A stretch of DNA of 27,633 nt, from the IMG/VR virus record IMGVR_UViG_2630968911_000005; one strand, 5' to 3'. Both the position numbers and the translations under genes were made by a program. Numbering within the stretch: the first letter of the stretch is position 1; the number at the start of each line of letters is the position of its first letter. The notes beneath the pieces are model-generated. The model was not told the origin of the DNA, ran no database searches, and saw nothing but the letters and a program-made list of their open reading frames with translations. The stretch is from a virus (taxonomy: Duplodnaviria > Heunggongvirae > Uroviricota > Caudoviricetes). This document shows positions 1 to 27,633 of the stretch, one piece after another.

Positions 1-1
1 A

Positions 2-1297
2 TTAATTTTTCATTGCTTCGTTATGGGGCATGGTTGGGGCAAACTCGCTTAACTGTGTATTTAACAAAGCTACCTGTGCATTATTGTTTTCAGACATCCA
101 TTTTCCGTATACCTGAAATACCATTTGCGCATCTGCATGGCCCATCTGGTTTGCTATAAATGCCGGGTTAGCACCAGCTGTCAGCGACCAGCAGGCATAA
201 GTATGTCTCGACTGATATGATTTTCGATGGCGGAGTCCGGCACGTTTTATCGCTGCGTCCCACATCTGCCTTATTGAGTCAACGGTAAAATGGTCACCAT
301 AATTTTTTACTCTCGCTGACACTTCAGGTTGAAAAACAAAGGTGCATTTATGTTTTTCTGTTCTGCCATACTCTCTGAGGTGAACATCAATGATATGCTC
401 TTTGCTCAGTCTCGTTAATGTCATCTGACTCCGGAGAGCGTCGATTGCTGGCTTAATAAGATGAATGACCCGATTGGTTCCCGCCTGTGTTTTTGGTACC
501 GTGAAACGGTCTTTTGCTAAATTTCTCCTGATCATCATTGTTCCATTTTTCAGATCTATGTCCTCCCATCCAAGTGCACACAGCTCACCAGGGCGAACGC
601 CAGTATAAACAGAAACACACCATAAATTTTTGGCTTGCTGATTTCTGCACGCATCGATAAGACGGATGAATTCCTCCCGCGAAAGAGGATCCGGAATGGT
701 TCTTGATTCCTTTAATGGCGAGATCCCCTTAAACGGGTTATCTGCCAGGTAACCGTTATCAACACCAAACTGGAACACGGCGTTAAGATTTGTCATGTAA
801 TTATTTACAGTTACAGCCGATCTCCCTGGTTGTGTAACAATATAGTTACTTTTGGGGATCTGGTATCCAGTCAGTAGCTCTTTACGAACCTCCAGTAATT
901 TTTCTTTATTAATCGATGAGGCAAGATTTTTTTCACCGATTATGCTCAGGATATTTTTGATGACGGCACGGTATGTGTTGAGTGATGTTTTTGCGACTTC
1001 AGTTTCTTTCAGTGCCAGAAATTTTTCAGCCAGTTCTTTTATGGTTAAATCTTGTCGAGTCTCACCAAATTTTTCCAGATTGCGTGAGGAGGGAAACTGT
1101 TTTGCATAGTCGAAAACACCAGTTTTTATTGCGTAACAAACAGAGGCGCGTAGCTCACCTGCAACGCGCCTGTTTTTTGCTGTGTCAGGAACCCCCAGGT
1201 TTTCCCTGACTCTTACGCCTTTATAAACAAACCAGATACGTAATTTCCCTCCATGGTTTTCCACGCCTGTCGGATATTTCATTTCAACTTCTCTCAT
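2..1297 (-). CDS. Phage tyrosine integrase (site-specific recombinase), apparently intact; alternative start at 1282 (MKYPTG...)
   Basis: 431-aa ORF with stop at 2-4. C-terminal region has tyrosine-recombinase-like motifs (SRHTYA ... MGHA ... VYGKW). Lies next to an Xis-like gene at the prophage end. Confidence 0.9.
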   Translation of the reverse strand: MREVEMKYPTGVENHGGKLRIWFVYKGVRVRENLGVPDTAKNRRVAGELRASVCYAIKTGVFDYAKQFPSSRNLEKFGETRQDLTIKELAEKFLALKETEVAKTSLNTYRAVIKNILSIIGEKNLASSINKEKLLEVRKELLTGYQIPKSNYIVTQPGRSAVTVNNYMTNLNAVFQFGVDNGYLADNPFKGISPLKESRTIPDPLSREEFIRLIDACRNQQAKNLWCVSVYTGVRPGELCALGWEDIDLKNGTMMIRRNLAKDRFTVPKTQAGTNRVIHLIKPAIDALRSQMTLTRLSKEHIIDVHLREYGRTEKHKCTFVFQPEVSARVKNYGDHFTVDSIRQMWDAAIKRAGLRHRKSYQSRHTYACWSLTAGANPAFIANQMGHADAQMVFQVYGKWMSENNNAQVALLNTQLSEFAPTMPHNEAMKN

Positions 1298-1316
1298 TAG
1301 TTAGTGTGGCTTTTAG

Positions 1317-1568
1317 TCAAGTAAGATGACGTCTTGGTCTTGCTGATGCCTGGCGCTCAATCCAGCGATCAATTTCTTCCAGGTTGTAAAAGCATGGACT
1401 GTTATCCCATGGCATACCGTCATGAGCGACATGCTTATATTCCCTTCCTTCCATAAACGATTTTTCCCGGGCCTTTTTTAACGTACCTTTTTTTATTCCT
1501 TTCAGCGCAATTAACTGCTCTTCGGATACCCATTTGCCGGGAGAGACAATCATGATTACTTCGCTCAT
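1317..1568 (-). CDS. Excisionase-like DNA-binding protein (Xis)
   Basis: 83-aa ORF directly upstream of int on the same strand. Contains GREYKHV, resembling the GREYLFH segment of lambda Xis as recalled. Confidence 0.65.
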   Translation of the reverse strand: MSEVIMIVSPGKWVSEEQLIALKGIKKGTLKKAREKSFMEGREYKHVAHDGMPWDNSPCFYNLEEIDRWIERQASARPRRHLT

Positions 1569-1640
1569 CGATTTCTTTATCTCTTACATCAGACGAGCGC
1601 CGGTTGCAGAATACCAGTCACAACCGGCGACAGTTGAACA

Positions 1641-2183
1641 TTAAGAATCAGCCTGACTCGGGATCAGTTTTTGCCAGATAACTGAAACGTATTTTGCCAG
1701 GTAACGGGCGTCATCAAGTGCATTATGGCGCTCACCTTCGAATGGAATAGCCGTTCTGGCATCGAAGTCTATGGCTTTCCCCAGCTCAACGATTGTGCGT
1801 ACATCGCGATCGTTGTAGTAACGCCACGGGCAGGGGATCCCCTGCCGTTCGTATGAACGGCGCAAAATCGTGTTGTCGAAGTTGGCTCCATTTCCCCAAA
1901 CCTGAACAAAAAATTCACCGGAGTTTTCGTCGATAAATTCTCGCAATTGTAACAGTGCATCATCTAACGGGATTTCATCGGTCATAATGGCAGATTGCGC
2001 TTCGCGTGATTGCTTAAGCCACCATTTAATGGTGTCCCGATCAATGACTCCGCCAGCAGTTTCCAGATCGATAGTCTTACTAAATTCCGGTCCCATATCT
2101 CCGGTTTGCGGATCGAAAAATATTGCACCTATTGAGATGATCGGGGCATCAGGATTTTTTCCCATGGTTTCAAGGTCGATCAT
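1641..2183 (-). CDS. DnaQ-like DEDDh 3'-5' exonuclease; start uncertain (longest ORF runs to 2333, overlapping the upstream gene)
   Basis: Exo I motif MIDLETMG and Exo III motif HNALDDARY are present. The internal ATG at 2181-2183 avoids overlap with the upstream gene, whose stop is at 2231. Confidence 0.8.
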   Translation of the reverse strand: MIDLETMGKNPDAPIISIGAIFFDPQTGDMGPEFSKTIDLETAGGVIDRDTIKWWLKQSREAQSAIMTDEIPLDDALLQLREFIDENSGEFFVQVWGNGANFDNTILRRSYERQGIPCPWRYYNDRDVRTIVELGKAIDFDARTAIPFEGERHNALDDARYLAKYVSVIWQKLIPSQADS

Positions 2184-2230
2184 TAGATGGTCACACGTCC
2201 TGCTGGTGGATGTGATTTCGTGATGACCGT

Positions 2231-4111
2231 TCACCTTAATTGGGTGATCTGCCGTCTCGCCAGTTTCATTATCGCTATTGTGATGCTGATTGCCGCCAGT
2301 GTTCTCCTTGTGTGGATGTTCAGCGCCTTCCATTTCCTCCGGATCATCTCCTGAACTTCAACCTGATACTCTTCATCGAATGTTTCTTGGTATGTTGCGT
2401 CGCCCATCACCGCGCCACAATCAGGGCAGTTGCCGCCGCCGGTCTGACCGCAGGCGGTGCAGGCTTTTTCCACTTCCTGTTGCGCCACTGGTTCAGGCTG
2501 TTTCGTTTCTGGCTCGTTTTGTAACGCATTTGGACTGTTTTGTTCCGCTTTTTGGTAGTTCCGTTCCGATTCATGCTGGTTCTGGTTCACAGAATCGCGG
2601 GTCTGGAGCCCCTTAACCCATTTCGGATCATTCGGGTCACTAATCCCTTCAACAAATTCACCACGTGATGCAGCAAGCAACTTATCGGCGTCAGGCTGGC
2701 TGATATTGGCTGCCTGCATAATTTTGTTTACTTCGTCAGCGGTAACTTTTATCGGCTCTGGTTGTTCTGAATCTTCAGCGGTATCTACATTTTGCGGTAA
2801 GCCCGTGTATGTGCCATTTTTTCGGGCAAAATATTCTTCTTTTGTGATTTCAGTGGCGCCAGCAGCCAGTGCCTTATCCAGACCAGAGAGTTTGTTTGCG
2901 CGACCGTATTTTTCTCCGTCCTTATCTGCGAAGAGGAAATAGAACGGCCCCTCACGCTCTACAGATGGTTCAGCTTCCGGCGCGGTTTCATTTTTTGGGA
3001 TATCAGATACCTCAGTTTCCACTGCATCAGTTTGTGTTTCTGATGACTGGAGAACATCAACAGTGCCCAGGTCTGTTTCTTCATTCTCAAACACGCCCTT
3101 TGTCGTCAGGTATTCGCAGATATATTTGTTCAGTGCTACGGGATCTTTGTGAATGTCGATCGGACGCTCACGGACAAGGCCAAAAATAGTTTGGCGGTCG
3201 TAGCGAAGGGCATCAGGCTGTTTGCGCATTGATGCCGAGATACGCTTCCAGTCTTCGCGGTCGTTGTCGATAACTTCTTTTTTTGCCCAGCGATGGATGC
3301 TGCCGTCAATGTTTCCGGCATCCACATCACTAGGCCAGAGAGCGTAGGCCAGTTCGTCATCCAGTGTTTTCCATGTCTGCTTGTATTCGCGATGAATGGC
3401 AGCAATGACCGGGCTGATTTTTCCTGTTGAATTTTCAGTGTACTGTTGATTGGCTCTGGCGCGGGCGAGATCAACAACAGACGTGTATTTTCCGGTTTCC
3501 TTGCGTTCACCTTCGCGACGTTTTTTCCAGATGCGCATCTCTGCCTGAATTTCGGGCCATTTAGCACCAGGAATACATTTATGCTTAACCCACCCAATGG
3601 CGTGCAACTTAAGCTCCGGATACATGGCGTTAACTTCTGGCATTTTCATCAACGCTTCAACGATATGTCCGTCGAATGTTGCCATGTCTTCCTGCAACAA
3701 TTCCTGTGCGCTAATAACCATATCAACGGTGATGTTTTCACATGTGTCGAACTTAACCATGACAGCGTTCTGTACTTCAGGGGCCAGCTTGTCAAAAGTG
3801 ACGTTCATCGGATCGGATTCAGTCTCAACCGGGACAAAAGAAGCAGACTCCTCATCCCAGCGGTTTTCCTGCATATATTCAGCATCCCATGAATCGAGGG
3901 CAGGGCGGGGTATGCCAGGTTTATCCTCGCAGACAATAAATTTATAAGCGCAGTCCTGAGCAGCCGGATAATGTTCCAGGAATTGCCAGTGAAATTTTGC
4001 TCGAGCACGGCGTTCGTCGCCAGCTTCAATGGCTGTGGCTACAGCCACAGCGCCTTCTTCCCTTGTTGCCAGTTCGTCAGGAATAGCGGCGCAAATAAAG
4101 ACTTTACTCAT
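2231..4111 (-). CDS. Large early-operon protein, RecE (exonuclease VIII) N-terminal-region-like, ending in a Cys4 zinc ribbon; no recognisable nuclease domain
   Basis: Long ORF; ATG at 4109-4111 (MSKVF...) is preceded by GAGG 9 nt upstream. Internal segment KLLAASRGEFVEGISDPNDPKWVKGLQTRD resembles RecE as recalled. C-terminus has CTACGQTGGGNCPDCG. The acidic central region is low complexity. Confidence 0.6.
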   Translation of the reverse strand: MSKVFICAAIPDELATREEGAVAVATAIEAGDERRARAKFHWQFLEHYPAAQDCAYKFIVCEDKPGIPRPALDSWDAEYMQENRWDEESASFVPVETESDPMNVTFDKLAPEVQNAVMVKFDTCENITVDMVISAQELLQEDMATFDGHIVEALMKMPEVNAMYPELKLHAIGWVKHKCIPGAKWPEIQAEMRIWKKRREGERKETGKYTSVVDLARARANQQYTENSTGKISPVIAAIHREYKQTWKTLDDELAYALWPSDVDAGNIDGSIHRWAKKEVIDNDREDWKRISASMRKQPDALRYDRQTIFGLVRERPIDIHKDPVALNKYICEYLTTKGVFENEETDLGTVDVLQSSETQTDAVETEVSDIPKNETAPEAEPSVEREGPFYFLFADKDGEKYGRANKLSGLDKALAAGATEITKEEYFARKNGTYTGLPQNVDTAEDSEQPEPIKVTADEVNKIMQAANISQPDADKLLAASRGEFVEGISDPNDPKWVKGLQTRDSVNQNQHESERNYQKAEQNSPNALQNEPETKQPEPVAQQEVEKACTACGQTGGGNCPDCGAVMGDATYQETFDEEYQVEVQEMIRRKWKALNIHTRRTLAAISITIAIMKLARRQITQLR

Positions 4112-4203
4112 TTGTTTTAACCTCATGACAGATTTAAGGATGAACAAATCCCTGCCATTGCTGGCATATAAGAATGAAACCGGATATTTATTACGGAACT
4201 GTT

Positions 4204-4395
4204 TTAAAGACCTGCCGGGATTTCGATATTATCCTGGTGAATAACTTTATCGACCGGGTAACAGTTACCGGGAATTTTCTGTTCGGTTGCTGCAGTCATA
4301 CACTCCTGCATTGTCCTGTGAACACTGACTGCAATATCAACTGGCTCTCCGGAAACAAGAAAAACTGTCAGAACAAGCACAAATGCTGAATTCAT
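4204..4395 (-). CDS. Small hypothetical protein with N-terminal signal-peptide-like hydrophobic segment
   Basis: 63-aa ORF (MNSAFVLVLTVFLVSG...). Its ATG overlaps the stop of the upstream gene (ATGA, 4392-4395), suggesting translational coupling. Confidence 0.5.
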   Translation of the reverse strand: MNSAFVLVLTVFLVSGEPVDIAVSVHRTMQECMTAATEQKIPGNCYPVDKVIHQDNIEIPAGL

Positions 4396-4580
4396 TGTGC
4401 ACATCCTTTTGGCATCAGACGTAAACGAGCCAGCATTGAAACAATGCATATTTTATTTAATAGCTCCCGTTCTTGTTTTCTCTTGTTAATGGCATCTTCA
4501 GTAAATACTGGGTTACTGATAGTGACACCAATTTCAAAACAACCTTCAGACGTATTAACGTTTGGTAATAACGTTTTCAT
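4392..4580 (-). CDS. Small hypothetical early-region protein (62 aa)
   Basis: ATG at 4578-4580 with GAGGA about 9 nt upstream. Sits where lambdoid phages carry kil/cIII-like small genes. Function not recognisable. Confidence 0.5.
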   Translation of the reverse strand: MKTLLPNVNTSEGCFEIGVTISNPVFTEDAINKRKQERELLNKICIVSMLARLRLMPKGCAQ

Positions 4581-4663
4581 TATCGCGTCCTCAACAATGA
4601 ATTTTGTGATGCAGTGCCTGGTGCCTCCAGGTGACGTTAACCAGTTAACAATTAACGCCGGAT

Positions 4664-4993
4664 ATGTGCTGTGGCAGCCGCATGTTCTGGTTCGATAAGT
4701 CTGACGAACGGGCGATATTCAGCGATATCAGAAAAGAAGGATACACATTACGCAATGGGAGACGCTTGATTATCAGCCCTGACATTATCGCAGATTTTCG
4801 TGCATTATCATTTGCAGACGCATCTTTTTCGATGGTTGTATTAGACCCTCCGCATCTTGAGAGTGTTGGTGATAACGCCTGGATGGGAAAGAAATATGGA
4901 CGGCTGAATAAAGATGCCTGGCGTGATGATTCGCGACAGAGATTTAAAGAAGCCTTTCGGGTGTTGAGGCCGCACGGCGTTCTGATTTTTTAA
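4664..4993 (+). pseudogene. Truncated DNA N6-adenine/N4-cytosine methyltransferase fragment (DPPH motif)
   Basis: ORF contains SFSMVVLDPPH followed by RVLRPHGVLIF, the pattern of amino-methyltransferase motif IV and a downstream block. It stops right after, with no continuation in any frame. Confidence 0.5.
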
Positions 4994-5415
4994 TGGAATG
5001 AAACGCAAATACCGGTAAGCCAGATTCTGGCACTGACAGACAGAAAACCTGTTATCTGTCAACGAACAGGGAAAAAACGATAAAACCCACTGGATTATTT
5101 TTATGAAAGAGGCATCCAGTGAGTAGATTCGTAAGGCTACAGATACGTATATCTGAATAATTAAATTCAGTTCTGTAAATAAAATTTAATCCTTAACCGG
5201 ATGGATTTCTGCACCCTCAGAACATCAGGAGGCCGCCCGAAAGGGCGGTAGTGAAATGCGAAAGTTCAAAATTATTATTGAAACGGGAATAGCTGGTGGA
5301 GATTTTGAGGATGTATTCGAAGTGGACGATGACGCAACACCTGAGGAAATTCATGACGGAGCATAAGAAATTTTCTTTAACTACTGCAATTACTCATACC
5401 ACGAAATAAAAGACG

Positions 5416-5607
5416 ATGAGGAAGAACAAAGTGGCTGATTTTTGTTCAGCTAAATATAACATCAGTTTTGAAGAGCGGGATGAACTATTAATGGACTATG
5501 GTGAGTTACGCGGTGGAAGTGCTGCTGATGTCGAATCCTAGCGTGATGACTATGAAGCGGGAAAAACTCCGGTCGAAGCATATTGTGATGAGTGGGGCGA
5601 TGAATGA
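5416..5607 (+). pseudogene. Small ORF with in-frame amber codon (TAG 5539-5541); read-through frame stays open to TGA 5605-5607
   Basis: Manual translation: MRKNKVADFCSAKYNISFEERDELLMDYGELRGGSAADVES-TAG-RDDYEAGKTPVEAYCDEWGDE. The extended frame ends in an ATGA overlap with the next ORF. Confidence 0.3.
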
Positions 5608-5891
5608 GCGAGATTAATTATCAGGAAGGGCATGAAACGGCGGGGCAAGCAAAACCAGTGGCATGGCGATATCGCTACGTGAAAAAAGGCGTTACGGACT
5701 TTCAGGGGAAGTAGTGGTCTGGTGACTGGAAATATGTACCGAAAAAAGAGGATTGTAACGACAGGCCGAACTATCAAATTCAGGCCTTATTCACTGCCTC
5801 ACCAGTCCCAGTTACATCAGAAGAACTGGTTAAAGCTGTGCACTTTTATGAACAACTAAAACGCGAAAATCCACCAACATCCGGCAACTAG
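5604..5891 (+). pseudogene. Small ORF with in-frame amber codon (TAG 5712-5714); 95-codon frame if read through
   Basis: Manual translation: MSEINYQEGHETAGQAKPVAWRYRYVKKGVTDFQGK-TAG-WSGDWKYVPKKEDCNDRPNYQIQALFTASPVPVTSEELVKAVHFYEQLKRENPPTSGN. The downstream segment reads like protein and has no stops for 58 codons. Confidence 0.3.
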
Positions 5892-6145
5892 ATTAATGGA
5901 TTAACTATGTCGGTTAAACGACCAGCCAACTGAAAAAGCGGAAACCTGATTACAGGTTGCCAGATAAGGCAATGAGCTACCTGGCGCGGAACGGACTGAT
6001 AAGTATGGGGAATGTTTTACGATGAACCTTTAGACTAAAGAGTTTGTAACGCTATGTAAGTGATTTTTTCTGGTTTAGATATTTATATGTCCGGCCAAAT
6101 TGAGGTGTGTTTAAATGTAATTGCACATTGATTGTAGGAGGAATA

Positions 6146-6325
6146 ATGAAAAACGCATTGCAGTTTTTGTTTGTTGCGTTCTGGTTGTTCGCATCATGTA
6201 TGCCCATCATCTTCACAGCAAGGTATATGGAAAAAGTTGATGTTTTGATATTAATATTTGGATATATAAATGCCCTTTTTTTAGGGGTGTTCATGGCGGT
6301 CATGTGCATTGAATACTGGCGGTAA
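6146..6325 (+). CDS. Small hydrophobic protein (59 aa, two predicted transmembrane segments)
   Basis: ATG at 6146 preceded by AGGAGG 6 nt upstream. Product MKNALQFLFVAFWLFASCMPIIFTARYMEKVDVLILIFGYINALFLGVFMAVMCIEYWR. Confidence 0.45.
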   Translation: MKNALQFLFVAFWLFASCMPIIFTARYMEKVDVLILIFGYINALFLGVFMAVMCIEYWR

Positions 6326-6659
6326 ATACAGCGAACTCCATTGGTTTAGTTGGATATTTACTGTGCTGGACAAAAACGGTTTGCGGGGAAATCTTAGTTA
6401 AGTAGAATGACTGCGGGTGCTTGAGGCTATCTGCCTCGGGCATGGACACCAACGGCAGATAGAGAAAAGCCCCAGTTAACATTACGCGTCCTGCAAGACG
6501 CTTAACATTAATCTGAGGCCAATTTCATGCTAGACACATGTAGGTTAGCCTCTTACGTGCCGAAAGGCACGGAGAAGCAGGCTATTGTTAACACCAAGCT
6601 GTAATGTCCCCTTTGAACCATTCTAAAATGTCCCCAGACAATTCTCTGGGGGATTTTTC

Positions 6660-7973
6660 ATGATCAAAGAGACTGTTACGATGAGTCATAAGGAACTCCA
6701 CCGACTTCAGATTATTCAGGAACAAGCTGCGGCACGCATTGGCATTTCTATTCGGCAGGTTAAACGTCTGGTGCAACGGTATAGAAATGAAGGGCCTTCT
6801 GGTCTGGTTTCCCACCGACGTGGAAAGCGTCCTAATAATTCCTTTTCTACTGAATTCAGAGCAACAGTAATTTCACTCCTCAAAGGCCGTTACGCTGATT
6901 TTGGACCTACGTTTGCGTGCGAAAAATTGCGCGAGATACACGGTTTATCTTTATCCGTTGAAACTCTCAGAAAGTGGATGATAGAAGAGGGGTTATGGCG
7001 TGAACGCCGTCGTAAAATTGCCCGTATATATCAACGCCGCATGCGACGACCATCTTACGGTGAACTGATCCAGATTGATGGCTCACCTCATGACTGGTTT
7101 GAAAATCGAGGCCCCAGATGTACACTGATCGTTTTCATTGATGATGCCACCAGTGCGTTGATGGCGTTGCGTTTTGTGCCTGCTGAAACAACCCGGGCTT
7201 ACATGGAAACCCTCCGGGGTTACCTTAATGATCATGGCGTACCGCTCGCTCTCTACTCTGATAGACACAGTATATTCAGGGTAAATAACCCAGAGCGGGA
7301 AGGTGAGCTGACCCAGTTCACTCGTGCGATAAAGACACTGGGCATCGAGCCAATCCATGCCAACAGCCCGCAGGCAAAAGGGCGGGTAGAGCGCGCCAAT
7401 CAGACACTACAGGACAGGCTGGTCAAAGAAATGCGGCTTCAGAATATCAGTGATATTGAAACAGCAAATGCATGGTTGCCGACCTTTATTGAAGCCTATA
7501 ACAACCGGTTCGCTACGTCGCCTCGTACTACTGATAATGCTCATCTTGATGTGCACCATTCTGAAGAGGAACTGGGTTATATCTTCAGCCTACAGGCGAA
7601 GCGCGTTCTGTCTAAAAATCTCACTTTCCAGTACAAAAGCAGTGCGTTTCAGGTACGCAGTGAGGGCCGGGGATATCGACTTAGGCATTCGGTTGTTACT
7701 GTATGCGAGAACTTTGACGGTGAAATTAACGTTCTGTATGACGGGAAAGCGCTGGGCTGGGAAAAGTATGTTGATGGCCCGGAGCCTATACCACTGGATG
7801 ATGAAAAGAGTGTCCATGAACGAGTGGATAATGCCCGTATTGATTTACGCTCAAAATACTATGTTAAACCTAAAGCTGACCATCCCTGGCTTACGCGCCG
7901 AACGCAAAGTCATCAGCAAGTTAAGCCCCCGAAGTTACCTAAAAAGAAGCCTGATCCCGATAAAAAAGATTGA
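6660..7973 (+). CDS. DDE transposase/integrase, rve superfamily with N-terminal HTH; IS481-family or ISNCY(IS1202-group)-like
   Basis: 437-aa ORF. N-terminal pattern RQVKRLVQRYRNEGPSGLVSHRRGKRP; catalytic D (IQIDGS), D (LYSDRHSIF) and E (GRVERANQTLQ). RBS GGGGGA upstream of ATG. Confidence 0.8.
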   Translation: MIKETVTMSHKELHRLQIIQEQAAARIGISIRQVKRLVQRYRNEGPSGLVSHRRGKRPNNSFSTEFRATVISLLKGRYADFGPTFACEKLREIHGLSLSVETLRKWMIEEGLWRERRRKIARIYQRRMRRPSYGELIQIDGSPHDWFENRGPRCTLIVFIDDATSALMALRFVPAETTRAYMETLRGYLNDHGVPLALYSDRHSIFRVNNPEREGELTQFTRAIKTLGIEPIHANSPQAKGRVERANQTLQDRLVKEMRLQNISDIETANAWLPTFIEAYNNRFATSPRTTDNAHLDVHHSEEELGYIFSLQAKRVLSKNLTFQYKSSAFQVRSEGRGYRLRHSVVTVCENFDGEINVLYDGKALGWEKYVDGPEPIPLDDEKSVHERVDNARIDLRSKYYVKPKADHPWLTRRTQSHQQVKPPKLPKKKPDPDKKD

Positions 7974-8005
7974 AACCAAGATCGATTCGGTTGAGTGCAT
8001 TGATC

Positions 8006-8896
8006 CTACCCACGTAATATGGACACAGGCCTAAGCGAGGTTCTGGTTTTCAATTGTTCCGGACTGAGGCCGCCACACCAACTGTGCCGCCGCCACCGAT
8101 TGTAATCACATTCGATATAATTAAATACCGTTGCCCGCATTATTTCCCGGCTGATAAAGTGTTTTCCATGGATACATTCCACTTTCAGCGAATGAAAGAA
8201 GCTTTCCACGCAGGCATTATCGTAGCAGCAACCTTTTGCGCTCATACTTCCACGCAGATTATGCCGCTTCAGTTGCGCCTGATAATCTGCTGAACAGTAC
8301 TGGCCTCCACGGTCCGTGTGAACGATAACGTTCCGGGGCCTCTTACGCCGCCACAGCGCCATCTGCAGGGCATCGCAGGCCAGTTGCGCCGTCATGCGTG
8401 GCGACATTGACCAGCCAATAACGGCACGTGACCACAGGTCAATGACCACTGCCAGATACAGCCAGCCTTCATCTGTACGTAAGTACGTGATGTCTCCTGC
8501 CCACTTCTGGTTCGGGCCACTGGCGTAAAAATCCTGCTCCAACAGATTTTCTGACACAGGCAGGCCGTGTGCGCGGTAGCTGACCGGGCTGAACTTCCGG
8601 GAGGCCTTTGCCCTCAGTCCCTGACGGCGCAGGCTTGCCGCCACGGTTTTTACGTTAAAGGGGTAACCCTGAGCACGCAGTTCATCCGTCAGGCGTGGGG
8701 CACCGTAACGCTGTTTTGACCGGGTAAAAGCCGCGAGGACAACGCTGTCGCAGTGTTGGCGGAACTGCTGACGCGTGCTTATCCTTGTCCGCCGCTGACA
8801 CCACGTATACCAGCCGCTGCGGGCCACCCGGAGCACGCGGCACATTGCTTTGATGCTGAACTCAGCCTGATGTTTTTCAATAAAGACATACTTCAT
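8006..8896 (-). CDS. insF: IS3 transposase OrfB (InsF), DDE integrase core
   Basis: Protein matches IS3 InsF as recalled ([21 protein letters not shown] ... DRGGQYCS ...) except at the extreme C-terminus. Confidence 0.9.
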
Positions 8897-9192
8897 TTCA
8901 GGCGCTTCGCGAAGTATGTCGCGGCCTTTTGGAGGATAGCCAGCTCTTCATCCCGTTCTGCCAGCTGGCGTTTGAGACGTGCAATCTCGGTAGACATCTC
9001 CAGTTCACGTTCAGAAGACGTCTGCTGATTTTGCTGTTTACTGCGCCAGTTGTAGAGCAGTGATTCATACAGGCTGAGTTCACGGGCTGCGGCAGTAACA
9101 CCGATGCGTTCAGCAAGCTTCAGGGCTTCACTGCGAAATTCAGGCGAATGCTGTTTACGGGGTTTTTTACTGGTTGATACTGTTTTTGTCAT
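8893..9192 (-). CDS. insE: IS3 transposase OrfA (InsE), HTH protein
   Basis: [32 protein letters not shown]... matches IS3 OrfA as recalled. The ORF track begins 3 codons upstream (9201). Confidence 0.9.
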
Positions 9193-9669
9193 GTGAGTCA
9201 CCTCTGACTGAGAGTTTACTCACTTAGCCGCGTGTCCACTATTGCTGGGTAAGATCACATATCCATTCATAGGGTAGATTCTTAAGTCGCGTTTCTGGTG
9301 TTCATTTTCGGGTGGTTTGTTACTTGTTTTACCGGGGATATGCCAGAAACGCGCTGAGTCAGTCTGGGCGGTGCGCGTAATGAGGCGTTATGGTAAATAG
9401 CCTATGCTAATGTCCGCTAAGAGCAAGAAGCGGAAGTTGGCAGTTTTGTGGACTGTCCCCACAAAAGTGACTACAGAAATAGTTGCAATTCATAATTGAT
9501 CATGGGTTGTCAGTTAAACTCGTGGCGATTTAAATAGACTAATTGGGAGTGCGTCCATTACTTATATCTTGTAATGTTAACTATCAGAAATGATACAAAG
9601 ATAATATGTCTTTAAAGAAAAGGCTGATGGCGAAAAGTGGCCCGATGAGGGCCACAATACGGCTGTCAC

Positions 9670-10002
9670 TTAGACGTAAATATCAATGGTGCCAGCGGTA
9701 TTTGTATCGTCTTTTTTCTCTTCTTTTTTATCAGGCTGAACTGTCGCGTCTTCATTCTTTTTCTCTGCCTGCTGCCTTAACAACTGCTCCAGTTGAGCCC
9801 AGAGGCTTTCAATTTGCTTCTGTACCAATGCAGCCATTTCTTTTTTCTGCTGTGTCGTCATCCCCTCTTCCGATGAGATTTTCCCAAGCTTTTCAGTCAG
9901 CACCTGAATTTGTCTTGTGATTTTGGCTATTTCTGATGTTCCTTCCGGGGCGGAGTTGTTTGAAATAACGGTTGAGGTATTTCCCTGAATTGTGACAGAC
10001 AT
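9670..10002 (-). CDS. flxA: FlxA-like protein (FliA-regulated prophage gene)
   Basis: 110-aa product matches E. coli K-12 FlxA as recalled. RBS AAGGAG upstream. Confidence 0.9.
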   Translation of the reverse strand: MSVTIQGNTSTVISNNSAPEGTSEIAKITRQIQVLTEKLGKISSEEGMTTQQKKEMAALVQKQIESLWAQLEQLLRQQAEKKNEDATVQPDKKEEKKDDTNTAGTIDIYV

Positions 10003-10025
10003 AGATTTCTCCTTTTAAAAAAGCA

Positions 10026-10052
10026 CTATCGGCATGCACAAAAAAATCTTTA
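10026..10052 (-). promoter_or_regulatory. Sigma-28 (FliA) class 3 flagellar-type promoter for flxA
   Basis: Minus strand reads TAAA-N15-GCCGATAG (consensus TAAA-N15-GCCGATAA), ending about 24 nt upstream of the flxA ATG. Confidence 0.6.
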
Positions 10053-10204
10053 ATCGTATTTCTTGTGTCATTAATTGTTTGATGTTCAGATTGTTTTCCT
10101 CGCGGGCTGGCGCGCCTCAGAAAGTAAAGCTTGTTGACAGGGGTAAACGTTCGGCAATAATTTTCTGCCGCATGCGGGTGTTGCATAAAACGTGTTACGT
10201 TCCT

Positions 10205-10510
10205 TTATCGACAGGTCAGGTCACCGCTCACCCGCCGACGAGAAAGCAACACTGACATGCTAAAGCAAAAAATAGATGAATAAGTTGAGTTGTGCATATG
10301 TAGCCTGACCGTCACAAAGTATATGGTGTCTGTACCAGTAAGATGATGGCCGGACTCTTTAAAAACGAGCTGACCTGCACAATACAGGATGGACTTAGCA
10401 ATGGCTGCTCCTGGCACAAAGCGGACAGTGATCACCGTTCTTACGACTACTTTCTGACTTCCTTCGTGACTTGCCCTAAGCATGTTGTAGTGCGATACTT
10501 GTAATGACAT
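10205..10510 (-). CDS. ydfV: Hypothetical protein (YdfV-like position and length, 101 aa); doubtful gene
   Basis: ORF divergent from relB, same position and length as K-12 ydfV. No clear RBS or motifs. Confidence 0.3.
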   Translation of the reverse strand: MSLQVSHYNMLRASHEGSQKVVVRTVITVRFVPGAAIAKSILYCAGQLVFKESGHHLTGTDTIYFVTVRLHMHNSTYSSIFCFSMSVLLSRRRVSGDLTCR

Positions 10511-10523
10511 TTGTAATTACAAG
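10471..10523 (+). promoter_or_regulatory. relBE promoter (TTGCCC-N17-GATACT) with overlapping operator repeats (relO)
   Basis: CTTGTAATGACATTTGTAATTACAAG at 10498-10523 has repeated TTGTAAT hexads with dyad symmetry, just upstream of relB. Confidence 0.6.
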
Positions 10524-10534
10524 AGGTGTAAGAC

Positions 10535-10774
10535 ATGGGTAGCATTAACCTGCGTATTGACGATGAACTTAAAGCGCGTTCTTACGCCGCGCTTGAAAAA
10601 ATGGGTGTAACTCCTTCTGAAGCGCTTCGTCTCATGCTCGAGTATATCGCTGACAATGAACGCTTGCCGTTCAAACAGACACTCCTGAGTGATGAAGATG
10701 CTGAACTTGTGGAGATAGTGAAAGAACGGCTTCGTAATCCTAAGCCAGTACGTGTGACGCTGGATGAACTCTGA
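10535..10774 (+). CDS. relB: RelB antitoxin
   Basis: 79-aa product matches K-12 RelB as recalled (MGSINLRIDDELKARSYA...). Stop overlaps relE start (TGATG). Confidence 0.95.
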   Translation: MGSINLRIDDELKARSYAALEKMGVTPSEALRLMLEYIADNERLPFKQTLLSDEDAELVEIVKERLRNPKPVRVTLDEL

Positions 10775-11061
10775 TGGCGTATTTTCTGGATTTTGACGAG
10801 CGGGCACTAAAGGAATGGCGAAAGCTGGGCTCGACGGTACGTGAACAGTTGAAAAAGAAGCTGGTTGAAGTACTTGAGTCACCCCGGATTGAAGCAAACA
10901 AGCTCCGTGGTATGCCTGATTGTTACAAGATTAAGCTCCGGTCTTCAGGCTATCGCCTTGTATACCAGGTTATAGACGAGAAAGTTGTCGTTTTCGTGAT
11001 TTCTGTTGGGAAAAGAGAACGCTCGGAAGTATATAGCGAGGCGGTCAAACGCATTCTCTGA
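10774..11061 (+). CDS. relE: RelE mRNA interferase toxin
   Basis: 95-aa product matches K-12 RelE as recalled (MAYFLDFDERALKEW...). Confidence 0.95.
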   Translation: MAYFLDFDERALKEWRKLGSTVREQLKKKLVEVLESPRIEANKLRGMPDCYKIKLRSSGYRLVYQVIDEKVVVFVISVGKRERSEVYSEAVKRIL

Positions 11062-11132
11062 ACCAAAGCATGACATCTCTGTTTCGCACCGAAGGTGACA
11101 CTTCTGCTTTGCGTTGACAGGAGAAGCAGGCT

Positions 11133-11288
11133 ATGAAGCAGCAAAAGGCGATGTTAATCGCCCTGATCGTCATCTGTTTAACCGTCATAGTGACGGCACT
11201 GGTAACGAGGAAAGACCTCTGCGAGGTACGAATCCGAACCGGCCAGACGGAGGTCGCTGTCTTCACAGCTTACGAACCTGAGGAGTAA
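11133..11288 (+). CDS. hokD: Hok-family small membrane toxin HokD (RelF), 51 aa
   Basis: Manual translation MKQQKAMLIALIVICLTVIVTALVTRKDLCEVRIRTGQTEVAVFTAYEPEE. Below the ORF-track size cutoff. RBS GGAGAAG upstream. Confidence 0.85.
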   Translation: MKQQKAMLIALIVICLTVIVTALVTRKDLCEVRIRTGQTEVAVFTAYEPEE

Positions 11289-11356
11289 GAGACCCGGCGG
11301 GGGAGAAATCCCTCGCCACCTCTGATGTGGCAGGCATCCTCAACGCACCCGCACTT

Positions 11357-11390
11357 AACCCGCTTCGGCGGGTTTTTGTTTTTATTTTCA
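11357..11390 (+). terminator. Rho-independent terminator after the relBE-hokD operon
   Basis: Stem CCCGC/GCGGG with TTCG loop, followed by TTTTTGTTTTTATTTT. Confidence 0.6.
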
Positions 11391-11504
11391 ACGCGTTTGA
11401 AGTTCTGGACGGTGCCGGAATAGAATCAAAAATACTTAAGTAGCGCGCAGGGATAAGAGGGATGGTCCCTTAAAGGGGAGAGCTAATTATCCGGAAGGAT
11501 TCTG

Positions 11505-11756
11505 ATGATGAACATCGAAGAACTGCGTAAAATTTTTTGTGAAGATGGCCTCTATGCTGTGTGCGTTGAAAATGGAAATCTTGTTAGTCATTACCGCATT
11601 ATGTGTTTGCGAAAGAATGGGGCTGCGTTAATTAATTTTGTGGATGCTCGGGTCACGGACGGATTTATCTTGCGCGAAGGTGAGTTTGTCACTTCATTAC
11701 AGGCATTGAAAGAGATCGGAATAAAAGCTGGCTTTTCTGCTTTTTCAGGAGAATAA
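11505..11756 (+). CDS. rem: Rem protein (function unknown)
   Basis: 83-aa product matches K-12 Rem as recalled (MMNIEELRKIFCEDGLYAVC...). Confidence 0.85.
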   Translation: MMNIEELRKIFCEDGLYAVCVENGNLVSHYRIMCLRKNGAALINFVDARVTDGFILREGEFVTSLQALKEIGIKAGFSAFSGE

Positions 11757-11822
11757 ACTCATCTACAATCTTGCGCGGGGCTGAACTCCCGCTGAGTAAC
11801 ACCGTGCCACCGGAGAAAACCG

Positions 11823-12101
11823 ATGGCACGCAACGCAAAATATTACAATTCTGATAATTCGCCCGTTCTTGCCTGCACGCACGGGCGGTATTCTCACGCA
11901 TTCAAGTCTGAATGGTTCCAGCACCCTCCATGCACTGCAGAACAGGCCGAATGGCTGATTCATTCTTACCGCAGGCGCGGGTTCGAGGTTAAGAAAGCTC
12001 TCAGTCTCGACTATCGGCACTGGATAATCTCTGTCAGGCTGCCTTATTCCGAACGCCCACCACGTGCGTCCCGCACTTTCCAGCAACGGATCTGGAGGTA
12101 A
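11823..12101 (+). CDS. Hypothetical protein (92 aa) immediately upstream of ydfU
   Basis: ORF ends 2 nt before the ydfU start. Cys/His-containing sequence. No homolog recognised. Confidence 0.4.
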   Translation: MARNAKYYNSDNSPVLACTHGRYSHAFKSEWFQHPPCTAEQAEWLIHSYRRRGFEVKKALSLDYRHWIISVRLPYSERPPRASRTFQQRIWR

Positions 12102-12102
12102 C

Positions 12103-13152
12103 GTGCGGGTATTACTTAGACCTGTTCTGGTGCCTGAGCTTGGGCTGGTGGTCCTTAAGCCGGGCCGTGAATCCATACAGATATTTCATAATCCTCGAGT
12201 GCTGGTGGAACCGGAACCAAAAAGCATGCGTAATCTGCCATCCGGAGTCGTTCCTGCCGTTCGCCAGCCGCTGGCGGAAGACAAAACATTGCTGCCGTTT
12301 TTTAGTAACGAACGGGTGATTCGTGCTGCTGGCGGCGTTGGCGCATTGTCCGACTGGCTATTACGTCATGTTACATCCTGCCAGTGGCCTAATGGCGATT
12401 ACCATCACACTGAAACAGTCATTCACCGTTATGGTACCGGCGCAATGGTGTTGTGCTGGCACTGCGACAACCAACTGCGTGACCAGACATCGGAATCACT
12501 GGAGCTGCTTGCTCAACAAAATCTGACAGCATGGGTGATTGACGTCATCCGTCACGCAATAAGCGGTACGCAGGAGCGGGAATTATCTTTGGCTGAATTA
12601 TCCTGGTGGGCGGTCTGCAATCAGGTGGTGGATGCACTACCTGAGGCTGTATCGCGTCGTTCGCTGGGATTACCAGCGGAAAAAATCTGCTCGGTGTACC
12701 GCGAAAGCGACATCGTACCGGGAGAGCAGACCGCCACCAGCATATTGAAACAACGCACAAAAAATCTTGCACCGTTGCCTTACGCCCACCAGCAACAAAA
12801 ATCACCACAGGAAAAGACGGTGGTAAGCATCACCGTTGATCCAGAGTCTCCGGAATCTTTCATGAAGCTGCCTAAACGTCGCCGCTGGGTTAAGGAGAAA
12901 TACACACGTTGGGTTAAGACACAGCCGTGTGCTTGCTGCGGTATGCCAGCCGACGATCCGCATCATCTGATTGGTCACGGGCAGGGCGGAATGGGAACAA
13001 AAGCACATGATCTCTTTGTGTTGCCTTTGTGCAGAAAGCATCACAACGAGCTGCATACGGATACAGTGGCATTTGAAGATAAGTATGGCTCCCAACTGGA
13101 GCTGATATTTCGTTTTATCGATCGCGCGCTGGCAATTGGCGTACTGGCGTAA
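12103..13152 (+). CDS. ydfU: YdfU-like protein with C-terminal HNH/zinc-binding-like motif
   Basis: GTG start at 12103 with GGAGG 5 nt upstream gives 349 aa. C-terminus has CACCGMPADDPHHLIGHGQGG ... CRKHHNELH. Confidence 0.8.
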   Translation: MRVLLRPVLVPELGLVVLKPGRESIQIFHNPRVLVEPEPKSMRNLPSGVVPAVRQPLAEDKTLLPFFSNERVIRAAGGVGALSDWLLRHVTSCQWPNGDYHHTETVIHRYGTGAMVLCWHCDNQLRDQTSESLELLAQQNLTAWVIDVIRHAISGTQERELSLAELSWWAVCNQVVDALPEAVSRRSLGLPAEKICSVYRESDIVPGEQTATSILKQRTKNLAPLPYAHQQQKSPQEKTVVSITVDPESPESFMKLPKRRRWVKEKYTRWVKTQPCACCGMPADDPHHLIGHGQGGMGTKAHDLFVLPLCRKHHNELHTDTVAFEDKYGSQLELIFRFIDRALAIGVLA

Positions 13153-13165
13153 GTGGAGAACGAGC

Positions 13166-13918
13166 ATGAACCTTGAAGCCTTACCAAAATATTACTCCCC
13201 AAAATCTCCAAAATTGAGCGATGACGCTCCAGCGACAGGCACCGGTTGTTTAACAATTACGGATGTAATGGCAGCGCAGGGGATGGTGCAGTCGAAAGCA
13301 CCACTTGGGTTGGCCTTATTTCTGGCAAAAGTTGGTGTTCAGGACCCTCAGTTTGCGATTGAAGGCCTGCTAAATTACGCGATGGCACTGGATAACCCGA
13401 CATTGAACAAATTGAGTGAAGAAATCCGGTTACAGATTATTCCTTACCTCGTGAGTTTTGCCTTTGCTGATTACTCCAGGTCTGCGGCAAGTAAGGCTCG
13501 CTGTGAGCATTGTTCAGGTACGGGATTTTATAATGTATTGCGCGAAGTGGTGAAACACTACAGACGCGGGGAATCTGTAATCAAGGAAGAATGGGTGAAG
13601 GAACTATGTCAGCATTGCCATGGTAAGGGCGAAGCCAGCACAGCGTGCAGAGGGTGTAAGGGTAAAGGGATTGTTCTGGATGAAAAAAGAACCCGGTTTC
13701 ATGGCGTACCGGTATATAAGATTTGTGGGCGTTGTAATGGAAACCGGTTTAGTCGTTTACCGACCACGCTGGCACGACGTCATGTCCAGAAGCTGGTACC
13801 AGACCTGACCGATTATCAGTGGTATAAGGGGTATGCGGACGTCATTGGTAAACTGGTAACAAAGTGCTGGCAGGAAGAAGCATACGCGGAAGCGCAATTG
13901 AGGAAGGTGACGAGATAA
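13166..13918 (+). CDS. quuQ: Late-gene antiterminator Q (lambdoid Q family)
   Basis: 250 aa from ATG 13166 (GGAG upstream). Contains zinc-finger-like CEHCSGTG / CQHCHGKG / CRGCKGKG. Followed by a promoter plus terminator unit. Confidence 0.85.
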   Translation: MNLEALPKYYSPKSPKLSDDAPATGTGCLTITDVMAAQGMVQSKAPLGLALFLAKVGVQDPQFAIEGLLNYAMALDNPTLNKLSEEIRLQIIPYLVSFAFADYSRSAASKARCEHCSGTGFYNVLREVVKHYRRGESVIKEEWVKELCQHCHGKGEASTACRGCKGKGIVLDEKRTRFHGVPVYKICGRCNGNRFSRLPTTLARRHVQKLVPDLTDYQWYKGYADVIGKLVTKCWQEEAYAEAQLRKVTR

Positions 13919-13949
13919 ATGATTTTTGCTGAAGATGGCGACATGATGT

Positions 13950-13978
13950 TTGCATTTTTCAAAAAATATGGATAAAAT
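13950..13978 (+). promoter_or_regulatory. PR'-like late promoter (TTGCAT-N17-TAAAAT) downstream of Q
   Basis: Near-consensus sigma-70 hexamers with 17-bp spacer; terminator about 50 nt downstream, as in lambda PR'/qut/tR'. Confidence 0.5.
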
Positions 13979-14023
13979 TTTTTCAACGATGGGCTTTGTA
14001 TACCCGACGTTAAGAAAAAGTAG

Positions 14024-14054
14024 AAAACCCGCTGATGAGCGGGTTTTGTGCTTT
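14024..14054 (+). terminator. Rho-independent terminator (tR'-like) ending a short leader transcript
   Basis: AAAACCCGCT-GATG-AGCGGGTTTTGTGCTTT: 6-bp GC stem followed by a T-run. Confidence 0.6.
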
Positions 14055-14339
14055 AAATGGGGCAATGGTAATGTTGAATCTCATCCCGGGACTCATGTCT
14101 GTTAACTTATTATTTAGCTGGTGACTTGGTTATTTGCCTGATGTTTAAAATGTTTTCTTCCAGTACAATGTCCCTAAACACAATGAGTCTGCTTATTATA
14201 TTATTAGCAGAGCTATTACGGCCAAAGTACAGCATAAGCTTTTAAAGCCAATCAACCAGTCATCAAGACAGACGGGGTTATTCATAAAAACTCTCCATGT
14301 GTGATCCGATGGGGCCTGAAATTAAAGCTTTAATATAGC

Positions 14340-14552
14340 TCATGAAAGGTAAACATTGGCAGCTGAAGGGCCACGCAGACCATTTATCCGGCAAAATTCC
14401 ACGCGTAATCCGGTGGTAATTTCTTCTGCATCGCGGAGATTGAGCGCTGAAACATGAAGCTGGACATCGATACGACCATCGGATGGGGTGATAAGACCCT
14501 TGCCGCTTTTGCCGTCAAAGGTTTTGACAATTCCTGTCATTTTACGGGACAA
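14340..14552 (-). CDS. cspF: Cold-shock protein family member CspF
   Basis: 70-aa cold-shock-domain protein ([26 protein letters not shown]...). Confidence 0.9.
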
Positions 14553-14852
14553 AAAAATTCCTTAATACTGATAACTTGGCGCACTATACACACGTTCCTG
14601 AAGAAAGCTATAGTTTTTTGATGGGGTTGAAGATGGCTGGATGTCTAAAATAAACATTGCTTCATATGTTCAACTATGCGTTAATGATTGCGTCGGTTTG
14701 AAGAACAGACGATATACGAAGTAGTTTACTAAAGCAGTTCTCATTTCAGGTGTTATTCACTTATTCCTTCTTTGAGTCTCTCCAATTAAGTACGAAGTCG
14801 TTTCTGTTATGCAAACCATTTATGCCGAAAGGCTCAAGTTAAGGAATGTAGA

Positions 14853-15068
14853 ATGTCAAATAAAATGACTGGTTTAGTAAAATGGTTTAACGCTGATAAA
14901 GGTTTCGGCTTTATTTCTCCTGTTGATGGTAGTAAAGATGTGTTTGTGCATTTTTCTGCGATTCAGAATGATAATTATCGAACCTTATTTGAAGGTCAAA
15001 AGGTTACCTTCTCTATAGAGAGTGGTGCTAAAGGTCCTGCAGCAGCAAATGTCATCATTACTGATTAA
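14853..15068 (+). CDS. cspB: Cold-shock protein CspB
   Basis: 71-aa product with RNP motifs (KGFGFI, VFVHF). Long AT-rich 5' leader upstream. Confidence 0.92.
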
Positions 15069-15347
15069 AATTCATCGCTCGTCTGTATACGATAACGAAG
15101 AAGGCTGATGCCTGAGTAGAGATACGGACAGAGTAGTGAATATTGGATCTCTTTAATAAAAAGTAAGGAGGTCCAATACATGAAACAATGGCTAGCATAT
15201 TTGGCAAAATCTTAATCAGGAAAAGTATGCTAACCATTGTGGTGAAGTGCAGGTTTGCTGCATGAATAGTTTTACAGCAGAAGCTAACTGCTGGCATGGC
15301 AAAACAAAGTGCGTAAGTGGATGACTCCCACAAAAAGCACCACAATC

Positions 15348-15375
15348 TCAAACCCGCTCAGGCGGGTTTTTTATT
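15348..15375. terminator. Bidirectional rho-independent terminator between cspB and ynfU
   Basis: AAACCCGC-TCAG-GCGGGTTTTTTATT: GC stem flanked by an A-tract and a T-tract. Confidence 0.6.
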
Positions 15376-15431
15376 ATCTGCTTTAAATATATTATTAAAA
15401 TATAAAAAATACTTGTTACTAATAAAATCAA

Positions 15432-15602
15432 TCAGGCTACAGCTTTAAGATTTGTCTGGAATACTTTGTTGCAATGAGGGCAGATCAAAAGGGCACCTTT
15501 TTGTACTCTTGAAAAACTGTGTTCTGACTCTTGGGTGCAGTTTGGGCAGGAACATTTAACGAGATAATTACGGCGTGATTTTGAGTTTTTACGTTCTGAC
15601 AT
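15432..15602 (-). CDS. ynfU: Small zinc-ribbon protein YnfU-like (56 aa)
   Basis: MSERKNSKSRRNYLVKCSCPNCTQESEHSFSRVQKGALLICPHCNKVF... has two CxxC-type pairs. The ORF track begins 17 codons upstream. Confidence 0.65.
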   Translation of the reverse strand: MSERKNSKSRRNYLVKCSCPNCTQESEHSFSRVQKGALLICPHCNKVFQTNLKAVA

Positions 15603-15821
15603 AGGCTTTTCCTGTATAAATGGCCGTATACAGTACACTAAATATGAAAACATTTCTCGTATTATTATTTTATATATGACTTTCTTTCAAAATAATTACC
15701 CACATTTTTAATGTGTATGTTTTTTTAGCGCCGTTGAGAACAACGTGTGCTGTCAAAACTACCCCGTAGACTCCGATCTTTTCAAACATATTGCACCATC
15801 CGTGTACATCGGGGTGAGGAT

Positions 15822-16037
15822 ATGAAATCAATGGATAAGTTAACAACAGGTGTTGCCTATGGCACATCGGCGGGTAATGCTGGTTTCTGGGCATTGCAGT
15901 TACTCGATAAAGTAACTCCGTCACAGTGGGCTGCAATCGGTGTGCTGGGTAGCCTGGTTTTTGGCCTGCTGACGTATCTGACAAATCTTTATTTCAAGAT
16001 TAAAGAAGACAGGCGTAAGGCTGCGAGAGGAGAGTAA
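15822..16037 (+). CDS. essQ: Phage-21-type pinholin (S21-like), dual-start motif MKSMDK
   Basis: 71 aa, [26 protein letters not shown]...[15 protein letters not shown]; resembles S21 pinholin as recalled. RBS GGGGTGAGGA upstream. Confidence 0.88.
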
Positions 16038-16041
16038 TCCA

Positions 16042-16349
16042 ATGACTCAAGACTATGAACTGGTTGTGAAAGGAGTCCGTAATTTTGAGAATAAAGTTAC
16101 GGTAACTGTAGCCTTACAGGACAAAGAACGCTTTGACGGTGAAATTTTTGACCTGGATGTCGCCATGGACCGTGTTGAAGGAGCTGCGCTGGAGTTTTAT
16201 GAGGCAGCAGCCAGAAGGAGCGTCCGGCAAGTCTTCCTGGAAGTAGCAGAAAAATTGTCAGAAAAAGTTGAGTCTTATCTGCAGCATCAGTACTCCTTTA
16301 AGATTGAAAATCCTGCCAATAAGCACGAGCGTCCTCATCATAAATATCT

Positions 16350-16353
<4 letters not shown>
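16042..16353 (+). CDS. ydfR: YdfR-like protein of unknown function between holin and endolysin
   Basis: 103-aa ORF; its stop overlaps the endolysin start (ATGA). Confidence 0.8.
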
Positions 16354-17377
<1,024 letters not shown>

Positions 17378-17739
17378 GGTAATATTAAATCGGAACATTT
17401 ACATCGCGGAATGTAAAATTTAAATAAAAAGGACTCTTCCATGAGCCAAAATTCCTGAAATCTTAAGGGTAAGATAAAAGGTCTTAATCAGAATGACACG
17501 TTTTATTAATAAATAAAGCTATTCTTTCATTGCTGTGTTTTTCTTTACAAAAGTAATCCTTGCTATGGGTGGTTAATCATGCGTTAATGGTGTTCTGGTT
17601 TGTTACAAATTTATCTGAAGCAGTCATTGTTATAATTTTATTATTTGTACCTCTTGAGATTTCCTTGTTGGTTTTTCTCTCTGATATTTTTTTTCGGACC
17701 ATTCTGCCCAAGGGCTAATTTCTTCAAAAGGTAATAATT

Positions 17740-17952
17740 ATGTCTAACAAAATGACTGGTTTAGTGAAATGGTTTAACCCTGAAAAAGGTTTTGGTTTCA
17801 TCACGCCGAAAGATGGCAGCAAAGATGTGTTTGTCCATTTCTCAGCAATTCAGAGCAACGATTTCAAAACATTAACTGAGAATCAGGAAGTTGAATTTGG
17901 TATTGAGAACGGACCTAAAGGTCCTGCCGCTGTTCATGTAGTGGCGCTTTGA
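17740..17952 (+). CDS. cspI: Cold-shock protein CspI
   Basis: 70-aa cold-shock-domain protein ([34 protein letters not shown]...). RBS AAGGTAA. About 350-nt AT-rich leader. Confidence 0.92.
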
Positions 17953-18156
17953 GGTAGACAATATTACAAACCATATTCACTTTAGATGCCCGTGTTGTCA
18001 TGGTTCCCAGTATAGAACATCATCTTTTGATGTTTCTGACATGAATCCTTTCGGGGCAAAATGTATCTTTTGTAAATCAATGATGATTACATTTGATAAT
18101 ATTTCACAATACTTAAATGCCAGCCGTCTGTCGTTGGATTTAAAAAAGTGAAAATG

Positions 18157-18180
18157 AAGGCTCCTTCGGGAGCTTTTTTG
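18157..18180 (+). terminator. Rho-independent terminator with UUCG tetraloop downstream of cspI
   Basis: AAGGCTCC-TTCG-GGAGC followed by TTTTTT. Confidence 0.55.
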
Positions 18181-18223
18181 CTTGGTGTCTATTCGATGGA
18201 TACTCACATACTACGGTAACATC

Positions 18224-18454
18224 ATGAAAAAAATCATAGTTTTTTTTAACTCTGAACCAGCAGTGGTAGTGCCAGCGATGACTGGAGTTAACACCATCAT
18301 GCGTGAATATCCAAATGGCGAAAAAACACACCTTACTGTAATGGCCGCAGGGTTTCCATCTCTGACCGGAGATCATAAAGTCATTTATGTAGCCGCGGAT
18401 CGACATGTTACTTCAGAAGAAATTCTGGAAGCAGCAATAAGGCTCTTGAGTTGA
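18224..18454 (+). CDS. Hypothetical protein (start uncertain; the K-12 neighbour at this position, ynfN, is shorter)
   Basis: ORF MKKIIVFFNSEPAVVVPAMTGVNTIMREYPNGEKTHLTVMAAG.... Alternative ATG at 18299 has GGAG upstream. Confidence 0.45.
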   Translation: MKKIIVFFNSEPAVVVPAMTGVNTIMREYPNGEKTHLTVMAAGFPSLTGDHKVIYVAADRHVTSEEILEAAIRLLS

Positions 18455-18625
18455 TTTGATGCTATTGCATTGATAATTCAGGAAAATTCTCTTTGTCTGT
18501 TTGTGTAAAATTTAGACTATCGTATGTTGATTATTGCGATGTTTCATCTTATCTTTTACACGTTTGCACCATATAATCGACTTACTGTGTAACTGGAAAG
18601 TCATAACAGACTAAAAGAGGAAATG

Positions 18626-18799
18626 ATGAATATTGAAAACTTAAAAACAAAAGCAGAAGCAGATATTTCTGAATATATAACAAAAAAAATTATTGAACTT
18701 AAGAAAAAGACCGGGAAAGAAGTTACCAGTATTCAGTTTACCGCACGGGAAAAAATGACGGGTCTTGAAAGCTATGATGTCAAGATTAATTTAATCTGA
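18626..18799 (+). CDS. gnsB: GnsA/GnsB-family small protein
   Basis: Manual translation MNIENLKTKAEADISEYITKKIIELKKKTGKEVTSIQFTAREKMTGLESYDVKINLI. Below the ORF-track cutoff. RBS AAAGAGGAAA. Confidence 0.8.
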   Translation: MNIENLKTKAEADISEYITKKIIELKKKTGKEVTSIQFTAREKMTGLESYDVKINLI

Positions 18800-18950
18800 T
18801 GTATTCAATAATAAAATTTATCCATAAACCTCGTTTTTACGGGGTTTTGTTATATTTGAATGGTTCCGAATATCTAAATCACAATTGTTGATGGTTTTTA
18901 TTAAACCAATGCAGTCCGGCTCAGGAGTGAGAGAAGCCGGACGTTATGGT

Positions 18951-19376
18951 TTAGCGTGGTAAGATCTGTGTAGTTTTCTGGATGCTTTCAGTAAATAGTA
19001 ATGAATTATCAAAGGTATAGTAATATCTTTTTTGTTCGTGGATATTTGTAACCCACCGAAAAACTCCTGCTTTAGCAAGGTTTCTTCTGTATTCCTGAAA
19101 TGTGATCTCTCTGGATTTCAGCTTATTAGAGGTCGTTTCTATAAGATGCCTATCCTTTGAAAATTTGACAGACACAATGTTTTTTAGGCCCTTTAATAAC
19201 ACTGTATTATCATTTTTTAATACAATATGAACATTCTCTGTGGCTAAATAGTAAATGTAATGTGAGACATTGTGACGTTTTAGCTCAGAATAAAACCATT
19301 GATAGTTTAAATCGTTTCGAACTTTATCAAATATTTGTTTAAAAATGACTACCTGATCCATAGATAAACCGTCCAT
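18951..19376 (-). CDS. ydfO: YdfO-like protein; alternative start at 19361
   Basis: 141-aa ORF matching the position and length of K-12 ydfO. Confidence 0.75.
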
Positions 19377-19418
19377 GTGATATGAGGGGGCGTAGTCTGC
19401 ACGATTATCTAAATTGCT

Positions 19419-19652
19419 TCAATCTGGTCTGACCTGTTTTCTGAGCAATTCAGTAATGTCACTCTTTTCTTTGTTTGCTTCAGAAGAAACTCTTTTTTCT
19501 GAGCACAGTCTCCGGCGGCAGGCTTCAATGACCCAGGCTGAGAAATTCCCGGACCCTTTTTGCTCAAGAGCGATGTTAATTTGTTCAATCATTTGGTTAG
19601 GAAAGCGGATGTTGCGGGTTGTTGTTCTGCGGGTTCTGTTCTTCGTTGACAT
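19419..19652 (-). CDS. ynfO: YnfO-like small protein, possibly ribbon-helix-helix DNA-binding
   Basis: 77-aa basic protein; RNIRFPNQMIEQINIALEQKG resembles a beta-strand plus helix DNA-binding N-terminus. Confidence 0.7.
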   Translation of the reverse strand: MSTKNRTRRTTTRNIRFPNQMIEQINIALEQKGSGNFSAWVIEACRRRLCSEKRVSSEANKEKSDITELLRKQVRPD

Positions 19653-19851
19653 GAGGTTGCCCCGTATTCAGTGTCGCTGATTTGTATTGTCTGAAGTTGT
19701 TTTTACGTTAAGTTGATGCAGATCAATTAATACGATACCTGCGTCATAATTGATTATTTGACGTGGTTTGATGGCCTCCACGCACGTTGTGATATGTAGA
19801 TGATAATCATTATCACTTTACGGGTCCTTTCCGGTGATCCGACAGGTTACG

Positions 19852-19863
19852 GGGCGGCGACCT
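19852..19863 (+). other. cosN: lambda-type 12-nt cohesive-end sequence GGGCGGCGACCT
   Basis: CCGACAGGTTACG-GGGCGGCGACCT-CGCGGGTTTTCGCTATTTATGAAAATTTTCC matches the lambda cos junction as recalled. Confidence 0.85.
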
Positions 19864-19903
19864 CGCGGGTTTTCGCTATTTATGAAAATTTTCCGGTTTA
19901 AGG

Positions 19904-20011
19904 CGTTTCCGTTCTTCTTCGTCGTAACTTAATGTTTTTATTTAAAATACCCCCTAAAAAGAAAGGAAACGACAGGTGCTGAAAACGAACTTTTGGGCCT
20001 CTGTCGTTTCC
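19904..20011 (+). promoter_or_regulatory. cosB: terminase Nu1 binding elements R3, R2, R1 with intervening IHF-site-like AT tract
   Basis: CGTTTCC at 19904-19910, GGAAACG at 19965-19971 (inverted), CGTTTCC at 20005-20011, in lambda-like arrangement upstream of Nu1. Confidence 0.75.
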
Positions 20012-20040
20012 TTTCTCTGTTTTTGGCCGTGGAATGAACA

Positions 20041-20562
20041 ATGGAAGTCAACAAAAAGCAGCTGGCTGACATTTTCGGTGCGAGTATCCGTACCATTCAG
20101 AACTGGCAGGAACAGGGAATGCCCGTTCTGCGAGGCGGTGGCAAGGGTAATGAGGTGCTTTATGACTCTGCCGCCGTTATAAGATGGTATGCCGAAAGGG
20201 ATGCTGAAATTGAGAACGAAAAGCTGCGCCGGGAAGTTGAAGAACTGCGGCGGGCCAGCGAGACAGATCTCCAGCCAGGGACTATTGAGTACGAACGCCA
20301 TCGACTTACGCGTGCGCAGGCCGACGCACAGGAGCTGAAAAATGCCAGAGACTCCGCTGAAGTGGTGGAAACCGCATTCTGTACTTTCGTGCTGTCGCGG
20401 ATCGCAGGTGAAATTGCCAGTATTCTCGACGGGATCCCCCTGTCGGTGCAGCGGCGTTTTCCGGAACTGGAAAACCGACATGTTGATTTCCTGAAACGGG
20501 ATATCATCAAAGCCATGAACAAAGCAGCCGCGCTGGATGAACTGATACAGCATGGACGTTGA
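20041..20562 (+). CDS. nohQ: Terminase small subunit Nu1 homolog; C-terminal about 11 residues replaced at a deletion junction
   Basis: [42 protein letters not shown]... matches lambda Nu1 through ...AAALDELI, then ends QHGR. Confidence 0.9.
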
Positions 20563-23500
20563 GTACGGTCAGTACAGCGTTATTCTGTTGGTGGAGGGAT
20601 TCCCGCCGTCACATGCCGGGACCATCACCGTGTATGAAGATTCTCAACCCGGTACGCTGAATGATTTTCTCGGTGCCATGACGGAGGATGATGCCCGTCC
20701 GGAGGCACTGCGTCGTTTTGAACTGATGGTGGAAGAGGTGGCGCGTAACGCGTCCGTGGTGGCACAGAACACGGCAGCCGCAAAGAAGTCAGCCAGTGAT
20801 GCCAGCACATCTGCCAGTGAGGCGGCAACCCGTGCGACTGATGCTGCAGATTCAGCACGTGCAGCCAGCACGTCAGCCGGACAGGCCGCGTCGTCGGCTC
20901 AGTCAGCGTCTTCCAGCGCAGGAACGGCATCAACAAAGGCCACTGAAGCCTCAAAAAGTGCTGCCGCTGCAGAGTCCTCAAAAAGCGCGGCGGCTACCAG
21001 TGCCGGTGCGGCGAAAACGTCAGAAACGAATGCGGCAGCGTCAGAACAATCAGCCGCCACTTCTGCATCCACCGCGACCACGAAAGCGTCAGAAGCTGCC
21101 ACCTCAGCCAGGGATGCGTCGGCTTCAAAAGAGGCGGCAAAATCATCAGAAACGAGCGCAGCCTCGAGCGCCAGTCGTGCAGCCTCCTCGGCAACAGCGG
21201 CAGGAACTTCCGCGAAGGCGGCAAAAACGTCCGAGACGAACGCAAAGTCTTCTGAGACGGCAGCGGGACAGAGTGCCTCCGCAGCAGCAGACTCAAAAAC
21301 AGCGGCTGCCTCATCTGCCAGCGCCGCGTCAACAAATGCCGGGCAGGCCTCAGCCAGTGCCACCGCTGCCGGAAAGTCGGCAGAAAGCGCCGCATCATCC
21401 GCTTCAACAGCCACAACGAAGGCTGGCGAAGCCACTGAACAGGCCACGGTAGCAGCGAGGTCAGCTTCCGCAGCGAAGACATCCGAAACGAACGCGAAAG
21501 CGTCGGAAACCAGCGCAGAATCCTCAAAAACGGCTGCCGCATCGTCAGCCAGTTCGGCGGCGTCATCGGCATCATCGGCGTCTGCTTCAAAAGATGAGGC
21601 GACCAGACAGGCGTCAGCAGCGAAGGGCAGCGCCACGACGGCATCCACGAAGGCGACAGAGGCAGCTGGCAGTGCGACGGCGGCAGCTCAGAGCAAAAGT
21701 ACGGCGGAATCCGCGGCAACGCGCGCCGAGACAGCAGCAAAACGGGCAGAGGATATTGCATCCGCCGTGGCGCTTGAGGATGCGAGCACGACGAAAAAGG
21801 GGATAGTACAGCTCAGCAGTGCGACCAACAGTACGTCTGAAACGCTGGCGGCAACGCCAAAGGCAGTAAAATCAGCCTATGACAATGCAGAGAAACGTCT
21901 GCAGAAAGACCAGAACGGCACTGATATACCCGATAAGGGACGCTTCCTGAACAACATTAACGCGGTCAGTAAAATAGACTTTGCTGATAAGCGTGGTATG
22001 CGTTATGTGCGGGTTAACGCTCCTGCAGGTGCAACATCTGGAAAATATTACCCTGTTGTTGTTATGCGTTCTGCTGGCTCAGTAAGCGAACTGGCATCAA
22101 GGGTCATTATCACCACGGCAACGCGAACCGCAGGCGATCCGATGAATAACTGCGAGTTTAACGGATTTGTTATGCCTGGTGGCTGGACTGACAGGGGGCG
22201 TTATGCTTATGGAATGTTCTGGCAATATCAAAACAATGAACGAGCCATCCACTCAATAATGATGAGTAATAAGGGCGATGATTTGCGCTCTGTGTTCTAT
22301 GTTGATGGCGCTGCTTTCCCTGTTTTTGCGTTTATCGAAGATGGCCTGTCAATATCCGCACCTGGTGCTGATCTCGTTGTTAATGATACGACCTATAAGT
22401 TTGGGGCAACAAATCCAGCGACTGAATGTATCGCGGCGGACGTTATCCTTGATTTTAAGAGTGGGCGTGGTTTTTATGAGTCTCATTCGTTAATCGTTAA
22501 CGATAATTTGTCGTGCAAAAAACTTTTTGCCACAGACGAAATTGTAGCGCGTGGTGGTAATCAGATTCGAATGATAGGTGGGGAGTATGGTGCATTATGG
22601 CGTAATGATGGCGCTAAAACTTACCTGCTGCTTACCAATCAAGGTGATGTTTATGGTGGCTGGAATACATTAAGACCGTTTGCTATTGATAACGCAACCG
22701 GCGAACTGGTTATTGGAACCAAACTGTCCGCAAGTCTGAACGGTAATGCATTAACAGCAACAAAGCTGCAAACGCCAAGACGGGTTTCTGGTGTTGAGTT
22801 TGATGGTTCCAAAGATATTACTTTAACCGCCGCGCATGTGGCTGCTTTTGCCAGAAGGGCAACGGATACATATGCCGATGCGGATGGTGGCGTTCCCTGG
22901 AATGCCGAATCAGGTGCTTACAATGTCACCCGCTCTGGCGACAGCTATATTCTGGTTAACTTCTATACCGGAGTCGGAAGTTGCCGGACCTTGCAGATGA
23001 AGGCGCATTACAGAAATGGTGGTCTGTTCTACCGTTCTTCAAGAGACGGTTATGGTTTTGAGGATGACTGGGCAGAAGTTTATACCTCGAAAAATCTTCC
23101 ACCAGAAAGCTACCCAGTCGGCGCACCAATCCCGTGGCCATCAGATACCGTTCCGTCTGGCTATGCCCTGATGCAGGGGCAGACTTTTGACAAATCTGCA
23201 TACCCGAAACTTGCAGTGGCTTATCCGTCAGGCGTTATTCCTGATATGCGTGGCTGGACGATTAAGGGCAAGCCCGCCAGTGGTCGTGCCGTATTGTCTC
23301 AGGAACAGGACGGCATTAAATCGCACACCCACAGCGCCAGCGCATCCAGTACGGATTTGGGGACGAAAACCACATCATCGTTTGATTACGGCACTAAATC
23401 CACGAATAACACTGGTGCACATACCCATAGTGTTAGCGGTACGGCTGCTTCAGCCGGTGCACATACCCATTCGATGACATTTGTTTCAGGTGGTTCCAGT

Positions 23501-23752
23501 GGTGCTCCGGGAAGTGGATCACCTGATTATTCTAAATACAGTGTTAACACTTCTTCTGCAGGCGCTCATACGCACTCTGTATCGGGTACTGCTGCAAGCG
23601 CAGGTGCACACGCACATACTGTCGGTATTGGTGCTCATACGCACTCCGTTGCGATTGGCTCACATGGACACACCATCACCGTTAACGCTGCTGGTAACGC
23701 GGAAAACACCGTCAAAAACATCGCATTTAACTATATTGTGAGGCTTGCATAA
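20552..23752 (+). CDS. stfQ: Side tail fibre protein (lambda Stf family), N-terminally truncated by deletion
   Basis: Begins at lambda Stf internal [12 protein letters not shown]. Long Ala/Ser/Thr repeats (AAKTSETNA...). C-terminal GAHTHS repeats and ...[14 protein letters not shown]. Confidence 0.9.
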
Positions 23753-24327
23753 TGGCATTCAGAATGAGTGAACAACCACGGACCATAACAATTTATAATC
23801 TGCTGGCCGGAACTAATGAATTTATTGGTGAAGGTGATGCATATATTCCGCCTCATACAGGTCTGCCAGCAAACAGTACCGATATTGCACCGCCAGATAT
23901 TCCGGCTGGCTTCGTGGCTGTTTTCAACAGTGATGAGTCATCGTGGCATCTCGTTGAAGATCATCGGGGTAAAACGGTTTATGACGTGGCTTCCGGCGAC
24001 GCGTTATTTATTTCTGAACTCGGTCCGTTACCGAAAAATGTTACCTGGTTATCGCCGGAAGGGGAGTTTCAGAAGTGGAACGGCACAGCCTGGGTGAAGG
24101 ATACGGAAGCAGAAAAACTGTTCCGGATCCGGGAGGCGGAAGAAACAAAAAACAACCTGATGCAGGTAGCCAGTGAGCATATTGCGCCGCTTCAGGATGC
24201 TGCAGATCTGGAAATTGCAACGGAGGAAGAAATCTCGTTGCTGGAAGCATGGAAAAAGTATCGGGTATTGCTGAACCGTGTTGATACGTCAACTGCACAG
24301 GATATTGAATGGCCAGCACTGCCGTAG
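23752..24327 (+). CDS. tfaQ: Tail fibre assembly protein (Tfa)
   Basis: 191-aa ORF overlapping the stf stop (TAATG). N-terminus [26 protein letters not shown]. Confidence 0.85.
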
Positions 24328-24424
24328 GGTAAAACATATAAATTCTTTAATTAGATGTATCTTTCCATTTACGGCAAGGAAGGGGGCTTGGAAGACGTAA
24401 AGCATCTCACACCGAGATTATTTT

Positions 24425-25015
24425 TTATATGTCAGGTGTCTGAAGTTTTGCTTTGGCTCTTAAAATGGTTTGCCGCGAGGTTTTGAATTCCCGGGCAATG
24501 GCACTTATACTTACACCTGACTTAATTCGTTCGAATACCACCTGTTTCTGTTCTTCATTTAACACAGGTGGTCGACCAAAACGTTTCCCTGCGCCGCGGG
24601 CTCTTACTATCCCGGAATGAGTGCGTTCAAGTAAAAGGTCTCGTTCAAATTCAGCAACTGCTGAAATTACTTGCATCATCATTTTTCCTGTTGGACTGGT
24701 CAAGTCAATGCCCCCCAATGCTAAGCAATGTACTCTGATACCTGTTTCGGTCAGTTGTTCCACTGTTTTCCTGATATCCATTGCATTACAACCAAGGCGA
24801 TCCAGTTTTGTCACAATCAATTGATCACCACATTTCAGGCGAGCAAGCAACCGGTTAAAACTAGGACGCTCACTGGTTGCTGCTGAGCCGCTAATGTGTT
24901 CTTCGATTATTTGCTGAGGTTTGATTTTAAAACCTGCACTTTCGATTTCCCGGCGTTGATTTTCGGTGGTCTGATCCAGCGTTGATATCCGACAGTAAGC
25001 AAAAATTCGAGACAT
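24425..25015 (-). CDS. pinQ: Serine recombinase DNA invertase (Pin/Gin/Hin family)
   Basis: [20 protein letters not shown]... with the catalytic serine in the RIST motif. C-terminal HTH. Confidence 0.92.
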
Positions 25016-25331
25016 AGTGAGACTCTATACGAAATTGGTGTTCATATCATAATGCATCGCAGAAAATAATTTTGATTATTTTTGTGCATATTTGTATGTA
25101 CACGTTCGAAAATAAACGAATGCGTATGCAACCCCGTAATTTTGGTGAGACCCAAAATCGATTTTGTGAAAAATGGCTTTAACTCGGTTTGTTTTTCGAG
25201 TTCCGGGCGGACTCAAGGAAGAAGAATAGTGTTTCGTGTTATTTTAACCAGATTTTAAGTTGTTTGGTCGTGGAAAAGTGGAGCAAAATGTTGTTAAAGT
25301 GGAAAAATGATAAAAAAGTAAGTTTATTATA

Positions 25332-25565
25332 TTACATTTTACCATTTAAATTTTGGTTGTCTTTAAGAACTGATATCGCTGTTTGTAATAATTCTTTGTT
25401 ATCCAGCCATGATTTTTTCTTTATGTTTCCTTCAATGTAATCAAGCAATGTTCTGGTATTGATAGGTCTTCCCTGTTTTGCTACTTCCACTACAGCATCC
25501 CCTAGGATAATTCTTACTTCAGGAAGCTGCGCAGGGAACCACTTTAGGGTGTCTTTTGATTTCAT
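25332..25565 (-). CDS. ydfK: YdfK/YnaE-like small protein (77 aa)
   Basis: ATG at 25563-25565 with AAGGAA about 8 nt upstream. The ORF track begins 11 codons upstream. Confidence 0.75.
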   Translation of the reverse strand: MKSKDTLKWFPAQLPEVRIILGDAVVEVAKQGRPINTRTLLDYIEGNIKKKSWLDNKELLQTAISVLKDNQNLNGKM

Positions 25566-26349
25566 GAAGATATTCCTTAAAATATTATTGATTTTCATTG
25601 CGATATTGTATGTCTGATTCAGGATATGTTGACTTATACATCGGTTTTGTCTGGGTTATTGGATATGCCAATCCCTAATTTTATTAGGGCATGACTAAAA
25701 ATGCTGAATATGATAAGGAGAGAAGTGATTATCAGTATGCTGTTCATATAGCCTCGAATTAGTAATGTGTTATATATGATATAGTTGACAATTTTTATCT
25801 TGGGTGTTCTTAAAGTTCGTAGATAAACATTGTCGTTTCAGGTATACAGGAATGCTAACAGGTGGCAGCAAAAATCAGGCGGTTATGGCGCAAGCTGAAG
25901 CGGCAACTGCAAACTATCTTATGCAGAGACTCTACACGGATTGGGTTTAAAAGTATACATAGATAACAGTTTTTATCTGAAAAAGAAAAATATCAAGGTG
26001 ATATAGCCTATATGCCTTTGATGCGGAGGAATGAATGTGATGGGAGTGATGTATCTGAATAGTTGAAAAACCGCAGACACGCCTTATGCAAGAACGTGCT
26101 GCGGTTGGCTGGTAAATTTTTCGATAGTGTGAGTATTGAATGATTTCCAGCCGTTCTTGATTTTACGCATAAATCCATGAAAAAACTACTTATCTGTTGG
26201 GGAGTTTTTTTGGGGCATATATGGGACAGAAATAGGCCCCAGATAGACACTGAGATCGAACTTAGGATGCTTTTTAAAAAATGCAACTATCTGAAAAAAC
26301 CTAGAAAACGCCAAGGAAACCACAGGATGGGAAAAAACACCTGTGAATT

Positions 26350-27633
26350 ATGGATTTCCAGTTATATTCGCTCGGCGCAGCGTTAGTGTTTCATGAAATA
26401 TTTTTTCCTGAATCATCAACGGCAATGGCGTTAATTCTGGCAATGGGAACCTACGGTGCAGGTTATGTGGCGCGTATTGTCGGAGCATTTATTTTCGGCA
26501 AAATGGGCGACAGAATAGGGCGTAAAAAAGTGCTCTTTTTTACCATCACCATGATGGGGATCTGTACCACCTTAATTGGTGTGTTACCGACCTATGCACA
26601 GATTGGTGTTTTTGCACCCATCTTGCTGGTGACGTTGCGTATTATTCAGGGGTTGGGTGCAGGTGCGGAAATTTCCGGTGCCGGTACGATGCTGGCGGAA
26701 TATGCGCCAAAAGGTAAGCGCGGAATTATCTCCTCATTTGTGGCTATGGGAACTAACTGCGGAACCTTGAGCGCAACGGCAATCTGGGCCTTTATGTTCT
26801 TCATTCTCAGTAAAGAGGAACTGCTGGCGTGGGGATGGCGTATACCGTTCCTGGCGAGCGTTGTCGTGATGGTCTTTGCTATCTGGTTGCGTATGAATCT
26901 GAAAGAAAGCCCGGTCTTTGAGAAGGTTAACGACAGTAACCAACCGACAGCAAAACCTGCACCTGCTGGTAGCATGTTCCAGAGCAAATCCTTCTGGCTG
27001 GCAACAGGGCTGCGTTTTGGTCAGGCGGGTAACTCCGGGTTAATTCAGACTTTCCTTGCAGGCTATTTAGTGCAGACGTTATTGTTTAACAAAGCAATTC
27101 CAACAGATGCATTGATGATCAGTTCGATTCTCGGCTTTATGACCATTCCGTTCCTTGGTTGGTTATCCGATAAAATTGGTCGCCGGATCCCGTATATTAT
27201 TATGAATACCTCCGCGATTGTGCTGGCATGGCCAATGCTTTCTATCATTGTAGATAAAAGCTATGCCCCGAGCACCATTATGGTTGCACTGATTGTGATT
27301 CATAACTGTGCGGTGCTGGGATTATTTGCTCTGGAAAACATTACCATGGCAGAAATGTTCGGCTGTAAAAACCGCTTTACCCGGATGGCTATTTCTAAAG
27401 AAATTGGTGGTCTTATCGCTTCCGGTTTTGGTCCTATCCTGGCGGGTATTTTCTGCACCATGACGGAATCCTGGTATCCGATCGCCATTATGATCATGGC
27501 ATATTCAGTGATTGGTTTAATCTCTGCGCTGAAAATGCCAGAGGTGAAAGACCGTGATTTAAGTGCGCTGGAAGACGCTGCGGAAGATCAACCGCGTGTT
27601 GTAAGAGCTGCGCAACCTTCCAGAAGTCTGTAA
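26350..27633 (+). CDS. ydfJ: MFS transporter, metabolite:H+ symporter family, 5'-truncated at the prophage junction
   Basis: GKMGDRIGRKK loop motif lies at residue about 50; by comparison with ProP as recalled the frame starts mid-TM1. In-frame TGA two codons upstream of the first ATG. Confidence 0.85.
   Translation: MDFQLYSLGAALVFHEIFFPESSTAMALILAMGTYGAGYVARIVGAFIFGKMGDRIGRKKVLFFTITMMGICTTLIGVLPTYAQIGVFAPILLVTLRIIQGLGAGAEISGAGTMLAEYAPKGKRGIISSFVAMGTNCGTLSATAIWAFMFFILSKEELLAWGWRIPFLASVVVMVFAIWLRMNLKESPVFEKVNDSNQPTAKPAPAGSMFQSKSFWLATGLRFGQAGNSGLIQTFLAGYLVQTLLFNKAIPTDALMISSILGFMTIPFLGWLSDKIGRRIPYIIMNTSAIVLAWPMLSIIVDKSYAPSTIMVALIVIHNCAVLGLFALENITMAEMFGCKNRFTRMAISKEIGGLIASGFGPILAGIFCTMTESWYPIAIMIMAYSVIGLISALKMPEVKDRDLSALEDAAEDQPRVVRAAQPSRSL

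Follow-up and report, generated by a model that had tools for sequence, protein, structure and literature searches.

Among the closest known systems is RecE (exonuclease VIII) of the Rac prophage of Escherichia coli K-12, which occupies the same position in the early-left operon as the gene described here, just upstream of xis-int. The two proteins have a middle region in common, and sibling prophages fuse the RecE-type scaffold of our locus to the RecE nuclease domain. Compared with RecE, our locus has neither PF06630 nor PF12684, its DEDDh nuclease belongs to the opposite polarity class, and recT is absent downstream, where xis is found instead. Stand-alone PF16473 exonucleases of lambdoid and P22-like phages (for example epsilon34 gp34) are 49-59% identical over the entire 182-aa unit and share its catalytic residues, whereas our locus has this unit joined to the C-terminal side of a RecE-type scaffold of 620 aa. 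The stand-alone gene of Salmonella ST64B-like prophages is followed at once by a DUF1233 xis and int, likewise with no annealase; in epsilon34 and E. coli P22-like prophages its neighbours are a Rad52-like annealase, SSB, and Abc2.

YdfE, a pseudogene product of the K-12 Qin prophage, represents the same gene at the same locus, with dicB-ydfD-ydfE adjoining int at rspB. The K-12 copy is presumably an N-terminal remnant only, cut by an IS element, whereas our locus holds the whole gene minus one base. The closest solved structure is that of T4 DexA (PDB 8KEL; sequence E 1e-7, Foldseek E 2e-10, TM-score normalised by target 0.66-0.73), although identity is only about 21% and additional loops are present in the T4 protein. 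DexA acts as a 3'-5' exonuclease on DNA (PMC12153337), and both it and EcD (HREX) are stand-alone proteins, unlike the 823-aa product considered here. Comparable cases in Zheng et al. 2025 (PMC12315714) are their "RecE-2" proteins and their "sporadic DnaQ-type nuclease genes near int"; the main text of that paper does not describe the two as one fusion and does not give a junction.

We analysed a 27,633-nt stretch of DNA (the window; IMG/VR record IMGVR_UViG_2630968911_000005), which comes from contig JPKJ01000017.1 of a 2015 Illumina/Velvet draft of E. coli G4/9. The original prediction for positions 1641-4111 was a RecE-like scaffold without a nuclease domain, with a DnaQ-like exonuclease as the next gene and no annealase. 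The best explanation in our analysis, to which we give a probability of roughly 85%, is a single gene of a Qin-type lambdoid prophage, namely the complete counterpart of the K-12 pseudogene ydfE and a domain-swap relative of RecE, that appears as a pair of open reading frames (ORFs) through one missing base. The features of the locus are:

2..1297, minus strand: tyrosine integrase (rspB attachment site; left end of the Qin-type prophage)
1317..1568, minus strand: excisionase (DUF1233), directly downstream, with no annealase gene between it and the exonuclease gene
1641..4111, minus strand: full-length ydfE-type prophage "exonuclease" gene, 823 aa if intact, with a 1-nt deletion here (RefSeq CDS, PHROG 2082)
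1653..2195, minus strand: DEDDh 3'-5' exonuclease domain, aa 640-820 (PF16473, DexA/Rv2179c-like)
2175-2177, 2169-2171, 1875-1877, 1725-1727, and 1710-1712, minus strand: catalytic D646, E648, D746, H796, and D801, respectively
2247..2249, minus strand: recombination junction at codon 622 (blastn against sibling prophage loci)
2345..2749, minus strand: segment nearly identical to K-12 RecE 453-592, with the LLAASRGEFV.GISDPNDPKWVKG motif, zinc ribbon, and acidic linker (BLASTP, NF007259)
2349..2351, minus strand: site of the 1-nt deletion (intact CAG GAA GAT GAT, window CAG GAG ATG ATC)
2417..2461, minus strand: zinc ribbon CTACGQTGGGNCPDC, CxxC-x8-CxxC, aa 551-565, counterpart of RecE 517-531
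2801..2959, minus strand: beta-hairpin/helix mini-domain, aa 385-437 (AF2 pLDDT about 80-86, disordered flanks)
3083..4111, minus strand: N-terminal domain, aa 1-343 (Pfam PF27430, YdfE_N)
4204..4580, minus strand: ydfD (DUF1482) and dicB, upstream in the same early-left operon

Both ORFs read on the minus strand: the first runs from an ATG at 4111 to a stop at 2231, and the second (1641-2333) holds the DEDDh exonuclease part. They cover positions 1-593 and 594-822, respectively, of the 823-position PHROG 2082. RefSeq annotates a single 2472-nt CDS at the corresponding place in strains 1303, G4/9, and N61; in 1303 and G4/9 its product is the 823-aa "exonuclease" WP_021570798.1, and the inducible phage PhiR42_1 carries an identical gene. 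The GenBank name of the 626-aa product of the window itself is "ydfE". As judged from these sequence comparisons, the gene is already known and annotated in RefSeq, and the two "genes" are halves of one very common E. coli prophage gene. The supposed next gene is thus the C-terminal domain of the same protein, as PHROG 2082 and the single RefSeq CDS indicate. The individual features of the original prediction stand, but the arrangement it proposed, a scaffold lacking a nuclease beside a separate exonuclease, is not supported.

The gene is seen as two ORFs because one base is absent from the linker. On the plus strand at ~2350, the intact sequence reads CATCT[T]CCTG, and the bracketed T is absent from the window; the frame is lost after aa 588, within a linker that is predicted to be disordered (AF2 pLDDT 25-37 for aa 569-639). 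Of the 4480 complete E. coli genomes that contain the stretch, none matches the window without a one-base gap, and the best is 99.7% identical, with 322 bases against 321 in the window. The truncated 626-aa product is recorded for a single contig, JPKJ01000017.1, compared with 449 contigs for the intact product. In the closed genome of G4/9 (NZ_CP060073.1) the base is present and the ORF intact. The deletion is thus private to the 2015 G4/9 draft, and an error of assembly or sequencing is its most probable cause.

A genuine two-gene module, in which a nuclease-less RecE-like scaffold accompanies a separate DnaQ-like exonuclease, is in our estimate very improbable. The window as given does hold two ORFs, and a GGAGG precedes the ATG of the second, but the spacing between the two is merely 2 nt, and the last 38 aa of the first ORF are out-of-frame sequence. 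Precedents can be cited for both halves, as scaffold proteins with no recognisable nuclease domain occur elsewhere ("RecE-2" in PMC12315714) and DEDDh genes are also known as stand-alone genes; even so, the split rests on one absent base seen in a single draft contig, and the closed G4/9 genome has a continuous ORF. We rejected a programmed frameshift, since there is no slippery sequence and the frame is continuous in every other genome. It is somewhat less remote, though still unlikely, that the deletion is real, a mutation that recently turned the gene into a pseudogene in the G4/9 stock used for sequencing, in a prophage that was already defective. This prophage is much decayed, with two IS elements and with the immunity region and the head and tail genes missing, and the two SNPs near the deletion, at 2463 and 2486, match natural alleles of other strains. 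The closed genome of the same strain nevertheless lacks the deletion. In addition, a second 1-nt deletion, at 8054 in a short homopolymer, is likewise private to the draft, which was assembled with Velvet and had its gaps closed by sequencing of PCR products (PMC4358396). Mixing with a paralogous recE copy, as a source of the clustered differences at 2350, 2463, and 2486, was rejected because a Rac prophage is absent from G4/9 and its DEDDh region is single-copy.

Read as one protein, the 823-aa product consists of a YdfE_N domain, a partly disordered middle, a zinc ribbon, an acidic disordered linker, and a C-terminal DEDDh domain. YdfE_N combines helical parts with an alpha/beta subdomain at aa 1-95 and differs from the N-domain found in K-12 RecE (PF06630), and the mini-domain at aa 385-437 is kept in YdfE_N-type relatives. 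In precomputed hits, Pfam YdfE_N (PF27430) and YdfE_C (PF27432) both match the 626-aa product of the window and its close relatives, whereas an older Pfam release that predates these two families gave no match on the large ORF. The RecE-like segment that had been noted in the large protein is real: aa 258-600 match positions 271-565 of the 877-position NCBIfam model NF007259 (exodeoxyribonuclease VIII; E 1.4e-69), with a score of 235 bits that is below the curated cut-off of 1269 bits, and BLASTP aligns aa 262-627 to K-12 RecE 278-592 (E 2e-61). RecE 453-592 is about 90% identical here, including the LLAASRGEF motif, the zinc ribbon, and the acidic linker. Pfam finds no PF12684 PD-(D/E)XK domain in either ORF or in the intact protein, although this domain is present in both K-12 RecE and Gifsy-1 RecE; nor does it find the PF06630 Exonuc_VIII N-domain, which K-12 RecE matches at E 6e-98. 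In short, the relationship to RecE exists and the PD-(D/E)XK domain is absent, and neither result contradicts the original prediction. The zinc ribbon is also present in the large ORF (aa 551-565), as claimed. That the protein ends there in place of a nuclease domain is, however, an effect of the frameshift, which falls 24 codons past the ribbon. K-12 RecE has the same ribbon (C517-C531) and acidic linker, followed by its nuclease domain.

The DEDDh domain is putatively active, on the basis of a full-length Pfam match, an intact catalytic pentad, and a confident structural model. It covers profile positions 2-177 of 177 in PF16473 (Rv2179c-like; E 2.6e-67, 226 bits against a gathering cut-off of 27). 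The catalytic columns hold the same residue in 43-57 of 67 alignment rows, those that contain the DEDDh domain, and most of the remaining rows are without it. AF2 gives a pLDDT of about 90 for aa 640-820 and an RNase H-like DEDD fold, for which the top Foldseek matches are DexA, RNase T, Orn, and REXO2; T4 DexA is the best of these and the only sequence match in the PDB. The proposed identity of the downstream part as a DnaQ-like 3'-5' exonuclease is therefore upheld by PF16473 and the five catalytic residues, and its DEDD fold by structure prediction and Foldseek. The unit is also a complete stand-alone phage gene, which starts MNHLMIDLET. As a side observation, the Pfam and NCBI names indicate an exoribonuclease, which would go against a DNA substrate.

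Comparison with sibling prophage loci places the start of this unit within a shared gene. Upstream of codon 622, the DNA is 98% identical to that of prophages that continue into the RecE PD-(D/E)XK domain and recT; downstream of it, blastn found no DNA similarity to the PD-(D/E)XK siblings at three loci. The same scaffold is found with either PF12684 or PF16473, and both N-domain types combine with both nuclease types. The PD-(D/E)XK variants have recT next, and the DEDDh variants have xis-int next. The gene is a domain-swapped RecE relative, with a complete DexA/Rv2179c-like unit exactly where RecE begins its 5'-3' PD-(D/E)XK domain. The dN/dS comparison between alleles yielded pairs that were either near-identical or saturated. 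Although the layout had been called unusual, this is wrong for E. coli, where the DEDDh version is the commonest version of the scaffold in prophages: DNA of the DEDDh domain occurs in 4069 of 5426 complete genomes (75%), at 8098 places and often in several copies per genome, compared with 1736 complete genomes (32%) and 1827 places for the RecE nuclease domain.

The absence of an annealase was borne out. No RecT, Beta, Erf, Rad52, or Sak4-type gene was found in the window by Pfam searches of its ORFs or in the RefSeq annotation of the corresponding region, and none is annotated in PhiR42_1, a complete inducible relative. We detected no promoter-like site on the minus strand upstream of the exonuclease gene. 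Taken with the position of the gene after dicB-ydfD, this suggests that it would be expressed in the lytic phase.

Our search of the literature found no functional study of ydfE and no biochemical or genetic data for the protein. The early-left operon gene described here likely encodes an exonuclease that acts on DNA ends in the 3'-5' direction. The predicted substrate is DNA rather than RNA, given that DexA is the best match and that homologs lie in recombination modules: the stand-alone homologs that are 49-59% identical occur in modules ordered Rad52-like annealase, SSB, DEDDh, Abc2, and Zheng et al. 2025 take the same view of such recombination modules (PMC12315714). We propose that, upon prophage induction, the protein would be made from the early-left (dicB) operon, and the RecE-type scaffold would bring the DEDDh domain to DNA ends, where 3' strands would be removed. 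With no annealase encoded by the phage, the ends may then be passed to host recombination; trimmed of their 3' tails, they might for instance be left blunt and open to RecBCD loading. PhiR42_1 has only 6 Chi sites in 48.7 kb, a modest enrichment that is not decisive for RecBCD dependence. Against the proposal, a 3'-5' exonuclease gives the wrong overhang polarity for annealing or RecA loading and is of a kind that usually inhibits recombination (PMC12315714). More broadly, and tentatively, the scaffold could be a nuclease-agnostic DNA-end platform that has repeatedly been joined to exonucleases of either polarity, with the annealase-free DEDDh version serving either to prepare ends for host RecBCD/RecA or to attack host or competitor-phage DNA in the manner of DexA. 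The scaffold comprises, in this sense, the N-domain, the mini-domain, the zinc ribbon, and the linker.

Two other functions deserve consideration beside this platform, and we regard both as unlikely. The slightly better of them is an anti-phage defence exonuclease, either HREX/EcD-like (degrading 5hmC DNA of T-even phages) or TONDO-like (trimming RNA phages at their 3' ends). Among solved structures DexA is the nearest relative, and EcD, an E. coli DexA homolog, gives protection against T4 (PMC12153337). EcD is a different gene, however, as its primers encode MIDTET... and ...TIPETYD; we rejected it as a candidate for our gene, since these termini differ and it is absent among the 120 stand-alone homologs retrieved. 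In the HREX/EcD class, the Asp at DexA D90, which the tetramer requires, is missing and the equivalents of Trp152 and Asp169 are kept (PMC12153337). In our HMMER alignment the D90 position is Asp here, not Ala, W152 aligns with Tyr, and the alignment to DexA stops before D169; over the aligned part, the positions implicated in 5hmC recognition and in control of the tetramer seem to differ from those of EcD. TONDOs are prophage-borne DEDDh exonucleases with variable auxiliary domains (PMC13344964); they come from a tested ISG20-like set whose BLAST candidates were restricted to hits under 500 aa. Our gene adjoins int, a frequent site of accessory genes; it should nonetheless be silent in a lysogen because it has no promoter of its own and the early-left operon is repressed. 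The PADLOC match is weak and of a generic DEDDh kind, and RecE/RecT recombination uses the same scaffold. Slightly more doubtful than defence is an exoribonuclease that acts on phage or host RNA, for instance in processing early-left transcripts. It would agree with how Pfam names the family and NCBI the product, and RNase T, Orn, and REXO2 are the structural neighbours after DexA; on the other hand, the PDB sequence search finds DexA and not Rv2179c, homologs are located in DNA recombination modules, and on the RecE scaffold the domain takes the place of a DNA exonuclease domain. This alternative partly overlaps our main view because DEDDh enzymes often cut both DNA and RNA.

The finding in the window is in itself ordinary: a known prophage gene, already annotated, that is interrupted where a draft assembly lacks one base. 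It teaches that overlapping ORF pairs in draft genomes call for a frameshift check before they are read as gene pairs, and that frameshifts can produce calls of a "nuclease-less RecE". The gene itself nevertheless merits attention: 75% of complete E. coli genomes have it, and it couples a scaffold 98% identical in DNA to that of RecE/RecT modules with an exonuclease of opposite polarity and no annealase. The N-terminal region of RecE enhances linear-linear recombineering, and two natural versions of one scaffold offer a direct route to the study of its function. If the platform reading is true, roughly three in four E. coli genomes would carry a function in recombination or competition that has gone unstudied.

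The window is a Qin-type prophage at rspB, and over its first 25 kb the best match is E. coli G4/9 (NZ_CP060073.1). The original prediction read 1641-4111 as two genes of an unusual recombination module: a RecE-like scaffold ending in a zinc ribbon instead of a nuclease domain, and a DnaQ-like (DEDDh) exonuclease, with no annealase.

Genes and ORFs around the predicted module
2-1297, minus strand: integrase, left end of the window
1317-1568, minus strand: excisionase
1641-2333, minus strand: 230-aa ORF, complete DEDDh domain
2231-4111 (from its ATG), minus strand: large ORF
4204-4449, minus strand: ydfD
4392-4580, minus strand: dicB

The large ORF and the 230-aa ORF share 103 bases, read in different frames. 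The large ORF had no match in our local copy of Pfam. Its residues 258-600 matched NCBIfam RecE model NF007259 (profile 271-565 of 877, E = 1.4e-69; 235 bits, below the curated cut-off of 1269), and by BLASTP its residues 262-627 aligned with K-12 RecE 278-592, nearly identically from RecE 453 on. A zinc ribbon, CTACGQTGGGNCPDC, is present at residues 551-565. The 230-aa ORF matched PF16473 (Rv2179c-like) in full (profile 2-177 of 177, E = 2.6e-67), with the catalytic Asp, Glu, Asp, His, and Asp all present. No annealase gene was found in the window, either by Pfam search of its ORFs or in the RefSeq annotation of the same region. Since every feature was found individually, the predicted domains are real; the gene structure and the rarity inferred from them did not hold up.

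Sequence comparison shows that the large ORF and the 230-aa ORF are one gene rather than two adjacent genes. They cover positions 1-593 and 594-822, respectively, of PHROG 2082 (823 positions), and in E. coli strains 1303, G4/9, and N61 the RefSeq annotation of this place is one CDS of 2472 nt, named 'exonuclease' or '3'-5' exonuclease'. Direct comparison showed that the window lacks one base at ~2350, where its minus strand reads CAG GAG ATG ATC versus the expected CAG GAA GAT GAT. Nor does the ribbon replace a nuclease domain. K-12 RecE, which the protein resembles in the near-identical region from RecE 453, the zinc ribbon, and the acidic linker, has the same ribbon (C517-C531) and linker ahead of its nuclease domain. 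AF2 modelling of the intact protein places the frameshift site in a disordered linker (aa 569-639, pLDDT 25-37), with the ribbon on one side and a confidently folded DEDDh domain (aa 640-820, pLDDT about 90) on the other. What looked like an unusual gene pair is a known, annotated gene with a one-base gap in the draft.

Of 4480 complete E. coli genomes holding the stretch around the deletion, none gave a gap-free match to the window; the best was 99.7% identical, with 322 bases versus 321 in the window. The truncated 626-aa product is recorded once (KGM65311.1, 'ydfE', contig JPKJ01000017.1), and the intact 823-aa product on 449 contigs. That single contig belongs to the 2015 draft of G4/9 (PMC4358396), which was made with Illumina GAIIx and assembled with Velvet, PCR products being sequenced to close gaps. 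The frame is intact in the closed genome of G4/9 that followed, which differs from the draft at only 7 positions in 27.6 kb, 2 of them 1-nt deletions in short homopolymers. Because the deletion is confined to one draft and the closed genome is intact, we regard an assembly error as the most probable cause of the split and a genuine mutation in the stock that was sequenced as unlikely. We note that the second deletion lies at 8054 (AAA to AA), inside an IS3 transposase ORF, that the five SNPs are at 2463, 2486, 8164, 22782, and 22812, and that three of the seven (2350, 2463, and 2486) lie together in a 140-bp stretch of the exonuclease gene.

The layout is also common: DEDDh-domain DNA occurs in 4069 of 5426 complete E. 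coli genomes (8098 places), versus 1736 (1827 places) for the RecE nuclease domain. Phage records carrying the gene include PhiR42_1 (99.9% identical, host ECOR13), HannyBb, Tritos, Evi, and mEp460; no annealase is annotated in the complete PhiR42_1 genome. The scaffold family is narrow (240 of 1.84 billion representative clusters). In G4/9, uspF, ttcA, and dbpA are contiguous (chromosome 2488361-2490798, locus L020), so the strain has no Rac prophage and the Qin-type gene is its only scaffold copy.

A search with aa 1-588 found the scaffold (Pfam YdfE_N + YdfE_C) fused either to PF16473 (811-826 aa, the majority) or to PF12684, the RecE PD-(D/E)XK domain (about 900 aa, scaffold some 99% identical). 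The former lie in the order dicB-ydfD-[gene]-xis-int, and the latter, at the Rac site, in the order dicB-ydfD-[gene]-recT-lar-...-xis-int. Between the two kinds, DNA identity is 98% from a point upstream of dicB as far as codon 622, after which the sequences are unrelated; likeness to stand-alone DEDDh genes starts at codon 644 (HLMIDLET), which corresponds to their own start (MNHLMIDLET). Among 41 long relatives chosen from clusters at 50% identity, the YdfE_N and PF06630 (K-12 RecE) N-domain types each pair with DEDDh, PD-(D/E)XK, or no recognisable nuclease domain. The same scaffold with either nuclease, the sharp junction, and the mixed N-domains indicate that the protein is a modular, domain-swapped relative of RecE. 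Membership of the RecE family itself was ruled out, as the protein falls below the curated score and lacks the PF06630 domain, the PD-(D/E)XK domain, and a recT partner.

Other relatives show further arrangements. A second YdfE_N branch (600-710 aa, P0149-P0194), from Klebsiella, Salmonella, E. albertii, and a Stenotrophomonas phage, lacks any recognisable nuclease domain and may correspond to what Zheng et al. 2025 called 'RecE-2' proteins; in Stenotrophomonas phage BUCT708 (L010:4974-7106) such a gene is followed by a Gp157-family gene and xis-int. Relative P0422 (703 aa) is a single ORF in which a RecE-type N-domain and the middle region are joined to a full RecT; it is either a natural fusion or another frameshift/assembly artefact. 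In phage vB_EcoS-813R8 (L019:4194-6635), a prophage with a different xis/int at the potC site, an 813-aa relative combines an unrelated N-domain (24% identity) with a 98% identical DEDDh domain, which points to a recent exchange of the exonuclease end among prophages.

The prophage is decayed elsewhere. The Qin immunity region (ydfC, ydfB, ydfA, dicA, dicC, DicF sRNA), which follows dicB in N61 and PhiR42_1, is absent from 4581-6600, where a truncated methyltransferase gene and pseudogenes lie instead; DicF had no Rfam match in the window. A sok-type antitoxin RNA (6415-6586, plus strand; Rfam 104 bits) just upstream of an ISNCY transposase gene looks like a second hok/sok-like remnant, as RefSeq annotates hokD elsewhere in the prophage. 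At 20041-23752, a 1066-aa tail-fibre ORF comes immediately after the Nu1 terminase gene; the head and tail genes seen in PhiR42_1 (about 19 kb) are all deleted, confirming that the prophage is defective.

Our analysis established the domain architecture, intact catalytic residues, exact swap point, operon position, and absence of a phage annealase. T4 DexA, a 3'-5' DNA exonuclease (PMC12153337), was the sole PDB sequence match and the best structural match of the DEDDh unit. A total of 747 phage records contain stand-alone homologs (49-59% identical): in epsilon34 and E. coli P22-like prophages they lie inside a canonical module (Rad52-like annealase, SSB, DEDDh, Abc2), and in Salmonella ST64B-like prophages directly upstream of xis-int with no annealase, as here. 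Zheng et al. 2025 (PMC12315714) described lambdoid Rec modules that contain DnaQ-like nucleases, sporadic DnaQ-type genes close to int, RecE relatives seemingly without a nuclease domain, and a class without a Rec module, aided by RecBCD (22% of lambdoid phages); their main text does not describe the scaffold-DEDDh fusion.

We put the probability that the protein acts as a 3'-5' exonuclease on DNA at about 0.7. Family names suggest an exoribonuclease, a role that the genomic context, favouring DNA, makes unlikely. We also consider a defence role, like that of the EcD/HREX or TONDO nucleases, unlikely: EcD is a different gene, DexA D90 is matched by Asp and W152 by Tyr in the HMMER alignment (which ends before D169), PADLOC gave a weak generic match, and in a lysogen the gene is expected to be silent. 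If the protein is a DNA exonuclease, our tentative proposal for its role is that it would be made after induction, as suggested by the lack of a promoter-like site upstream of its gene; that the scaffold would target the DEDDh domain to DNA ends for removal of 3' strands; and that the ends would pass to host recombination, possibly because blunting of 3' tails lets RecBCD load. The window holds 7 Chi octamers in 27.6 kb (2202, 5292, 12144, 12201, and 16768, plus strand; 12734 and 12786, minus strand), versus an expectation of about 0.4 per strand given the base composition; the one at 2202 is inside the exonuclease gene, and PhiR42_1 has 6 in 48.7 kb. What interest remains lies in a very common RecE-scaffold/DEDDh protein, and in the RecE scaffold in general.

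Follow-up and report, generated by a model that had tools for sequence, protein, structure and literature searches.

How did a prophage with an apparently intact integrase and excisionase come to lack its immunity and replication genes? The window, meaning the whole stretch of 27,633 nucleotides analysed here, is a decayed Qin-type lambdoid prophage of E. coli. It lies between rspB and ydfJ, is syntenic with K-12 Qin and is identical to E. coli G4/9 except at 7 positions. The initial annotation had two IS elements sitting where the immunity and replication module should be. Our analysis indicates that the interval was in all likelihood shaped by three separate events (a deletion, a transposon insertion and an IS3 insertion), not by one IS-driven replacement.

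Gene content of the remnant

The RefSeq annotation of a near-identical record names no immunity or replication genes. When we searched the window by tblastn with DicA, DicC, YdaT, the O-like initiator, DUF977 and YdfA/B/C from two relatives, the best E-value was 0.079. For the 141 window ORFs that were otherwise unannotated and measured 45 aa or more, Pfam gave 12 families, and HTH_3, Cro, cI and replication families were not among them; ten more annotated genes gave the expected families only. DicF had no Rfam match in the window. Neither a lambdoid immunity module (an HTH_3/cI-type repressor divergent from a Cro-type gene) nor a lambdoid replication module (an O-like initiator or helicase-loader gene) was found in the window. 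Both immunity genes are present in the Qin-like prophage of SC406 (NZ_LR778140), whose 321-aa O-like replication initiator has no homologue in the window. The earlier observation that cI/Cro-like, N-like and replication genes are missing from 4150-9670 was therefore borne out by annotation, tblastn and Pfam, and we found no such repressor, Cro or replication gene elsewhere in the window either. Since both modules are absent, the remnant would have no repressor control and no self-replication, as had been proposed.

The integrase (2-1297, minus strand, 431 aa) is an uninterrupted ORF with Arm-DNA-bind_2 and Phage_integrase domains and is annotated as intact in G4/9. The excisionase gene xis (1317-1568, minus strand) is likewise uninterrupted and matches DUF1233, putative excisionase (E = 1.6e-31), so both genes are apparently intact, as first described. 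The exonuclease gene of the leftward operon (1641-4147, minus strand) is frameshifted: relative to G4/9, one nucleotide is missing at 2350, which splits the gene into ORFs 1641-2333 and 2231-4147. The Rv2179c-like exonuclease domain lies on the C-terminal fragment. It is followed by ydfD and the cell-division inhibitor gene dicB (4204-4580, minus strand; Pfam DUF1482 and DicB).

K-12 Qin shares with the window the rspB/ydfJ site, the flxA-to-pinQ gene order and dicB-ydfD. The two differ in what was lost: K-12 keeps dicF, ydfCBA, dicA and dicC but not the integrity of int and xis, whereas in the window int, xis, the whole transposase gene and the hok leader survive and the immunity/replication block does not. 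K-12 Qin has its own deletion, from inside ydaT to inside the transposase gene. As a result, ydfX is a fragment of ydaT and ydfW is the transposase C-terminus; the last 49 transposase codons correspond to 'ydfW', and K-12 retains only 7789-8000 of this region.

The decayed ORFs reported for the interval were also confirmed. A truncated phage DNA methyltransferase ORF (4664-4993, plus strand) covers positions 57-165 of 229 of phrog_954, and its SC406 counterpart is a pseudogene. Within 5256-6025 (plus strand), a DUF7167 pseudogene with an internal stop (5256-5438) is intact in the related prophage MLI114, and a hypothetical gene (5604-6025) is frameshifted and annotated as such in MLI114 too. 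For part of this stretch MLI114 thus has intact versions of the decayed small genes.

Loss of the immunity and replication block

We compared the window by blastn with SC406 (L003), whose Qin-like prophage occupies the same site, and found two colinear blocks, window 1-4664 with L003 5500-10165 and window 4661-8000 with L003 14001-17367, at 99.4% and 98.7% identity and with 3,835 bp of SC406 between them. The alignment places the junction at a 4-bp GATA microhomology (4661-4664), about 80 bp upstream of dicB and in unique sequence. The block between the two flanks in SC406 contains dicF, ydfC, ydfB, ydfA, the dicB promoter, dicA, dicC, ydaT, the O-like initiator gene and DUF977. Pfam recognised HTH_3 (DicA), P22_Cro (DicC), YdaT and DUF977 among these genes, and PHROGs recognised a repressor, a CII-like protein, an O-like replication initiation protein (phrog_391, E = 5.6e-91) and a Ren-like protein. 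DicF is present in SC406 and missing from the window; the repressor, Cro, YdaT, O-like initiator and DUF977 genes are retained in both SC406 and MLI114. The end points and the content of the missing block are thus observed directly. They point to a single ordinary deletion of 3,835 bp, in the course of prophage decay, by which the module was lost. Illegitimate recombination at the GATA microhomology would have removed dicA (cI-like), dicC (Cro-like), ydaT (CII-like), DUF977 (Ren-like) and the promoter of the dicB operon with its operators.

The reading of the initial annotation, in which the two IS elements replaced or destroyed the module, for instance by an IS-mediated adjacent deletion, is very improbable. 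IS elements frequently cause adjacent deletions, and both elements do lie between dicB and flxA, the place of dicA/dicC in K-12. However, the place of the module is the junction at 4661-4664, in unique sequence, and the nearest IS end is 1.9 kb away. In SC406, the same transposase element at the same position coexists with the complete dicF-ydfCBA-dicA-dicC-ydaT-O-like-DUF977 block; therefore, the element did not replace the module. The target duplications of IS3 and of the transposon are intact, so neither has lost flanking DNA. Nor do we favour the explanation that the gap arose in sequencing or assembly. Compared with G4/9, the window does lack a single base at two places, perhaps through sequencing errors, but the identical junction is found in four complete, independently finished genomes, and other strains have lost the same module through different deletions, which makes an artefact the least probable of the explanations considered. 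About as improbable as an IS-driven loss is a divergent, unrecognised repressor or replication gene persisting among the small or unannotated ORFs, such as 6107-6325. No family could be assigned to several ORFs in 4664-6585, and outside the interval the Pfam screen covered ORFs of at least 45 aa. Against this, the Pfam, PHROGs, NCBIfam and tblastn screens returned no candidate, and 5153-6585 is colinear with MLI114. Since the cI, cro, ydaT and rep genes of MLI114 sit elsewhere, the colinear ORFs are downstream, nin-like genes. A simple deletion thus remains our reading of the locus.

The transposase gene belongs to a transposon carrying flxA, ydfV and relBE

The transposase gene (6660-7973, plus strand, 437 aa) had been called IS481-like. 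The IS481 model NF033577 scored 125.7 bits, below its cut-off of 224, whereas the ISNCY model NF033594 scored 456.4 bits (cut-off 250) over model positions 7-365 of 368. We therefore assign the protein to the ISNCY/IS1202 family. Compared with its 446-aa relatives (1,338 nt), it has a 27-nt in-frame deletion, equal to 9 aa.

The ends of the element lie at 6586 and 11119. The left terminal inverted repeat (6586-6615, plus strand; TGTTAACACCAAGCTGTAATGTCCCC...) is identical in at least 15 loci, and its best inverted match in the whole window is the right terminal repeat (11090-11119, minus strand; ...CTTCTGCTTTGCGTTGACA). The two are imperfect, with 22 of 30 bases matching, as in ISEsa1/IS1202 (PMC10132070), which the window unit also resembles in its NF033594 match. 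They are flanked by a 15-bp target-site duplication, GGAGAAGCAGGCTAT, at 6571-6585 and 11120-11134, found nowhere else in the window and present as one copy in the empty MLI114 site. Both the imperfect repeats and the duplication are typical of the family, and duplications of 15-16 bp resemble those of the IS1202 long-duplication subgroup. The repeats and duplications, like the independent copies of the unit, were observed directly. The 'IS481-like' gene would then be the left arm of an ISEsa1-type (IS1202-family) flxA-relBE transposon at the hokD start codon (6586-11119, plus strand), 4,534 bp long with IS3 and 3,274 bp without it.

The unit consists of the left repeat, the transposase gene, about 170 bp, a variable cargo segment, relBE and the right repeat. 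The cargo segment (9670-10510, minus strand) holds flxA (9670-10002, with a FlxA Pfam match) and ydfV (10205-10510); other copies have different cargo between the same boundaries, at about 9428 and 10407. The right arm (10407-11119) is 90-99% identical among copies with differing cargo and contains relB-relE (10535-11061, plus strand), a type II toxin-antitoxin pair in which the RelB antitoxin gene (PF04221, E = 1e-32) adjoins the gene of a RelE/ParE-fold toxin (ParE_toxin PF05016, E = 2.2e-13). A simple IS would measure 1.3-2.3 kb with a transposase gene only; at 3,274 bp with four cargo genes, this element would more aptly be called a passenger-carrying IS or a unit transposon. As its cargo, flxA and relBE do not serve as the right-hand prophage landmark for which they had been taken.

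ISEsa1 is listed as 1,609 bp without a detectable duplication (PMC10132070). Its listed protein size of 439 aa fits the 446-aa relatives when these are read from the second methionine, and the conserved left arm of 1,606-1,616 bp matches its listed length. Unlike the listed ISEsa1, the window unit has duplications, and it takes in the cargo and relBE before reaching its right repeat at the distal end. The listed ISEsa1 is therefore probably only the left arm of the transposon. We found no account of this transposon structure in the searchable literature.

Insertion at hok loci

The transposon splits a hok locus. The 5' leader of hokD mRNA (sok/mok region; 6415-6585, plus strand) was identified by Rfam RF01794 at 104 bits (gathering score 59; reported span 6415-6586) and is colinear with the uninterrupted hokD locus of MLI114, which carries no transposon, as far as the ATG. 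The leader is not directly followed by its coding sequence: the hokD CDS (11133-11288, plus strand), which aligns to that of MLI114, begins 4.5 kb away, downstream of relBE. The order and spacing are those of the K-12 relBEF (relB-relE-hokD) operon, and integration of relBE into hokD has already been noted (PMC6379469). Unlike K-12, the window preserves the left half, namely the hok leader, the duplication, the left repeat and the transposase gene.

The same ends with their own 13-16-bp duplications were found in Enterobacter, Citrobacter, Kluyvera, Pseudocitrobacter, Scandinavium and others, in copies of 2.6-7.3 kb. The hok gene of an Enterobacter cloacae IncF plasmid carries a 3,301-bp copy, 99.0% identical and with the same cargo, within its own 16-bp duplication. 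Hok start regions account for 10 of 18 distinct insertion sites. Besides the window, five loci have the hok leader recognised by Rfam directly next to the left end, and the duplication usually has a GGCA(A) motif immediately on its 5' side. This suggests a transposase-driven preference for hok start regions, although the association may in part be due to recombination carrying the transposon from one hok locus to another and not to target choice. Tn7 (attTn7) and the ISAjo2 group (dif sites) also strongly prefer one kind of site, but the transposon has no evident target-selector protein and its preference is not absolute.

We also considered that there is no single mobile unit, and that recombination joined two hok loci whose remnants now enclose an ISEsa1 of 1.6 kb and, as a separate insertion, relBE. 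ISfinder does list ISEsa1 as a 1,609-bp IS (PMC10132070), relBE has been described as a separate, horizontally acquired hokD insertion (PMC6379469), and by our reading there is a faint resemblance to a hok leader hairpin just upstream of hokD. Yet there is no right repeat near the 1.6-kb point, and the study that listed the 1,609-bp unit found no target duplication for it (PMC10132070). Duplications flank the whole unit at no fewer than eight independent sites, three of them outside hok. The ...TTGACA right end recurs in plain relatives in Hahella and Rhabdochlamydiaceae; those in Hahella (about 1.44 kb) share this type of end and are flanked by duplications of 15-16 bp. Two separate insertions are thus improbable, if somewhat less so than the alternatives to the deletion, and we treat the transposon as one unit.

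Order of events and consequences

IS3, correctly recognised at the outset, occupies 8001-9257 (minus strand), 27 nt past the transposase stop codon, as a secondary insertion in the transposon. It has the features expected of IS3 (about 1,258 bp, terminal repeats of about 39 bp, a 3-bp duplication and orfA/orfB): its terminal repeats measure 39 nt, rve and HTH_21 domains are present, and the duplication CAT lies at 7998-8000 and 9258-9260 with no adjacent loss. It matches many IS3 copies at over 99% identity, has a 1-nt deletion at 8054 relative to G4/9 and is missing from SC406.

The order of events can be proposed from which relatives carry which feature. Before the deletion, the ISEsa1-type transposon would have entered the hokD start codon, duplicating 15 bp and separating hokD from its sok/mok leader. 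Because the right copy of the duplication includes the Shine-Dalgarno sequence and the AT of the ATG, hokD would have kept its translation signals, now behind relBE. Later, a simple insertion would have placed IS3 inside the transposon with its 3-bp duplication.

The promoter dicBp, which DicA represses, lies upstream of ydfA, and no further one was detected in the ydfA-dicF region (PMC10448788). Since this region is deleted in the window, dicB-ydfD has lost its native promoter. Upstream of dicB, on the minus strand, we found two weak promoter-like matches (9/12), which is the frequency expected by chance. The repressor and the promoter were lost together; therefore, the toxic dicB-ydfD and the downstream exo-xis-int genes lack a known promoter and are probably silent, although read-through transcription into dicB may occur. 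Rem, annotated at 11505-11756 (plus strand), functions as an antirepressor of DicA (PMC10448788); with dicA absent from the window, it is now an antirepressor without a target. The preserved left half of the transposon identifies the vehicle of relBE, which in K-12 has lost this half by deletion. The remnant would be unable to set up immunity, replicate or be induced, and the joint loss of promoter and repressor would explain why the loss of the repressor was tolerated.

The prophage remnant and its missing module

The 27.6-kb window is a remnant of a Qin-type lambdoid prophage, bounded by rspB and ydfJ, and matches the near-identical E. coli strain G4/9 over its full length with 7 differences. 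From flxA rightwards the K-12 Qin order is kept, with ydfV, relBE, hokD, rem, ydfU, the Q-like ydfT, csp genes, lysis genes, a nohA-tail-fibre fusion, tfaQ and pinQ. As the initial annotation had proposed, int and xis are both intact on the left side of the window, whereas in K-12 Qin neither is whole any longer. Relative to G4/9, a 1-nt deletion at 2350 frameshifts the exonuclease gene into ORFs at 1641-2333 and 2231-4147, and another at 8054 alters the 3' end of IS3 orfB. These could be true mutations or sequencing errors. At 20041-23752, nohA leads straight into a 1,066-aa tail-fibre ORF. The window lacks a gene for the large terminase subunit as well as head and tail genes, while the same-site prophage of E. 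coli SC406 has terminase and portal genes past nohA, so the structural region has been deleted too. The IS009 sRNA (24095-24293, 220.9 bits in Rfam) and two cspA-type thermoregulator leaders upstream of cspB and cspI (14692-15084 and 17594-17979, Rfam) are known Qin features that are also present here.

The interval 4150-9670 had been described as lacking a repressor/cro pair and replication genes, and we found none anywhere in the window with tblastn, Pfam and Rfam screens. Besides ydfD, dicB and IS3, the interval holds an ORF for a truncated DNA methyltransferase, a DUF7167 pseudogene, a hypothetical gene with a frameshift, the leader of a hok mRNA without its CDS and a transposase ORF of 437 aa. 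Eight proteins of SC406 and five of MLI114, a related prophage with an uninterrupted hokD, were searched against the window with tblastn (DicA, DicC, YdaT, the replication initiator, DUF977 and YdfA/B/C), and no match fell below E = 0.079. Among 141 otherwise unannotated window ORFs of 45 aa or more, Pfam searches recognised 12 families, none with a repressor, Cro or replication function; 10 more annotated genes gave only the expected families, and DicF had no Rfam match in the window. Since the module is absent, it is reasonable to regard the prophage as a remnant without repressor control or autonomous replication. The decayed ORFs, a transposase gene and IS3 were likewise found where they had been placed, but the transposase does not belong to IS481. 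It scored 126 bits with the IS481 model (cut-off 224) and 456 bits with ISNCY/IS1202 (cut-off 250), which is its family.

Deletion of the immunity and replication module

We used the SC406 prophage, which is 98.7-99.4% identical to the window, as the reference for the missing block. Window 1-4664 is colinear with positions 5500-10165 of the SC406 locus, and window 4661-8000 with 14001-17367. The 3,835 bp absent from the window are flanked in SC406 by two GATA copies and are exactly the immunity and replication module. They encode DicA (a 135-aa HTH_3 repressor), DicC (of the P22_Cro family), YdaT (CII-like in PHROGs), a 321-aa protein matching 'replication initiation O-like' (E = 5.6e-91), a Ren-like DUF977 protein, ydfC, ydfB and ydfA, as well as dicF. 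A single illegitimate recombination event took out the module.

The initial annotation had instead seen two IS elements sitting in the place of the module. SC406, however, keeps the module and carries the same transposase element in the same position, so this element did not displace it. From the deletion junction it is 80 bp to dicB, which lies downstream, and 1.9 kb to the closest IS end. The role and position first proposed for the IS elements are wrong. The exact junction is present in only 4 of 5,426 complete E. coli genomes. Different deletions joining dicB to DUF977 were found in four other genomes (CFSAN061772, PSJ-16, MB19 and 20AR0354), which means that the immunity region was lost more than once while dicB was retained. 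K-12 has yet another deletion, running from inside ydaT to inside the transposase gene (17175-17637 of the K-12 Qin locus). Because of it, ydfX is a 5' ydaT fragment fused into an ISEsa1-type transposase gene and ydfW is the transposase C-terminus. The module loss is ordinary decay of a cryptic prophage and has little weight in itself, being one more decay route for a well-known element.

Loss of DicA together with the dicB operon promoter

In K-12, the major promoter of the dicB operon is dicBp, which lies upstream of ydfA and is repressed by DicA; no other promoter was found in the ydfA-dicF stretch, and the derepressed operon is toxic (PMC10448788). Here, the deletion took away the repressor and the dicB operon promoter at once. 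Transcription of dicB, ydfD, the frameshifted exonuclease gene and xis has probably ceased, which would account for the tolerated loss of DicA. Scanning the region upstream of dicB for consensus promoters brought up only matches at chance level. The independent deletions in other strains share the joint loss of DicA and the promoter. The loss of DicA seems to occur only jointly with that of the promoter driving the toxic operon, and the prophage is a tidy example of this constraint. The gene rem, whose product is a DicA antirepressor in K-12 (PMC10448788), is kept at 11505-11756 although dicA and dicBp are gone, as an orphan antirepressor.

A transposon inserted at hokD

Rfam identifies 6415-6586 as the 5' leader of a hok mRNA. 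In MLI114 this leader continues straight into hokD, whereas in the window it ends at 6585 and the hokD CDS starts at 11133. The 15-base sequence GGAGAAGCAGGCTAT occurs twice in the window, at 6571 and at 11120. When the whole window was scanned for reverse-complement matches to the 30 bases past 6585, the best one was 11090-11119 (22/30), which abuts the second GGAGAAGCAGGCTAT copy. The repeat pair and the inverted ends predicted a transposon at 6586-11119, and this was confirmed by relatives of the transposase. A right repeat about 150 bp past the transposase stop, where a 1.6-kb IS would be expected to end, was not found. The repeats came from a position-specific scan; a generic repeat finder ranked neither the terminal repeats nor the 15-bp duplication at the top, because 4.9 kb contains many chance matches of similar length.

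The transposon runs past the interval initially annotated, with relBE and flxA as its cargo and hokD as its target. We also considered whether the bases resembling hok that precede hokD might be left over from the leader and not a transposon end, and rejected this since the same end is present at non-hok sites and in plain relatives of the element. IS3 (8001-9257) has 39-nt terminal repeats and a CAT duplication, starts 27 nt past the transposase stop and is missing from SC406. It is a simple late insertion. The window transposase has a 27-nt in-frame deletion near the N-terminal DNA-binding region that sets it apart from SC406, Shigella and every other relative. With this deletion and IS3 inside the element, the transposon in the window may no longer be mobile.

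Architecture and cargo of the transposon family

Relatives of the transposase were sampled with one genome per species. The same two ends enclose elements of 2.6-7.3 kb in Enterobacter, Citrobacter, Kluyvera, Pseudocitrobacter, Leclercia, Scandinavium and others, and a separate direct repeat of 13-16 bp flanks every such element. One copy, of 3,301 bp, is on an IncF plasmid of Enterobacter cloacae and is 99.0% identical to the window element throughout, including flxA, ydfV and relBE; the hok gene in which it sits is a different one, and the duplication there is 16 bp long. More distantly related elements, in Hahella, are plain, measure about 1.44 kb and share this type of ends (...GGGTTGACA), with duplications of 15-16 bp.

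Two arms are conserved. The left arm, of about 1.61 kb, contains the left repeat, a 446-aa transposase and about 170 bp, and the 713-bp right arm contains the first ~33 codons of 'ydfV', the relBE promoter region, relB, relE and the right repeat. Between fixed boundaries, at about 9428 and 10407 in the window, the cargo varies. It is flxA in the window copy, and a cation-diffusion-facilitator transporter with a cytochrome b protein in a 4.6-kb version (for example at 5927-10526 of locus L016) that 320 plasmid records match with a coverage of at least 80%. This version is widespread among large conjugative plasmids of Enterobacter, Klebsiella and Citrobacter and is often cut by the IS110-family element ISEsa2. 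Other copies carry further cargo sets, some with added IS insertions. In Scandinavium hiltneri (5927-10201 of its locus, L036), a GNAT-toxin/DUF1778-antitoxin pair replaces relBE at the right end; this copy also has an acetyltransferase-like gene, a transposase about 81% identical and a 15-bp duplication.

The ydfV ORF (10205-10510) straddles the cargo boundary, with its first ~33 codons shared across unrelated cargo and the remainder differing, and YdfV may be a chimeric ORF and not a real gene. At the left cargo boundary (9425-9450), there is an inverted repeat with an 8-bp stem, TTTTGTGG-N7-CCACAAAA, along with two direct motif copies resembling the AATGTCCCC repeats of the left end. This repeat could act as a terminator or as a site of cargo exchange.

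Probable preference for hok genes

Among the loci fetched, 10 of 18 distinct insertion sites belong to hok-family genes and lie in their Shine-Dalgarno/start-codon region; in one case the orientation is opposite. At five further loci, the Rfam hok leader stops within 1-2 bases of the left repeat. The right flanks of the insertions encode Hok-like peptides. A GGCA(A/T) motif is usually found just 5' of the duplication, including at 3 of the 4 non-hok sites with defined duplications. The association with hok might also come from homologous recombination between hok loci. However, every hok site shows a matched duplication pair of its own and an insertion point that is shifted slightly, which favours fresh insertions over spread by recombination only, and we judged recombination insufficient as the sole cause. 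At the non-hok site of L016 (5837-5950), Rfam matches the sRNA family isrO (58.8 bits) across a stretch that includes the left end, and this may be another small toxin or sRNA locus.

Relation to ISEsa1 and to the origin of relBE

In an analysis of the IS1202 family from 2023, ISEsa1 is entered at 1,609 bp, its transposase at 439 aa, and no target duplication could be detected (PMC10132070). Here the conserved left arm comes to 1,606-1,616 bp, and the 446-aa transposase ORF is 439 aa long when read from its second methionine. From these lengths we infer that the listed ISEsa1 would correspond to the left arm only, which would explain why its duplication went undetected.

The integration of relBE into hokD is reportedly covered by Ramisetty and Santhosh in 2016. 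According to earlier work, it followed horizontal transfer (PMC6379469). In the literature searched, whose coverage was incomplete so that an earlier description is possible, we found nothing on the vehicle of relBE or on a link between ISEsa1 and hok.

Taken together, ISEsa1 is likely to be not a 1.6-kb IS without a duplication but the transposase arm of 2.6-7.3-kb transposons. These would carry a toxin-antitoxin module by the right end (mostly relBE, GNAT/DUF1778 in one), swap cargo at a fixed internal position, generate 13-16-bp duplications and insert preferentially at hok start codons on plasmids and prophages. More than the module loss, the transposon is the part of this locus that is worth a second look. 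If this reading is correct, relB, relE, flxA and ydfV of K-12 are transposon passengers, and the relBEF operon is the product of an insertion into hokD. The transposon would then account for K-12 hokD lacking its sok/mok control region and being co-transcribed with relBE, and would have delivered the archetypal relBE system, together with flxA, to the E. coli chromosome. A further point that it probably settles is why ISEsa1 seemed to lack a target duplication. More broadly, the results point to a transposon family with a preference for hok start codons that is found widely on large conjugative plasmids from clinical Enterobacteriaceae. Through this preference, the choice of target and a possible stabilising effect of the toxin-antitoxin modules become open to laboratory test.

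Follow-up and report, generated by a model that had tools for sequence, protein, structure and literature searches.

Two small overlapping open reading frames (ORFs) in a stretch of viral DNA of 27,633 nucleotides, which is called the window here, raise the question of what they encode and whether they are expressed in their present surroundings. A sequence-only reading had described them as encoding a 62-aa basic protein and a 63-aa protein with a signal-peptide-like N terminus at the head of an early-left operon, and it could not match either of them to a known family. They are almost certainly the dicB and ydfD genes of a Qin-type cryptic lambdoid prophage, which a deletion has most likely orphaned from their promoter. 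Both genes are already known; they are textbook cryptic-prophage toxins, and the copy found here is identical to that of Escherichia coli K-12. The practical value of the analysis lies in a correction of the annotation: the genes are neither unknown nor the natural head of an operon.

The identity of the two proteins is given by family searches and by direct comparison. DicB matches the Pfam family PF05358 with residues 1-62 of 62 (136.8 bits, E = 1.9e-40; cut-off 27) and the NCBIfam model NF049927 (CellDivInhibDicB, "cell division inhibition protein DicB"; 132.8 bits, cut-off 100). YdfD matches the Pfam family PF07358 (DUF1482) over profile positions 1-57 of 57 (91.1 bits, E = 3.9e-26; cut-off 25). 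The earlier statement that neither ORF could be matched to a known family was thus wrong, as a clear match, which had been named beforehand as grounds for refutation, was obtained for both. A search of the NCBIfam models with YdfD gave no match, and sequence searches of the PDB with DicB and YdfD returned no solved relatives at E<=1. Both proteins show 100% amino-acid identity to their counterparts in the Qin prophage of E. coli K-12 MG1655, i.e., DicB (b1575) and YdfD (b1576), and the DNA itself is 100% identical to that of K-12 across positions 3345-4664 of the window (blastn). In RefSeq, identical DNA is labeled "dicB: cell division inhibition protein DicB" and "ydfD: lysis protein YdfD". 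The module is widespread: of 5426 complete E. coli genomes searched by megablast with positions 4100-4700 as the query, 4486 contain it, the median copy number being two. The resemblance to Qin of K-12 extends beyond the 62-aa DicB and 63-aa YdfD proteins to the ribosome-binding site of dicB, the proximal 84 nt of its leader, the position of ydfD downstream with the same ATGA overlap and between dicB and a RecE-like exonuclease gene, and the chromosomal site beside rspB. In K-12, however, dicB sits behind dicBp-ydfABC-dicF under the control of DicA and DicC, all of which is deleted in the window. The two prophages also differ downstream of ydfD, where ydfE is cut off by IS2 in K-12, whereas the exonuclease gene of the window is full-length and frameshifted by 1 nt.

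The physical description of the ORFs given earlier was borne out in all its parts (Table 1). Both lie on the minus strand with the lengths reported; DicB is indeed basic, with a computed pI of 9.02 and nine K+R vs. six D+E residues, and residues 1-15 of YdfD (AFVLVLTVFLVSG) have a mean Kyte-Doolittle hydrophobicity of 2.11, which makes the N terminus signal-peptide-like or anchor-like. The ATGA overlap and the good ribosome-binding site of the first ORF were likewise found. Conservation in related prophages, the lack of which had been named as a ground for refutation, is evident as well: the pair and its 4-nt overlap are kept in vB_EcoS-640R1 (97% amino-acid identity for DicB and 89% for YdfD; overlap ATGA) and down to 61% and 48% identity, respectively, in PPompW_14744 (overlap GTGA); in both, the second gene begins 4 nt ahead of the dicB stop codon. 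Since the HMM matches are full-length and far above the curated cut-offs, since the identity to K-12 is 100%, and since the pair with its 4-nt overlap is conserved, dicB and ydfD are to be regarded as real genes, and chance ORFs may be considered excluded. Translational coupling from dicB to ydfD is plausible, as the NTGA overlap is conserved between orthologous pairs.

Table 1. Coordinates of the features discussed, in positions of the window.
Feature	Position	Strand	Description	Basis
Integrase	2..1297	minus	End of leftward operon, by rspB in matching genomes	ORF list, annotation of matching genomes
Excisionase	1317..1568	minus	End of leftward operon	ORF list, annotation of matching genomes
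RecE-like exonuclease gene (ydfE equivalent)	1641..4111	minus	Downstream of ydfD	"exonuclease" in E. coli 1303 annotation
ydfD, lysis protein YdfD (DUF1482)	4204..4395	minus	63 aa, ATG start	
ATGA start/stop overlap, dicB/ydfD	4392..4395	minus	Plus strand reads TCAT	
dicB, cell-division inhibition protein DicB	4392..4580	minus	62 aa, ATG start, TGA stop	
Shine-Dalgarno-like AAGGA of ydfD	4404..4408	minus	Inside dicB 3' end, 8 nt before ATG	
Shine-Dalgarno GAGGA of dicB	4588..4592	minus	7 nt before ATG	Sequence read-out
Leader hairpins H1 + H2, upstream of dicB	4617..4659	minus	3' part of STnc100-like (Rfam RF02076) RNA	
H2	4617-4631	minus	5-bp stem, invariant loop AGGCA	
H1	4633-4659	minus	8-bp stem, invariant 11-nt loop TTGTTAACTGG	
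Deletion junction	4664..4665	not assigned		blastn vs. K-12 and CFSAN061772
Class I SAM-dependent methyltransferase gene	4682..4993	plus		RefSeq annotation of identical E. coli 1303 DNA, ORF list

Two other views of the ORFs themselves can be weighed at this point. That they encode uncharacterized early small proteins, with a family and a function that are unknown, has next to no chance of being correct: the one point in its favor is the missing NCBIfam match for the second ORF, whereas each protein, over its full length, matches a curated Pfam family and is identical to a K-12 protein with published functions (PMC6832061, PMC8835842). Nothing argues against the identification as DicB and YdfD, which, at 100% sequence identity, should be essentially irrefutable. 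It is also scarcely credible that the true second product is a longer one. The mechanical ORF list contains an 81-aa version of ydfD, which starts at an in-frame ATG at 4449 and runs without an intervening stop up to 4395; if this were the genuine product, the ATGA overlap would be irrelevant. However, the match to the DUF1482 profile begins only at residue 22 of this longer form, and the short 63-aa version is the one used by RefSeq and in published work (PMC8835842). Moreover, stop codons break the extension in the PPompW orthologue, in which the start in the NTGA overlap is kept. The extended form was rejected because the extension is not conserved, and its interruption by stops in PPompW indicates that the 63-aa YdfD is the conserved product.

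The surroundings of the pair explain where it comes from. Judged by its sequence, the window represents a cryptic lambdoid prophage of the Qin type, inserted beside rspB and near-identical to the copy in E. coli 1303, with 99.88% identity over 20.5 kb to the element located beside rspB in that strain. Downstream of dicB and ydfD, the minus strand continues with genes for a RecE-like exonuclease, an excisionase, and an integrase. In relatives with an intact arrangement, i.e., phage PhiR42_1 (from ECOR13), vB_EcoS-640R1, and the PPompW prophages, the order is cII, cro (dicC), cI (dicA), ydfA-B-C, dicF, dicB, ydfD, exonuclease, xis, and int. The promoter of the operon, dicBp, is located upstream of ydfA; DicA represses it, the Qin antirepressor Rem lifts the repression, and no promoter internal to the operon has come to light (PMC10448788). 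The pair was earlier placed at the head of an early-left operon, and the operon was recognized correctly, as it is the PL-equivalent leftward operon of a lambdoid prophage. The head position, in contrast, did not hold, since ydfA-ydfB-ydfC-dicF and dicBp precede dicB in the relatives (PMC10448788); dicB and ydfD are distal members of this leftward early operon and not its natural head. Further downstream, one nucleotide of the exonuclease gene is missing after position 2348 in comparison with E. coli 1303, so that the gene is divided into ORFs 1641..2333 and 2231..4147. The frameshifted gene is either a pseudogene or the result of a sequencing error.

The pair looks like the head of an operon in the window because a deletion has removed everything upstream of position 4664. 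Homology to Qin of K-12 and to PhiR42_1 ends at this position, 84 nt upstream of dicB, and dicF, ydfCBA, dicBp, dicA, dicC, cII, O, and LygF/DUF977 are missing at the junction. The small RNA gene dicF gave no match to Rfam RF00039 in the window, neither at the gathering threshold nor at E<=1, although the same search does detect DicF in K-12, PhiR42_1, and Evi; by blastn-short, the longest match to dicF in the window is 11 nt. Similarly, tblastn with DicA, DicC, YdfA, and YdfC of K-12 found nothing anywhere in the window. The gene immediately beyond the junction, encoding a methyltransferase, is a rightward-operon gene in PhiR42_1, where it comes after O and LygF; here, it stands head-to-head with dicB. 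The simplest reading would be a single deletion of ~4 kb that starts just downstream of dicF and extends through LygF/DUF977. Four of 5426 complete E. coli genomes (1303, G4/9, PigCaeca_2, and EC26) have precisely this junction, and a variant that keeps 320 bp more of DUF977 is found in four others, which brings both forms together to 8/5426. The gene for the Rem antirepressor, at about positions 11505-11756, is kept and is 100% identical; it remains even though its target, DicA, is gone from the prophage of the window. A Qin variant that kept the toxin pair and Rem and lost DicA, the promoter, and DicF shows how a cryptic prophage decays around toxic genes.

What the two proteins do is taken from published work on the identical proteins. 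DicB binds MinC and, with the help of ZipA, directs it to the septal (Z) ring, where MinC depolymerizes FtsZ, resulting in filamentation (PMC6832061, PMC4967827, PMC10448788). The DicB-MinC complex also inhibits ManYZ in the inner membrane and thereby blocks the entry of DNA of lambda-like phages that depend on ManYZ (PMC6832061). The earlier suggestion that small genes at this position might be host-takeover or cell-division-inhibitor factors was right for DicB, in view of its family match and its identity to the characterized K-12 protein. When YdfD is expressed, cells lyse rapidly, provided that they are dividing; co-expressed DicB or SulA protects them from this lysis (PMC8835842). YdfD was reported to bind and inhibit IspG, an enzyme of the MEP isoprenoid pathway, and lysis was rescued by overexpression of ispG or by HMBPP (PMC8835842); this mechanism is based on pull-down, SEC, ITC, FRET, and rescue data from one laboratory (PMC8835842). 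It sits awkwardly with the signal-peptide-like N terminus of YdfD and with its two invariant cysteines. A functional parallel to DicB is offered by Kil of phage lambda and KilR of Rac, which are also small, toxic products of PL-type operons, encoded in the interval from the immunity region to exo/recE, and which, like DicB, inhibit the formation of the FtsZ ring (PMC3961180). However, Kil and DicB have no sequence relationship, and Kil acts on FtsZ in a ZipA-dependent manner without MinC, whereas DicB works through MinC.

There is, nevertheless, something that dicB and kil have in common, i.e., a structured leader. The part of the dicB leader at about positions 4596-4664 is 81-100% identical, over 55-69 nt, to sequences in phages that lack dicB. 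There, a distance of 8-38 nt separates the leader from the gene that follows, which is either a Rac-type kil gene (in Shigella phage 75/02 Stx, Evi, and vB_EcoS-683R6) or tciA/terB (in P7 and D6); Rac-type kil is thus located behind the same conserved STnc100-like hairpins as dicB. The coordinates of the leader in the comparison loci are 2501-2568 (L004), 2501-2553 (L005), 2001-2070 (L007), 2001-2052 (L008), 2001-2059 (L009), and 2001-2060 (L010). In an alignment of eight leaders, both hairpins are conserved and their loops are invariant; 99% of the cells are paired, and four pairs show compensatory changes, compared with 19-47% paired in slid controls. When scored against the STnc100 model (RF02076), all seven comparison loci remain below the gathering threshold of 47 with 32.9-43 bits, and the window, with 20.9 bits, is below it as well. 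In the alignment of P7 to STnc100, both hairpins fall on the consensus structure of the model. The likeness to STnc100/PasD therefore has two sides: H1 and H2 correspond to the 3' half of the consensus structure, with compensatory changes, but the scores stay under the gathering threshold, and the window has lost the 5' half of the element to the deletion. The most fitting description of the leader is that of a truncated STnc100 relative, within or close to this described family, rather than a scored member. STnc100 has been related to the PasD prophage sRNAs in a 2026 preprint (doi 10.64898/2026.05.13.724894). A nut/boxB-type site, which had been considered because of the 5-bp stem with a 5-nt loop, was dropped as an interpretation, since the element aligns to STnc100 and is also present in P1-type phages, which lack an N protein. 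Upstream of the leader, P7 (L005, 2241-2325) and D6 (L008, 1735-1819) each contain a tRNA-Sec-like Rfam match, with 46.6 and 43.1 bits, respectively, against a threshold of 47; the D6 annotation lists this stretch as an unusual tRNA-Ser whose anticodon is UGA.

The leader looks portable, i.e., like a structured 5' leader common to different division-inhibitor genes, and its presence before dicB, kil, and tciA could interest researchers working on STnc100/PasD. In K-12, the minimum-free-energy fold of the dicF-dicB spacer predicts a helix of ~28 bp that encloses H1 and H2 and whose 3' strand enters the Shine-Dalgarno region of dicB. The 5' strand of this predicted long helix is deleted in the window. 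Speculatively, the loss of the helix might alter the translation of dicB.

Whether the pair is expressed in the window depends on transcription. In the intact element, dicBp drives ydfABC-dicF-dicB-ydfD-exo-xis-int, with DicA acting as the repressor and Rem relieving the repression. In the window, the deletion of ~4 kb ending 84 nt upstream of dicB has removed dicBp, dicA, dicC, ydfABC, and dicF. A consensus scan of positions 4000-5400 found five sigma-70-like promoter sites, where 3.0 +/- 1.6 were expected, which is at chance level, and in the same scan there were no promoter-like sites on the minus strand within 200 nt upstream of dicB. As dicBp is deleted and no better-than-chance promoter is found upstream, the pair appears to be promoter-less. 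Most likely, it is intact yet transcriptionally orphaned and would be silent or transcribed by fortuitous read-through only. We make no claim for a replacement promoter upstream of dicB, as the candidate sites are at chance level and at a distance of more than 200 nt. The consensus scan might have missed a promoter in the methyltransferase gene that is weak or not of the sigma-70 type, and an older study suggesting a promoter upstream of dicB is cited in PMC10448788.

A new promoter at or near the junction would change this picture, since the pair could then be expressed, with low-level, unregulated DicB and a ManYZ-based exclusion of phages as the outcome. Such a situation appears quite improbable. 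Neither the ORFs nor their ribosome-binding sites show any damage, but the identity to K-12 points to a recent junction, so that intactness is uninformative on selection. Two weak sigma-70-like sites on the minus strand, at 4832-4804 and 4811-4784, could be named as candidates, yet promoter-like sites are only as frequent in this region as chance predicts. The deletion did take the 5' strand of the predicted leader helix, which in K-12 is predicted to pair with sequence that abuts and partly covers the Shine-Dalgarno sequence of dicB; on the other hand, dicB and ydfD are toxic when unregulated (PMC10448788, PMC8835842), and the junction is rare. If transcription does enter at the junction, there would be a small E. 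coli lineage in which DicB is naturally deregulated and phages that depend on ManYZ are constitutively excluded, which we consider very improbable. Were it true, the STnc100-like leader would be a translational gate common to the unrelated division-inhibitor genes dicB, kil, and tciA. A different reservation concerns the site of action of YdfD. Its N terminus could be a cleavable or anchoring export signal, in which case the protein would act in the envelope, with the C-terminal domain and its two conserved cysteines working at the periplasmic face or within the membrane, as other single-gene lysis proteins do, and IspG would not be the primary target. The hydrophobic stretch of residues 4-15 has the length of the h-region of a signal peptide, it is followed by the invariant residues G16-E17-P18, and a V-S-G motif is present, so that V-S-G/E fits the -3/-1 rule. 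Furthermore, C32 and C45 are invariant in orthologues down to 48% identity, and the division-dependent lysis resembles that caused by inhibitors of cell-wall precursor supply (PMC8835842). However, residues 1-26 contain neither K nor R, so that the n-region is without positive charge, an unusual trait in a Sec signal; in addition, IspG binding is supported by published pull-down, SEC, ITC, and FRET data, and lysis was rescued by ispG overexpression or HMBPP (PMC8835842). An envelope-acting YdfD is, on balance, unlikely, and inhibition of IspG, as published, is the preferred account of its activity.

Elsewhere in the window, several features were noted beside the locus under study. At position 20546, the window is without ~2.8 kb of the nohA/terminase/capsid remnant region that is present in E. 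coli 1303 (L003, 35990-38821); this is a further deletion in a decaying prophage. An IS3-family insertion occupies positions 8001-9257 beside ydfW (ORFs 8006..8896 and 8893..9201, minus strand); it is present in E. coli 1303 and is not found in K-12 or CFSAN061772, and the 20 bases that follow it in the window (9258-9277) are extra relative to E. coli 1303. A hok/sok-type element on the plus strand (6415-6586; Rfam sok, 104 bits) and, after it, an ISNCY-family transposase remnant (6660-7973, plus strand) lie in the stretch that has taken the place of the immunity region. Finally, the plus strand contains, at 14692-15084, 17594-17979, and 24095-24293, two 5' UTRs of the cspA thermoregulator type, which belong to cspB and cspI of Qin, and a match to IS009 RNA in the tail-fibre region; all are ordinary Qin content.

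What the first reader, a model, noticed from the sequence alone, without database searches (positions are those of the whole stretch)
5231..5935. Consecutive small ORFs each interrupted by an in-frame stop, with preserved frame and ATGA coupling
Three short ORFs each continue in frame past their stop (TAA 5364-5366, TAG 5539-5541, TAG 5712-5714). The second extended frame ends in an ATGA overlap with the third, which stays open 58 codons past its TAG. This favours nonsense-mutated real genes over chance, or genes read only in an amber-suppressing host.
Basis: seen in the sequence. Interest (0 to 1): 0.45.

Follow-up and report, generated by a model that had tools for sequence, protein, structure and literature searches.

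The report
Decayed small genes in Qin prophage
Three tiny neighbouring phage genes in the defective Qin prophage of E. coli have each been knocked out by a point mutation to a stop codon; this is ordinary gene decay, and the public annotation already marks two of the three as pseudogenes.

Summary
TAA 5364-5366, TAG 5539-5541 and TAG 5712-5714 each interrupt a frame that continues for 23, 21 and 58 codons, and an ATGA overlap sits at 5604-5607. The window is the Qin cryptic prophage of E. coli, about 100% identical to strain G4/9.

Intact copies in other lambdoid prophages and phages have sense codons at exactly these positions: AAA (Lys), TGG (Trp) and CAG (Gln). There the three genes form a translationally coupled set of 60, 58 and 119-171 codons. 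They belong to DUF7167/phrog_1997, phrog_519 and phrog_660, all of unknown function.

In the Qin lineage, private substitutions are mostly non-synonymous (14 non-synonymous or nonsense against 6 synonymous). Polymorphisms shared with relatives are mostly synonymous (2 against 13), Fisher p = 0.0016. The number of stops fits neutral decay.

Gene 3 has further damage: a second TAG (5889, CAG in relatives), an in-frame 84-nt deletion and a 4-nt frameshift. The methyltransferase upstream is also broken. The TAG-5539 sequence is exact in 496 of 5,426 complete E. coli genomes, and no sense allele exists on this haplotype.

Amber suppression is not supported: the stops are of mixed types, frameshifts are present, and the window has no tRNA. 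RefSeq (PGAP) already labels genes 1 and 3 as pseudogenes. Already known, low interest.

The parts
5256..5438 (+). Gene 1 pseudogene (DUF7167 / phrog_1997; 60 codons when intact). It is interrupted by TAA 5364-5366.
   Evidence: With the stop repaired, the product hits PF23768 at 51.6 bits (cut-off 24.4) and phrog_1997 at E = 1.6e-29. Intact 183-nt orthologues are present in L002, L004-L006 and L011-L014. PGAP labels it 'DUF7167 family protein, internal stop'.
5364..5366 (+). Ochre stop TAA, derived from AAA (Lys) by an A-to-T change at 5364.
   Evidence: All 9 non-Qin relatives have A at 5364. No E. coli genome has the AAA version on this haplotype.
5431..5607 (+). Gene 2 pseudogene (phrog_519-like; 58 codons when intact). 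Its start has degraded from ATG to GTG and it is interrupted by TAG 5539-5541. PGAP does not annotate it.
   Evidence: Intact 177-nt orthologues WP_000753060.1, WP_000753058.1 and WP_000753053.1 are annotated in relatives. The repaired product hits phrog_519 at E = 1.6e-13. Among 15 private substitutions there are 9 non-synonymous changes and 1 nonsense change. 'none' is annotated under the match in RefSeq genomes.
5539..5541 (+). Amber stop TAG, derived from TGG (Trp) by a G-to-A change at 5540. The present context is CCTAG.
   Evidence: Eight of 9 relatives have TGG; L005 has an independent TAG on different flanking sequence. The native 61-mer is exact in 496 of 506 genomes. The TGG hybrid is exact in none.
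5604..6025 (+). Gene 3 pseudogene (phrog_660; the long form is 171 codons). It carries two amber stops, an in-frame 84-nt deletion and a 4-nt frameshift deletion.
   Evidence: Aligned to the intact L012 gene WP_001289995.1. The repaired product hits phrog_660 at E = 5.7e-45, and the intact form at 6.4e-72. PGAP labels it 'hypothetical protein; frameshifted; internal stop'.
5712..5714 (+). Amber stop TAG, derived from CAG (Gln) by a C-to-T change at 5712.
   Evidence: The codon is CAG in L006, L012, L013 and L014, CCG in L005 and L007, and TCT in L011. The TAG is shared with the Rac-located copies L002 and L004. No full-length exact CAG allele was found on this haplotype.
5889..5891 (+). Second amber stop in gene 3. 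The long-form orthologue has CAG here.
   Evidence: Alignment with L012.
5604..5607 (+). ATGA overlap: the gene 2 stop TGA and the gene 3 start ATG.
   Evidence: Read directly from the sequence. It is conserved in all relatives.
4664..5126 (+). Upstream SAM-dependent DNA methyltransferase pseudogene. It is 5'-truncated, has TAA 4991-4993 (from AAA), and has a +1 frameshift near 5066-5075.
   Evidence: Alignment with the intact copy in Stx2c phage L016. PGAP marks the equivalent gene in strain SW071618 as 'frameshifted; internal stop'. It gives a weak Methyltransf_11 hit.
5227..5249 (+). AGGAGG followed by a GNRA-loop hairpin, ending 6 nt before the gene 1 ATG. This is probably the ribosome-binding arrangement of the ancestral operon.
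   Evidence: Fold energy is -17.1 kcal/mol with z = -2.6. The element is conserved in relatives, with pair-preserving changes. Its function is inferred, not tested.

Best explanation
The region holds the remains of a three-gene, translationally coupled set of small early phage genes. The set lies in the accessory region downstream of the replication genes and upstream of hok/ydfU/Q in lambdoid phages. It has decayed neutrally inside the defective, vertically inherited Qin prophage of E. coli.

Each gene was hit by a single-base substitution that turned a sense codon into a stop: AAA to TAA, TGG to TAG and CAG to TAG. Gene 3 and the methyltransferase upstream carry further nonsense, deletion and frameshift lesions. 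The frames look 'preserved' only because base substitutions outnumber indels over so short a stretch.

The lesions are old and fixed. They are found in about 500 of 5,426 complete E. coli genomes. The products are not made, and in this strain the native early promoter region has also been deleted.

Shown: the orthology, the ancestral codons, the relaxed constraint, the fixation and the extra lesions. Inferred: that no full-length protein is made, and that decay was neutral rather than selected. The ancestral functions are unknown. Genes 1 and 2 encoded very acidic proteins of about 60 aa (pI about 4), typical of small phage early proteins that bind host proteins. That last point is inference only.
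For: - The window is Qin: it carries dicB, ydfD, relBE, hokD, ydfU, cspB/F/I, pinQ and ydfK, and positions 1-25000 are about 100% identical to strain G4/9.
- Intact orthologues with sense codons at all three positions occur in 9 independent prophage or phage copies.
- Family membership of the repaired products: DUF7167 at 51.6 bits, phrog_1997 at 1.6e-29, phrog_519 at 1.6e-13, phrog_660 at 5.7e-45.
- Private substitutions in genes 1 and 2 are 14 non-synonymous or nonsense against 6 synonymous. Shared polymorphisms are 2 against 13. Fisher p = 0.0016.
- Gene 3 private changes are 4 synonymous, 4 non-synonymous and 1 nonsense.
- About 5% of random substitutions in these genes would be nonsense. 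That gives P(2 or more nonsense among 20) of 0.19-0.34, so there is no excess.
- Further lesions in gene 3 and in the methyltransferase.
- The start codon of gene 2 has degraded from ATG to GTG.
- The stop-bearing 61-mer is exact in 496 genomes, and the sense-codon hybrids are exact in 0.
- PGAP marks genes 1 and 3 as pseudogenes with internal stops.
- No tRNA and no Rfam element lie in the region.
Against: No expression data were available, so low-level read-through or use of the N-terminal fragments (36-aa peptides) cannot be formally excluded. Parts of the region downstream of the stops carry few private substitutions: gene 2 codons 38-58 have only one, and it is synonymous. The stretch is too short for that to mean anything. 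The polarity of substitutions was inferred by simple majority among 9 relatives, not from a full phylogeny. These phage genes are also mosaic: the gene 3 allele is shared with Rac-located copies.
Confidence: 0.93

Rival explanations
1. The genes are still functional and are expressed by stop-codon read-through. This would happen either in hosts carrying an amber suppressor tRNA or through programmed read-through that gives low, regulated amounts of full-length protein.
For: The frames stay open for 23, 21 and 58 codons after the stops, and the ATGA coupling is intact. Two of the three stops are amber. The part of gene 2 downstream of its stop has only one private substitution, and it is synonymous.
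Against: - Gene 1 and the methyltransferase have TAA, which an amber suppressor does not read.
- Gene 3 needs two ambers read through and a 4-nt frameshift corrected.
- The stops are sense codons in every functional relative, so they are not conserved recoding sites.
- The substitution pattern is relaxed.
- The window has no tRNA.
- The native promoter region is deleted in this strain.
- From general knowledge: natural E. coli isolates do not normally carry strong suppressors.
Confidence: 0.02
2. Inactivation was selected rather than neutral. The small early proteins, made by leaky expression from the prophage, were harmful to the lysogen. Knock-outs were therefore favoured, which would explain why every gene of the set is hit and why relatives show independent lesions.
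For: Independent lesions occur in relatives:
- a TAG at the same Trp codon of gene 2 in phage 606R7 (L005);
- an AA insertion in gene 3 of L002 and L004;
- a 1-nt deletion in L010;
- a 61-nt deletion in L011.
All four adjacent genes in the window are broken, while many other Qin genes are intact.
Against: The number of nonsense changes is what neutral substitution predicts. Known toxic Qin genes (dicB, ydfD, relE, hokD) remain intact in the same element, so there is no general purge of toxic genes. Most of the roughly 1,500 more distant copies are annotated as intact. No toxicity data exist.
Confidence: 0.05
3. The ORFs are chance open frames, or the stops are sequencing or assembly errors.
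For: The ORFs are very short (36-41 codons as listed mechanically).
Against: The repaired products give strong family hits. Intact orthologues evolve under purifying selection. Identical stops occur in 496 independently sequenced complete genomes.
Confidence: 0.005

Closest known systems
RefSeq/PGAP pseudogene annotations at the same locus in E. coli (e.g. H4P48_RS22725 'DUF7167 family protein, internal stop' and H4P48_RS22225 'hypothetical protein, frameshifted; internal stop' in strain G4/9)
   Same: These are the same DNA, and the same two lesion classes are recorded.
   Different: PGAP does not annotate the middle pseudogene (gene 2, 5431-5607). In G4/9 it treats the truncated methyltransferase ORF as an intact protein. 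It does not name the ancestral codons.
Gene decay in E. coli cryptic prophages (Qin, Rac, DLP12, e14, CP4-57) (general knowledge)
   Same: A defective, vertically inherited prophage accumulates nonsense mutations, frameshifts, deletions and IS insertions while a few useful or addictive genes stay intact. In the window, IS3 and ISNCY elements, a truncated tail-fibre gene and a deleted immunity region lie around the locus.
   Different: There is nothing essential. This locus is absent from K-12 Qin as I recall it, so it has not been discussed in the K-12 literature. That absence was not tested here.
Conditional-lethal amber mutants of lambdoid phages (e.g. lambda Sam7, Oam29, Pam80), which are read only in supE/supF hosts (general knowledge)
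   Same: Phage genes are interrupted by a TAG that arose from CAG or TGG by a single transition.
   Different: Those are laboratory-selected single mutations in essential genes that are otherwise under selection. Here the stops are of mixed types (TAA and TAG), lie in dispensable genes, are accompanied by frameshifts and relaxed constraint, and are fixed in natural isolates.
Dcm (CCWGG) 5-methylcytosine deamination hot spots for amber mutations (lacI, Coulondre and Miller 1978; recalled from memory)
   Same: TAG 5539 now sits in CCTAG. That is the product expected from CCTGG by deamination of the methylated C on the complementary strand.
   Different: The required CCTGG precursor was not found. 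Relatives have GCATGG, and no E. coli genome carries TCCTGG on this haplotype. The order of the flanking changes and the G-to-A change is unknown. The other four stops are not in Dcm contexts.

Membership tests
Pseudogene (disabled copy of a protein-coding gene) | Intact homologues exist that encode a full-length protein across the lesion | tested here: met
   Intact 60-, 58- and 119-171-codon orthologues occur in 9 prophage or phage copies.
Pseudogene (disabled copy of a protein-coding gene) | The lesion is derived: the homologous codon is a sense codon in relatives | tested here: met
   The ancestral codons are AAA, TGG, CAG and CAG at 5364, 5539, 5712 and 5889.
Pseudogene (disabled copy of a protein-coding gene) | Relaxed selective constraint in the disabled lineage | tested here: met
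   Private changes are 14 non-synonymous or nonsense against 6 synonymous. Shared changes are 2 against 13. Fisher p = 0.0016. Gene 3 is consistent with this. The sample is small.
Pseudogene (disabled copy of a protein-coding gene) | No full-length product is made | not testable with these tools
   This needs proteomics or ribosome profiling.
Pfam DUF7167 (PF23768), gene 1 | Score above the gathering threshold over the full domain | tested here: met
   The repaired product scores 51.6 bits against a cut-off of 24.4, covering profile positions 1-60 of 60. As encoded, only residues 1-36 precede the stop.
PHROG families 1997, 519 and 660 (genes 1, 2 and 3) | Significant profile match | tested here: met
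   E-values are 1.6e-29, 1.6e-13 and 5.7e-45. All three families have unknown function.
Programmed stop-codon read-through or suppressor-dependent gene | The stop codon is conserved among functional homologues, with constraint downstream | tested here: not met
   The stops are sense codons in relatives. The lineage shows relaxed constraint.
Programmed stop-codon read-through or suppressor-dependent gene | A cognate suppressor tRNA or recoding signal is available | tested here: not met
   The window has no tRNA and the region has no Rfam element. The stop types are mixed. The rest of the host genome was not examined.
Dcm hot-spot amber mutation | The precursor sequence was CCWGG | tested here: inconclusive
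   The present context is CCTAG. No CCTGG allele was found among 5,426 genomes, and relatives have GCATGG.

The most novel reading that the evidence does not exclude
The whole small-gene set may have been knocked out by selection rather than by drift. Leaky expression of these very acidic early proteins from resident prophages may be costly to E. coli. If so, the recurrent independent lesions would mark a set of host-interfering phage proteins worth characterising. Those lesions are the Qin stops, the same-codon amber in phage 606R7, the AA insertion in Rac-located copies, and the 1-nt and 61-nt deletions elsewhere.
Probability: 0.06. Interest if true: 0.3.

Novelty: already known. Interest (0 to 1): 0.07.

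Why it matters
It matters little. It is a clean, textbook example of how a cryptic prophage decays. Several adjacent dispensable genes were disabled by single-base nonsense mutations, and those mutations became fixed and are now carried by about 9% of complete E. coli genomes.

The practical value is limited to annotation:
- The middle pseudogene (5431-5607) is missing from RefSeq.
- The upstream methyltransferase ORF is a pseudogene fragment that is annotated as intact.
- Some phage records annotate the stop-delimited fragments as separate 'hypothetical proteins'.

Tried and rejected
- Amber-suppressor reading. I looked for tRNAs in the window and found none, and for RNA or recoding elements and found none in the region. 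The mixed TAA/TAG stops and the frameshifts argue against it.
- Dcm deamination origin of TAG 5539. I searched all complete E. coli genomes for the CCTGG precursor on this haplotype and found 0 exact matches. The idea stays unproven.
- Search for intermediate alleles, meaning a sense codon on the Qin haplotype, at 5364, 5540 and 5712. There were none at 5364 or 5540. At 5712, 11 records fall in the 99%-or-higher identity band, but the top full-length rows are all 98.4%. I therefore interpret those 11 as partial-length matches rather than true CAG alleles. I did not inspect them individually.
- Function of the ancestral proteins. Pfam gave only DUF7167. NCBIfam, PADLOC and PDB sequence searches gave nothing meaningful. 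A literature search for DUF7167 found 0 papers.
- Opposite-strand ORFs (5550-5777 and 5217-5354 on the minus strand). They gave no PHROG hit and are not annotated in any relative, so I rejected them as chance.
- Promoter and terminator scan of 4400-6700. Counts were at or near the shuffle expectation and told nothing.
- Their results could not change the verdict.

Full report
**1. What is there**

I read the sequence and the mechanical ORF list and checked each coordinate explicitly.
- ORF1 starts at ATG 5256 and stops at TAA 5364-5366. The frame then runs 23 more codons to TGA 5436-5438.
- ORF2 stops at TAG 5539-5541. It then runs 21 more codons to TGA 5605-5607, which overlaps ATG 5604-5606 as ATGA.
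- ORF3 stops at TAG 5712-5714. It then runs 58 codons to another TAG at 5889-5891.

With the local base composition, the joint chance of three such open extensions is about 0.001.

**2. Where it is**

Window positions 1-25000 are about 100% identical to the chromosome of E. coli strain G4/9. The RefSeq annotation of that stretch is the Qin cryptic prophage. It runs from integrase, excisionase, exonuclease, ydfD and dicB, through flxA, ydfV, relBE, hokD, rem, ydfU, ydfT, cspF/B, essD, rrrQ, cspI, a truncated tail-fibre gene, tfaQ, pinQ and ydfK, to a truncated ydfJ. IS3 and ISNCY elements interrupt it.

PGAP already annotates 5256-5438 as 'DUF7167 family protein, internal stop' and 5604-6025 as 'hypothetical protein; frameshifted; internal stop'. 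It annotates nothing for the middle ORF.

**3. Orthologues**

The 751-base region has matches in 2,529 of 5,426 complete E. coli genomes. Of the matching records, 509 are at 99% identity or more and about 1,500 are at 90-95%. It also matches 32 phage records.

I fetched 9 copies of the more distant kind: L002, L004-L007 and L011-L014. There the three genes are mostly annotated as intact proteins. They are 183 nt (DUF7167, e.g. WP_001224662.1), 177 nt (e.g. WP_000753060.1) and 360 or 516 nt (e.g. WP_001289995.1).

Translation and a nucleotide alignment show the ancestral codons:
- TAA 5364 is AAA (Lys) in all nine.
- TAG 5539 is TGG (Trp) in eight of nine.
- TAG 5712 is CAG (Gln) in four, CCG in two and TCT in one. 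The two Rac-located copies, L002 and L004, share the TAG.

In the intact copies gene 2 starts at ATG 5431 and overlaps the gene 1 stop by 8 nt (ATGGCTGA). Genes 2 and 3 overlap by ATGA. The ancestral unit was therefore a fully translationally coupled set. In the window that ATG has become GTG.

**4. Gene 3 in full**

Alignment with the long-form orthologue in L012 shows further damage in the window copy:
- an in-frame 84-nt deletion between AATCC(A/G)CCAG repeats at about 5867;
- a second nonsense mutation, since TAG 5889-5891 corresponds to CAG in L012;
- a 4-nt deletion at about 5922 that shifts the frame.

After that shift the homologous reading continues in another frame to TGA 6023-6025. 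This matches PGAP's 'frameshifted; internal stop'. The frame is therefore not preserved throughout.

**5. The neighbour upstream**

The ORF at 4664-4993 is the 5' part of a small SAM-dependent DNA methyltransferase. Compared with an intact copy in an Stx2c phage (L016), the window has AAA to TAA at 4991-4993 and an extra base near 5066-5075. The homologous C-terminus (KTHWIIFMKEASSE) is reached only in another frame and ends at 5126.

In this strain the gene has also lost its first codons to a deletion. That deletion joins it to the dicB side of Qin at about 4661. It removed the immunity and replication region (cI/dicA, cro/dicC, cII, O, lygF) that precedes the gene in PhiR42_1. The native early promoter went with it.

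Four adjacent genes are therefore broken, with five nonsense mutations, two frameshifts and two deletions.

**6. Real genes, relaxed here**

With the stops replaced by the ancestral residues, the products match known families:
- Gene 1 matches Pfam DUF7167 (51.6 bits, cut-off 24.4) and phrog_1997 (1.6e-29).
- Gene 2 matches phrog_519 (1.6e-13).
- Gene 3 matches phrog_660 (5.7e-45; 6.4e-72 for the intact long form).

All these families have unknown function. NCBIfam, PADLOC and PDB sequence searches add nothing.

I took the majority of the nine relatives as the ancestor. Substitutions in genes 1 and 2 that are private to the window lineage are 12 non-synonymous, 2 nonsense and 6 synonymous. Differences shared with some relatives, which are polymorphism among functional copies, are 2 non-synonymous and 13 synonymous. 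Fisher's exact p is 0.0016. Gene 3 shows 4 synonymous, 4 non-synonymous and 1 nonsense private change.

About 4-6% of random single-base changes in these genes create a stop. Two nonsense changes among 20 private substitutions has probability 0.19-0.34. The number of stops is what neutral decay predicts, and no special mechanism is needed. Having only substitutions and no small indels within 5256-5866 is unremarkable at this count.

**7. Population**

The native 61-mer around TAG 5539 is exact in 496 of the 506 genomes that hold this haplotype. A hybrid with TGG restored is exact in none. A hybrid with AAA restored at 5364 is also exact in none.

The CAG hybrid at 5712 matches 1,158 genomes. 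All full-length matches I saw are at one mismatch. The 11 records in the 99%-or-higher band are best explained as partial-length alignments, but I did not inspect them.

All five near-identical copies I read (L001, L003, L009, L010 and G4/9) carry the three stops. This holds even though they differ in upstream deletions and IS content. The lesions therefore predate those rearrangements.

**8. Rivals**

- Suppression or read-through. It would need both ochre and amber stops read, a frameshift corrected, and a promoter that is no longer there. The stops are not conserved in functional relatives. No tRNA lies in the window and no RNA element lies in the region.
- Chance ORFs or sequencing error. 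The family hits and 496 identical genomes exclude these.
- Selected inactivation. It cannot be excluded. Independent lesions occur in relatives: an amber at the same Trp codon in phage 606R7, an AA insertion in L002 and L004, a 1-nt deletion in L010 and a 61-nt deletion in L011. But the stop count shows no excess, and known toxic Qin genes remain intact.
- Dcm hot spot for TAG 5539. The present context is CCTAG, which makes this attractive. The CCTGG precursor was not found.

**9. Verdict**

These are ordinary pseudogenes in a cryptic prophage, and the reference annotation already records two of the three. The ancestral function of the three small genes remains unknown. Genes 1 and 2 encoded very acidic proteins of about 60 aa (pI about 4.05). 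This fits small early phage proteins that act on host proteins, but that is inference only.

Noticed in passing
window 4664-5126 (+): The SAM-dependent DNA methyltransferase is itself a pseudogene. It has AAA to TAA at 4991-4993, a +1 frameshift near 5066-5075, and a 5' truncation at about 4661. Even so, PGAP annotates the 5' ORF (WP_001326992.1) as an intact protein in strain G4/9.
   Followed up: yes
window ~4580-4661: This is a deletion junction. dicB (minus strand) lies directly next to the truncated methyltransferase. dicF and the dicA/dicC immunity region, cII, O and lygF are missing, and Rfam finds no DicF. As a result dicB and the small-gene set have both lost their native promoters in this strain.
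   Followed up: partly
window 5227-5258 (+): AGGAGG is immediately followed by a 7-bp GC-rich hairpin with a GAAA loop (5232-5249), then 6 nt, then the gene 1 ATG. This Shine-Dalgarno / hairpin / AUG layout would bring the SD to working distance only when folded, reminiscent of T4 genes 38 and 25 (recalled from memory). It is conserved in relatives, with pair-preserving changes.
   Followed up: partly
window 6415-6660 (+): This is a second hok/sok-type locus. Rfam finds sok at 6415-6586, but the hok reading frame is cut at about 6585 by the ISNCY element (transposase ORF 6660-7973). The intact version is seen in phage vB_EcoS-640R1 (L004 2774-2986).
   Followed up: partly
window 6147-6325 (+): A 59-codon, strongly hydrophobic ORF is preceded by AGGAGG. 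It is about 99% conserved in L004 and unannotated in G4/9. The phage record instead annotates an opposite-strand ORF as 'hornerin', which looks spurious. This is possibly an unannotated small membrane protein gene.
   Followed up: no
L005 (phage vB_EcoM-606R7) at the codon homologous to window 5539-5541: This copy has an independent TGG-to-TAG change at the same Trp codon of gene 2, on a different flanking haplotype. The record annotates the two halves as separate small proteins.
   Followed up: partly
L002/L004, homologous to window 5682-5880: The Rac-located copies carry the same gene 3 allele as Qin, including TAG 5712, plus an AA insertion in the A-run at 5682-5687. This indicates recombinational exchange between Qin-type and Rac-type prophages.
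   Followed up: partly
window 7825-7974 (+): The K-12 gene name 'ydfW' is annotated on what appears to be the C-terminal part of the ISNCY transposase reading frame (ORF 6660-7973). YdfW may therefore be a transposase remnant rather than a gene of its own.
   Followed up: no

Follow-up and report, generated by a model that had tools for sequence, protein, structure and literature searches.

Does a 59-codon open reading frame (ORF) of a lambdoid prophage encode a protein, and if it does, what might its very hydrophobic product do? We addressed this question for an ORF on the plus strand (6146–6325, stop codon included) of a 27,633-nt stretch of viral DNA, referred to here as the window. This sequence is a Qin-type lambdoid prophage of E. 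coli, with 99.5–100% identity to ATCC 8739. There, the gene order opens with the integrase, exonuclease, and dicB; further along come the methyltransferase, a DUF7167 pseudogene, and the ORF, and these are followed by an ISNCY transposase, ydfW, flxA, ydfV, relBE, hokD, rem, ydfU, and Q. Compared with ATCC 8739, the window copy carries an extra IS3 (~8001–9257) and is without the immunity and replication region (3923–7761 of the reference locus L001, from dicF to DUF977; junction at ~4661–4664). Because the immunity/early-right promoter region is deleted in the window, any expression of the ORF here must start locally. The ORF had been placed in a prophage accessory region from its letters alone, and this is borne out: it sits between the nin-like genes and hok/Q, in the nin-like region of a Qin-type prophage.

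Coding evidence for the 59-aa ORF

As read from the sequence, the ORF starts with an ATG at 6146–6148, ends with a TAA at 6323–6325, and specifies the 59-aa product MKNALQFLFVAFWLFASCMPIIFTARYMEKVDVLILIFGYINALFLGVFMAVMCIEYWR. A Shine-Dalgarno (SD) motif, AGGAGG (6136–6141, plus strand, likewise read from the sequence), stands before the ATG with AATA in between; the original prediction had the motif right but gave its spacing as 6 nt, whereas it is 4 nt, which is still workable. In the ATCC 25922 allele, the motif reads AGGGGG (6139 A>G), and the paralog described below has a weaker one (AGGGA, 9 nt before its ATG). The product has a GRAVY of 1.27, the second highest among the 113 ATG-initiated ORFs of at least 45 aa in the window, with two hydrophobic stretches (TM1 and TM2, residues ~4–25 and ~33–55) that are joined by a charged short loop (R26–D32) and a C-terminus that reads IEYWR. 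AlphaFold2, run with a shallow alignment, modeled helices at residues 2–26 and 28–58 (mean pLDDT 73). In its coordinates, its hydropathy, its two stretches, and its modeled helices, the ORF therefore agrees with the mostly hydrophobic, two-helix protein that had been predicted.

Some database records give a longer, 72-aa version that starts from a GTG at 6107; we favor the 59-aa form because no in-frame start precedes the ATG of the paralog. Other database entries are truncated or frameshifted variants (55 aa; 83–84 aa), several of which diverge at a T7 homopolymer within the ORF (6276–6282, plus strand, codons 44–46, read from the sequence), and these may be true frameshifts or sequencing errors.

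The signals that the ORF presents within the window are, on their own, not beyond chance. AGGAGG followed by an ATG at a spacing of 3–9 nt occurs twice in the window vs. 1.1 times expected, and when the local AT-rich block of 372 nt is shuffled, an ATG-initiated ORF of at least 59 aa appears 7% of the time. The case for a real gene, which is a case from sequence, rests on comparison with a divergent paralog (locus L004, 6001–6180) whose predicted product, MRKILMYLCISIWIVISCVPIILTSEYLTEASIMALMFGHANALCIGVFISIIYIECWR, is also exactly 59 aa long. The two products are 41% identical over their full length (E=3e-10; tblastn, plasmid records, 7.3 Gb), and the alignment puts the start and the stop at identical positions in both subfamilies. 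At the first, second, and third codon positions, the nucleotides of the ORF and the paralog are 58, 71, and 47.5% identical, respectively, and the Nei-Gojobori method returned a pN of 0.34, a pS of 0.72, and a dN/dS of ~0.19, an estimate of constraint that comes from one comparison with saturated dS because only two diverged lineages exist.

The same pair of sequences was compared with a neutral simulation in which the 73 differences among 177 nucleotides were placed randomly (20,000 trials). The frame was open in 2.5% of trials (P(no stop)=0.025), at least 24 identical residues were left in 0.4% (P=0.004), and the observed BLOSUM62 score of 153, vs. 40 ± 18 simulated, was reached in 0 of 20,000 trials. 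As modeled here, neutral drift is incompatible with the pattern of divergence between the ORF and its paralog and is rejected.

Variation among close copies tells a different story from divergence between the two subfamilies. The ORF is intact in 86/86 fetched loci, which fall into six alleles with five variable sites, all five of them non-synonymous and none synonymous (A16V, V31I, I37M, Y40H, and L44I in the product). This recent allelic variation shows no sign of purifying selection and is uninformative, and since the non-coding flanks within the surrounding module are as conserved as the ORF, the near-identity of its copies reflects recent spread. On a point that the original prediction had singled out, the ORF is conserved in related elements.

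Could the ORF nevertheless be non-functional, that is, a chance frame in AT-rich filler, or a by-product of a true feature on the other strand, the antisense 85-aa ORF at 6052–6309 (minus strand)? It is this antisense ORF that the phage record PhiR42_1 annotates, whereas PGAP makes no call here, and the in-window statistics would fit chance, as would a set of recent polymorphisms that are all non-synonymous and the existence of truncated and frameshifted variants in databases. Yet the paralog comparison rejects neutrality, the start and the stop hold their positions in both subfamilies, and the sense frame is the only one that is open in both the ORF and the paralog; the antisense frame is broken by five stops in the paralog, and it is explained as a shadow ORF because its third codon position coincides with that of the sense frame. 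We therefore give very little credence to a non-functional ORF. From the paralog comparison, we conclude that the 59-aa ORF has long been under protein-level purifying selection and that it is very probably a real gene. It offers a clean example of a small ORF that is validated by a diverged copy where in-sequence signals are insufficient.

An AT-rich module next to hok

The gene is the only one carried by an AT-rich mosaic module of ~370 bp that resembles a moron. GC content is 37% in the ORF, 36% in the module, and 32% in the paralog, vs. 45.6% in the window. Between prophages, the hok leader and the sequence left of ~6029 diverge by ~10%, compared with 1–2% across 6029–6400, and homology to the paralog locus runs from ~6010 to ~30 nt past the ORF stop. 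The left part of the module is a conserved AT-rich non-coding region (6005–6135, plus strand), presumed to hold the promoter and the 5′ UTR, in which lies the palindrome CTTTAGACTAAAG (6028–6040). On the right, a spacer (6326–6395, plus strand) leads from the ORF stop to the hok promoter and contains the right mosaic boundary (~6368–6395); in hok loci without the module, homology starts at 6368 (L003) or at 6395 (L002).

A moron is defined as an independent accessory transcription unit in a phage genome, with its own promoter and terminator (PMC3594210). The module has the deviant base composition of such a unit and is extra DNA with sharp boundaries relative to related phages, but scans turned up neither a consensus sigma-70 promoter nor an intrinsic terminator on either side of the ORF, which leaves a defining moron feature unconfirmed. 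A strict scan of 5800–6700 gave no consensus sigma-70 promoter, and a relaxed scan gave weak candidates only (e.g. CTGATA-16-TACGAT, with a transcription start near 6030), so that 6005–6135 is best described as a putative promoter region. The strict scan likewise gave no plus-strand terminator flanking the ORF, the sole plus-strand terminator-like site being at 6631–6652, inside the insertion sequence, and no U-tract hairpin was found after the ORF stop. Transcription would start from a weak local promoter, or would reach the gene by read-through of the early-right operon.

Neither a structured leader nor a conserved leader structure was detected in the 5′ region of the ORF: single-sequence folds were no better than those of shuffles (z-scores of −0.9 to +0.7), and the consensus fold reached only −12 kcal/mol, with one compensatory pair in the small palindrome. 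The SD is free of significant occluding RNA structure. Hok-type toxin mRNAs differ from this 5′ region in leader structure.

Downstream of the ORF lies an orphaned hok mRNA leader (hok/sok/mok regulatory region; 6400–6585, plus strand) that ends at the ‘AU’ of the hok AUG, preceded by a putative hok promoter whose hexamers were read from the sequence (TTGCGG, 6381–6386; TAGAAT, 6403–6408). The only Rfam match near the ORF is to RF01794 ‘sok’ (6415–6586, 104 bits). What RF01794 models is the 5′ leader of the hok mRNA; the model stops at the hok AUG, where the window reads AUU. The hok leader region is 92–98% identical to the sequence directly upstream of hokD/Hok-Gef coding sequences (CDSs) elsewhere, and these 186 nt occupy that position in thousands of genomes. 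A neighboring antitoxin or antisense RNA, to which the original prediction had pointed as something to look for, did not materialize for the ORF: the sok match belongs to the hok leader, and we found neither an antisense promoter nor an antitoxin specific to the ORF, with no convincing minus-strand promoter.

A block of ~4.5 kb (6586–11119) has orphaned the leader in the window; it is inserted at the hok start codon, where it parts the leader from the hok CDS, and is flanked by the 15-nt direct repeat GGAGAAGCAGGCTAT (6571–6585 and 11120–11134). The block holds an ISNCY-type transposase (6660–7973, plus strand), the IS3 copy mentioned above (minus strand), ydfW, flxA, ydfV, and relBE. Downstream of relE, the hokD CDS (11133–11288, plus strand; 100% identity to HokD by tblastn) is cut off from its own leader, and tblastn with HokD matched the window at 11133–11285 only. 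In loci without the block, the ORF, the leader, and hokD are contiguous; CFT073, ATCC 25922, and a Qin-like fragment labeled Klebsiella oxytoca present, in order, the ORF, 75 nt, the hok promoter and leader, and hokD. In CFT073, the ORF occupies ~3,050,251–3,050,430 of NZ_CP058222.1 (minus strand), with hokD 260 nt downstream. The leader is found 75 nt downstream of the ORF in all 86 fetched loci, 44 of which have an intact hok ~260 nt downstream and no insertion sequence, and 40 of which have the insertion sequence. Because the block is inserted exactly at the hok start, the transposase is a later arrival and not a partner of the ORF. The idea of transposase-linked cargo, which had been among the suggestions for this ORF, fails on the same evidence, given that the insertion sequence begins at 6586, 260 nt downstream, and that the 44 loci have the ORF without it.

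The paralog is found between ttcA and uspF, in the decayed remnant of a prophage, where it adjoins integrase and sitD fragments, and it is intact although its neighbors (integrase, hok, and sitD) are fragments. The hok remnant, 55 nt past the paralog stop, contains an in-frame stop (VTKKDLHQVRI*GGQMEVDIYT). Because the paralog too precedes a hok remnant, the linkage of the ORF with hok is old; it is not obligatory, as hok loci with 93–98% identical leaders and no ORF exist.

This neighborhood raises the possibility that the ORF is a partner of hok/sok, either through a protein that modulates Hok insertion or toxicity or through transcription that reads into the hok leader and regulates it. The invariable position of the leader downstream of the ORF, its counterpart at the 41%-identical paralog, and the lack of a terminator between the ORF and the hok promoter would all suit such a role. 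However, nearly identical leaders do without the ORF, and the ORF is intact where the 4.5-kb insertion cuts hok (40/86) or where hok is deleted and stopped (paralog). With mosaic breakpoints (6368 and 6395) separating the ORF from the hok promoter, the ORF and hok exchange independently; their linkage is explained by descent, as they occupy the same position in syntenic lambdoid genomes. We consider a partnership with hok/sok quite improbable. More speculative still is an anciently linked two-peptide membrane module, in which the 59-aa protein would gate, anchor, or neutralize Hok, or transcription of the ORF would reprogram the folding of the hok leader; if true, a type I toxin system regarded as under RNA control only would gain a further layer, at the level of protein.

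The predicted product does resemble Hok/Gef (hokD in the same prophage) in being a small hydrophobic peptide of ~50–60 aa with a presumed place in the inner membrane, and the two genes adjoin. In contrast, Hok has one helix and a periplasmic tail with a conserved Cys, whereas the 59-aa protein is predicted to have two helices; and Hok is made from a structured mRNA under mok/sok/fbi control with an Rfam-detectable leader, whereas the ORF has an exposed, strong SD and no such structure. Searches of Pfam and NCBIfam at E≤10 gave no similarity of the 59-aa protein to Hok, and a Hok survey preprint makes no mention of an ORF upstream of hok.

Distribution and family extent

A 241-nt region containing the ORF was found in 1568 of 5426 complete E. 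coli genomes (identity 97.5–100%), and the paralog sequence in 1045 of them, which places the 59-aa gene in ~29% of complete E. coli genomes and the paralog in a further 19%. Carriers of the gene include the standard strains CFT073, ATCC 25922, and ATCC 8739; K-12 MG1655 is without it, owing to a deletion that joins ydfX to ydfW. Whether the ORF counts as unannotated, as had been claimed, depends on the database. No RefSeq/PGAP feature lies on the ORF or the paralog among the 70 RefSeq matches listed for two ORF-centered queries (40 of which belong to the query with the 241-nt region), and to these records the label applies; it does not apply to the many GenBank and UniProt records that hold the 59-aa ORF as a ‘hypothetical protein’ or ‘membrane protein’. 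In protein databases, the product comes from E. coli and Shigella only, and a text search of 8 million papers with peptide strings from it returned no match.

Homology searches beyond these species led back to the same sequences. When 1.84 billion protein representatives were searched exhaustively by HMM, two subfamilies only came back, all from E. coli or Shigella; two long proteins with repeated hydrophobic matches also appeared in that search and were dismissed as compositional. Word-index searches with both subfamilies, as well as tblastn of phage and plasmid collections with both proteins, recovered the same two subfamilies only, a scan of GTDB species representatives gave Shigella flexneri only, and no third family member was found upstream of hok in a prophage without the module. 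Searches of Pfam, NCBIfam, PHROGs, and PADLOC at E≤10 yielded no family assignment for the 59-aa proteins. Two marginal matches, DUF4212 (E=0.07) and phrog_6298 (E=0.12), were far below threshold. Neither subfamily matched the PADLOC-DB defense models at E≤10, a PDB sequence profile search gave no match, no Foldseek match in BFVD or PDB fell below E=1, and none of the family or fold searches produced a match to a characterized exclusion protein. As judged from these searches, the 59-aa ORF is the founding member of a tiny orphan family of two subfamilies that is confined to E. coli/Shigella.

Possible functions of the predicted hairpin

What might such a protein do? The best overall explanation, to which we assign somewhat better than even odds (roughly 0.55), is that this is a moron-like gene for an inner-membrane hairpin protein with an accessory function of the prophage in the cell envelope. 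The 59-residue helical hairpin would insert in the inner membrane, and its likeliest topology would be N-in/C-in with the short loop in the periplasm, a topology suggested by a neutral-to-acidic loop and by helices that are flanked by K2 (or R2K3) and R59. It would act inside the membrane via helix–helix contacts made by W13, S17-C18-x-P20, G39, N42-A43-L44, and IE-x-WR, either between copies of the protein or with a membrane protein of the host or of a phage. Across eight aligned sequences from both subfamilies, 19 positions are invariant, and these include W13, S17, C18, P20, I21, I22, T24, G39, N42, A43, L44, E56, W58, and R59. The conserved residues are not gathered on a single helical face (P=0.65 and P=0.93), so a specific interaction surface is unsupported.

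The invariance of S17-C18 in both subfamilies (FASC and VISC) also bears on topology, since it would be consistent with a lipoprotein: a signal peptide with the lipobox L14-F15-A16-S17/C18 would leave a mature product of 42 residues with one C-terminal TM helix. The N-terminus, with K2 (or R2K3) and then an uncharged stretch, fits a loose PROSITE-type lipobox when read by hand, and a product of this kind would be comparable to Cor and Llp, phage lipoproteins that block receptors. We nonetheless regard this topology as distinctly unlikely. Hydrophobicity runs on for 7 residues past Cys18 (MPIIFTA), which resembles a full 22-residue membrane helix, and L5, L8, and W13 are conserved across the 41%-identical paralogs, which is unusual for signal peptides. 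Ser at −1 with Phe or Val at −3 makes an atypical lipobox, and no homology to the Cor or Llp families was found in PHROGs/Pfam.

A different reading of the same hydrophobic product is a membrane-damaging toxin, that is, a type I-like or holin-like pore former that depolarizes or permeabilizes the inner membrane in the service of abortive infection, post-segregational killing, or lysis timing. The protein is small and very hydrophobic, both subfamilies conserve a mid-membrane Asn42 and a G39xxxA43xxxG47 spacing of small residues, the gene adjoins that of another membrane toxin (hok), and rare codons together with weak promoter signals would fit tightly limited expression. Type I toxin mRNAs, that of hok among them, typically have a structured leader; for the ORF, neither an antisense promoter/terminator pair nor a significant mRNA structure that hides its SD was found (z of −0.9 to +0.7). 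To our knowledge, the type I toxins known from E. coli consist of a single helix and span 19–51 aa. The gene also lies outside the lysis cassette, with essD/ydfR/rrrQ ~8 kb downstream in the reference Qin, and its product has only EYWR at the C-terminus where a holin has a charged tail and has no holin match in PHROGs. Moreover, the paralog persists intact in a decayed remnant that is without a recognizable partner. Taken together, these observations make a toxin unlikely, if less so than a lipoprotein.

Within the preferred reading of a membrane hairpin with an envelope accessory function, more specific roles can be proposed by analogy. HK97 gp15, a moron-encoded, YebO-related inner-membrane protein, is expressed from the prophage and blocks the genome entry of other phages (PMC3594210). 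Like gp15, the 59-aa protein would be the small product of a short insertion whose base composition sets it apart from the rest of a lambdoid phage genome. Unlike gp15, whose gene is in the tail operon, it is encoded in the nin/hok region and known from sequence only, and Pfam, PHROGs, and the exhaustive HMM search showed no sequence relationship between the two. We nevertheless consider gp15 to be the closest functional analogue on these grounds of likeness. T4 Imm and other small multi-helix exclusion proteins are short inner-membrane proteins with two hydrophobic helices that act against incoming phage DNA; Imm is larger, comes from a virulent phage, and is without detectable homology to the 59-aa protein, so that the likeness is architectural only. 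By such analogy, the envelope accessory role might tentatively be to hinder the entry of superinfecting phage DNA or to modulate a host membrane protein, a suggestion that we would hold at clearly less than even odds.

One small protein with anti-phage activity is already known from Qin. DicB, a 62-aa Qin accessory protein, acts on inner-membrane proteins and thereby guards the host against phages (PMC6832061), and dicB is present in the window at 4392–4580 (minus strand). DicB differs from the 59-aa protein in being soluble and working via MinC and ManYZ, in its unrelated sequence, and in being encoded in the other arm of the prophage.

Should the 59-aa protein turn out to exclude phages or to act as a membrane effector, the accessory repertoire of E. 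coli would gain one more small membrane protein encoded by a prophage; otherwise, it would be ordinary, a narrowly distributed hydrophobic phage ORFan that makes up a new, very small family in a familiar class. That class has other members in one of the carrier strains. According to a preprint (bioRxiv 10.64898/2026.09.28.754932), Ribo-seq of CFT073 identified 15 ‘smemORFs’, i.e. unannotated small membrane proteins. The two whose coordinates are printed, SMP3 and SMP7, differ from the 59-aa ORF in length and position. The smemORFs and the 59-aa ORF belong to the same class, being short, borne on islands or prophages, AUA-rich, narrowly distributed, and missed by annotation.

hokD and its separated leader

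In the window, hokD is separated from its own leader by a 4.5-kb block (6586-11119) that carries an ISNCY transposase, IS3, ydfW, flxA, ydfV and relBE, and the insertion point of this block is exactly the hok SD/AUG. A 15-nt direct repeat, GGAGAAGCAGGCTAT, flanks the block, one copy lying at 6571-6585 and the other at the start of the 11120-11288 segment. The hok leader, i.e. the 5' part of the hok mRNA, is left orphaned by the block together with the sok region (6400-6585). This placement of the block between leader and gene would explain the arrangement in K-12, where hokD (relF) lies downstream of relBE and lacks sok, mok and a leader.

An Rfam match at 6415-6586 bears on the same region. 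Although RF01794 is named ‘sok antitoxin’, the match lies on the hok-mRNA strand and the model ends at the hok AUG; it is therefore a marker of the hok leader, and not specifically of the antisense Sok RNA. The other Rfam matches in the window (14692-15084, 17594-17979 and 24095-24293) comprise two cspA-type thermoregulator leaders, from the part of Qin that holds cspB and cspI, as well as an IS009 RNA; features of this kind are expected in Qin.

Deletion and IS3 relative to the ATCC 8739 Qin prophage

Compared with the Qin prophage of ATCC 8739 (L001), the window copy lacks 3.8 kb (L001 3923-7761), with the junction at ~4661-4664. The missing stretch holds dicF, ydfABC, dicA, dicC, a ydaT-like gene, a replication gene, DUF977 and the 5' end of a methyltransferase, and the window prophage is therefore without an immunity or early-promoter region; dicB (4392-4580, minus strand) is present without its regulator. 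Conversely, the ATCC 8739 prophage has no counterpart of a 1257-bp IS3 copy (~8001-9257, minus strand; orfA 8893-9201, orfB 8006-8896), which in the window is inserted directly behind the ISNCY-type transposase ORF.

Sequence signals of the 59-aa ORF and its paralog

At the left edge of the module that carries the 59-aa membrane-protein ORF (6146-6325, plus strand) stands a palindrome, CTTTAGaCTAAAG (6028-6040). Its counterpart beside the paralog, CTTCAGtCTGAAG (~5878-5893 in E. coli KE48, L004), has both arms changed and the symmetry kept. The palindrome may form a hairpin at the 5' end of the transcript or bind a protein, one covarying pair from two lineages being too little to call. Further upstream, the minus strand has a hairpin that resembles a terminator (AACCTGTAATCAGGTT, then TCCGCTTTTT) at 5943-5958; no obvious minus-strand gene was found for it to end, and this region varies between prophages. 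The ORF contains a T7 homopolymer (6276-6282), and it is here that several variants in the databases (55 aa and 83-84 aa) part from it; these variants may reflect either real slippage or homopolymer sequencing errors.

The element that houses the paralog lies between ttcA and uspF (L004 4984-7169, and likewise in L091-L098) and is decayed. Besides the 59-aa ORF, which is intact, it contains a C-terminal fragment of an integrase, part of a hok pseudogene in which a stop codon interrupts the frame (L004 6236-6301), and fragments of a sitD-like ABC-3 permease; one strain has a full sitABCD-like operon beside it.

Database records over the ORF region

Public phage records carry wrong annotation over the ORF region. 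PhiR42_1 annotates (at 5907-6158 of L005) the antisense shadow ORF, the 85-aa frame opposite the ORF (6052-6309, minus strand), and in phages ON470619 and ON470612 the feature over the ORF is named ‘hornerin’. A further record, NZ_CP069920.1 (L099), is filed as Klebsiella oxytoca ‘plasmid unnamed9’ (9.5 kb, linear), but is a stretch of an E. coli Qin-like prophage with the ORF, hokD, rem, Q, cspF/B and lysis genes. The RefSeq protein accessions of its gene products are identical to those in E. coli ATCC 8739. The record probably represents contamination or a wrongly binned contig, and not a plasmid of Klebsiella.

Follow-up and report, generated by a model that had tools for sequence, protein, structure and literature searches.

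The hairpin-rich stretch at 6330-6585 of the window (the whole 27,633-nucleotide stretch of Caudoviricetes DNA analysed here, IMG/VR record IMGVR_UViG_2630968911_000005) is very probably the promoter, leader and antisense half of a hokD/sok locus, split from its toxin gene by a hok-targeting transposon that carries relBE. The first-pass annotation had described a noncoding stretch with GNRA-tetraloop hairpins upstream of a transposase gene and had suggested a structured RNA or an insertion sequence (IS) leader rather than junk. The first suggestion was borne out: the stretch is a hok mRNA 5' leader, conserved and structured, and the opposite strand bears a putative Sok-like gene. The second is wrong as to the stretch's origin, and the label "noncoding" is only partly right because a truncated mok frame begins at 6527.

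A covariance-model scan and RNA folding had been proposed as checks on the stretch. In a whole-window scan, Rfam family RF01794 (gathering score 59 bits) matched 6415-6586 on the plus strand over its full length (model positions 1-157 of 157, 104.1 bits, E = 6.5e-23), starting at the conserved 5' GGGUGCUUGAGG and ending at the hok start codon. The leader folds with a z-score of -4.4 and the antisense segment 6550-6462 with a z-score of -4.7, and none of 200 shuffled sequences folded as well as either strand. Compensatory changes are found in both hairpins across nine hok leaders. A tRNA and tmRNA scan of the window returned no match, and the matching RefSeq records carry no annotation of the 6330-6585 stretch.

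According to BLAST, 6330-6585 is widespread in complete Escherichia coli genomes, in many of which a Hok/Gef or hokD gene directly follows. Two intact loci were fetched, from strains 4621 (L002) and a15 (L003), and each aligns to the window in two pieces at 92-98% identity, the first corresponding to window 6029/6395-6585 and the second, unbroken, to 11119-11843, with an overlap of 16 query bases between them. The second piece begins with hokD, and what RF01794 detects, despite being named "sok", is therefore the hok leader in its sense orientation. The Hok open reading frame (ORF) stands directly after the leader in both intact homologues; in the window it is not overlapped by mok and lies 4.5 kb off, behind relBE. 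The features to the left of the insertion are as follows.

6381-6408, plus strand: predicted hok promoter, read from the sequence, with -35 TTGCGG (6381-6386), a 16-nt spacer and -10 TAGAAT (6403-6408)
6415-6585, plus strand: hokD-type mRNA 5' leader (RF01794) with tac, ucb, Sok target, mok start and hok ribosome-binding site (RBS)
6415-6473, plus strand: tac-stem of the minimum-energy and centroid folds, with an outer stem GGGUGCUU/AAGCCCC and a 9-bp stem 6427-6435/6454-6462
6464-6535, minus strand: putative Sok-like antisense RNA of ~70 nt, its ends placed by analogy with R1 Sok
6527-6604, plus strand: mok', a truncated frame of 25 codons found by translation, with RBS GAGG at 6515-6518
6542-6570, minus strand: putative sok promoter, placed by comparison, with -10 TAACCT (6542-6547), a 17-nt spacer and -35 GTGCCT (6565-6570)
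6556-6571, plus strand: GNRA hairpin CGTGCC-GAAA-GGCACG, directly before the hok RBS GGAG

The layout published for hok mRNA (tac/fbi, ucb, dcb, tac-stem, mok and Sok), including the role of the tac-stem (PMC9841398), was mapped onto the window, and the elements called predicted or putative here, the hok and sok promoters among them, were placed solely by where they lie and by comparison. When 6050-6750 was scanned for consensus promoters, none reached threshold. Transcription of the leader probably starts near G6415; a -10-like hexamer stands 6-7 nt before the conserved 5' GG(G/C)(T)GCTTGAGG in other hok leaders. The tac, ucb, Sok target and dcb elements are all present in the leader, which ends at the "AT" of the hok ATG and is 98% identical to the leader of L003, there running into hokD. 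In L003 the mok frame also continues in phase into hok to give a 70-codon ORF, and in the window mok' ends at a TAA (6602-6604) that falls within the transposon end. Upstream of the locus, PHROG and Pfam scans of a 59-aa ORF at 6146-6322 gave no match.

The hairpins flagged earlier fared differently. The 9-bp perfect stem, formed by CTATCTGCC (6427-6435) and GGCAGATAG (6454-6462), lies close to where it had been reported (about 6430-6465) and belongs to the tac-stem, in which the nine leaders show compensatory changes (AU to UA or the reverse in three sequences, CG to UA or the reverse in two). The CGTGCC-GAAA-GGCACG hairpin was given with the right sequence, 7 nt too far right (6563-6578). 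Its TGCC/GGCA stem is kept in nine of nine leaders; GAAA and GCAA are among the loops, and a double change from CG to AU occurs once. The hairpin's 3' arm doubles as the putative sok -35 when read on the opposite strand, and the insertion point lies 15 nt beyond. The similar CCGCCC-GAAA-GGGCGG hairpin does sit at exactly 5233-5248, where it is unrelated, being placed between the AGGAGG and the ATG of a DUF7167 pseudogene. That none of the three has a terminator T-run is correct for the plus strand; on the minus strand, however, a different, long hairpin (6474-6513) followed by GGGGCTTTTCTC looks terminator-like.

By analogy with R1, the 6474-6513 hairpin, after which GGGGCUUUUC comes next on the minus strand, would supply both body and terminator for a Sok-like RNA of ~70 nt, extending from ~6535 to 6464. 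This RNA would have a 5' tail complementary to the mok start region, followed by the long hairpin and a U-run, and it folds at -29.1 kcal/mol into a single-stranded tail, the hairpin and UUUUC. Of the sok gene features, the hairpin and the U-run are present; the putative -10 is TAACCT, and the putative -35 reads GTGCCT rather than the TTGCCT of intact loci. The responsible substitution, A6570C, is lineage-specific: L002 and L003 have A, and C is found in 47 pooled left junctions. It both completes the perfect 6-bp GNRA stem, which is thus a derived state, and converts the sok -35 from TTGCCT to GTGCCT, which suggests that the left half of the locus is decaying.

The other half of the locus resumes on the far side of the insertion.

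11133-11288, plus strand: coding sequence of the displaced toxin gene hokD, 51 aa (Pfam PF01848 HOK_GEF, 82.9 bits, match span 11133-11285)
11321-11351, plus strand: fbi element, complementary to the 5' tac at 6415-6440
11359-11377, plus strand: terminator hairpin CCCGC-TTCG-GCGGG with a T-run, after fbi

RNAduplex pairs tac (6415-6440) with fbi (11321-11351) at -34.4 kcal/mol, a value reached by none of 500 shuffled 3' untranslated regions (mean -23.9, standard deviation 3.1). With the locus split by 4.5 kb, the two elements can no longer pair in one RNA. Between the halves lies the transposon.

6571-6585, no strand: left copy of the target-site duplication, GGAGAAGCAGGCTAT, 15 bp, a perfect direct repeat with 11120-11134
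6586-11119, plus strand: transposon of 4534 bp, or 3277 bp without the IS3 insertion, absent from the intact loci
6586-6611: transposon left end, TGTTAACACCAAGCTGTAATGTCCCC, an imperfect inverted repeat
6660-7973, plus strand: ISEsa1-type (IS1202-family/ISNCY) transposase, 437 aa (NCBIfam NF033594, 456 bits; cut-off 250 bits)
8001-9257, minus strand: secondary IS3-family insertion with a 3-bp duplication, CAT (NF033516, 336 bits)
9670-10002, minus strand: flxA cargo, from the RefSeq annotation of the identical ATCC 8739 segment
10205-10510, minus strand: ydfV cargo, from the RefSeq annotation of the identical ATCC 8739 segment
10535-10774, plus strand: relB (NF008412, 133 bits)
10774-11061, plus strand: relE (TIGR02385, 54.7 bits)
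11094-11119: transposon right end, TGTCAACGCAAAGCAGAAGTGTCACC (reverse complement), an imperfect inverted repeat
11120-11134, no strand: right copy of the target-site duplication, 15 bp, which gives hokD its RBS and the "AT" of its start codon

The duplicated 15 bp comprise the hok RBS through the "AT" of the ATG. The two ends are identical at 19 of 26 positions and both have TGTC motifs at ~20 and ~45, and the right boundary is the same in an unrelated plasmid context. They have the form of IS1202-type terminal repeats (~22-28 bp, imperfect), with the right repeat 3.3 kb from the left once the IS3 element is removed, not 1.6 kb. The transposase agrees at 437 of 446 aligned positions (98%) with the 446-aa WP_004196353.1-type protein, which RefSeq names "IS1202-like element ISEsa1 family transposase"; the sole difference is a 9-aa gap that overlaps N-terminal Pfam helix-turn-helix (HTH) matches. 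The annotated gene "ydfW" consists of the last 49 transposase codons (7824-7973). The window's copy of the transposon is probably immobile, because the HTH region of its transposase carries the 9-aa deletion and an IS3 element has inserted nearby; E. coli ATCC 8739 has an otherwise identical locus that lacks this IS3 element. Toward the right end, PHROG and Pfam scans of ydfV gave no match, and relB and relE, a type II toxin-antitoxin pair, overlap at 10774.

We also considered GTTAACATTAC at 9571-9582, a 12-nt inverted match to 6474-6485, as a native right repeat after the transposase, and rejected it because 5 kb would yield about one match of this kind by chance and because there is no duplication near +1609. 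What the variants all share extends to near +1609, which equals the length published for ISEsa1, and no duplication was found at this module end. Among 5426 E. coli genomes, some part of the element occurs in 1309 and at least 80% of it in 760. Counts of junction-carrying genomes derived from BLAST coverage were rejected as insertion counts because the left flank alone can reach 80% coverage.

The insertion is not peculiar to the window. At least six others are each bounded by a matching duplication of their own, 13-16 bp long, and five of these lie at the same position in hok.

L006, Enterobacter IncF plasmid: 3301 bp, duplication GGAGAAGAAGGCCAT
L009, Phytobacter IncF plasmid, with ncrYCBA and chrBA as cargo: 12843 bp, duplication GGAGAAGTCAGCTAT
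L012/L022, with an IS110-type transposase, a cytochrome b561 and a cation-efflux protein as cargo: 6093 bp, duplication GGAGAAGAAGGCCAT, in a different leader
L013, Kluyvera: 4487 bp, duplication GATGTTAGCCATG, 13 bp
L028, metagenome: 7694 bp, duplication GGAGATGTATGGGTCC, 16 bp
L010, degenerate chromosomal copy at a site outside hok: 2575 bp, duplication of 15 bp with 13/15 matching

The occurrences span plasmids, chromosomes and metagenomes and differ in their hok leaders and cargo, and one duplication of 13 bp and several of 16 bp were seen. In plasmids of other genera, transposase modules with the same left end abut unlike hok leaders at the equivalent position. With one genome taken per species, a hok leader stands at the left end in 12 of 15 informative genomes, and in seven loci the Rfam sok match ends exactly there. 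Among right junctions from metagenomes, 69 of 79 open with a hok ribosome-binding and start sequence, in 18 distinct versions, and ~20 of the 24 distinct left flanks from metagenomes pooled with viral contigs are of hok type. Of 109 occurrences pooled from other sources, at least 101 have relBE immediately upstream of the right end; the eight scored without it include two (L037 and L047) in which the 3' end of relE is visible. There is also a variant right-end module, lacking relBE, that is located in hok. In two loci (L092 and L100) the elements are in tandem with exactly one duplication copy between them.

The insertion point falls 15-16 nt past the GGCA(A) arm of the hairpin. Ends in non-hok DNA were found in four cases (L010, L016, L025 and L140) and the opposite orientation in one (L021). 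Two of the non-hok sites, L016 and L025, show an equal spacing from a GGCA(A/T), a weak hint as to what is recognised; the 6-bp repeat at L140 is too short for interpretation. Independent insertions at the same position and in the same orientation of one target were thus found, and their number should be read as ~7-20 truly independent events rather than ~100, since many of the junctions belong to one widespread E. coli lineage. The pattern suggests that the element is target-specific, inserting in one orientation 15-16 bp downstream of a GGCA(A) arm in hok loci. It also bears on the earlier proposal to check whether the interval is conserved with the transposase gene: a hok leader of varying sequence does adjoin the module in most contexts, and it does so because the element inserts into hok loci, the leader not being part of the element.

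Several other readings of the stretch and its neighbourhood have to be weighed. That the hairpins arose by chance in junk prophage DNA is virtually impossible: the lack of annotation under the match in RefSeq records is all that speaks for it, and it is already refuted by the Rfam E value of 6.5e-23, the fold z-scores of -4.4 and -4.7, the covariation in both hairpins and the contiguity of the leader with hok in intact loci. A very improbable reading, akin to the IS leader of the first-pass annotation, makes the interval the transposase's own or co-opted 5' leader, with the hok promoter driving the transposase and Sok acting as an antisense brake. The transposase always has the same orientation as hok, the hok leader is upstream in most contexts, and transcripts from the hok promoter would run into the left end. 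The left inverted repeat, however, begins only at 6586, so that the leader lies outside the left end and the duplication rather than travelling inside the element, and in other E. coli (L002 and L003 among them) the leader is joined to hok with neither element nor transposase. Leaders differ between insertions whereas the element is 90-100% identical, the mok' frame stops within the left end, and insertions outside hok also occur. A terminator-like hairpin with a T-run at 6631-6652, which includes the transposase RBS and is the only such site in a scan of 6050-6750, stands between the junction and the transposase ATG and argues against the hok promoter driving the transposase.

Two further readings accept a split hok locus. 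The left half might be kept as an orphan Sok antitoxin against incoming or resident hok mRNAs (anti-addiction) rather than being a decaying remnant, a reading that accords with the 100% conservation of the leader in many insertion-carrying genomes, with the intact Sok-like hairpin and terminator, and with a sok promoter lying entirely to the left of the duplication. We regard it as unlikely, given that the first base of the sok -35 has changed in this lineage (TTGCCT to GTGCCT), that the whole left half is deleted in K-12 and that the relBE-hokD transcript has no Sok target; recent common descent explains the high conservation equally well. Decidedly unlikely is a single ancestral hok insertion whose junction was spread by homologous recombination in hok flanks, with no target specificity. 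In that event the donor duplication would travel along, and instead there are at least five different duplications, each identical on both sides; they vary in length from 13 to 16 bp, a 15-bp duplication also surrounds the non-hok copy L010, and the tandem elements of L092 and L100 are parted by exactly one copy. What favours recombination is that hok loci are similar enough to recombine, that the left and right flanks of L169 are unlike, as in a recombinant, and that many junctions come from one clonal E. coli type.

Under the preferred reading of a hok locus split by a hok-targeting transposon, the element went into the hok start codon, separating "AT" from "G", and duplicated 15 bp; the transposase would make cuts staggered by ~15 bp beside the conserved hok hairpin. 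The element's left side is an ISEsa1-type transposase module and its right side relBE, with cargo in the middle, which is flxA and ydfV here and nickel/chromate resistance or cation-efflux genes elsewhere. The data show what the two locus halves are, where the insertion begins and ends, what it duplicated and contains, and that this junction recurs with duplications that differ; the cutting mechanism and the consequences given below are predictions. Owing to the duplication, hokD would keep its own RBS behind relE and so would be transcribed from the relBE promoter, on a transcript free of mok and Sok control. Co-transcription of relBE and hokD has been described (Gotfredsen and Gerdes 1998, as cited in PMC5120126). 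The left half would be limited to a leader RNA locked into the open tac-stem form, a 25-codon Mok' and perhaps a Sok RNA. It is a matter of speculation that relBE makes up for the post-segregational killing which a plasmid loses through the insertion.

The locus shares most of its layout with the R1 hok/sok (parB) system, the RF01794 family, including a 5' GG(C/G)GCUUGAGG tac, the tac-stem, the mok RBS GAGG, a (here putative) antisense RNA that ends in a long hairpin, a 3'-terminal fbi, a PF01848 Hok peptide and a hairpin just before the hok RBS whose 3' arm is the sok -35. Unlike R1, the window locus is split by 4.5 kb, its sok -35 is mutated and, in its subfamily, mok is in frame with hok (the 70-codon ORF of L003). 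It is the same locus as hokD (relF) of relBEF in the Qin prophage of K-12, with which it shares relB, relE, the right end, a duplication copy and hokD. K-12 lacks the region from ydfX to element position 1204, so that the hok promoter, leader, sok half and most of the transposase are gone, and it keeps element positions 1204-3274 plus hokD, that is, ydfW, flxA, ydfV, relBE, the right end and one duplication copy. The window, unlike K-12, keeps both junctions, and the insertion mechanism is therefore directly readable. [quoted passage not shown]

Chromosomal hokA, hokC and hokE are likewise associated with insertion elements (Pedersen and Gerdes 1999, as cited in PMC7232551). The window resembles them as a chromosomal hok locus inactivated by a mobile element and differs in that the insertion is in the start codon, the element carries cargo, the same nucleotide is hit in many hok loci and the duplication preserves an intact hok ORF with its RBS. 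IS150 and IS186 reportedly lie at hok loci close to but outside the reading frame. Within the IS1202 family, elements of the ISAjo2 group target dif/pdif sites in an orientation-specific manner, and ISEsa1 has been placed in a third subgroup as a 1609-bp element with no duplication in multiple examples and no target reported (Harmer, Pong and Hall 2023; PMC10132070). The present element is like the ISAjo2 group in its transposase family, its orientation-specific insertion a short and constant distance away from a small palindrome and its imperfect ~25-bp terminal repeats starting with TGT; it is unlike that group in targeting hok rather than a Xer site, in its duplications of 13-16 bp rather than 3-5 bp and in forming a mobile unit of 3.3-12.8 kb with relBE and cargo rather than a 1.5-kb IS. 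ISEsa1 has its own 15/22 terminal repeats according to ISfinder and Harmer et al. (PMC10132070), and among the junctions examined its published right repeat was not seen acting as an end. The published definition of a 1609-bp unit lacking a duplication does not describe these elements, in which 13-16-bp duplications flank units of 3.3-12.8 kb, and the comparison suggests that the true mobile unit is larger than published ISEsa1 and targets hok.

We tentatively propose, as a serious possibility, that ISEsa1 is not a 1.6-kb IS lacking a target duplication but the transposase module of an unrecognised family of cargo transposons, which make 13-16-bp duplications and insert specifically, in a single orientation, around the RBS and start codon of hok genes, and that relBEF, ydfW and hokD of K-12 are a scar left by it. 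Such a family would have the order left end, transposase, cargo, relBE and right end, with targets on plasmids and prophages, and each insertion would free Hok of mok and Sok, set hok behind relBE and leave an orphan leader/sok half.

The hok mRNA leader and Sok are among the best-studied regulatory RNAs, and the flagged RNA is ordinary in being a member of this well-studied family; the genomic context is more interesting than the hairpins. The RNA element and the hokD locus were already known, and hok targeting may be new, as it is undescribed in the literature searched, in which Pedersen and Gerdes (1999) and Ramisetty and Santhosh (2016) were represented by papers citing them. The window preserves both junctions of the event behind the textbook relBE-hokD operon. 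The comparison suggests that a transposon family homes on a type I toxin-antitoxin locus and swaps in a type II module, that an IS1202-family member listed as having neither duplication nor target has both, and that nickel, chromate and cation-efflux cargo can enter the hok loci of conjugative plasmids. If true, hok would be a second and different target class for the IS1202 family beside dif sites, and these insertions would provide a simple system for how a single DDE transposase finds a specific site.

The left end of the transposon (6586-11119) inserted in the hok locus contains a terminator-like hairpin that stops 7 nt upstream of the transposase ATG, with the likely transposase ribosome-binding site lying within its 3' arm. 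It looks like a guard against read-through from outside the element.

Features of the window (positions in nt)
5233-5248, hairpin CCGCCC-GAAA-GGGCGG, between AGGAGG (5227-5232) and the start codon (ATG, 5257) of a DUF7167-family gene
6146-6325, hydrophobic 59-codon ORF, unannotated (MKNALQFLFVAFWLF...), directly upstream of the hok promoter
6631-6662, terminator-like hairpin TCCCCAGA-CAATTC-TCTGGGGG, then ATTTTTC, within the transposon left end
7824-7973, annotated as ydfW in Escherichia coli K-12 and ATCC 8739, the final 49 codons of the ISEsa1-type transposase frame
8001-9257 (-), IS3-family element with a 3-bp duplication, CAT
14692-15084 and 17594-17979, two cspA-type thermoregulator leaders (Rfam, above threshold) of cold-shock genes in the Qin-like prophage
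24095-24293, IS009 (Rfam, above threshold), within an ORF of the tail-fibre region

Compared with the 446-amino-acid form of the transposase, the copy in the window is missing 27 bp at 6723 (nine residues, SINRHITQE), a deletion falling inside the part of the protein to which Pfam HTH models align. Among metagenome contigs the deleted form of the transposon (3273/3274 bp) and A6570C, the base change in the sok -35 hexamer (TTGCCT to GTGCCT), nearly always occur together. The gene annotated as ydfW shares its stop codon with the transposase frame.

At its right end the transposon terminates in TTGACA (11114-11119), a perfect -35 hexamer facing hokD, which apparently forms no hybrid promoter because no -10 element follows at the correct spacing. 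A variant of the right-end module without relBE was found in three other loci carrying transposon ends (L054, L062, and L069); the last ∼22 bp are the same and related sequence occurs farther inward. A hok ribosome-binding site and start follow this variant end in L062 and L069, and also in L092 and L100; the right flank in L054 is not hok.

The DNA around the hydrophobic ORF at 6146-6325 is ∼96% conserved upstream of an intact E. coli hok locus that has no transposon (L002), and the ORF had no match in Pfam or PHROG. Farther upstream, the hairpin at 5233-5248, if formed, would cut the 24-nt gap between AGGAGG and ATG to normal ribosome-binding-site spacing. Its sequence does not vary among at least 10 related loci and hence offers no covariation. 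The DUF7167-family gene that it precedes is a pseudogene in the window, and in-frame stops interrupt several phage ORFs across 5256-6025; in the identical stretch of ATCC 8739, RefSeq lists as pseudogenes a DUF7167 gene, interrupted by an internal stop, and a gene for a hypothetical protein, which carries a frameshift. The ATCC 8739 locus (L001), otherwise 99.5-100% identical, is without the IS3-family element. The window in turn lacks, at 4661-4664, ∼3.8 kb present in ATCC 8739 (L001 positions 1722-5562), a stretch of the Qin-like prophage that reaches from dicB to DUF977, dicA and dicC included.

Tandem transposons were observed in L092 (∼11714) and L100 (∼2736), in each case as a right end, a single copy of the 15-bp duplication and a left end, the last being a variant in L100 (TGTTAACGCCATGCTG). 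The target appears to be still usable after a first transposon has inserted. Elsewhere, one left end adjoins hok coding sequence in inverted orientation (L021, ∼6792), and another adjoins an Rfam isrO match (RF01397; L025, 6628-6741) rather than hok. In three different leaders that form transposon left flanks (L008, ∼1425; L012, ∼590; L014), the end of a second IS (...CTGTCCAACTTTTTGGGGTCAGTACA), which we take to resemble an IS150-group end, adjoins the hok leader just upstream of the mok ribosome-binding site. IS of more than one type may share the hok leaders as a hotspot.

Follow-up and report, generated by a model that had tools for sequence, protein, structure and literature searches.

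The window (the whole stretch of 27,633 nucleotides analysed here) very probably holds, at positions 6586–11119, a single transposon of the IS1202 family and the ISEsa1 lineage that lies in hokD and that an IS3 element entered afterwards. The unit measures 4534 bp, or 3274 bp without IS3, and ISEsa1 as published appears to be the left third of this cargo-carrying transposon. Its left end (5'-TGTTAACACC...) is found at 6586 and its right end (...GCGTTGACA-3') at 11119. In keeping with the family, the termini read 5'-TGT...ACA-3' (TGTTAAC... and ...GTTGACA), and the left terminal inverted repeat (6586–6611, plus strand, 5'-TGTTAACACCAAGCTGTAATGTCCCC) matches the reverse complement of the right one (11094–11119, minus strand, ...GGTGACACTTCTGCTTTGCGTTGACA-3') at 19 of 26 positions. 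A perfect 15-bp duplication, GGAGAAGCAGGCTAT, occurs just twice in the window, at 6571–6585 and 11120–11134, each copy abutting an inferred end, and this 15-mer is single in the unoccupied hokD locus. Position 6586 is also where homology starts among copies whose left flanks are unrelated, and hokD loci devoid of relBE begin to match the window only at 11119/11120. The architecture of the left end is common to an IS of Hahella and to relatives from other phyla, and the right end fits the family pattern GGACATTTCTAYTTTGCGTTGACA that simple IS from Chlamydiae, Castellaniella, Elusimicrobia and Alphaproteobacteria display. Duplications in the IS1202 family are, depending on the subgroup, 3–5 bp, more than 15 bp, or not reported; the 15-bp duplication observed here belongs with the long-duplication class and is at odds with the "none" published for ISEsa1. 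An earlier note on this DNA had placed the rve-family gene of this region in an older mobile element, which the duplication, the terminal inverted repeats and the unoccupied site bear out; the element is, however, no IS of ~1.5 kb, as the right end lies ~1.9 kb past the interval 6600–9260 of that note and the unit carries flxA, ydfV and relBE.

The DNA on both sides of the transposon belongs to the target. The Rfam sok model RF01794 matches 6415–6586 over its full length (104 bits, gathering threshold 59) and ends at the left junction, so that 6415–6585 (plus strand) corresponds to the 5' half of an interrupted hok/sok locus, comprising sok, the hok leader and the start of mok, and this segment is contiguous with hokD in an unoccupied locus (L085). 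The 3' half is hokD itself (relF; 11133–11288, plus strand; Pfam HOK_GEF, 83 bits over 11133–11285). When 6586–11134 is removed, the window aligns unbroken to the intact sok/hokD region of E. coli KN13-4, with 96.9% identity over 897 bp spanning the junction. The left copy of the duplication consists of the hokD Shine-Dalgarno sequence and the AT of its ATG, and in the right copy the final AT together with the following G rebuilds the start codon. These alignments indicate that one hok/sok locus of a Qin-type prophage is split exactly at the hokD start codon, that the insertion cut hokD off from its promoter as well as from mok and sok, and that the duplicated Shine-Dalgarno and AT re-form a start site for hokD immediately 3' of relBE.

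Each end of the transposon has two subterminal motifs with an ATGTC core. At the left they form a direct (A/G)AATGTCC pair, 24 bp apart (6603–6611 and 6627–6635, plus strand), and at the right an inverted motif occupies 11094–11102 with a second, weaker one (5/9) at 11069–11077. The earlier note was right that AATGTCCCC occurs twice upstream of the rve gene; 0.22 matches are expected in the window, and 3 of 100 shuffles reach two. The pair and its spacing are kept in copies from Enterobacterales, Hahella, Chlamydiae, Elusimicrobia, Acidobacteria and Massilia. IS1202-family elements have imperfect terminal inverted repeats of 24–26 bp and an additional transposase binding site by each end (Harmer, Pong & Hall 2023, PMC10132070), and the motifs at 6603–6635 are likely subterminal transposase-binding sites. 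Overlapping this pair, the leader contains a predicted hairpin at 6631–6652 (plus strand; 8-bp stem, 6-nt loop, then ATTTTTC). Its arms TCCCCAG (6631–6637) and CTGGGGG (6646–6652) form eight pairs and, as also described earlier, overlap the GGGGGA ribosome-binding site, which ends 6 nt 5' of the transposase ATG at 6660. The leader (6586–6680) folds with -26.2 kcal/mol (z = -3.6), and the position of the hairpin is kept in diverged copies with altered stems, CCCCG/CGGGG in L038 and CACCCA/TGGGGGG in L019. A family-wide RNA alignment gave almost no covariation signal for the hairpin.

The transposase is encoded at 6660–7973 (plus strand, 437 aa) and is of the DDE type. The NCBIfam model NF033594 (transpos_ISNCY_2) matches its residues 14–368 with 456 bits (cutoff 250), far above the second-best NCBIfam model, NF033577 (IS481), whose 125.7 bits lie below the cutoff of 224; the IS481-like assignment of the earlier note was thus rejected. 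The protein is identical to the ISEsa1-family transposase WP_004196353.1 at 437 of 446 positions (98%), with a single 9-aa gap: compared with the 446-aa form found on plasmids, the N-terminal HTH has lost these residues in frame. The predicted catalytic triad, D140 (QIDGS), D201 (YSDRH) and E245 (GRVERAN), is kept in homologues from five phyla. PGAP divides the open reading frame into a "pseudogene" and ydfW. The published ISEsa1, placed in the IS1202 group of ISNCY and now in the IS1202 family (PMC10132070), has the same left end; PGAP names the 98%-identical protein "IS1202-like element ISEsa1 family transposase", and the 439-aa ISfinder protein is the 446-aa frame begun at its second Met. 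A sequence search of solved structures matched neither TnsB nor MuA and returned just a weak integrase match (E = 0.0099). The unit lacks tnsA, tnsC and a target selector (tnsD/tnsE/tniQ), its only family-matched reading frames being the transposase, flxA, relB, relE and the IS3 genes. Because of the HTH deletion and the IS3 insertion, the copy in the window is probably immobile.

IS3 occupies 8001–9257 on the minus strand (orfA 8893–9201, orfB 8006–8896), starting with 5'-TGATCCTACCCAC and ending with ...GGGTAAGATCA-3'. The first 40 bases of its terminal inverted repeats match at 22 positions, most densely in the first 12 bases and at GGACAC. The CAT target duplication (7998–8000 and 9258–9260) is a single CAT in the IS3-free version of the site in E. 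coli W5-6, which is 100% identical. OrfA and OrfB match IS3 family models, and the orfA/orfB arrangement with rve, the TGATC start and the 3-bp duplication are those of IS3. The copy shows 99.8% identity with IS3 copies of 1258 bp, from which it differs in length by one deleted base; 5 of 5426 E. coli genomes have IS3 at the 7998–9260 site. The earlier reading of these boundaries, inverted repeats and CAT duplication therefore stands, as does its placing of IS3 27 bp past the rve stop, the frame ending at 7973 and IS3 starting at 8001. IS3 does follow the transposase gene; it does not follow the older element but is internal to it, in the stretch that separates the transposase stop from a cer-like site. 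Judged from this comparison, it is a late, rare insertion in that spacer.

The cer-like Xer site (9288–9398, plus strand) consists of ~80 bp of accessory-type sequence and a core at 9370–9398, GGTGCGCGTAA-TGAGGCG-TTATGGTAAAT, which has the dif-like layout of an 11-bp XerC arm, a 6–8-bp spacer and an 11-bp XerD arm. Each arm matches at 10 of 11 positions its counterpart in E. coli dif, GGTGCGCATAA and TTATGTTAAAT. The XerC arm also matches, at 9 of 11 positions, the start AGTGCGCATAA of the dif-like sites in Table 8 of PMC10132070. The segment 9288–9398 is 75–80% identical to thousands of small ColE1-type plasmids; this homology ends at 9288 on one side and stops at the XerD arm on the other. 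In cer/psi-type sites the accessory sequence lies on the XerC side and binds PepA and ArgR/ArcA; a full cer needs more of it than the ~80 bp shared here, and the competence of the cer-like site is uncertain. IS3 lies 109 bp upstream of the core and adjoins an ARG-box-like stretch of the IS3-free sequence, TGCATATCCATTCA. The Xer arms are invariant in transposon copies just ~70% identical overall; the copy from a Scandinavium chromosome has the core GGTGCGTACAA-TTAGGGGG-TTATGGTAAAT. In one locus (L020) hybrid Xer-type sites flank foreign DNA at the cer-like position, an indirect sign of XerCD-dependent recombination. Insertion of an IS beside a resident cer-like site, in the manner of ISAjo2 at pdif, was rejected, the site being internal and co-diverging with the element to ~70% identity. 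Xer-mediated (IMEX-like) integration of the whole unit was likewise set aside: the left junction has no Xer site, and the duplication fits transposition. The palindrome AATGTCCGC-N12-GCGGACATT past the XerD arm was considered as a right end and discarded, as it is not conserved in the 70% lineage. The site might be mere plasmid-stability cargo.

Towards the right end the transposon carries flxA (9670–10002, minus strand; Pfam FlxA, and so annotated by PGAP in L001 and L002), ydfV (10205–10510, minus strand; no family), relB (10535–10774, plus strand; Pfam RelB, 112 bits) and relE (10774–11061, plus strand; Pfam ParE_toxin, 51 bits), the last two also annotated by PGAP. The relBE pair is thus a type II toxin-antitoxin cargo adjoining the right end. 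Sister copies share the left end, the transposase, the cer-like site, a toxin-antitoxin pair and the right end, and differ in the middle, which encodes a cytochrome b and a CDF transporter, the metal resistance genes ncrABCY and chrBA, or a GrpB protein and an acetyltransferase with TacAT. Cargo variation and secondary IS insertions occur at 9424–9438. Position 9438, where the window and a Phytobacter plasmid diverge, was tried as the right end and rejected, since the 92% lineage continues beyond it to the true end at 11119.

Four copies elsewhere are independent insertions. Plasmid pEnt261 has a 3.3-kb insertion in hok with its own perfect 15-bp duplication (GGAGAAGAAGGCCAT), pSHV12-1301491 a 6.1-kb insertion in a different hok, again with its own perfect 15-bp duplication, and pMRY16-398_1 a 12.8-kb insertion in hok flanked by GGAGAAGTCAGCTAT, likewise perfect and of 15 bp. 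These three relatives sit at the same position as the hokD insertion, in three other hok genes. The Scandinavium copy, of 4.3 kb, lies outside hok and has the perfect 15-bp duplication CATTAAGCTGCAAAT. Among ~20 distinct left junctions, ~12 are hok leaders, 10 of those within 1 nt of each other, and 8 lie outside hok; Rfam sok matches end at most 2 nt from the left end in five other loci. Most Enterobacterales copies are within 1 nt of one position in different hok genes, nearly always in one orientation. In E. coli, the right junction is present in 1164 of 5426 genomes and the left part in 789 of 5426. Some of the copies next to hok may have been inherited and so not represent independent insertions, and the hok enrichment could partly reflect selection or plasmid sampling. 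The unit might indeed be real and its link with hok not a target choice at all, one ancestral hok insertion having been passed between hok homologues by recombination, or having spread because hok inactivation was selected for, with the cer-like site and relBE as captured maintenance cargo without a role in transposition. Many plasmid copies do have common backbone neighbourhoods (the psiAB leading region), cer and a toxin-antitoxin pair together are typical of plasmid stability functions, and insertions outside hok occur. On the other hand, the hok flanks are visibly diverged whereas the transposon is 92–100% identical with the break exactly at its ends, and every insertion is flanked left and right by a duplication of the hok sequence that it lies in, a pattern that recombination would not produce; we consider such passive spread unlikely.

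Far less probable is that ISEsa1 is a true 1.6-kb IS ending ~30–40 bp past the cer-like core without a duplication, relBE having reached hokD separately and the 15-bp repeat and right-end match being coincidental. The published entry does give 1609 bp, terminal inverted repeats of 15/22, no target duplication and no target (PMC10132070), and the cargo of the variants diverges at ~9424–9438. Yet 1609 bp is exactly the distance from the left end to the point at which ISEsa2, of the IS110 family, breaks into the 92%-identity lineage, and the published "end" is therefore a secondary insertion junction. Moreover, a perfect 15-bp duplication lies outside one and the same conserved right end in each of four size variants, and this end fits the family pattern of simple IS in other phyla. 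Least credible of all is a short IS481/ISNCY-like IS ending near its transposase gene, with IS3 just outside and flxA-ydfV-relBE as ordinary prophage DNA: the start of IS3 27 bp past the transposase stop, the second rank of IS481 among the NCBIfam models and the 1609-bp ISEsa1 entry in ISfinder (PMC10132070) favour it, but the IS481 score is under its cutoff, no right inverted repeat is found in 7974–9600 (best ungapped match 15–16/24, with no inverted AATGTCCCC and no terminal 14-mer in 7974–9520), copies in unrelated contexts, homologous across and past the IS3 site, remain so to at least 9438, and the unoccupied site with the 15-bp duplication already refutes it by placing the right end at 11119. 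The earlier note had correctly found the ends of the older element not to be visible nearby, and had named a known element with ends elsewhere as the finding that would speak against its reading; the gene does belong to such an element, the ISEsa1 lineage, with its right end at 11119.

With a cargo-carrying transposon as the preferred reading, the differences from described systems can be stated. Relative to published ISEsa1, the mobile unit is longer by ~1.7 kb to more than 11 kb, reaching as far as the conserved right end; it also duplicates 15 bp of target, brings cargo along and has a preference for hok start regions. A simple relative from Hahella sp. SMD15-11 is a clean IS of 1449 bp in at least 10 copies, with a 62% identical transposase, a matching end architecture (left end TGTTA...AATGTCCCC...AAATGTCCCC, inverted right end ...TTGACA-3') and 15–16-bp duplications; similar simple IS exist in Rhabdochlamydiaceae and Castellaniella. 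Unlike the hokD transposon, the Hahella type carries neither cargo nor a cer-like site and does not evidently favour any target. The transporter IS tISKpn21, tISKpn65 and tISRel10 are also of the IS1202 family, and in them passenger DNA separates the transposase gene from one end; they carry one unknown ORF in ~2–2.5 kb total, whereas the ISEsa1 lineage has a cer-like site and a toxin-antitoxin module, together with a middle that varies from 0.3 to 9 kb and includes metal-resistance operons. The ISAjo2-group IS of the IS1202 family, the pdif/dif "site hunters", are 1.5 kb long, make 5-bp duplications and enter next to a dif-like site already present, at a distance of 5 bp from its XerC arm. 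Like them, the hokD element has one TnsB-like DDE transposase and TGT/ACA termini with an additional subterminal transposase-binding motif, inserts site-specifically in a fixed orientation and is linked with Xer sites; it differs from them by an internal cer-like site of its own, 15-bp duplications and insertion in hok. Tn7 and Tn5053-Tn402 (TnsB/TniA) have a related transposase type, multiple binding sites per end and target-site selection, and Tn5053 and Tn3 have a dedicated internal site for cointegrate resolution; in contrast, the hokD transposon has no TnsA, TnsC/TniB, TniQ or resolvase gene, and its duplication is 15 bp rather than their 5 bp. Mobile DNA in hok is not new as such: in E. 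coli K-12, hokA is reportedly inactivated by IS150, and hokC and hokE by IS186 (Pedersen & Gerdes 1999). The difference is that relBE here is the cargo of a defined transposon. Horizontal acquisition of relBE, truncating the ancestral hokD/mokD reading frame, has been described as "integration of relBE into hokD" (Ramisetty & Santhosh 2016, cited in PMC6379469); as cited there, that account names neither a vehicle nor ends, a duplication or a transposase. No account of a relBE-carrying hokD transposon turned up in literature searches.

These observations suggest how the element may work. The transposon would have entered the Shine-Dalgarno/start-codon region of hokD in one piece, its transposase binding the ATGTC-core motifs and cutting the target with a 15-bp stagger. 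The hok start regions would be an actively chosen target, putting the element on plasmids and prophages, and the leader hairpin may hold down translation of the transposase from transcripts that read through into the element, in this case those of the hok promoter. Since a TnsB/MuA-like transposase acting alone should yield cointegrates, we propose that host XerCD, with PepA/ArgR, could resolve them at the cer-like site; the toxin-antitoxin pair would stabilise the element. From sequence comparison we suggest, as a tentative and still somewhat doubtful proposal, that the ISEsa1 lineage may be a previously unrecognised class of "self-stabilising" transposon that homes to hok translation starts, whose toxin-antitoxin pair by the right end brings the silenced hok, as part of the relBEF operon, under its control, and in which a cer-like site and host XerCD/PepA replace a resolvase for replicative cointegrates.

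The ISEsa1 entry, widely reported in surveys of resistance plasmids as a 1.6-kb IS without duplication or target, would thus be one to correct. The transposon is the vehicle for the delivery of relBE, the paradigm type II toxin-antitoxin system of E. coli, into the Qin prophage; because it would have brought relBE into hokD, it accounts for a hokD (relF) without its own promoter, mok and sok that is co-transcribed with relBE, and the K-12 "genes" ydfW/intK are explained as the transposase tail. Nickel, chromate and cation-efflux genes move between Enterobacterales plasmids on the same backbone. Two hypotheses can be put to the test, that the transposase recognises hok start regions and that host Xer recombination may serve as a transposon resolution system.

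The window is a lambdoid E. coli prophage of the Qin type, and its RelB, RelE, FlxA, YdfV and HokD open reading frames are those of the K-12 proteins. Window 4665–7788 (dicB side to transposon) gives no megablast-level match to K-12 1835–4000 (L089; dicF-dicA-dicC-ydfX), and the immunity region of this prophage therefore differs from that of K-12. The repeats that the earlier note described ahead of an rve-family gene are there: AATGTCCCC occurs at 6603–6611 and 6627–6635 and at no other site in the window (0.22 expected), and the hairpin at 6631–6652 does overlap the GGGGGA ribosome-binding site (z = -3.6 for the leader fold). Hahella sp. SMD15-11 has a relative, 62% identical, that is a clean 1449-bp IS in at least 10 copies, with the left end TGTTAGCCCAAAGCTGTAATGTCCCC...AAATGTCCCC, the right end ...GGGGACATTTTAGAATTGGGTTGACA-3' and duplications of 15–16 bp. 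The left end in the window, at 6586, is the same (TGTTAACACCAAGCTGTAATGTCCCC...AAATGTCCCC); the two repeats are therefore a conserved subterminal motif pair, present also in copies from Chlamydiae, Elusimicrobia, Acidobacteria, Massilia and Patescibacteria. Within Enterobacterales the hairpin keeps its position though the stem sequences change; covariation family-wide is weak.

The gene itself is a 437-aa open reading frame at 6660–7973, and it scores 456 bits against the NCBIfam model ISNCY_2 (cutoff 250) but only 126 bits against the IS481 model (cutoff 224), so that its earlier assignment to IS481 has to be given up. Plasmid copies about 97% identical at the DNA level carry the name 'IS1202-like element ISEsa1 family transposase' (446 aa), from which the window protein differs solely by the in-frame loss of nine residues (SINRHITQE) in the N-terminal HTH; D140, D201 and E245 are conserved. 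This 27-bp deletion (window 6720–6725; compared with pEnt261, L003, 2647–3987) is seen in E. coli chromosomal transposase copies, and PGAP splits the intact 437-codon frame into a C-terminally truncated pseudogene and a separate 'gene', ydfW (7824–7973, same frame). According to Harmer, Pong & Hall 2023 (PMC10132070), members of the IS1202 family have a TnsB-like transposase, TGT/ACA termini and, close to either end, an additional repeat for transposase binding; ISEsa1 is described there as 1609 bp long, has terminal inverted repeats matching at 15/22 positions, makes no duplication and lacks a known target.

From 6586 rightwards, copies in unrelated contexts are alike as far as 9438 or beyond, the IS3 site included. 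As this homology runs across the IS3 site, IS3, which the earlier note had set beside the rve gene, does begin 27 bp after its stop but lies inside the element. A right inverted repeat was looked for in this stretch and not found. The inverted terminal 14-mer has just one match in the window with a repeat of the left flank after it, at 11106–11119 (GCTTTGCGTTGACA); this repeat, GGAGAAGCAGGCTAT at 11120–11134, is identical over 15 bases to 6571–6585. The terminal inverted repeats match at 19/26 positions, and the right end fits GGACATTTCTAYTTTGCGTTGACA-3', a pattern in which simple IS from several phyla end.

The segment 6586–11119 has moved as one unit. E. coli KN13-4 has an intact sok/hokD locus, without relBE, at the equivalent prophage position, and the window minus 6586–11134 aligns to it unbroken, with 96.9% identity across the junction. 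The Rfam sok model matches at full length (6415–6586, 104 bits) and stops at the left junction; HokD starts at 11133, and where E. coli genomes have a hok locus that lacks relBE, its match to the right junction begins only at 11119/11120. Four further insertions each have their own 15-bp duplication: those in pEnt261 (2573–5879, 3.3 kb, GGAGAAGAAGGCCAT), pSHV12-1301491 (L090; 1757–7849, 6.1 kb, GGAGAAGAAGGCCAT) and pMRY16-398_1 (L086; 516–13358, 12.8 kb, GGAGAAGTCAGCTAT) lie in three different hok loci, and that in a Scandinavium chromosome (L037; 2927–7201, 4.3 kb, CATTAAGCTGCAAAT) in a target other than hok. At locus L077 the duplication pair has decayed. The right junction, relE-right end-hokD, is present in 1164 of the 5426 complete E. 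coli genomes and the left part in 789. In the hokD 3' region (11297–11378), a sub-threshold isrK-like Rfam match (25 bits, gathering threshold 50, E = 0.025) is probably a hok mRNA 3' fold or terminator and not isrK.

IS3 occupies 8001–9257 on the minus strand, with TGATC... inverted repeats and the CAT duplication at 7998–8000 and 9258–9260, just as previously read; like the transposase family, it is ordinary and known. The IS3-free genome of E. coli W5-6 (L002) is 100% identical to the window across the joined site, and just 5 of the 5426 genomes carry IS3 here. At 1257 bp the window copy is one base short of the 1258-bp copies (99.8% identity). The missing T, at 8040–8055 in the orfB 3' end (CAATTTGAA becoming CAATTGAA on the coding strand), alters the last OrfB residues, the canonical end of which we take to be ...FENQNLA*; the T is present in the five genomes with IS3 at the same site.

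The window copy measures 4534 bp, or 3274 bp after removal of IS3 and its duplication. Its left end is followed by the transposase gene, a 54-bp spacer that IS3 has divided, a cer-like site (9288–9398), flxA, ydfV, relB, relE and a 58-bp right end. The cer-like region is 75–80% identical to thousands of small ColE1-type plasmids, with homology ending exactly at the XerD arm, and the arms of its core, GGTGCGCGTAA-TGAGGCG-TTATGGTAAAT, are invariant even in transposon copies about 70% identical overall. Sister elements retain the transposase, cer-like site, toxin-antitoxin pair and right end, and vary in the middle, which holds cytochrome b and a CDF transporter in pSHV12-1301491, ncrABCY, chrBA and HupE in pMRY16-398_1, and GrpB and a hexapeptide acetyltransferase in Scandinavium, where a TacA/GNAT pair replaces relBE. 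In Citrobacter portucalensis (L020, 4478–5645) about 1.1 kb of foreign DNA carrying two further direct TTATGGTAAAT arms comes after the cer-like core, and the last Xer-type site has a foreign XerC-side arm and transposon sequence to its right; these hybrid cores look like what would remain after a circular DNA had integrated by Xer-type recombination. Secondary insertions are concentrated in the 30–40 bp that directly follow the XerD arm (window 9424–9438; L007–L013 about 4536–6017, L090 3593–4831, L009/L022 about 4532–5752): many genera have ISEsa2 (IS110 family) at one and the same position, and another element occupies a second position.

Some 20 distinct left junctions were compared, and about 12 of them are leaders of hok genes. 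In ten of these the cut falls behind the AT or ATG of the hok start codon, at positions no more than 1 nt apart. The transposase reads in the hok direction, L020 being the sole exception. Five further loci have Rfam sok matches that stop at most 2 nt from the left end, and a short palindrome, TGCCGAAAGGCA, immediately precedes the duplicated 15 bp. From hok flanks visibly diverged among copies, an element 92–100% identical, and duplications built in every hok copy from its own hok sequence, we infer separate, site-directed events and not recombinational spread. No such preference was seen among the copies of the Hahella IS. At locus L021 (2900–2940) a right end (...GCGTTGACA), 10 bp (GAAGGCTATG) and a left end (TGTTAATCC...) follow one another, and two elements appear to lie head-to-tail at one hok start site. 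Insertions seem to collect in hok leaders: ISKpn8 (IS3 family) splits that upstream of the transposon in pEnt261 (959–2572). In C-type strains of E. coli (E. coli C/WG5; L001, about 4150–5380; window about 6486) an ISSen4-like IS3-family element sits in the orphaned sok/hok leader, upstream of the transposon and differing from the window IS3 in both IS and site.

Beyond the demonstrated structure, duplication, cargo and repeated hok insertions, the transposase would bind two ATGTC-core motifs per end and make 15-bp staggered cuts. Insertion would sever hok from its promoter, mok and sok, and the duplicated Shine-Dalgarno sequence and AT would rebuild the start site, hokD then being transcribed from the relBE promoter; relBEF co-transcription is known (Gotfredsen & Gerdes 1998, as cited in PMC5120126). 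The leader hairpin (stem, then ATTTTTC, over the ribosome-binding site) would reduce expression from transcripts that start elsewhere, for instance at the retained hok promoter. A lone TnsB/MuA-type transposase is expected to yield cointegrates with two direct-repeat copies, as in Tn7 tnsA mutants, Mu and Tn5053. Recombination at cer/psi-type sites takes place only between direct repeats on the same molecule (bioRxiv 10.64898/2026.02.23.706985), which makes the internal cer-like site plausible as a host-dependent site of cointegrate resolution; alternatively, it and the toxin-antitoxin pair may be no more than plasmid-stability cargo.

The HTH deletion, common to the chromosomal E. coli copies matching the query gap-free, and IS3, 109 bp upstream of the Xer core, suggest that the window transposon is immobile. 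K-12 MG1655 retains only 7789–8000 and 9258 onward, which makes ydfW/'intK' the final 49 codons of the transposase; the left end and sok/hok leader are absent as well. The 1609 bp of ISEsa1 in ISfinder are the exact distance from the left end to the ISEsa2 junction in the 92% lineage, which explains why PMC10132070 gives poor terminal repeats and neither a duplication nor a target. The literature searched yielded no account of the transposon, of its ends or of its preference for hok. Ramisetty & Sudhakari 2019 (PMC6379469), citing Ramisetty & Santhosh 2016, have relBE integrated into hokD and coming from plasmids. ISEsa1 is here redefined as a hok-homing transposon with a cer-like site and a toxin-antitoxin pair, and this transposon is the origin of the relBE-hokD arrangement.

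Follow-up and report, generated by a model that had tools for sequence, protein, structure and literature searches.

The flxA gene of a Qin-type prophage is preceded by a class-3-type flagellar promoter, flxAp (10052..10026, minus strand), which is almost certainly read directly by RNA polymerase carrying FliA (sigma-28). FliA control of flxA is correct but already known, having been described in 1997 and confirmed genome-wide later, and the value of re-deriving flxAp from the raw sequence is that of a positive control for our scan. The added value of the analysis lies in the family pattern: a sigma-28 promoter accompanies flxA-like genes at a syntenic core locus as well as on prophages. Judged from these sequences, FliA control probably dates back to the ancestor of the FlxA family and entered the phage together with the gene. 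The evidence that FliA binds in vivo and in vitro, and that more than 99% of flxA RNA is lost without it, comes from published experiments; the position, statistical standing and conservation of flxAp were computed in the present analysis, which covered the whole stretch of 27,633 nucleotides (the window).

The sigma-28 motif upstream of flxA

Read on the minus strand, the sequence runs from ...ACGAT through the -35 box TAAAGATT (10052..10045), which sequence and pattern searches place one mismatch from the consensus TAAAGTTT, an 11-nt spacer TTTTTGTGCAT (10044..10034), the -10 box GCCGATAG (10033..10026) and the stretch TGCTTTTTTAAAAGGAGAAATCT to the ATG (10002..10000) that opens the flxA reading frame. 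The -10 box agrees with seven of the eight positions of the consensus GCCGATAA and keeps the core CGATA intact; its single mismatch, a G, falls on the last and least conserved position. Twenty-three nucleotides separate the -10 box from the ATG, with a Shine-Dalgarno sequence AAGGAG (10014..10009) between the two, 6 nt 5' of the start codon, and the strand is the correct one. The initial annotation had described TAAA-N15-GCCGATAG as a one-mismatch match on the minus strand at the right distance from the ATG, and the element at 10052..10026, 23 nt from the ATG, agrees with that description exactly.

Searched at up to one mismatch, TAAA-N15-GCCGATAA has the flxA site as its sole match in the window. 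By chance, 0.21 matches to this 12-base pattern would be expected per window, and 18 of 100 shuffles contain one or more; taken alone, it is weak and not significant across the window. The flxA match rises above chance because the whole element and its position are counted. The 16-base consensus TAAAGTTT-N11-GCCGATAA, to which the flxA site has two mismatches, is expected 0.022 times per window, and the chance of meeting it at two mismatches in the 40-nt zone 5' of a given start codon is 1.6e-5. Additionally, 21 published FliA sites with a FAT score of at least 10, flxA excluded, served to train a sigma-28 PWM. The flxA site scores 20.5 (training range 13.1-29.8; with 21 E. coli sites for training, absolute scores are rough) and ranks first among 55,212 positions on both strands of the 27.6-kb window. 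The second-best hit, TCCAGTCTTCGCGGTCGTTGTCGATAAC at 3247..3274 on the plus strand, scores 19.3 and has a weak -35 box. It lies antisense inside a long exonuclease gene (1641..4112, minus strand), in a stretch that is not in K-12, and resembles many intragenic FliA sites reported in K-12.

The claim that a FliA promoter can be read in front of flxA is borne out both by the top PWM rank in the window and by identity to a published motif. Indeed, the same 28-mer, TAAAGATTTTTTTGTGCATGCCGATAGT, was reported as a FliA site with a FAT score of 16 by ChIP-seq in motile MG1655 (Fitzgerald, Bonocora & Wade 2014, Table 2; PMC4183435, PMC4203485). The comparison of flxA RNA between fliA-deleted and wild-type cells, which would have been the natural check, is likewise already published, and its outcome in two independent data sets agrees with the initial annotation: normalised RNA-seq expression drops significantly, from 280 in motile MG1655 to 2 once fliA is deleted (PMC4183435, PMC4203485), and microarrays showed a -28.4-fold change in a fliA deletion and a +8.2-fold change 5 min after induction of sigma-F (Zhao et al., 2007; PMC1935009). 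In vitro, genomic SELEX with the sigma-28 holoenzyme and no other factor recovered the ydfV-flxA spacer with a peak of 23.2, among the stronger ones (Shimada et al., 2017; PMC5493296). The gene was named by Ide & Kutsukake (1997; Gene 199:19), in a paper whose title calls it FliA-dependent and dispensable for motility, and it co-varies with flagellar genes in unrelated transcriptomes in the literature.

The flxA locus and its prophage

The window is a Qin-type prophage and is the same as E. coli K-12 at flxA. The 701 bp around the site are 100% identical to the flxA/ydfV region of the Qin prophage of MG1655, and of 5426 complete E. coli genomes about 1200 have them. Over its left 10.3 kb the window matches strain G4/9 at 100%, and the G4/9 annotation lines up with the genes of the window throughout, save for a 2-bp offset. 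The flxA coding sequence (9670..10002, minus strand) has 333 nt and 110 codons for amino acids, is 100% identical to K-12 flxA, and its unit is placed between ydfV/relBE and ydfW in the Qin prophage. FlxA matches Pfam PF14282 over residues 7-101 with 53.8 bits (gathering cut-off 26.3; E=2.3e-14), and in PHROGs it corresponds to phrog_11044, a family annotated 'unknown function'.

Transcription would end at a hairpin (9655..9633, minus strand) that begins 14 nt past the flxA stop. RNA folding predicts a seven-pair, GC-rich stem (GTGGCCC, loop TCATC, GGGCCAC, then TTTT) of -17.3 kcal/mol, with z = -2.67 relative to shuffles, which makes it a probable intrinsic terminator. Its T run is only 4 long, which counts against such a role, and a scanner for consensus terminators made no call at 9655..9633, the run of four T being too short for it.

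Elsewhere in the prophage several features set this strain apart from K-12. A complete IS3 (8001..9257), with orfA/orfB and a programmed frameshift, lies between ydfW and flxA and is flanked by a 3-bp target duplication (7998-8000 and 9258-9260); it is not in MG1655, sits about 410 bp downstream of flxA and leaves the promoter untouched. The K-12 block for immunity and division control, dicC-dicA-ydfABC-dicF, is missing from 4665..7788, where the window carries instead a SAM-methyltransferase fragment, two pseudogenes and a truncated ISNCY transposase. Both dicB and ydfD are retained (about 4203..4579, minus strand), and since the dicC-dicA-dicF block has been replaced, dicB lacks its known repressor and promoter region in this strain. 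Further along, a tail-fibre reading frame (20552..23752, plus strand) is long, with 1066 aa, and is followed by tfaQ and the pinQ invertase; K-12 has a short remnant in its place.

Among the deposited phage genomes searched, a single record bears FlxA. This is Escherichia phage PhiR42_1 (our locus L004; PV340562; 48.7 kb), from E. coli ECOR13, which shares the order quuQ-ydfU-rem-hokD-relBE-ydfV-flxA with the window. Its gene order points to a Qin-like element deposited as a complete phage genome, and its annotators already tag flxA as 'FliA regulated'.

Genomes, metagenomes and viral contigs together supplied 131 Qin-type loci. The 120 nt upstream of flxA are identical in 95 of them. The spacer carries a single-base substitution in 11 of the 131 and is one T shorter in one; the -10 box reads GTCGATAG in four and ACCGATAG in one, and both variants occur in bona fide FliA sites. 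An IS5 separates the Shine-Dalgarno sequence from the flxA ATG in one locus (L128, an IMG/VR contig), and at least five complete genomes carry an IS1 in the flxA region. Such repeated IS hits are consistent with a dispensable gene. As the Qin-type loci are mostly near-clonal and not independent, they say little on selection.

Relatives of flxA and their promoters

A single-protein scan of genome contigs for FlxA relatives returned E. coli only, and viral and metagenome scans yielded mostly near-identical copies. Two divergent prophage-type lineages were nevertheless found, an Enterobacter type with 85% amino acid identity and a metagenomic type with 65%. The former has the promoter TAAAGATA-TTTTATTGCGT-GCCGATAG at -50 from the start codon and a Shine-Dalgarno sequence AAGGAG; the latter has TAAAGTCT-TTTCATGTAAT-GCCGATAC at -51, followed by GGGAGA. 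Both boxes and their 11-nt spacing are kept in the two types, and the spacer and flanks have changed. One further locus, L009 (P0112), was left out of the promoter comparison because its gene call starts too far upstream.

DNA homology to the window is limited to 10140/10165..9659 in the Enterobacter type and to 10062..9554 in the 65% type, where it extends from ten bases before the -35 box to beyond the terminator. The neighbours of prophage-type flxA vary and include IS3 orfA, lysozyme, SRAP and rve. Because homology ends near the promoter-gene-terminator block and the neighbours differ, the block is what has been inherited or moved as a unit. Qin flxA is a self-contained promoter-gene-terminator unit of ~420 bp, a probable 'moron': a single gene is enclosed by its own promoter (10052..10026) and a predicted hairpin terminator, and its neighbours vary in related elements.

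More remote relatives surfaced only with an exhaustive HMMER search and a profile search. The former gave 48 representative clusters, including about 15 full-length proteins at 30-46% identity, and the latter identified these as FlxA-like proteins of Kluyvera, Pseudocitrobacter, Enterobacter asburiae, Erwinia, Pantoea and Serratia. All eight remote loci that were fetched share one syntenic position, convergent on yfeR (LysR)-yfeH-ypeB-ligA, with gltX/tRNAs or xapAB-yfeN upstream. At least six genera have a core flxA-like copy next to yfeR; Enterobacter, Kluyvera, Pseudocitrobacter, Erwinia and Serratia are among them. In E. coli it is found in 1308 of 5426 genomes (about 24%), including O157:H7 and BL21, between the gltX-proximal tRNA cluster and yfeR (L149:2380-2776, O157:H7 Z885; also L140-L148), and encodes 113 aa with 43% identity to Qin FlxA over 74 residues. 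K-12-type strains have xapABR-yfeN at this position and no FlxA-like gene. The E. coli core gene has a top-ranked sigma-28 site of its own, TCAAGTTC-N11-GCCGATAT, at -55.

In total, 12 sources were scanned with the PWM: the window, the two prophage-type loci and nine core loci. In all 12, the best hit of the whole source, both strands considered, lies 50-61 nt 5' of the flxA-like ATG (-54 to -61 in the nine core loci), with scores of 10.3-24.5 and a next-best hit that is usually much lower. The -10 box stands 23-34 nt from the ATG in the 11 other lineages, and the spacer is 11 nt long in 11 of the 12, its sequence being free. When the twelve upstream regions were anchored on the -10 box and the information content was calculated per column, the -35 box, retained in all 12 lineages, held 1.10 bits and the -10 box 1.66 bits per column, with CGATA invariant at 2.0 bits per column, as against 0.26 bits for the 30 nt upstream and 0.38 bits each for the spacer and the downstream stretch. 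Across the aligned sequences, the pattern amounts to a clear phylogenetic footprint of a sigma-28 promoter. From their motifs, the core-locus flxA-like genes are predicted to be under FliA control in their own species.

Discussion

The mechanism that we propose for flxA is that of a late flagellar gene. FlhDC would turn on fliA, and export of FlgM via the finished hook-basal body would free FliA, the timing presumably being set through FlgM. The FliA holoenzyme would then bind TAAAGATT-N11-GCCGATAG and initiate about 7-10 nt past the -10 box to make a short monocistronic mRNA, composed of a ~15-nt UTR with AAGGAG, the 333-nt flxA reading frame and the hairpin at 9655..9633. The usual geometry of sigma-28 promoters predicts a start zone at 10016..10019 (minus strand) and a 5' UTR of about 14-17 nt. 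The table of transcription start sites (TSS) of Cho et al. (2014; PMC3923258) gives no start at flxAp, the strain used being perhaps poorly motile, and our literature search returned no further mapped flxA start.

Food for debate is how a prophage gene came under flagellar control. Qin flxA looks like a captured cassette, and from the sequence comparison the phage probably took up a unit that was already wired. Whether the fuller account is right, namely that FliA control is ancestral and family-wide for the FlxA-like proteins of Enterobacterales and that Qin flxA is a cassette from the host chromosome, we regard as an even question. In the literature searched we met no previous description of the core-locus gene or of sigma-28 control across the family, which is no proof of novelty. 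The initial annotation had spoken of a prophage gene being wired into the flagellar regulon. As a description this is accurate; the order of events was more likely the reverse, given that the whole FlxA family, core copies included, carries sigma-28 promoters.

The history implied by that wording, in which the sigma-28 promoter arose de novo in the prophage and the core copies are domesticated phage descendants, is rather unlikely. FlxA does match a PHROG phage family, phrog_11044, the Qin-type copies are found in prophage or IS-rich contexts, and no clear nesting of the Qin type within the core sequences is seen, its identity to them being only 27-44%. However, the core copy is syntenic (yfeR-yfeH-ypeB-ligA) from Serratia and Erwinia to Escherichia, and a single syntenic core position argues for old vertical inheritance. 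Moreover, the promoter is present in every lineage, so that one origin in the ancestor explains the distribution more simply than repeated gain would, and the unit found on phage, compact from promoter to terminator, changes its neighbours.

Alternatively, flxA might be transcribed mainly from a sigma-70/sigma-S promoter in ydfV, or by read-through from ydfV, with the sigma-28-like motif being incidental. Cho et al. (2014) assign a sigma-70/S-bound TSS, NC_000913.2 1644170(+), to the flxA transcription unit and give no sigma-28 start for it (PMC3923258, supplement 7). This TSS, which is supported by just 64 reads, maps to about 10261-10263 (minus strand) of the window, the coordinate conversion being good to about +/-2 nt. 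Inside ydfV, at 10269..10296 (minus strand), we noted a candidate weak sigma-70/sigma-S promoter, TGCACA-N16-TATTTT, from hexamers read by eye and with low confidence; if real, it would give rise to a minor flxA transcript whose leader measures about 260 nt. Additionally, ydfV is on the flxA strand, and the 202-nt gap between the two genes shows no obvious terminator. Yet a sigma-70 scanner called no site on the flxA strand from 9400 to 10600, a range that includes both this gap and the hexamers read by eye, and the sigma-28 motif is kept in relatives that have no ydfV upstream. When FliA is missing, flxA RNA drops about 140-fold by RNA-seq and 28-fold on arrays, which leaves a FliA-independent share below about 1% in motile cells. 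With a FliA dependence of ~140-fold, the promoter inside ydfV can at most be minor and secondary, and we consider it very improbable that it is the main source of flxA RNA. That FliA acts on flxA only indirectly, for instance through FliZ or another class-3 product, with the motif a chance look-alike, has next to no probability: expression data alone would not separate direct from indirect control, and a window would by chance hold 0.21 matches to the 12-base pattern, but the ChIP-seq peak of FliA sits on the motif, the ydfV-flxA spacer is selected in vitro by the sigma-28 holoenzyme alone, flxA is induced within 5 min of sigma-F induction, and in the comparison of 12 diverged lineages no columns other than those of the two boxes are conserved.

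Divergent from flxAp, the window also carries a near-consensus sigma-70 promoter, TTGACA-N16-AATAAT (11 of 12 positions; 10134..10161, plus strand), which points antisense through ydfV toward relB and has its TSS near 10172-10174 (plus strand). It matches TSS NC_000913.2 1644259(-), with 21 reads, assigned to relB-relE-hokD (Cho et al., 2014; PMC3923258), and this match suggests that relBE has a distal promoter whose transcript carries a leader of about 360 nt. As ydfV has this antisense promoter and matches no Pfam or PHROG family, some doubt arises as to whether it is a real gene.

The AlphaFold model of FlxA, built on a 20-sequence alignment, shows helices 24-42 and 50-86 paired as a helical hairpin, and both termini are disordered; its mean pLDDT is 66.6 and reaches 77-89 in the helices. 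Throughout the family, the N-terminus is rich in Ser, Thr and Gly, the coiled coil is rich in Gln, and the C-terminal tail reads ...IDIYV/I. A sequence search of the PDB with FlxA gave generic coiled-coil matches only and no related solved structure, and Foldseek of the model against the PDB produced no hit below E = 0.9. The retention of a sigma-28 promoter across diverged Enterobacterales argues for a selected, flagellum-timed role of FlxA, despite the dispensable prophage copy of E. coli. If the ancestral reading is true, FlxA-like proteins would have a real late-flagellar role, perhaps as export substrates or as accessory factors. In strains with a core copy (O157:H7, Enterobacter, Serratia), loss-of-function tests would be neither confounded nor trivial. 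Qin flxA, for its part, is a clean example of a phage with a host-regulon cassette.

Among known systems, the closest is flxAp of E. coli K-12, which is the same promoter: the 28-mer of the window equals the published FliA motif, and the 701 bp around it are 100% identical to MG1655. The host strain differs from K-12 away from the promoter, in the IS3 located 410 bp downstream of flxA and in the replaced dicC-dicA-dicF block. With the class 3 promoters of tar, fliC, flgMN, tsr and yhjH, flxAp shares TAAAGxTT-N11-GCCGATAA, direct FliA binding and strong FliA dependence, and the -35 box of flgMN is the same, TAAAGATT. Unlike canonical class 3 promoters, flxAp serves a gene that is dispensable for motility and lies in a defective prophage, and the last base of its -10 box is G. 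Another K-12 cryptic-prophage gene under direct FliA control is ykfB of the CP4-6 prophage, the promoter of which is inside yafY; this intragenic promoter has a modest effect (118 to 42), whereas flxAp is intergenic and nearly all-or-none. Finally, morons are self-contained promoter-gene-terminator inserts in lambdoid prophages that are transcribed from the repressed prophage. The flxA unit resembles them in being compact, in being expressed while the prophage is repressed, in having its own promoter and hairpin terminator and in the differing neighbours that it has across prophages. It differs from them in relying on an alternative sigma factor of the host, not on sigma-70, and in belonging to a paralogue family of the core genome with the same type of promoter.

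Follow-up and report, generated by a model that had tools for sequence, protein, structure and literature searches.

The relBE-hokD operon in the window

The stretch of DNA analyzed here (27,633 nucleotides, IMG/VR virus record IMGVR_UViG_2630968911_000005, assigned to the Caudoviricetes; hereafter the window) contains a relB-relE-hokD module with its operator, as a preliminary description had proposed, and the sequence and annotation of its genes are those of K-12 relB, relE and hokD:

10535-10774, + strand: relB, 79-aa ribbon-helix-helix antitoxin and repressor (K-12 accession WP_000534858.1)
10774-11061, + strand: relE, 95-aa ribosome-dependent mRNA endonuclease toxin (K-12 accession WP_000323025.1)
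11133-11288, + strand: hokD (relF), 51-aa Hok-family membrane toxin (WP_000813254.1)

Over positions 10400-11450 identity was 100.0% with E. coli K-12 MG1655, and likewise with C600, J53 and numerous further strains. When 5,426 complete genomes of E. coli were searched, 1,162 carried at least 80% of this segment. The alignment to K-12 relBEF thus contains no inactivating substitution in RelE or HokD. Judged by its sequence, this is relBEF of the Qin prophage in its canonical form, a module already known: the proteins, promoter, operator, spacer and terminator are those of K-12, with zero differences inside the operon. The relB stop codon TGA (10772-10774) and the relE ATG (10774-10776) have one base in common at 10774, the overlap noted in the preliminary description.

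RelB matched PF04221 (1e-32), exceeded the cut-off of the NF008412 equivalog (133 bits vs 96) and aligned over its full length with chain A of PDB 4FXE. RelE matched ParE_toxin/RelE PF05016 (2e-13) and TIGR02385, and PDB entries 4V7K, 4V7J and 4FXE over its full length; K52, K54, R61, R81 and Y87, which we take to be the active-site residues, are all found in the translation. The gene order, with a RelB/DinJ ribbon-helix-helix antitoxin gene upstream of the toxin gene, is that of a RelBE system. RelE toxicity, RelB neutralization and Lon-dependent RelB turnover would be expected to be as in the characterized K-12 proteins. HokD has the length (~50 aa), N-terminal transmembrane helix and conserved Cys of the Hok/Gef family and matched HOK_GEF PF01848 over 42/42 model positions (1.2e-23); the same accession occurs in K-12, in G4/9 and in strain 2 HS-C, where the locus is uninterrupted.

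Promoter, operator and co-transcription

The regulatory features of the operon are:

10471-10499, + strand: relBE promoter read from the sequence, with -35 TTGCCC (10471-10476), a 17-bp spacer and -10 GATACT (10494-10499)
10499-10522: relO operator, four contiguous hexads [A/T]TGT[A/C]A, arranged as two half-sites of 12 bp
11357-11384, + strand: intrinsic terminator, a 7-bp stem (11357-11374) followed by a T-run

The relBE promoter was not called by a simple consensus scan, and its position rests on published mapping, in which relO spans -10 to +17 and bases -10 to -7 (TACT) are part of the -10 box (PMC2812701). The coordinates given above fit this mapping, and transcription would start at ~10506. 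In order, the hexads read TTGTAA, TGACAT, TTGTAA and TTACAA, and the half-sites follow each other without spacing, matching the published motif and architecture (four [A/T]TGT[A/C]A hexads, unspaced half-sites; PMC2812701). The operator begins on the final base of the -10 box and extends over the start site to ~+17. TTGTAAT occurs three times within these 24 bp (10499-10505 and 10511-10517 on the + strand, 10516-10522 on the – strand), compared to 10 copies in the whole window, where ~6 are expected by chance; a repeat search at the operator returned a 12-bp direct repeat and inverted repeats. The preliminary description had reported TTGTAAT repeats across the -10 region. The copies are indeed there, but the functional unit is the 6-bp hexad, present four times (PMC2812701), rather than a heptad, and the hexads run from the -10/+1 boundary to +17 and are not centered on the -10 box. 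As established in the literature, the promoter is repressed by RelB2-RelE complexes bound to the four hexads over the start site, and an excess of RelE lifts this repression (conditional cooperativity).

Scanning the 71-nt spacer between relE and hokD yielded neither an internal promoter nor a terminator. Northern blots with relB, relE and relF probes detected one full-length transcript dependent on the relB promoter (PMC3598666), which agrees with the earlier proposal of two toxin types in one operon. The 51-aa Hok-family gene ended by a terminator, also part of that proposal, was borne out by the PF01848 match and the terminator at 11357-11384.

hokD as one half of a hok/sok locus split in two

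A type I hok locus has its own promoter, 5' tac and ucb elements, an overlapping mok frame and a contiguous cis-encoded Sok. Beside hokD these are missing, and the 3' fold-back-inhibition element and the terminator are present. The module had been described as complete; this holds for relBE but not for hokD as a type I system, which lacks its own promoter, the mok frame and the Sok target. Further hok features of the window are:

6411-6585, + strand: severed 5' half of hokD/sok, with tac, the mok initiation region and the Sok target/Sok gene region (Rfam; directly joined to hokD in L007, a genome with the empty site)
11271-11273, + strand: Tyr47 codon TAC within TTACGAA, reported to undergo A-to-I editing by TadA at a low level (Tyr to Cys)
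11339-11353, + strand: fold-back-inhibition (fbi) element of hokD mRNA, its 5' partner now absent

Rfam RF01794 ('sok') matched over its full length at 6415-6586 with 104 bits (gathering score 59), and no sok match was found within 10300-11600 (Rfam, E≤10). The reverse complement of the fbi element, GCGGGTGCGTTGAGG, and GCGGGTGCTTGAGG, at ~6413-6426 of the severed leader, differ by a single extra base. Sok and mok are absent beside hokD because a transposon separates the gene from its leader by 4,534 bp. Editing of hokD mRNA has been put at ~6% (PMC12214031; bioRxiv 10.1101/2025.08.07.668861).

Plasmid R1 hok/sok and the intact hokD/sok loci of E. coli 2 HS-C and an E. fergusonii IncY plasmid have the Hok-family toxin, the 3' fbi element and the terminator in common with the window, and the hokD coding sequence of the intact hokD loci is identical. 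In the window, by contrast, the toxin gene no longer adjoins its promoter, tac, mok and Sok region, and a type II toxin-antitoxin (TA) promoter drives it. The chromosomal loci hokA, hokC and hokE of K-12 are likewise disrupted by insertion elements (PMC12214031); those are ordinary IS, whereas with the element at hokD came a promoter and another TA system, which takes over hok transcription.

Structure of the intervening element

The element between the two halves of the hokD locus occupies 6586-11119 (4,534 bp), with a transposase at its left and relBE at its right:

6571-6585: left target-site duplication, 15 bp, GGAGAAGCAGGCTAT, perfect copy
6586-6613, + strand: left terminal inverted repeat (IRL), TGTTAACACCAAGCTGTAATGTCCCCTT, 21/28 against the reverse complement of 11092-11119
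6660-7973, + strand: IS1202-family (ISNCY/ISEsa1-like) DDE transposase, 437 aa, with HTH and rve_3 domains
8001-9257, – strand: secondary IS3 insertion in the transposon, 3-bp duplication CAT, junctions read; absent in K-12 and in Shigella flexneri locus L020, where the IS3-free element measures 3.3 kb
9430-10406: variable cargo, flxA (9670-10002, – strand) and the greater part of ydfV
10407-11119, + strand: conserved right arm of 713 bp with relBE promoter/operator, relB, relE and IRR
11092-11119, + strand: right terminal inverted repeat (IRR), part of the 71 nt that separate relE from hokD
11120-11134: right target-site duplication, which provides the hokD Shine-Dalgarno sequence (GGAG) and the AT of its ATG

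The duplicated sequence is found twice in the window, where 0.05 copies are expected, and once in the empty site. The transposase scored 456 bits with NCBIfam NF033594 (ISNCY_2; cut-off 250). Its counterpart in locus L008 is annotated as an ISEsa1-family transposase, and the transposases annotated in this way are 92-98% identical. Homology to other elements ends at ~9430 and restarts at ~10407, the bounds of the cargo. Relative to other copies, the transposase gene of the window has a 27-nt in-frame gap; given this gap and the IS3 insertion, the window copy may be inactive. The comparative structure of the related copies points to mobility of the element.

We had considered the 71-nt spacer as a diverged hok leader, and this was rejected as its last 28 nt are the IRR, which matches distant simple IS. 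In the predicted fold of hokD, the fbi element pairs with the IRR tip instead of tac. Such pairing was predicted for the window and partly for locus L009 but not for L011, L014, L017 or L028, and it was dropped as a general feature.

Empty sites and related elements

When 6300-6585 was joined in silico to 11135-11520, the product matched 1,848 E. coli genomes contiguously and without gaps (99.1% identity, 100% query cover). The prophage context of the joined halves includes a DUF7167 gene and others upstream and rem and ydfU downstream, and the annotated empty site has the sok leader, hokD and rem consecutively. The terminator is included in this excised locus with its 99% match; it is native to the hokD locus and is now the end of the relBEF transcript.

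The left junction, with IRL, transposase and left duplication, was kept by 678 E. coli genomes. In K-12, what remains of the element is 7789-8000 and 9258-11119, and the transposon origin is hidden there because the left end was lost. The surroundings of K-12 relBEF thus differ from those of the window: the upstream transposase, the IRL, the left duplication and the leader of hokD are gone from K-12 but retained in the window, which also carries the additional IS3.

The IRL of the window was also present at 20+ related loci, and related copies with 13-17 bp duplications number 25+. The IRR matched the IRRs of simple 1.45-kb IS from Hahella, Chromatiales and Rhabdochlamydiaceae at 21-23/28 positions. 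Since these distant simple IS carry matching ends with duplications of 15-17 bp, the IRR of the window is genuine. In the enterobacterial relatives, a ~1.6-kb left arm and the 713-bp relBE right arm surround differing cargo between perfect 13-16 bp duplications, and loci L009-L028, L041 and L081 represent distinct targets and cargo. The right arm is 99% identical in L011, L013, L014, L017, L021 and L026 even though cargo and targets differ. A full-length sok model match ended exactly at IRL in the window and at seven other loci, and in ~8-11 distinct contexts the insertion had hit diverse hok genes at one and the same position.

These elements resemble the IS1202 family (ISEsa1, and the ISTde1 subgroup with its duplications of 15-17 bp) in three respects: the family of the transposase, terminal repeats that are imperfect and ~25-28 bp long, and a target duplication of 15-17 bp. 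ISEsa1 itself is catalogued as a 1,609-bp IS with no duplication detected, and this length is that of the conserved left arm only. Unlike the catalogued ISEsa1, the unit of the type found in the window is flanked by duplications and runs through the cargo to an IRR past relE, which suggests that ISEsa1 has been catalogued with incomplete boundaries. We found no description of such a transposon in the searchable literature on ISEsa1, IS1202 or relBE/hok. IS1202-family elements of the ISAjo2/ISAba32 type, which target dif/pdif XerCD sites, also show oriented site-specific insertion with reuse of one site (compare the tandem elements of L025); their target is a Xer site with a 5 bp duplication, whereas here it is the hok translation-initiation region with a 13-16 bp duplication, and relBE is carried.

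Origin of the operon and its alternatives

We consider it very probable that relBEF arose by insertion of an IS1202-family (ISEsa1-like) transposon into hokD/sok, after which hokD was read from the relBE promoter. The conserved right-end module of this transposon is relBE. Its insertion at the Shine-Dalgarno/ATG of the resident prophage hokD/sok duplicated 15 bp and stranded the promoter of hokD 4.5 kb upstream, together with tac, mok and the Sok region, and the hokD coding sequence ended up 71 nt downstream of relE with its Shine-Dalgarno sequence restored by the duplication. Transcripts from the relBE promoter therefore cross IRR into hokD and stop at the hokD terminator, in keeping with the published co-transcription. 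hokD would no longer be under Sok/mok control, and its output would track relBE transcription and mRNA processing. Translation of hokD from the full-length transcript is probably weak since the Shine-Dalgarno region is predicted to be paired.

The earlier literature instead sees relBE as having entered hokD as an autonomous minimal TA cassette, by unspecified recombination or rearrangement and with no transposon. hokD has been described as inactivated by 'genomic rearrangements' (PMC12214031), the view of Pedersen & Gerdes 1999 as that paper relates it, and relBE as 'integrated' into ancestral hokD after plasmid acquisition (PMC6379469); K-12, with neither transposase nor left end, fits this account. 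However, the IRL, transposase and left duplication are present in the window and the 678 E. coli genomes, simple IS relatives have matching ends, precise excision restores the locus of the 1,848 genomes, and elements with the same arms but unrelated cargo lie at targets that are likewise unrelated, every one of them between perfect duplications of its own. We therefore think a cassette without a transposon very unlikely. The insertion into hokD/sok could also be questioned at its left side: 6411-6585 might be the remnant of a second, unrelated and IS-truncated hok/sok locus, and the common 15-mer merely the conserved hok ribosome-binding sequence. The Shine-Dalgarno region GGAGAAG.AGGC.ATG is conserved over hok genes, so that a 15-nt repeat on its own would be weak evidence. 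But the joined halves gave one ungapped match in the same prophage context, the tac of the upstream fragment is complementary to the hokD fbi, and the 15-bp repeats directly adjoin matching inverted repeats. This reading has next to no probability in our judgment, and a different hok locus as the source of the upstream sok fragment was rejected by the excision test.

There is also a broader proposal, for which we see the case as evenly balanced: an Enterobacteriaceae family of IS1202/ISEsa1 type with a fixed relBE right end would prefer hok Shine-Dalgarno/start codons on plasmids and prophages, mostly in one orientation, so that a type I toxin loses Sok and gains the relBE promoter. K-12 relBEF would be a decayed example, and 'ISEsa1' (1,609 bp) the left arm only. 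Whether this goes as far as an adaptive capture of toxins, as opposed to a by-product, in which initiation regions of hok are targeted in a fixed orientation and Hok under relBE control forms a dual-toxin addiction or defence module, seems to us rather doubtful. Of the 19 distinct enterobacterial left-junction contexts, 11 read as a hok Shine-Dalgarno/ATG region, with relE toward the hok side in 10/11; for eight of the 11 this is independently supported, as the full-length Rfam sok model matches up to the IRL and/or an ORF in the flank hits Pfam HOK_GEF. The duplication always keeps the hok Shine-Dalgarno sequence and ATG. Among the fragments that toxin-induced cleavage leaves of the transcript, the relF part is the most abundant (PMC3598666), and expressed HokD is toxic (bioRxiv 10.1101/2025.08.07.668861). 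Yet L024 is inserted in the opposite orientation, and related elements occupy non-hok sites (L013, L021, L022, L027, L041 and L081). No strict target consensus was found, only a short …GCAA motif directly 5' of the duplication. As this family-wide motif also precedes the duplication at non-hok sites and in the Hahella IS copies, hok may simply be a conserved good site on mobile DNA. In the literature reached, no phenotype has been attributed to chromosomal hokD, and production of HokD protein from the chromosomal operon is unreported in the data reached.

Implications

The operon itself adds nothing new, being the K-12 reference relBEF; its origin is of some value. A transposon origin would account for a Hok toxin without Sok or mok inside a type II TA operon and would make the Qin flxA and relBE genes transposon cargo. 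Studies of relBE deletion or induction in K-12 call for caution as hokD shares the transcript. Tn3-family transposons with TA modules offer a parallel, in that there too a type II TA belongs to the conserved portion of the transposon and is not random cargo. Their transposase family is different, and to our knowledge targeting of another TA locus is unreported for them. If the preference for hok initiation regions is real, a TA system riding a transposon takes over another TA system.

The relBE-hokD operon

The preliminary description of a relB-relE-hokD module with operator was borne out in all of its parts and at the coordinates it gives, including the one-base overlap of relB and relE (base 10774 belongs both to the stop codon of relB and to the ATG of relE) and a terminator ending the 51-aa Hok-family gene. 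The features are as follows:

10471-10476, relBE -35 box TTGCCC
10494-10499, relBE -10 box GATACT
10499-10522, relO, the relBE operator, four hexads
10535-10774, + strand, relB ORF
10774-11061, + strand, relE ORF
11133-11288, + strand, ORF of hokD, a 51-codon hok-family gene
11357-11384, hokD terminator, G+C-rich hairpin and T-run

On alignment to K-12, window positions 10400-11450 were 100.0% identical in MG1655, and likewise in C600, J53, ATCC 8739 and many other strains, where the annotated genes are relB, relE, hokD and ydfV; the relBE-hokD junction was kept in 1,162 complete E. coli genomes. The RelB, RelE and HokD protein accessions are the same in the records of K-12 and of strain G4/9, the best whole-window match (100% of the window covered), so none of the three products carries an inactivating substitution. 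They matched PF04221, PF05016 and PF01848 in Pfam, the RelB equivalog and RelE/StbE family in NCBIfam and, at full length, the RelB2E2 crystal structure (4FXE) and ribosome-bound RelE (4V7J/4V7K) in the PDB. Taken whole, the window is a Qin-type prophage from a strain other than K-12, and relBEF as first described is correct and already known, a textbook operon.

TTGTAAT is present on the + strand at 10499 and 10511 and on the - strand at 10516-10522, three copies in 24 bp compared to 10 in the entire 27.6-kb window, and a repeat search returned matching direct and inverted repeats. The published relO, bound by RelB2-RelE, spans -10 to +17 and comprises four [A/T]TGT[A/C]A hexads that form two half-sites lying end to end, of which TTGTAATGACAT is the first (PMC2812701). 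The initial reading of TTGTAAT hexads across the -10 region was therefore close, but each unit has 6 bp, and the operator extends over the last part of the -10 box and over the start site. Two toxin types do share one operon. A single full-length transcript is seen with relB, relE and relF (hokD) probes, so this is published knowledge; the transcript is lost upon deletion of the relB promoter, and its relF part accumulates most after toxin-induced cleavage (PMC3598666). Expressed HokD is toxic (bioRxiv 10.1101/2025.08.07.668861), and hokD mRNA undergoes low-level editing (about 6%) at a Tyr codon (PMC12214031), which in the window is TAC 11271-11273, inside TTACGAA.

An insertion splits the hokD/sok locus

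In the vicinity of hokD, Rfam gave no match to a sok-like RNA, not even at E<=10. A full-length sok/hok-leader match was found instead at 6415-6586, where the element (6411-6585) is an orphan that no hok gene follows. The window contains precisely two copies of the 15-mer GGAGAAGCAGGCTAT, one at 6571-6585 and one at 11120-11134, and the second of these holds the hokD Shine-Dalgarno (SD) sequence and the AT of its ATG. Directly inside the 15-mers are imperfect inverted repeats: TGTTAACACCAAGCTGTAATGTCCCCTT at 6586 (IRL) and, matching at 21 of 28 positions on the other strand, 11092-11119 (IRR). When the intervening DNA was excised in silico (6300-6585 joined to 11135-11520), the join was matched in one piece in 1,848 of the complete E. 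coli genomes searched (100% coverage, 99.1% identity). One such empty site, in strain 2 HS-C, has the prophage context of the window, contains the 15-mer once, and reads DUF7167 gene, two more hypothetical ORFs, hokD, rem and ydfU. The terminal repeats, the target duplication and the abundant empty site together identify 6586-11119 (4,534 bp) as an insertion, which split a resident hokD/sok locus exactly at the hokD translation start; the orphan leader is the severed 5' half of that locus. The left junction was kept in 678 complete E. coli genomes.

Anatomy and relatives of the transposon

The insertion is composed as follows:

6586-8000 and 9258 to about 9430, left arm, about 1.6 kb
6660-7973, ISNCY/IS1202-type transposase, 437 aa
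8001-9257, IS3 insertion inside the left arm, 3-bp duplication CAT
about 9430-10406, copy-specific cargo, flxA and most of the ydfV ORF
10407-11119, right arm, 713 bp, with relBE promoter, relO, relB, relE and IRR

The right arm is 99% identical in elements of Enterobacter, Citrobacter, Pseudocitrobacter, Kluyvera and 'Ca. Pantoea alvi'. IS3, inserted 27 nt past the transposase stop codon, is present neither in K-12 nor in a Shigella flexneri element (L020; 3,301 bp) that is identical in all other respects. The transposase ORF is open, yet shows an in-frame gap of 27 nt when aligned with any of the other copies compared (1,415 vs 1,442 aligned bases); the G4/9 annotation lists the gene as a partial pseudogene. 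In K-12 the element is reduced to 7789-8000 and 9258-11119; IRL, the left duplication and the hokD leader have been lost, so the transposon origin is not evident there.

The annotated ydfV ORF (10205-10510, - strand) begins inside relO and the relBE promoter, crosses the boundary between conserved right arm and cargo (about 10407), and had no match in Pfam or NCBIfam; it may be chimeric or spurious. The outermost six bases of IRR (11114-11119) read TTGACA, which is a perfect -35 hexamer facing outward; hokD offers no matching -10, but elsewhere an end of this kind could give rise to hybrid promoters with other target sequences.

A transposase search with one genome per species gave 79 loci. 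Distant relatives (Hahella, Chromatiales, Rhabdochlamydiaceae) are simple 1.45-kb ISs, the Hahella transposase being 62% identical in amino acids and present in many copies. Their ends resemble the window IRL and IRR and are flanked by perfect 15-17-bp duplications, which indicates that a true IS end lies next to relE and that duplications of 15 bp are normal for the family; ISTde1, a subgroup within the IS1202 family, agrees with this. Enterobacterial relatives (2.6-9.2 kb) share both arms and have perfect 13-16-bp duplications and varied cargo, such as chromate and nickel resistance on a Klebsiella plasmid or SDR/MFS/AraC genes on an Enterobacter plasmid. ISEsa1 is listed in ISfinder at 1,609 bp with 'no TSD detected' (PMC10132070). 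This length is that of the left arm alone of the present element; an entry comprising only the left arm would explain the missing duplication.

Recurrent insertion at hok start regions

Among 19 distinct enterobacterial left-junction contexts, 11 had the sequence of a hok SD/ATG region (L-handles denote loci in other genomes):

window and L020, hokD
L009
L010
L011/L012/L015/L016
L014/L026
L017, hokE-like
L019
L024, opposite orientation
L025, two related elements in tandem
L028
L042

Eight of the 11 were backed by two independent tests, the Rfam sok model and flanking HOK_GEF ORFs. The model (1-157 of 157) stopped exactly at IRL in the window, L010, L014, L017, L020, L026, L028 and L042, and Pfam HOK_GEF proteins of varied subfamilies were the flanking ORFs of L009, L011, L014, L017, L028 and L024. 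L019 and L025 were counted from junction sequence alone, and L009 and L010, with near-identical leader flanks, may be one event. Right arms were 99% identical in six loci with mapped IRR (L011, L013, L014, L017, L021, L026) and 96% in L028, while the adjoining hok genes differ widely; the insertions are thus recent and, for the most part, independent.

The enrichment may reflect true site recognition. It may also arise from the conservation of GGCAAGGAG in hok leaders, or from insertions surviving on mobile DNA. Non-hok targets were found at L013, L021, L022, L027, L041 and L081, and a short …GCAA motif just 5' of the duplication is common to hok sites, non-hok sites and the Hahella IS. In Leclercia sp. 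EMC7 (L025, 11500-11560), two family elements lie head-to-tail in one hok start region, in the order IRR, GAAGGCTATG, second IRL, which suggests that the same target was used repeatedly. The sole hok-site insertion of opposite orientation is in Citrobacter portucalensis (L024, 9767-9926), where IRL adjoins the hok coding side.

Probable mode of hokD expression

In the most likely scheme, relBE is autoregulated at relO, and transcription reads through into hokD and ends at its terminator, steps shown here or published. The severed hokD would have no promoter, tac (the leader partner of fbi, the 3' fold-back-inhibition element), mok-coupled translation or Sok target of its own and so would escape Sok control, its expression tracking relBE transcription. 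AGGAG, 9 nt upstream of the hokD ATG, was kept by the duplication. The predicted fold of the relE-to-terminator RNA is more stable than those of shuffled sequences (z = -3.8), with the IRR tip and SD (11110-11121) predicted to pair with fbi (11340-11347) and 11277-11280: UGCGUUGA of the tip pairs perfectly with UCAACGCA of fbi, and CAGG with CCUG just 3' of the edited Tyr codon. This predicted pairing mimics the native tac-fbi fold-back and may keep hokD translation low. It was not reproduced in predicted folds of most other hok types, and we therefore treat it as an unexplained observation.

Elsewhere in the prophage

The K-12 dicF-ydfC-ydfB-ydfA-dicA-dicC-ydfX segment (L001, 13484-15649) has no counterpart at window 4683-6026, where there is instead a SAM-methyltransferase gene along with pseudogenes of DUF7167 type and others. 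The window does have dicB; Rfam reported no DicF in it. Ahead of cspB and cspI are two matches to the cspA-type thermoregulator 5' UTR, and the late region has one to IS009 RNA; their positions are 14692-15084, 17594-17979 and 24095-24293.

Relation to earlier accounts

Earlier accounts held that hokD was inactivated by 'genomic rearrangements' (PMC12214031) and that plasmid-acquired relBE integrated into an ancestral hokD (PMC6379469). Among the papers that we could search, none described the transposase, terminal repeats, duplication or recurrent hok target. It is well supported that in the relBEF operon an IS1202-family transposon carrying relBE meets a split hokD/sok locus, as it is that relatives of this transposon hit hok start regions repeatedly. 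Both the transposon origin and the recurrent hits on hok are possibly undescribed.
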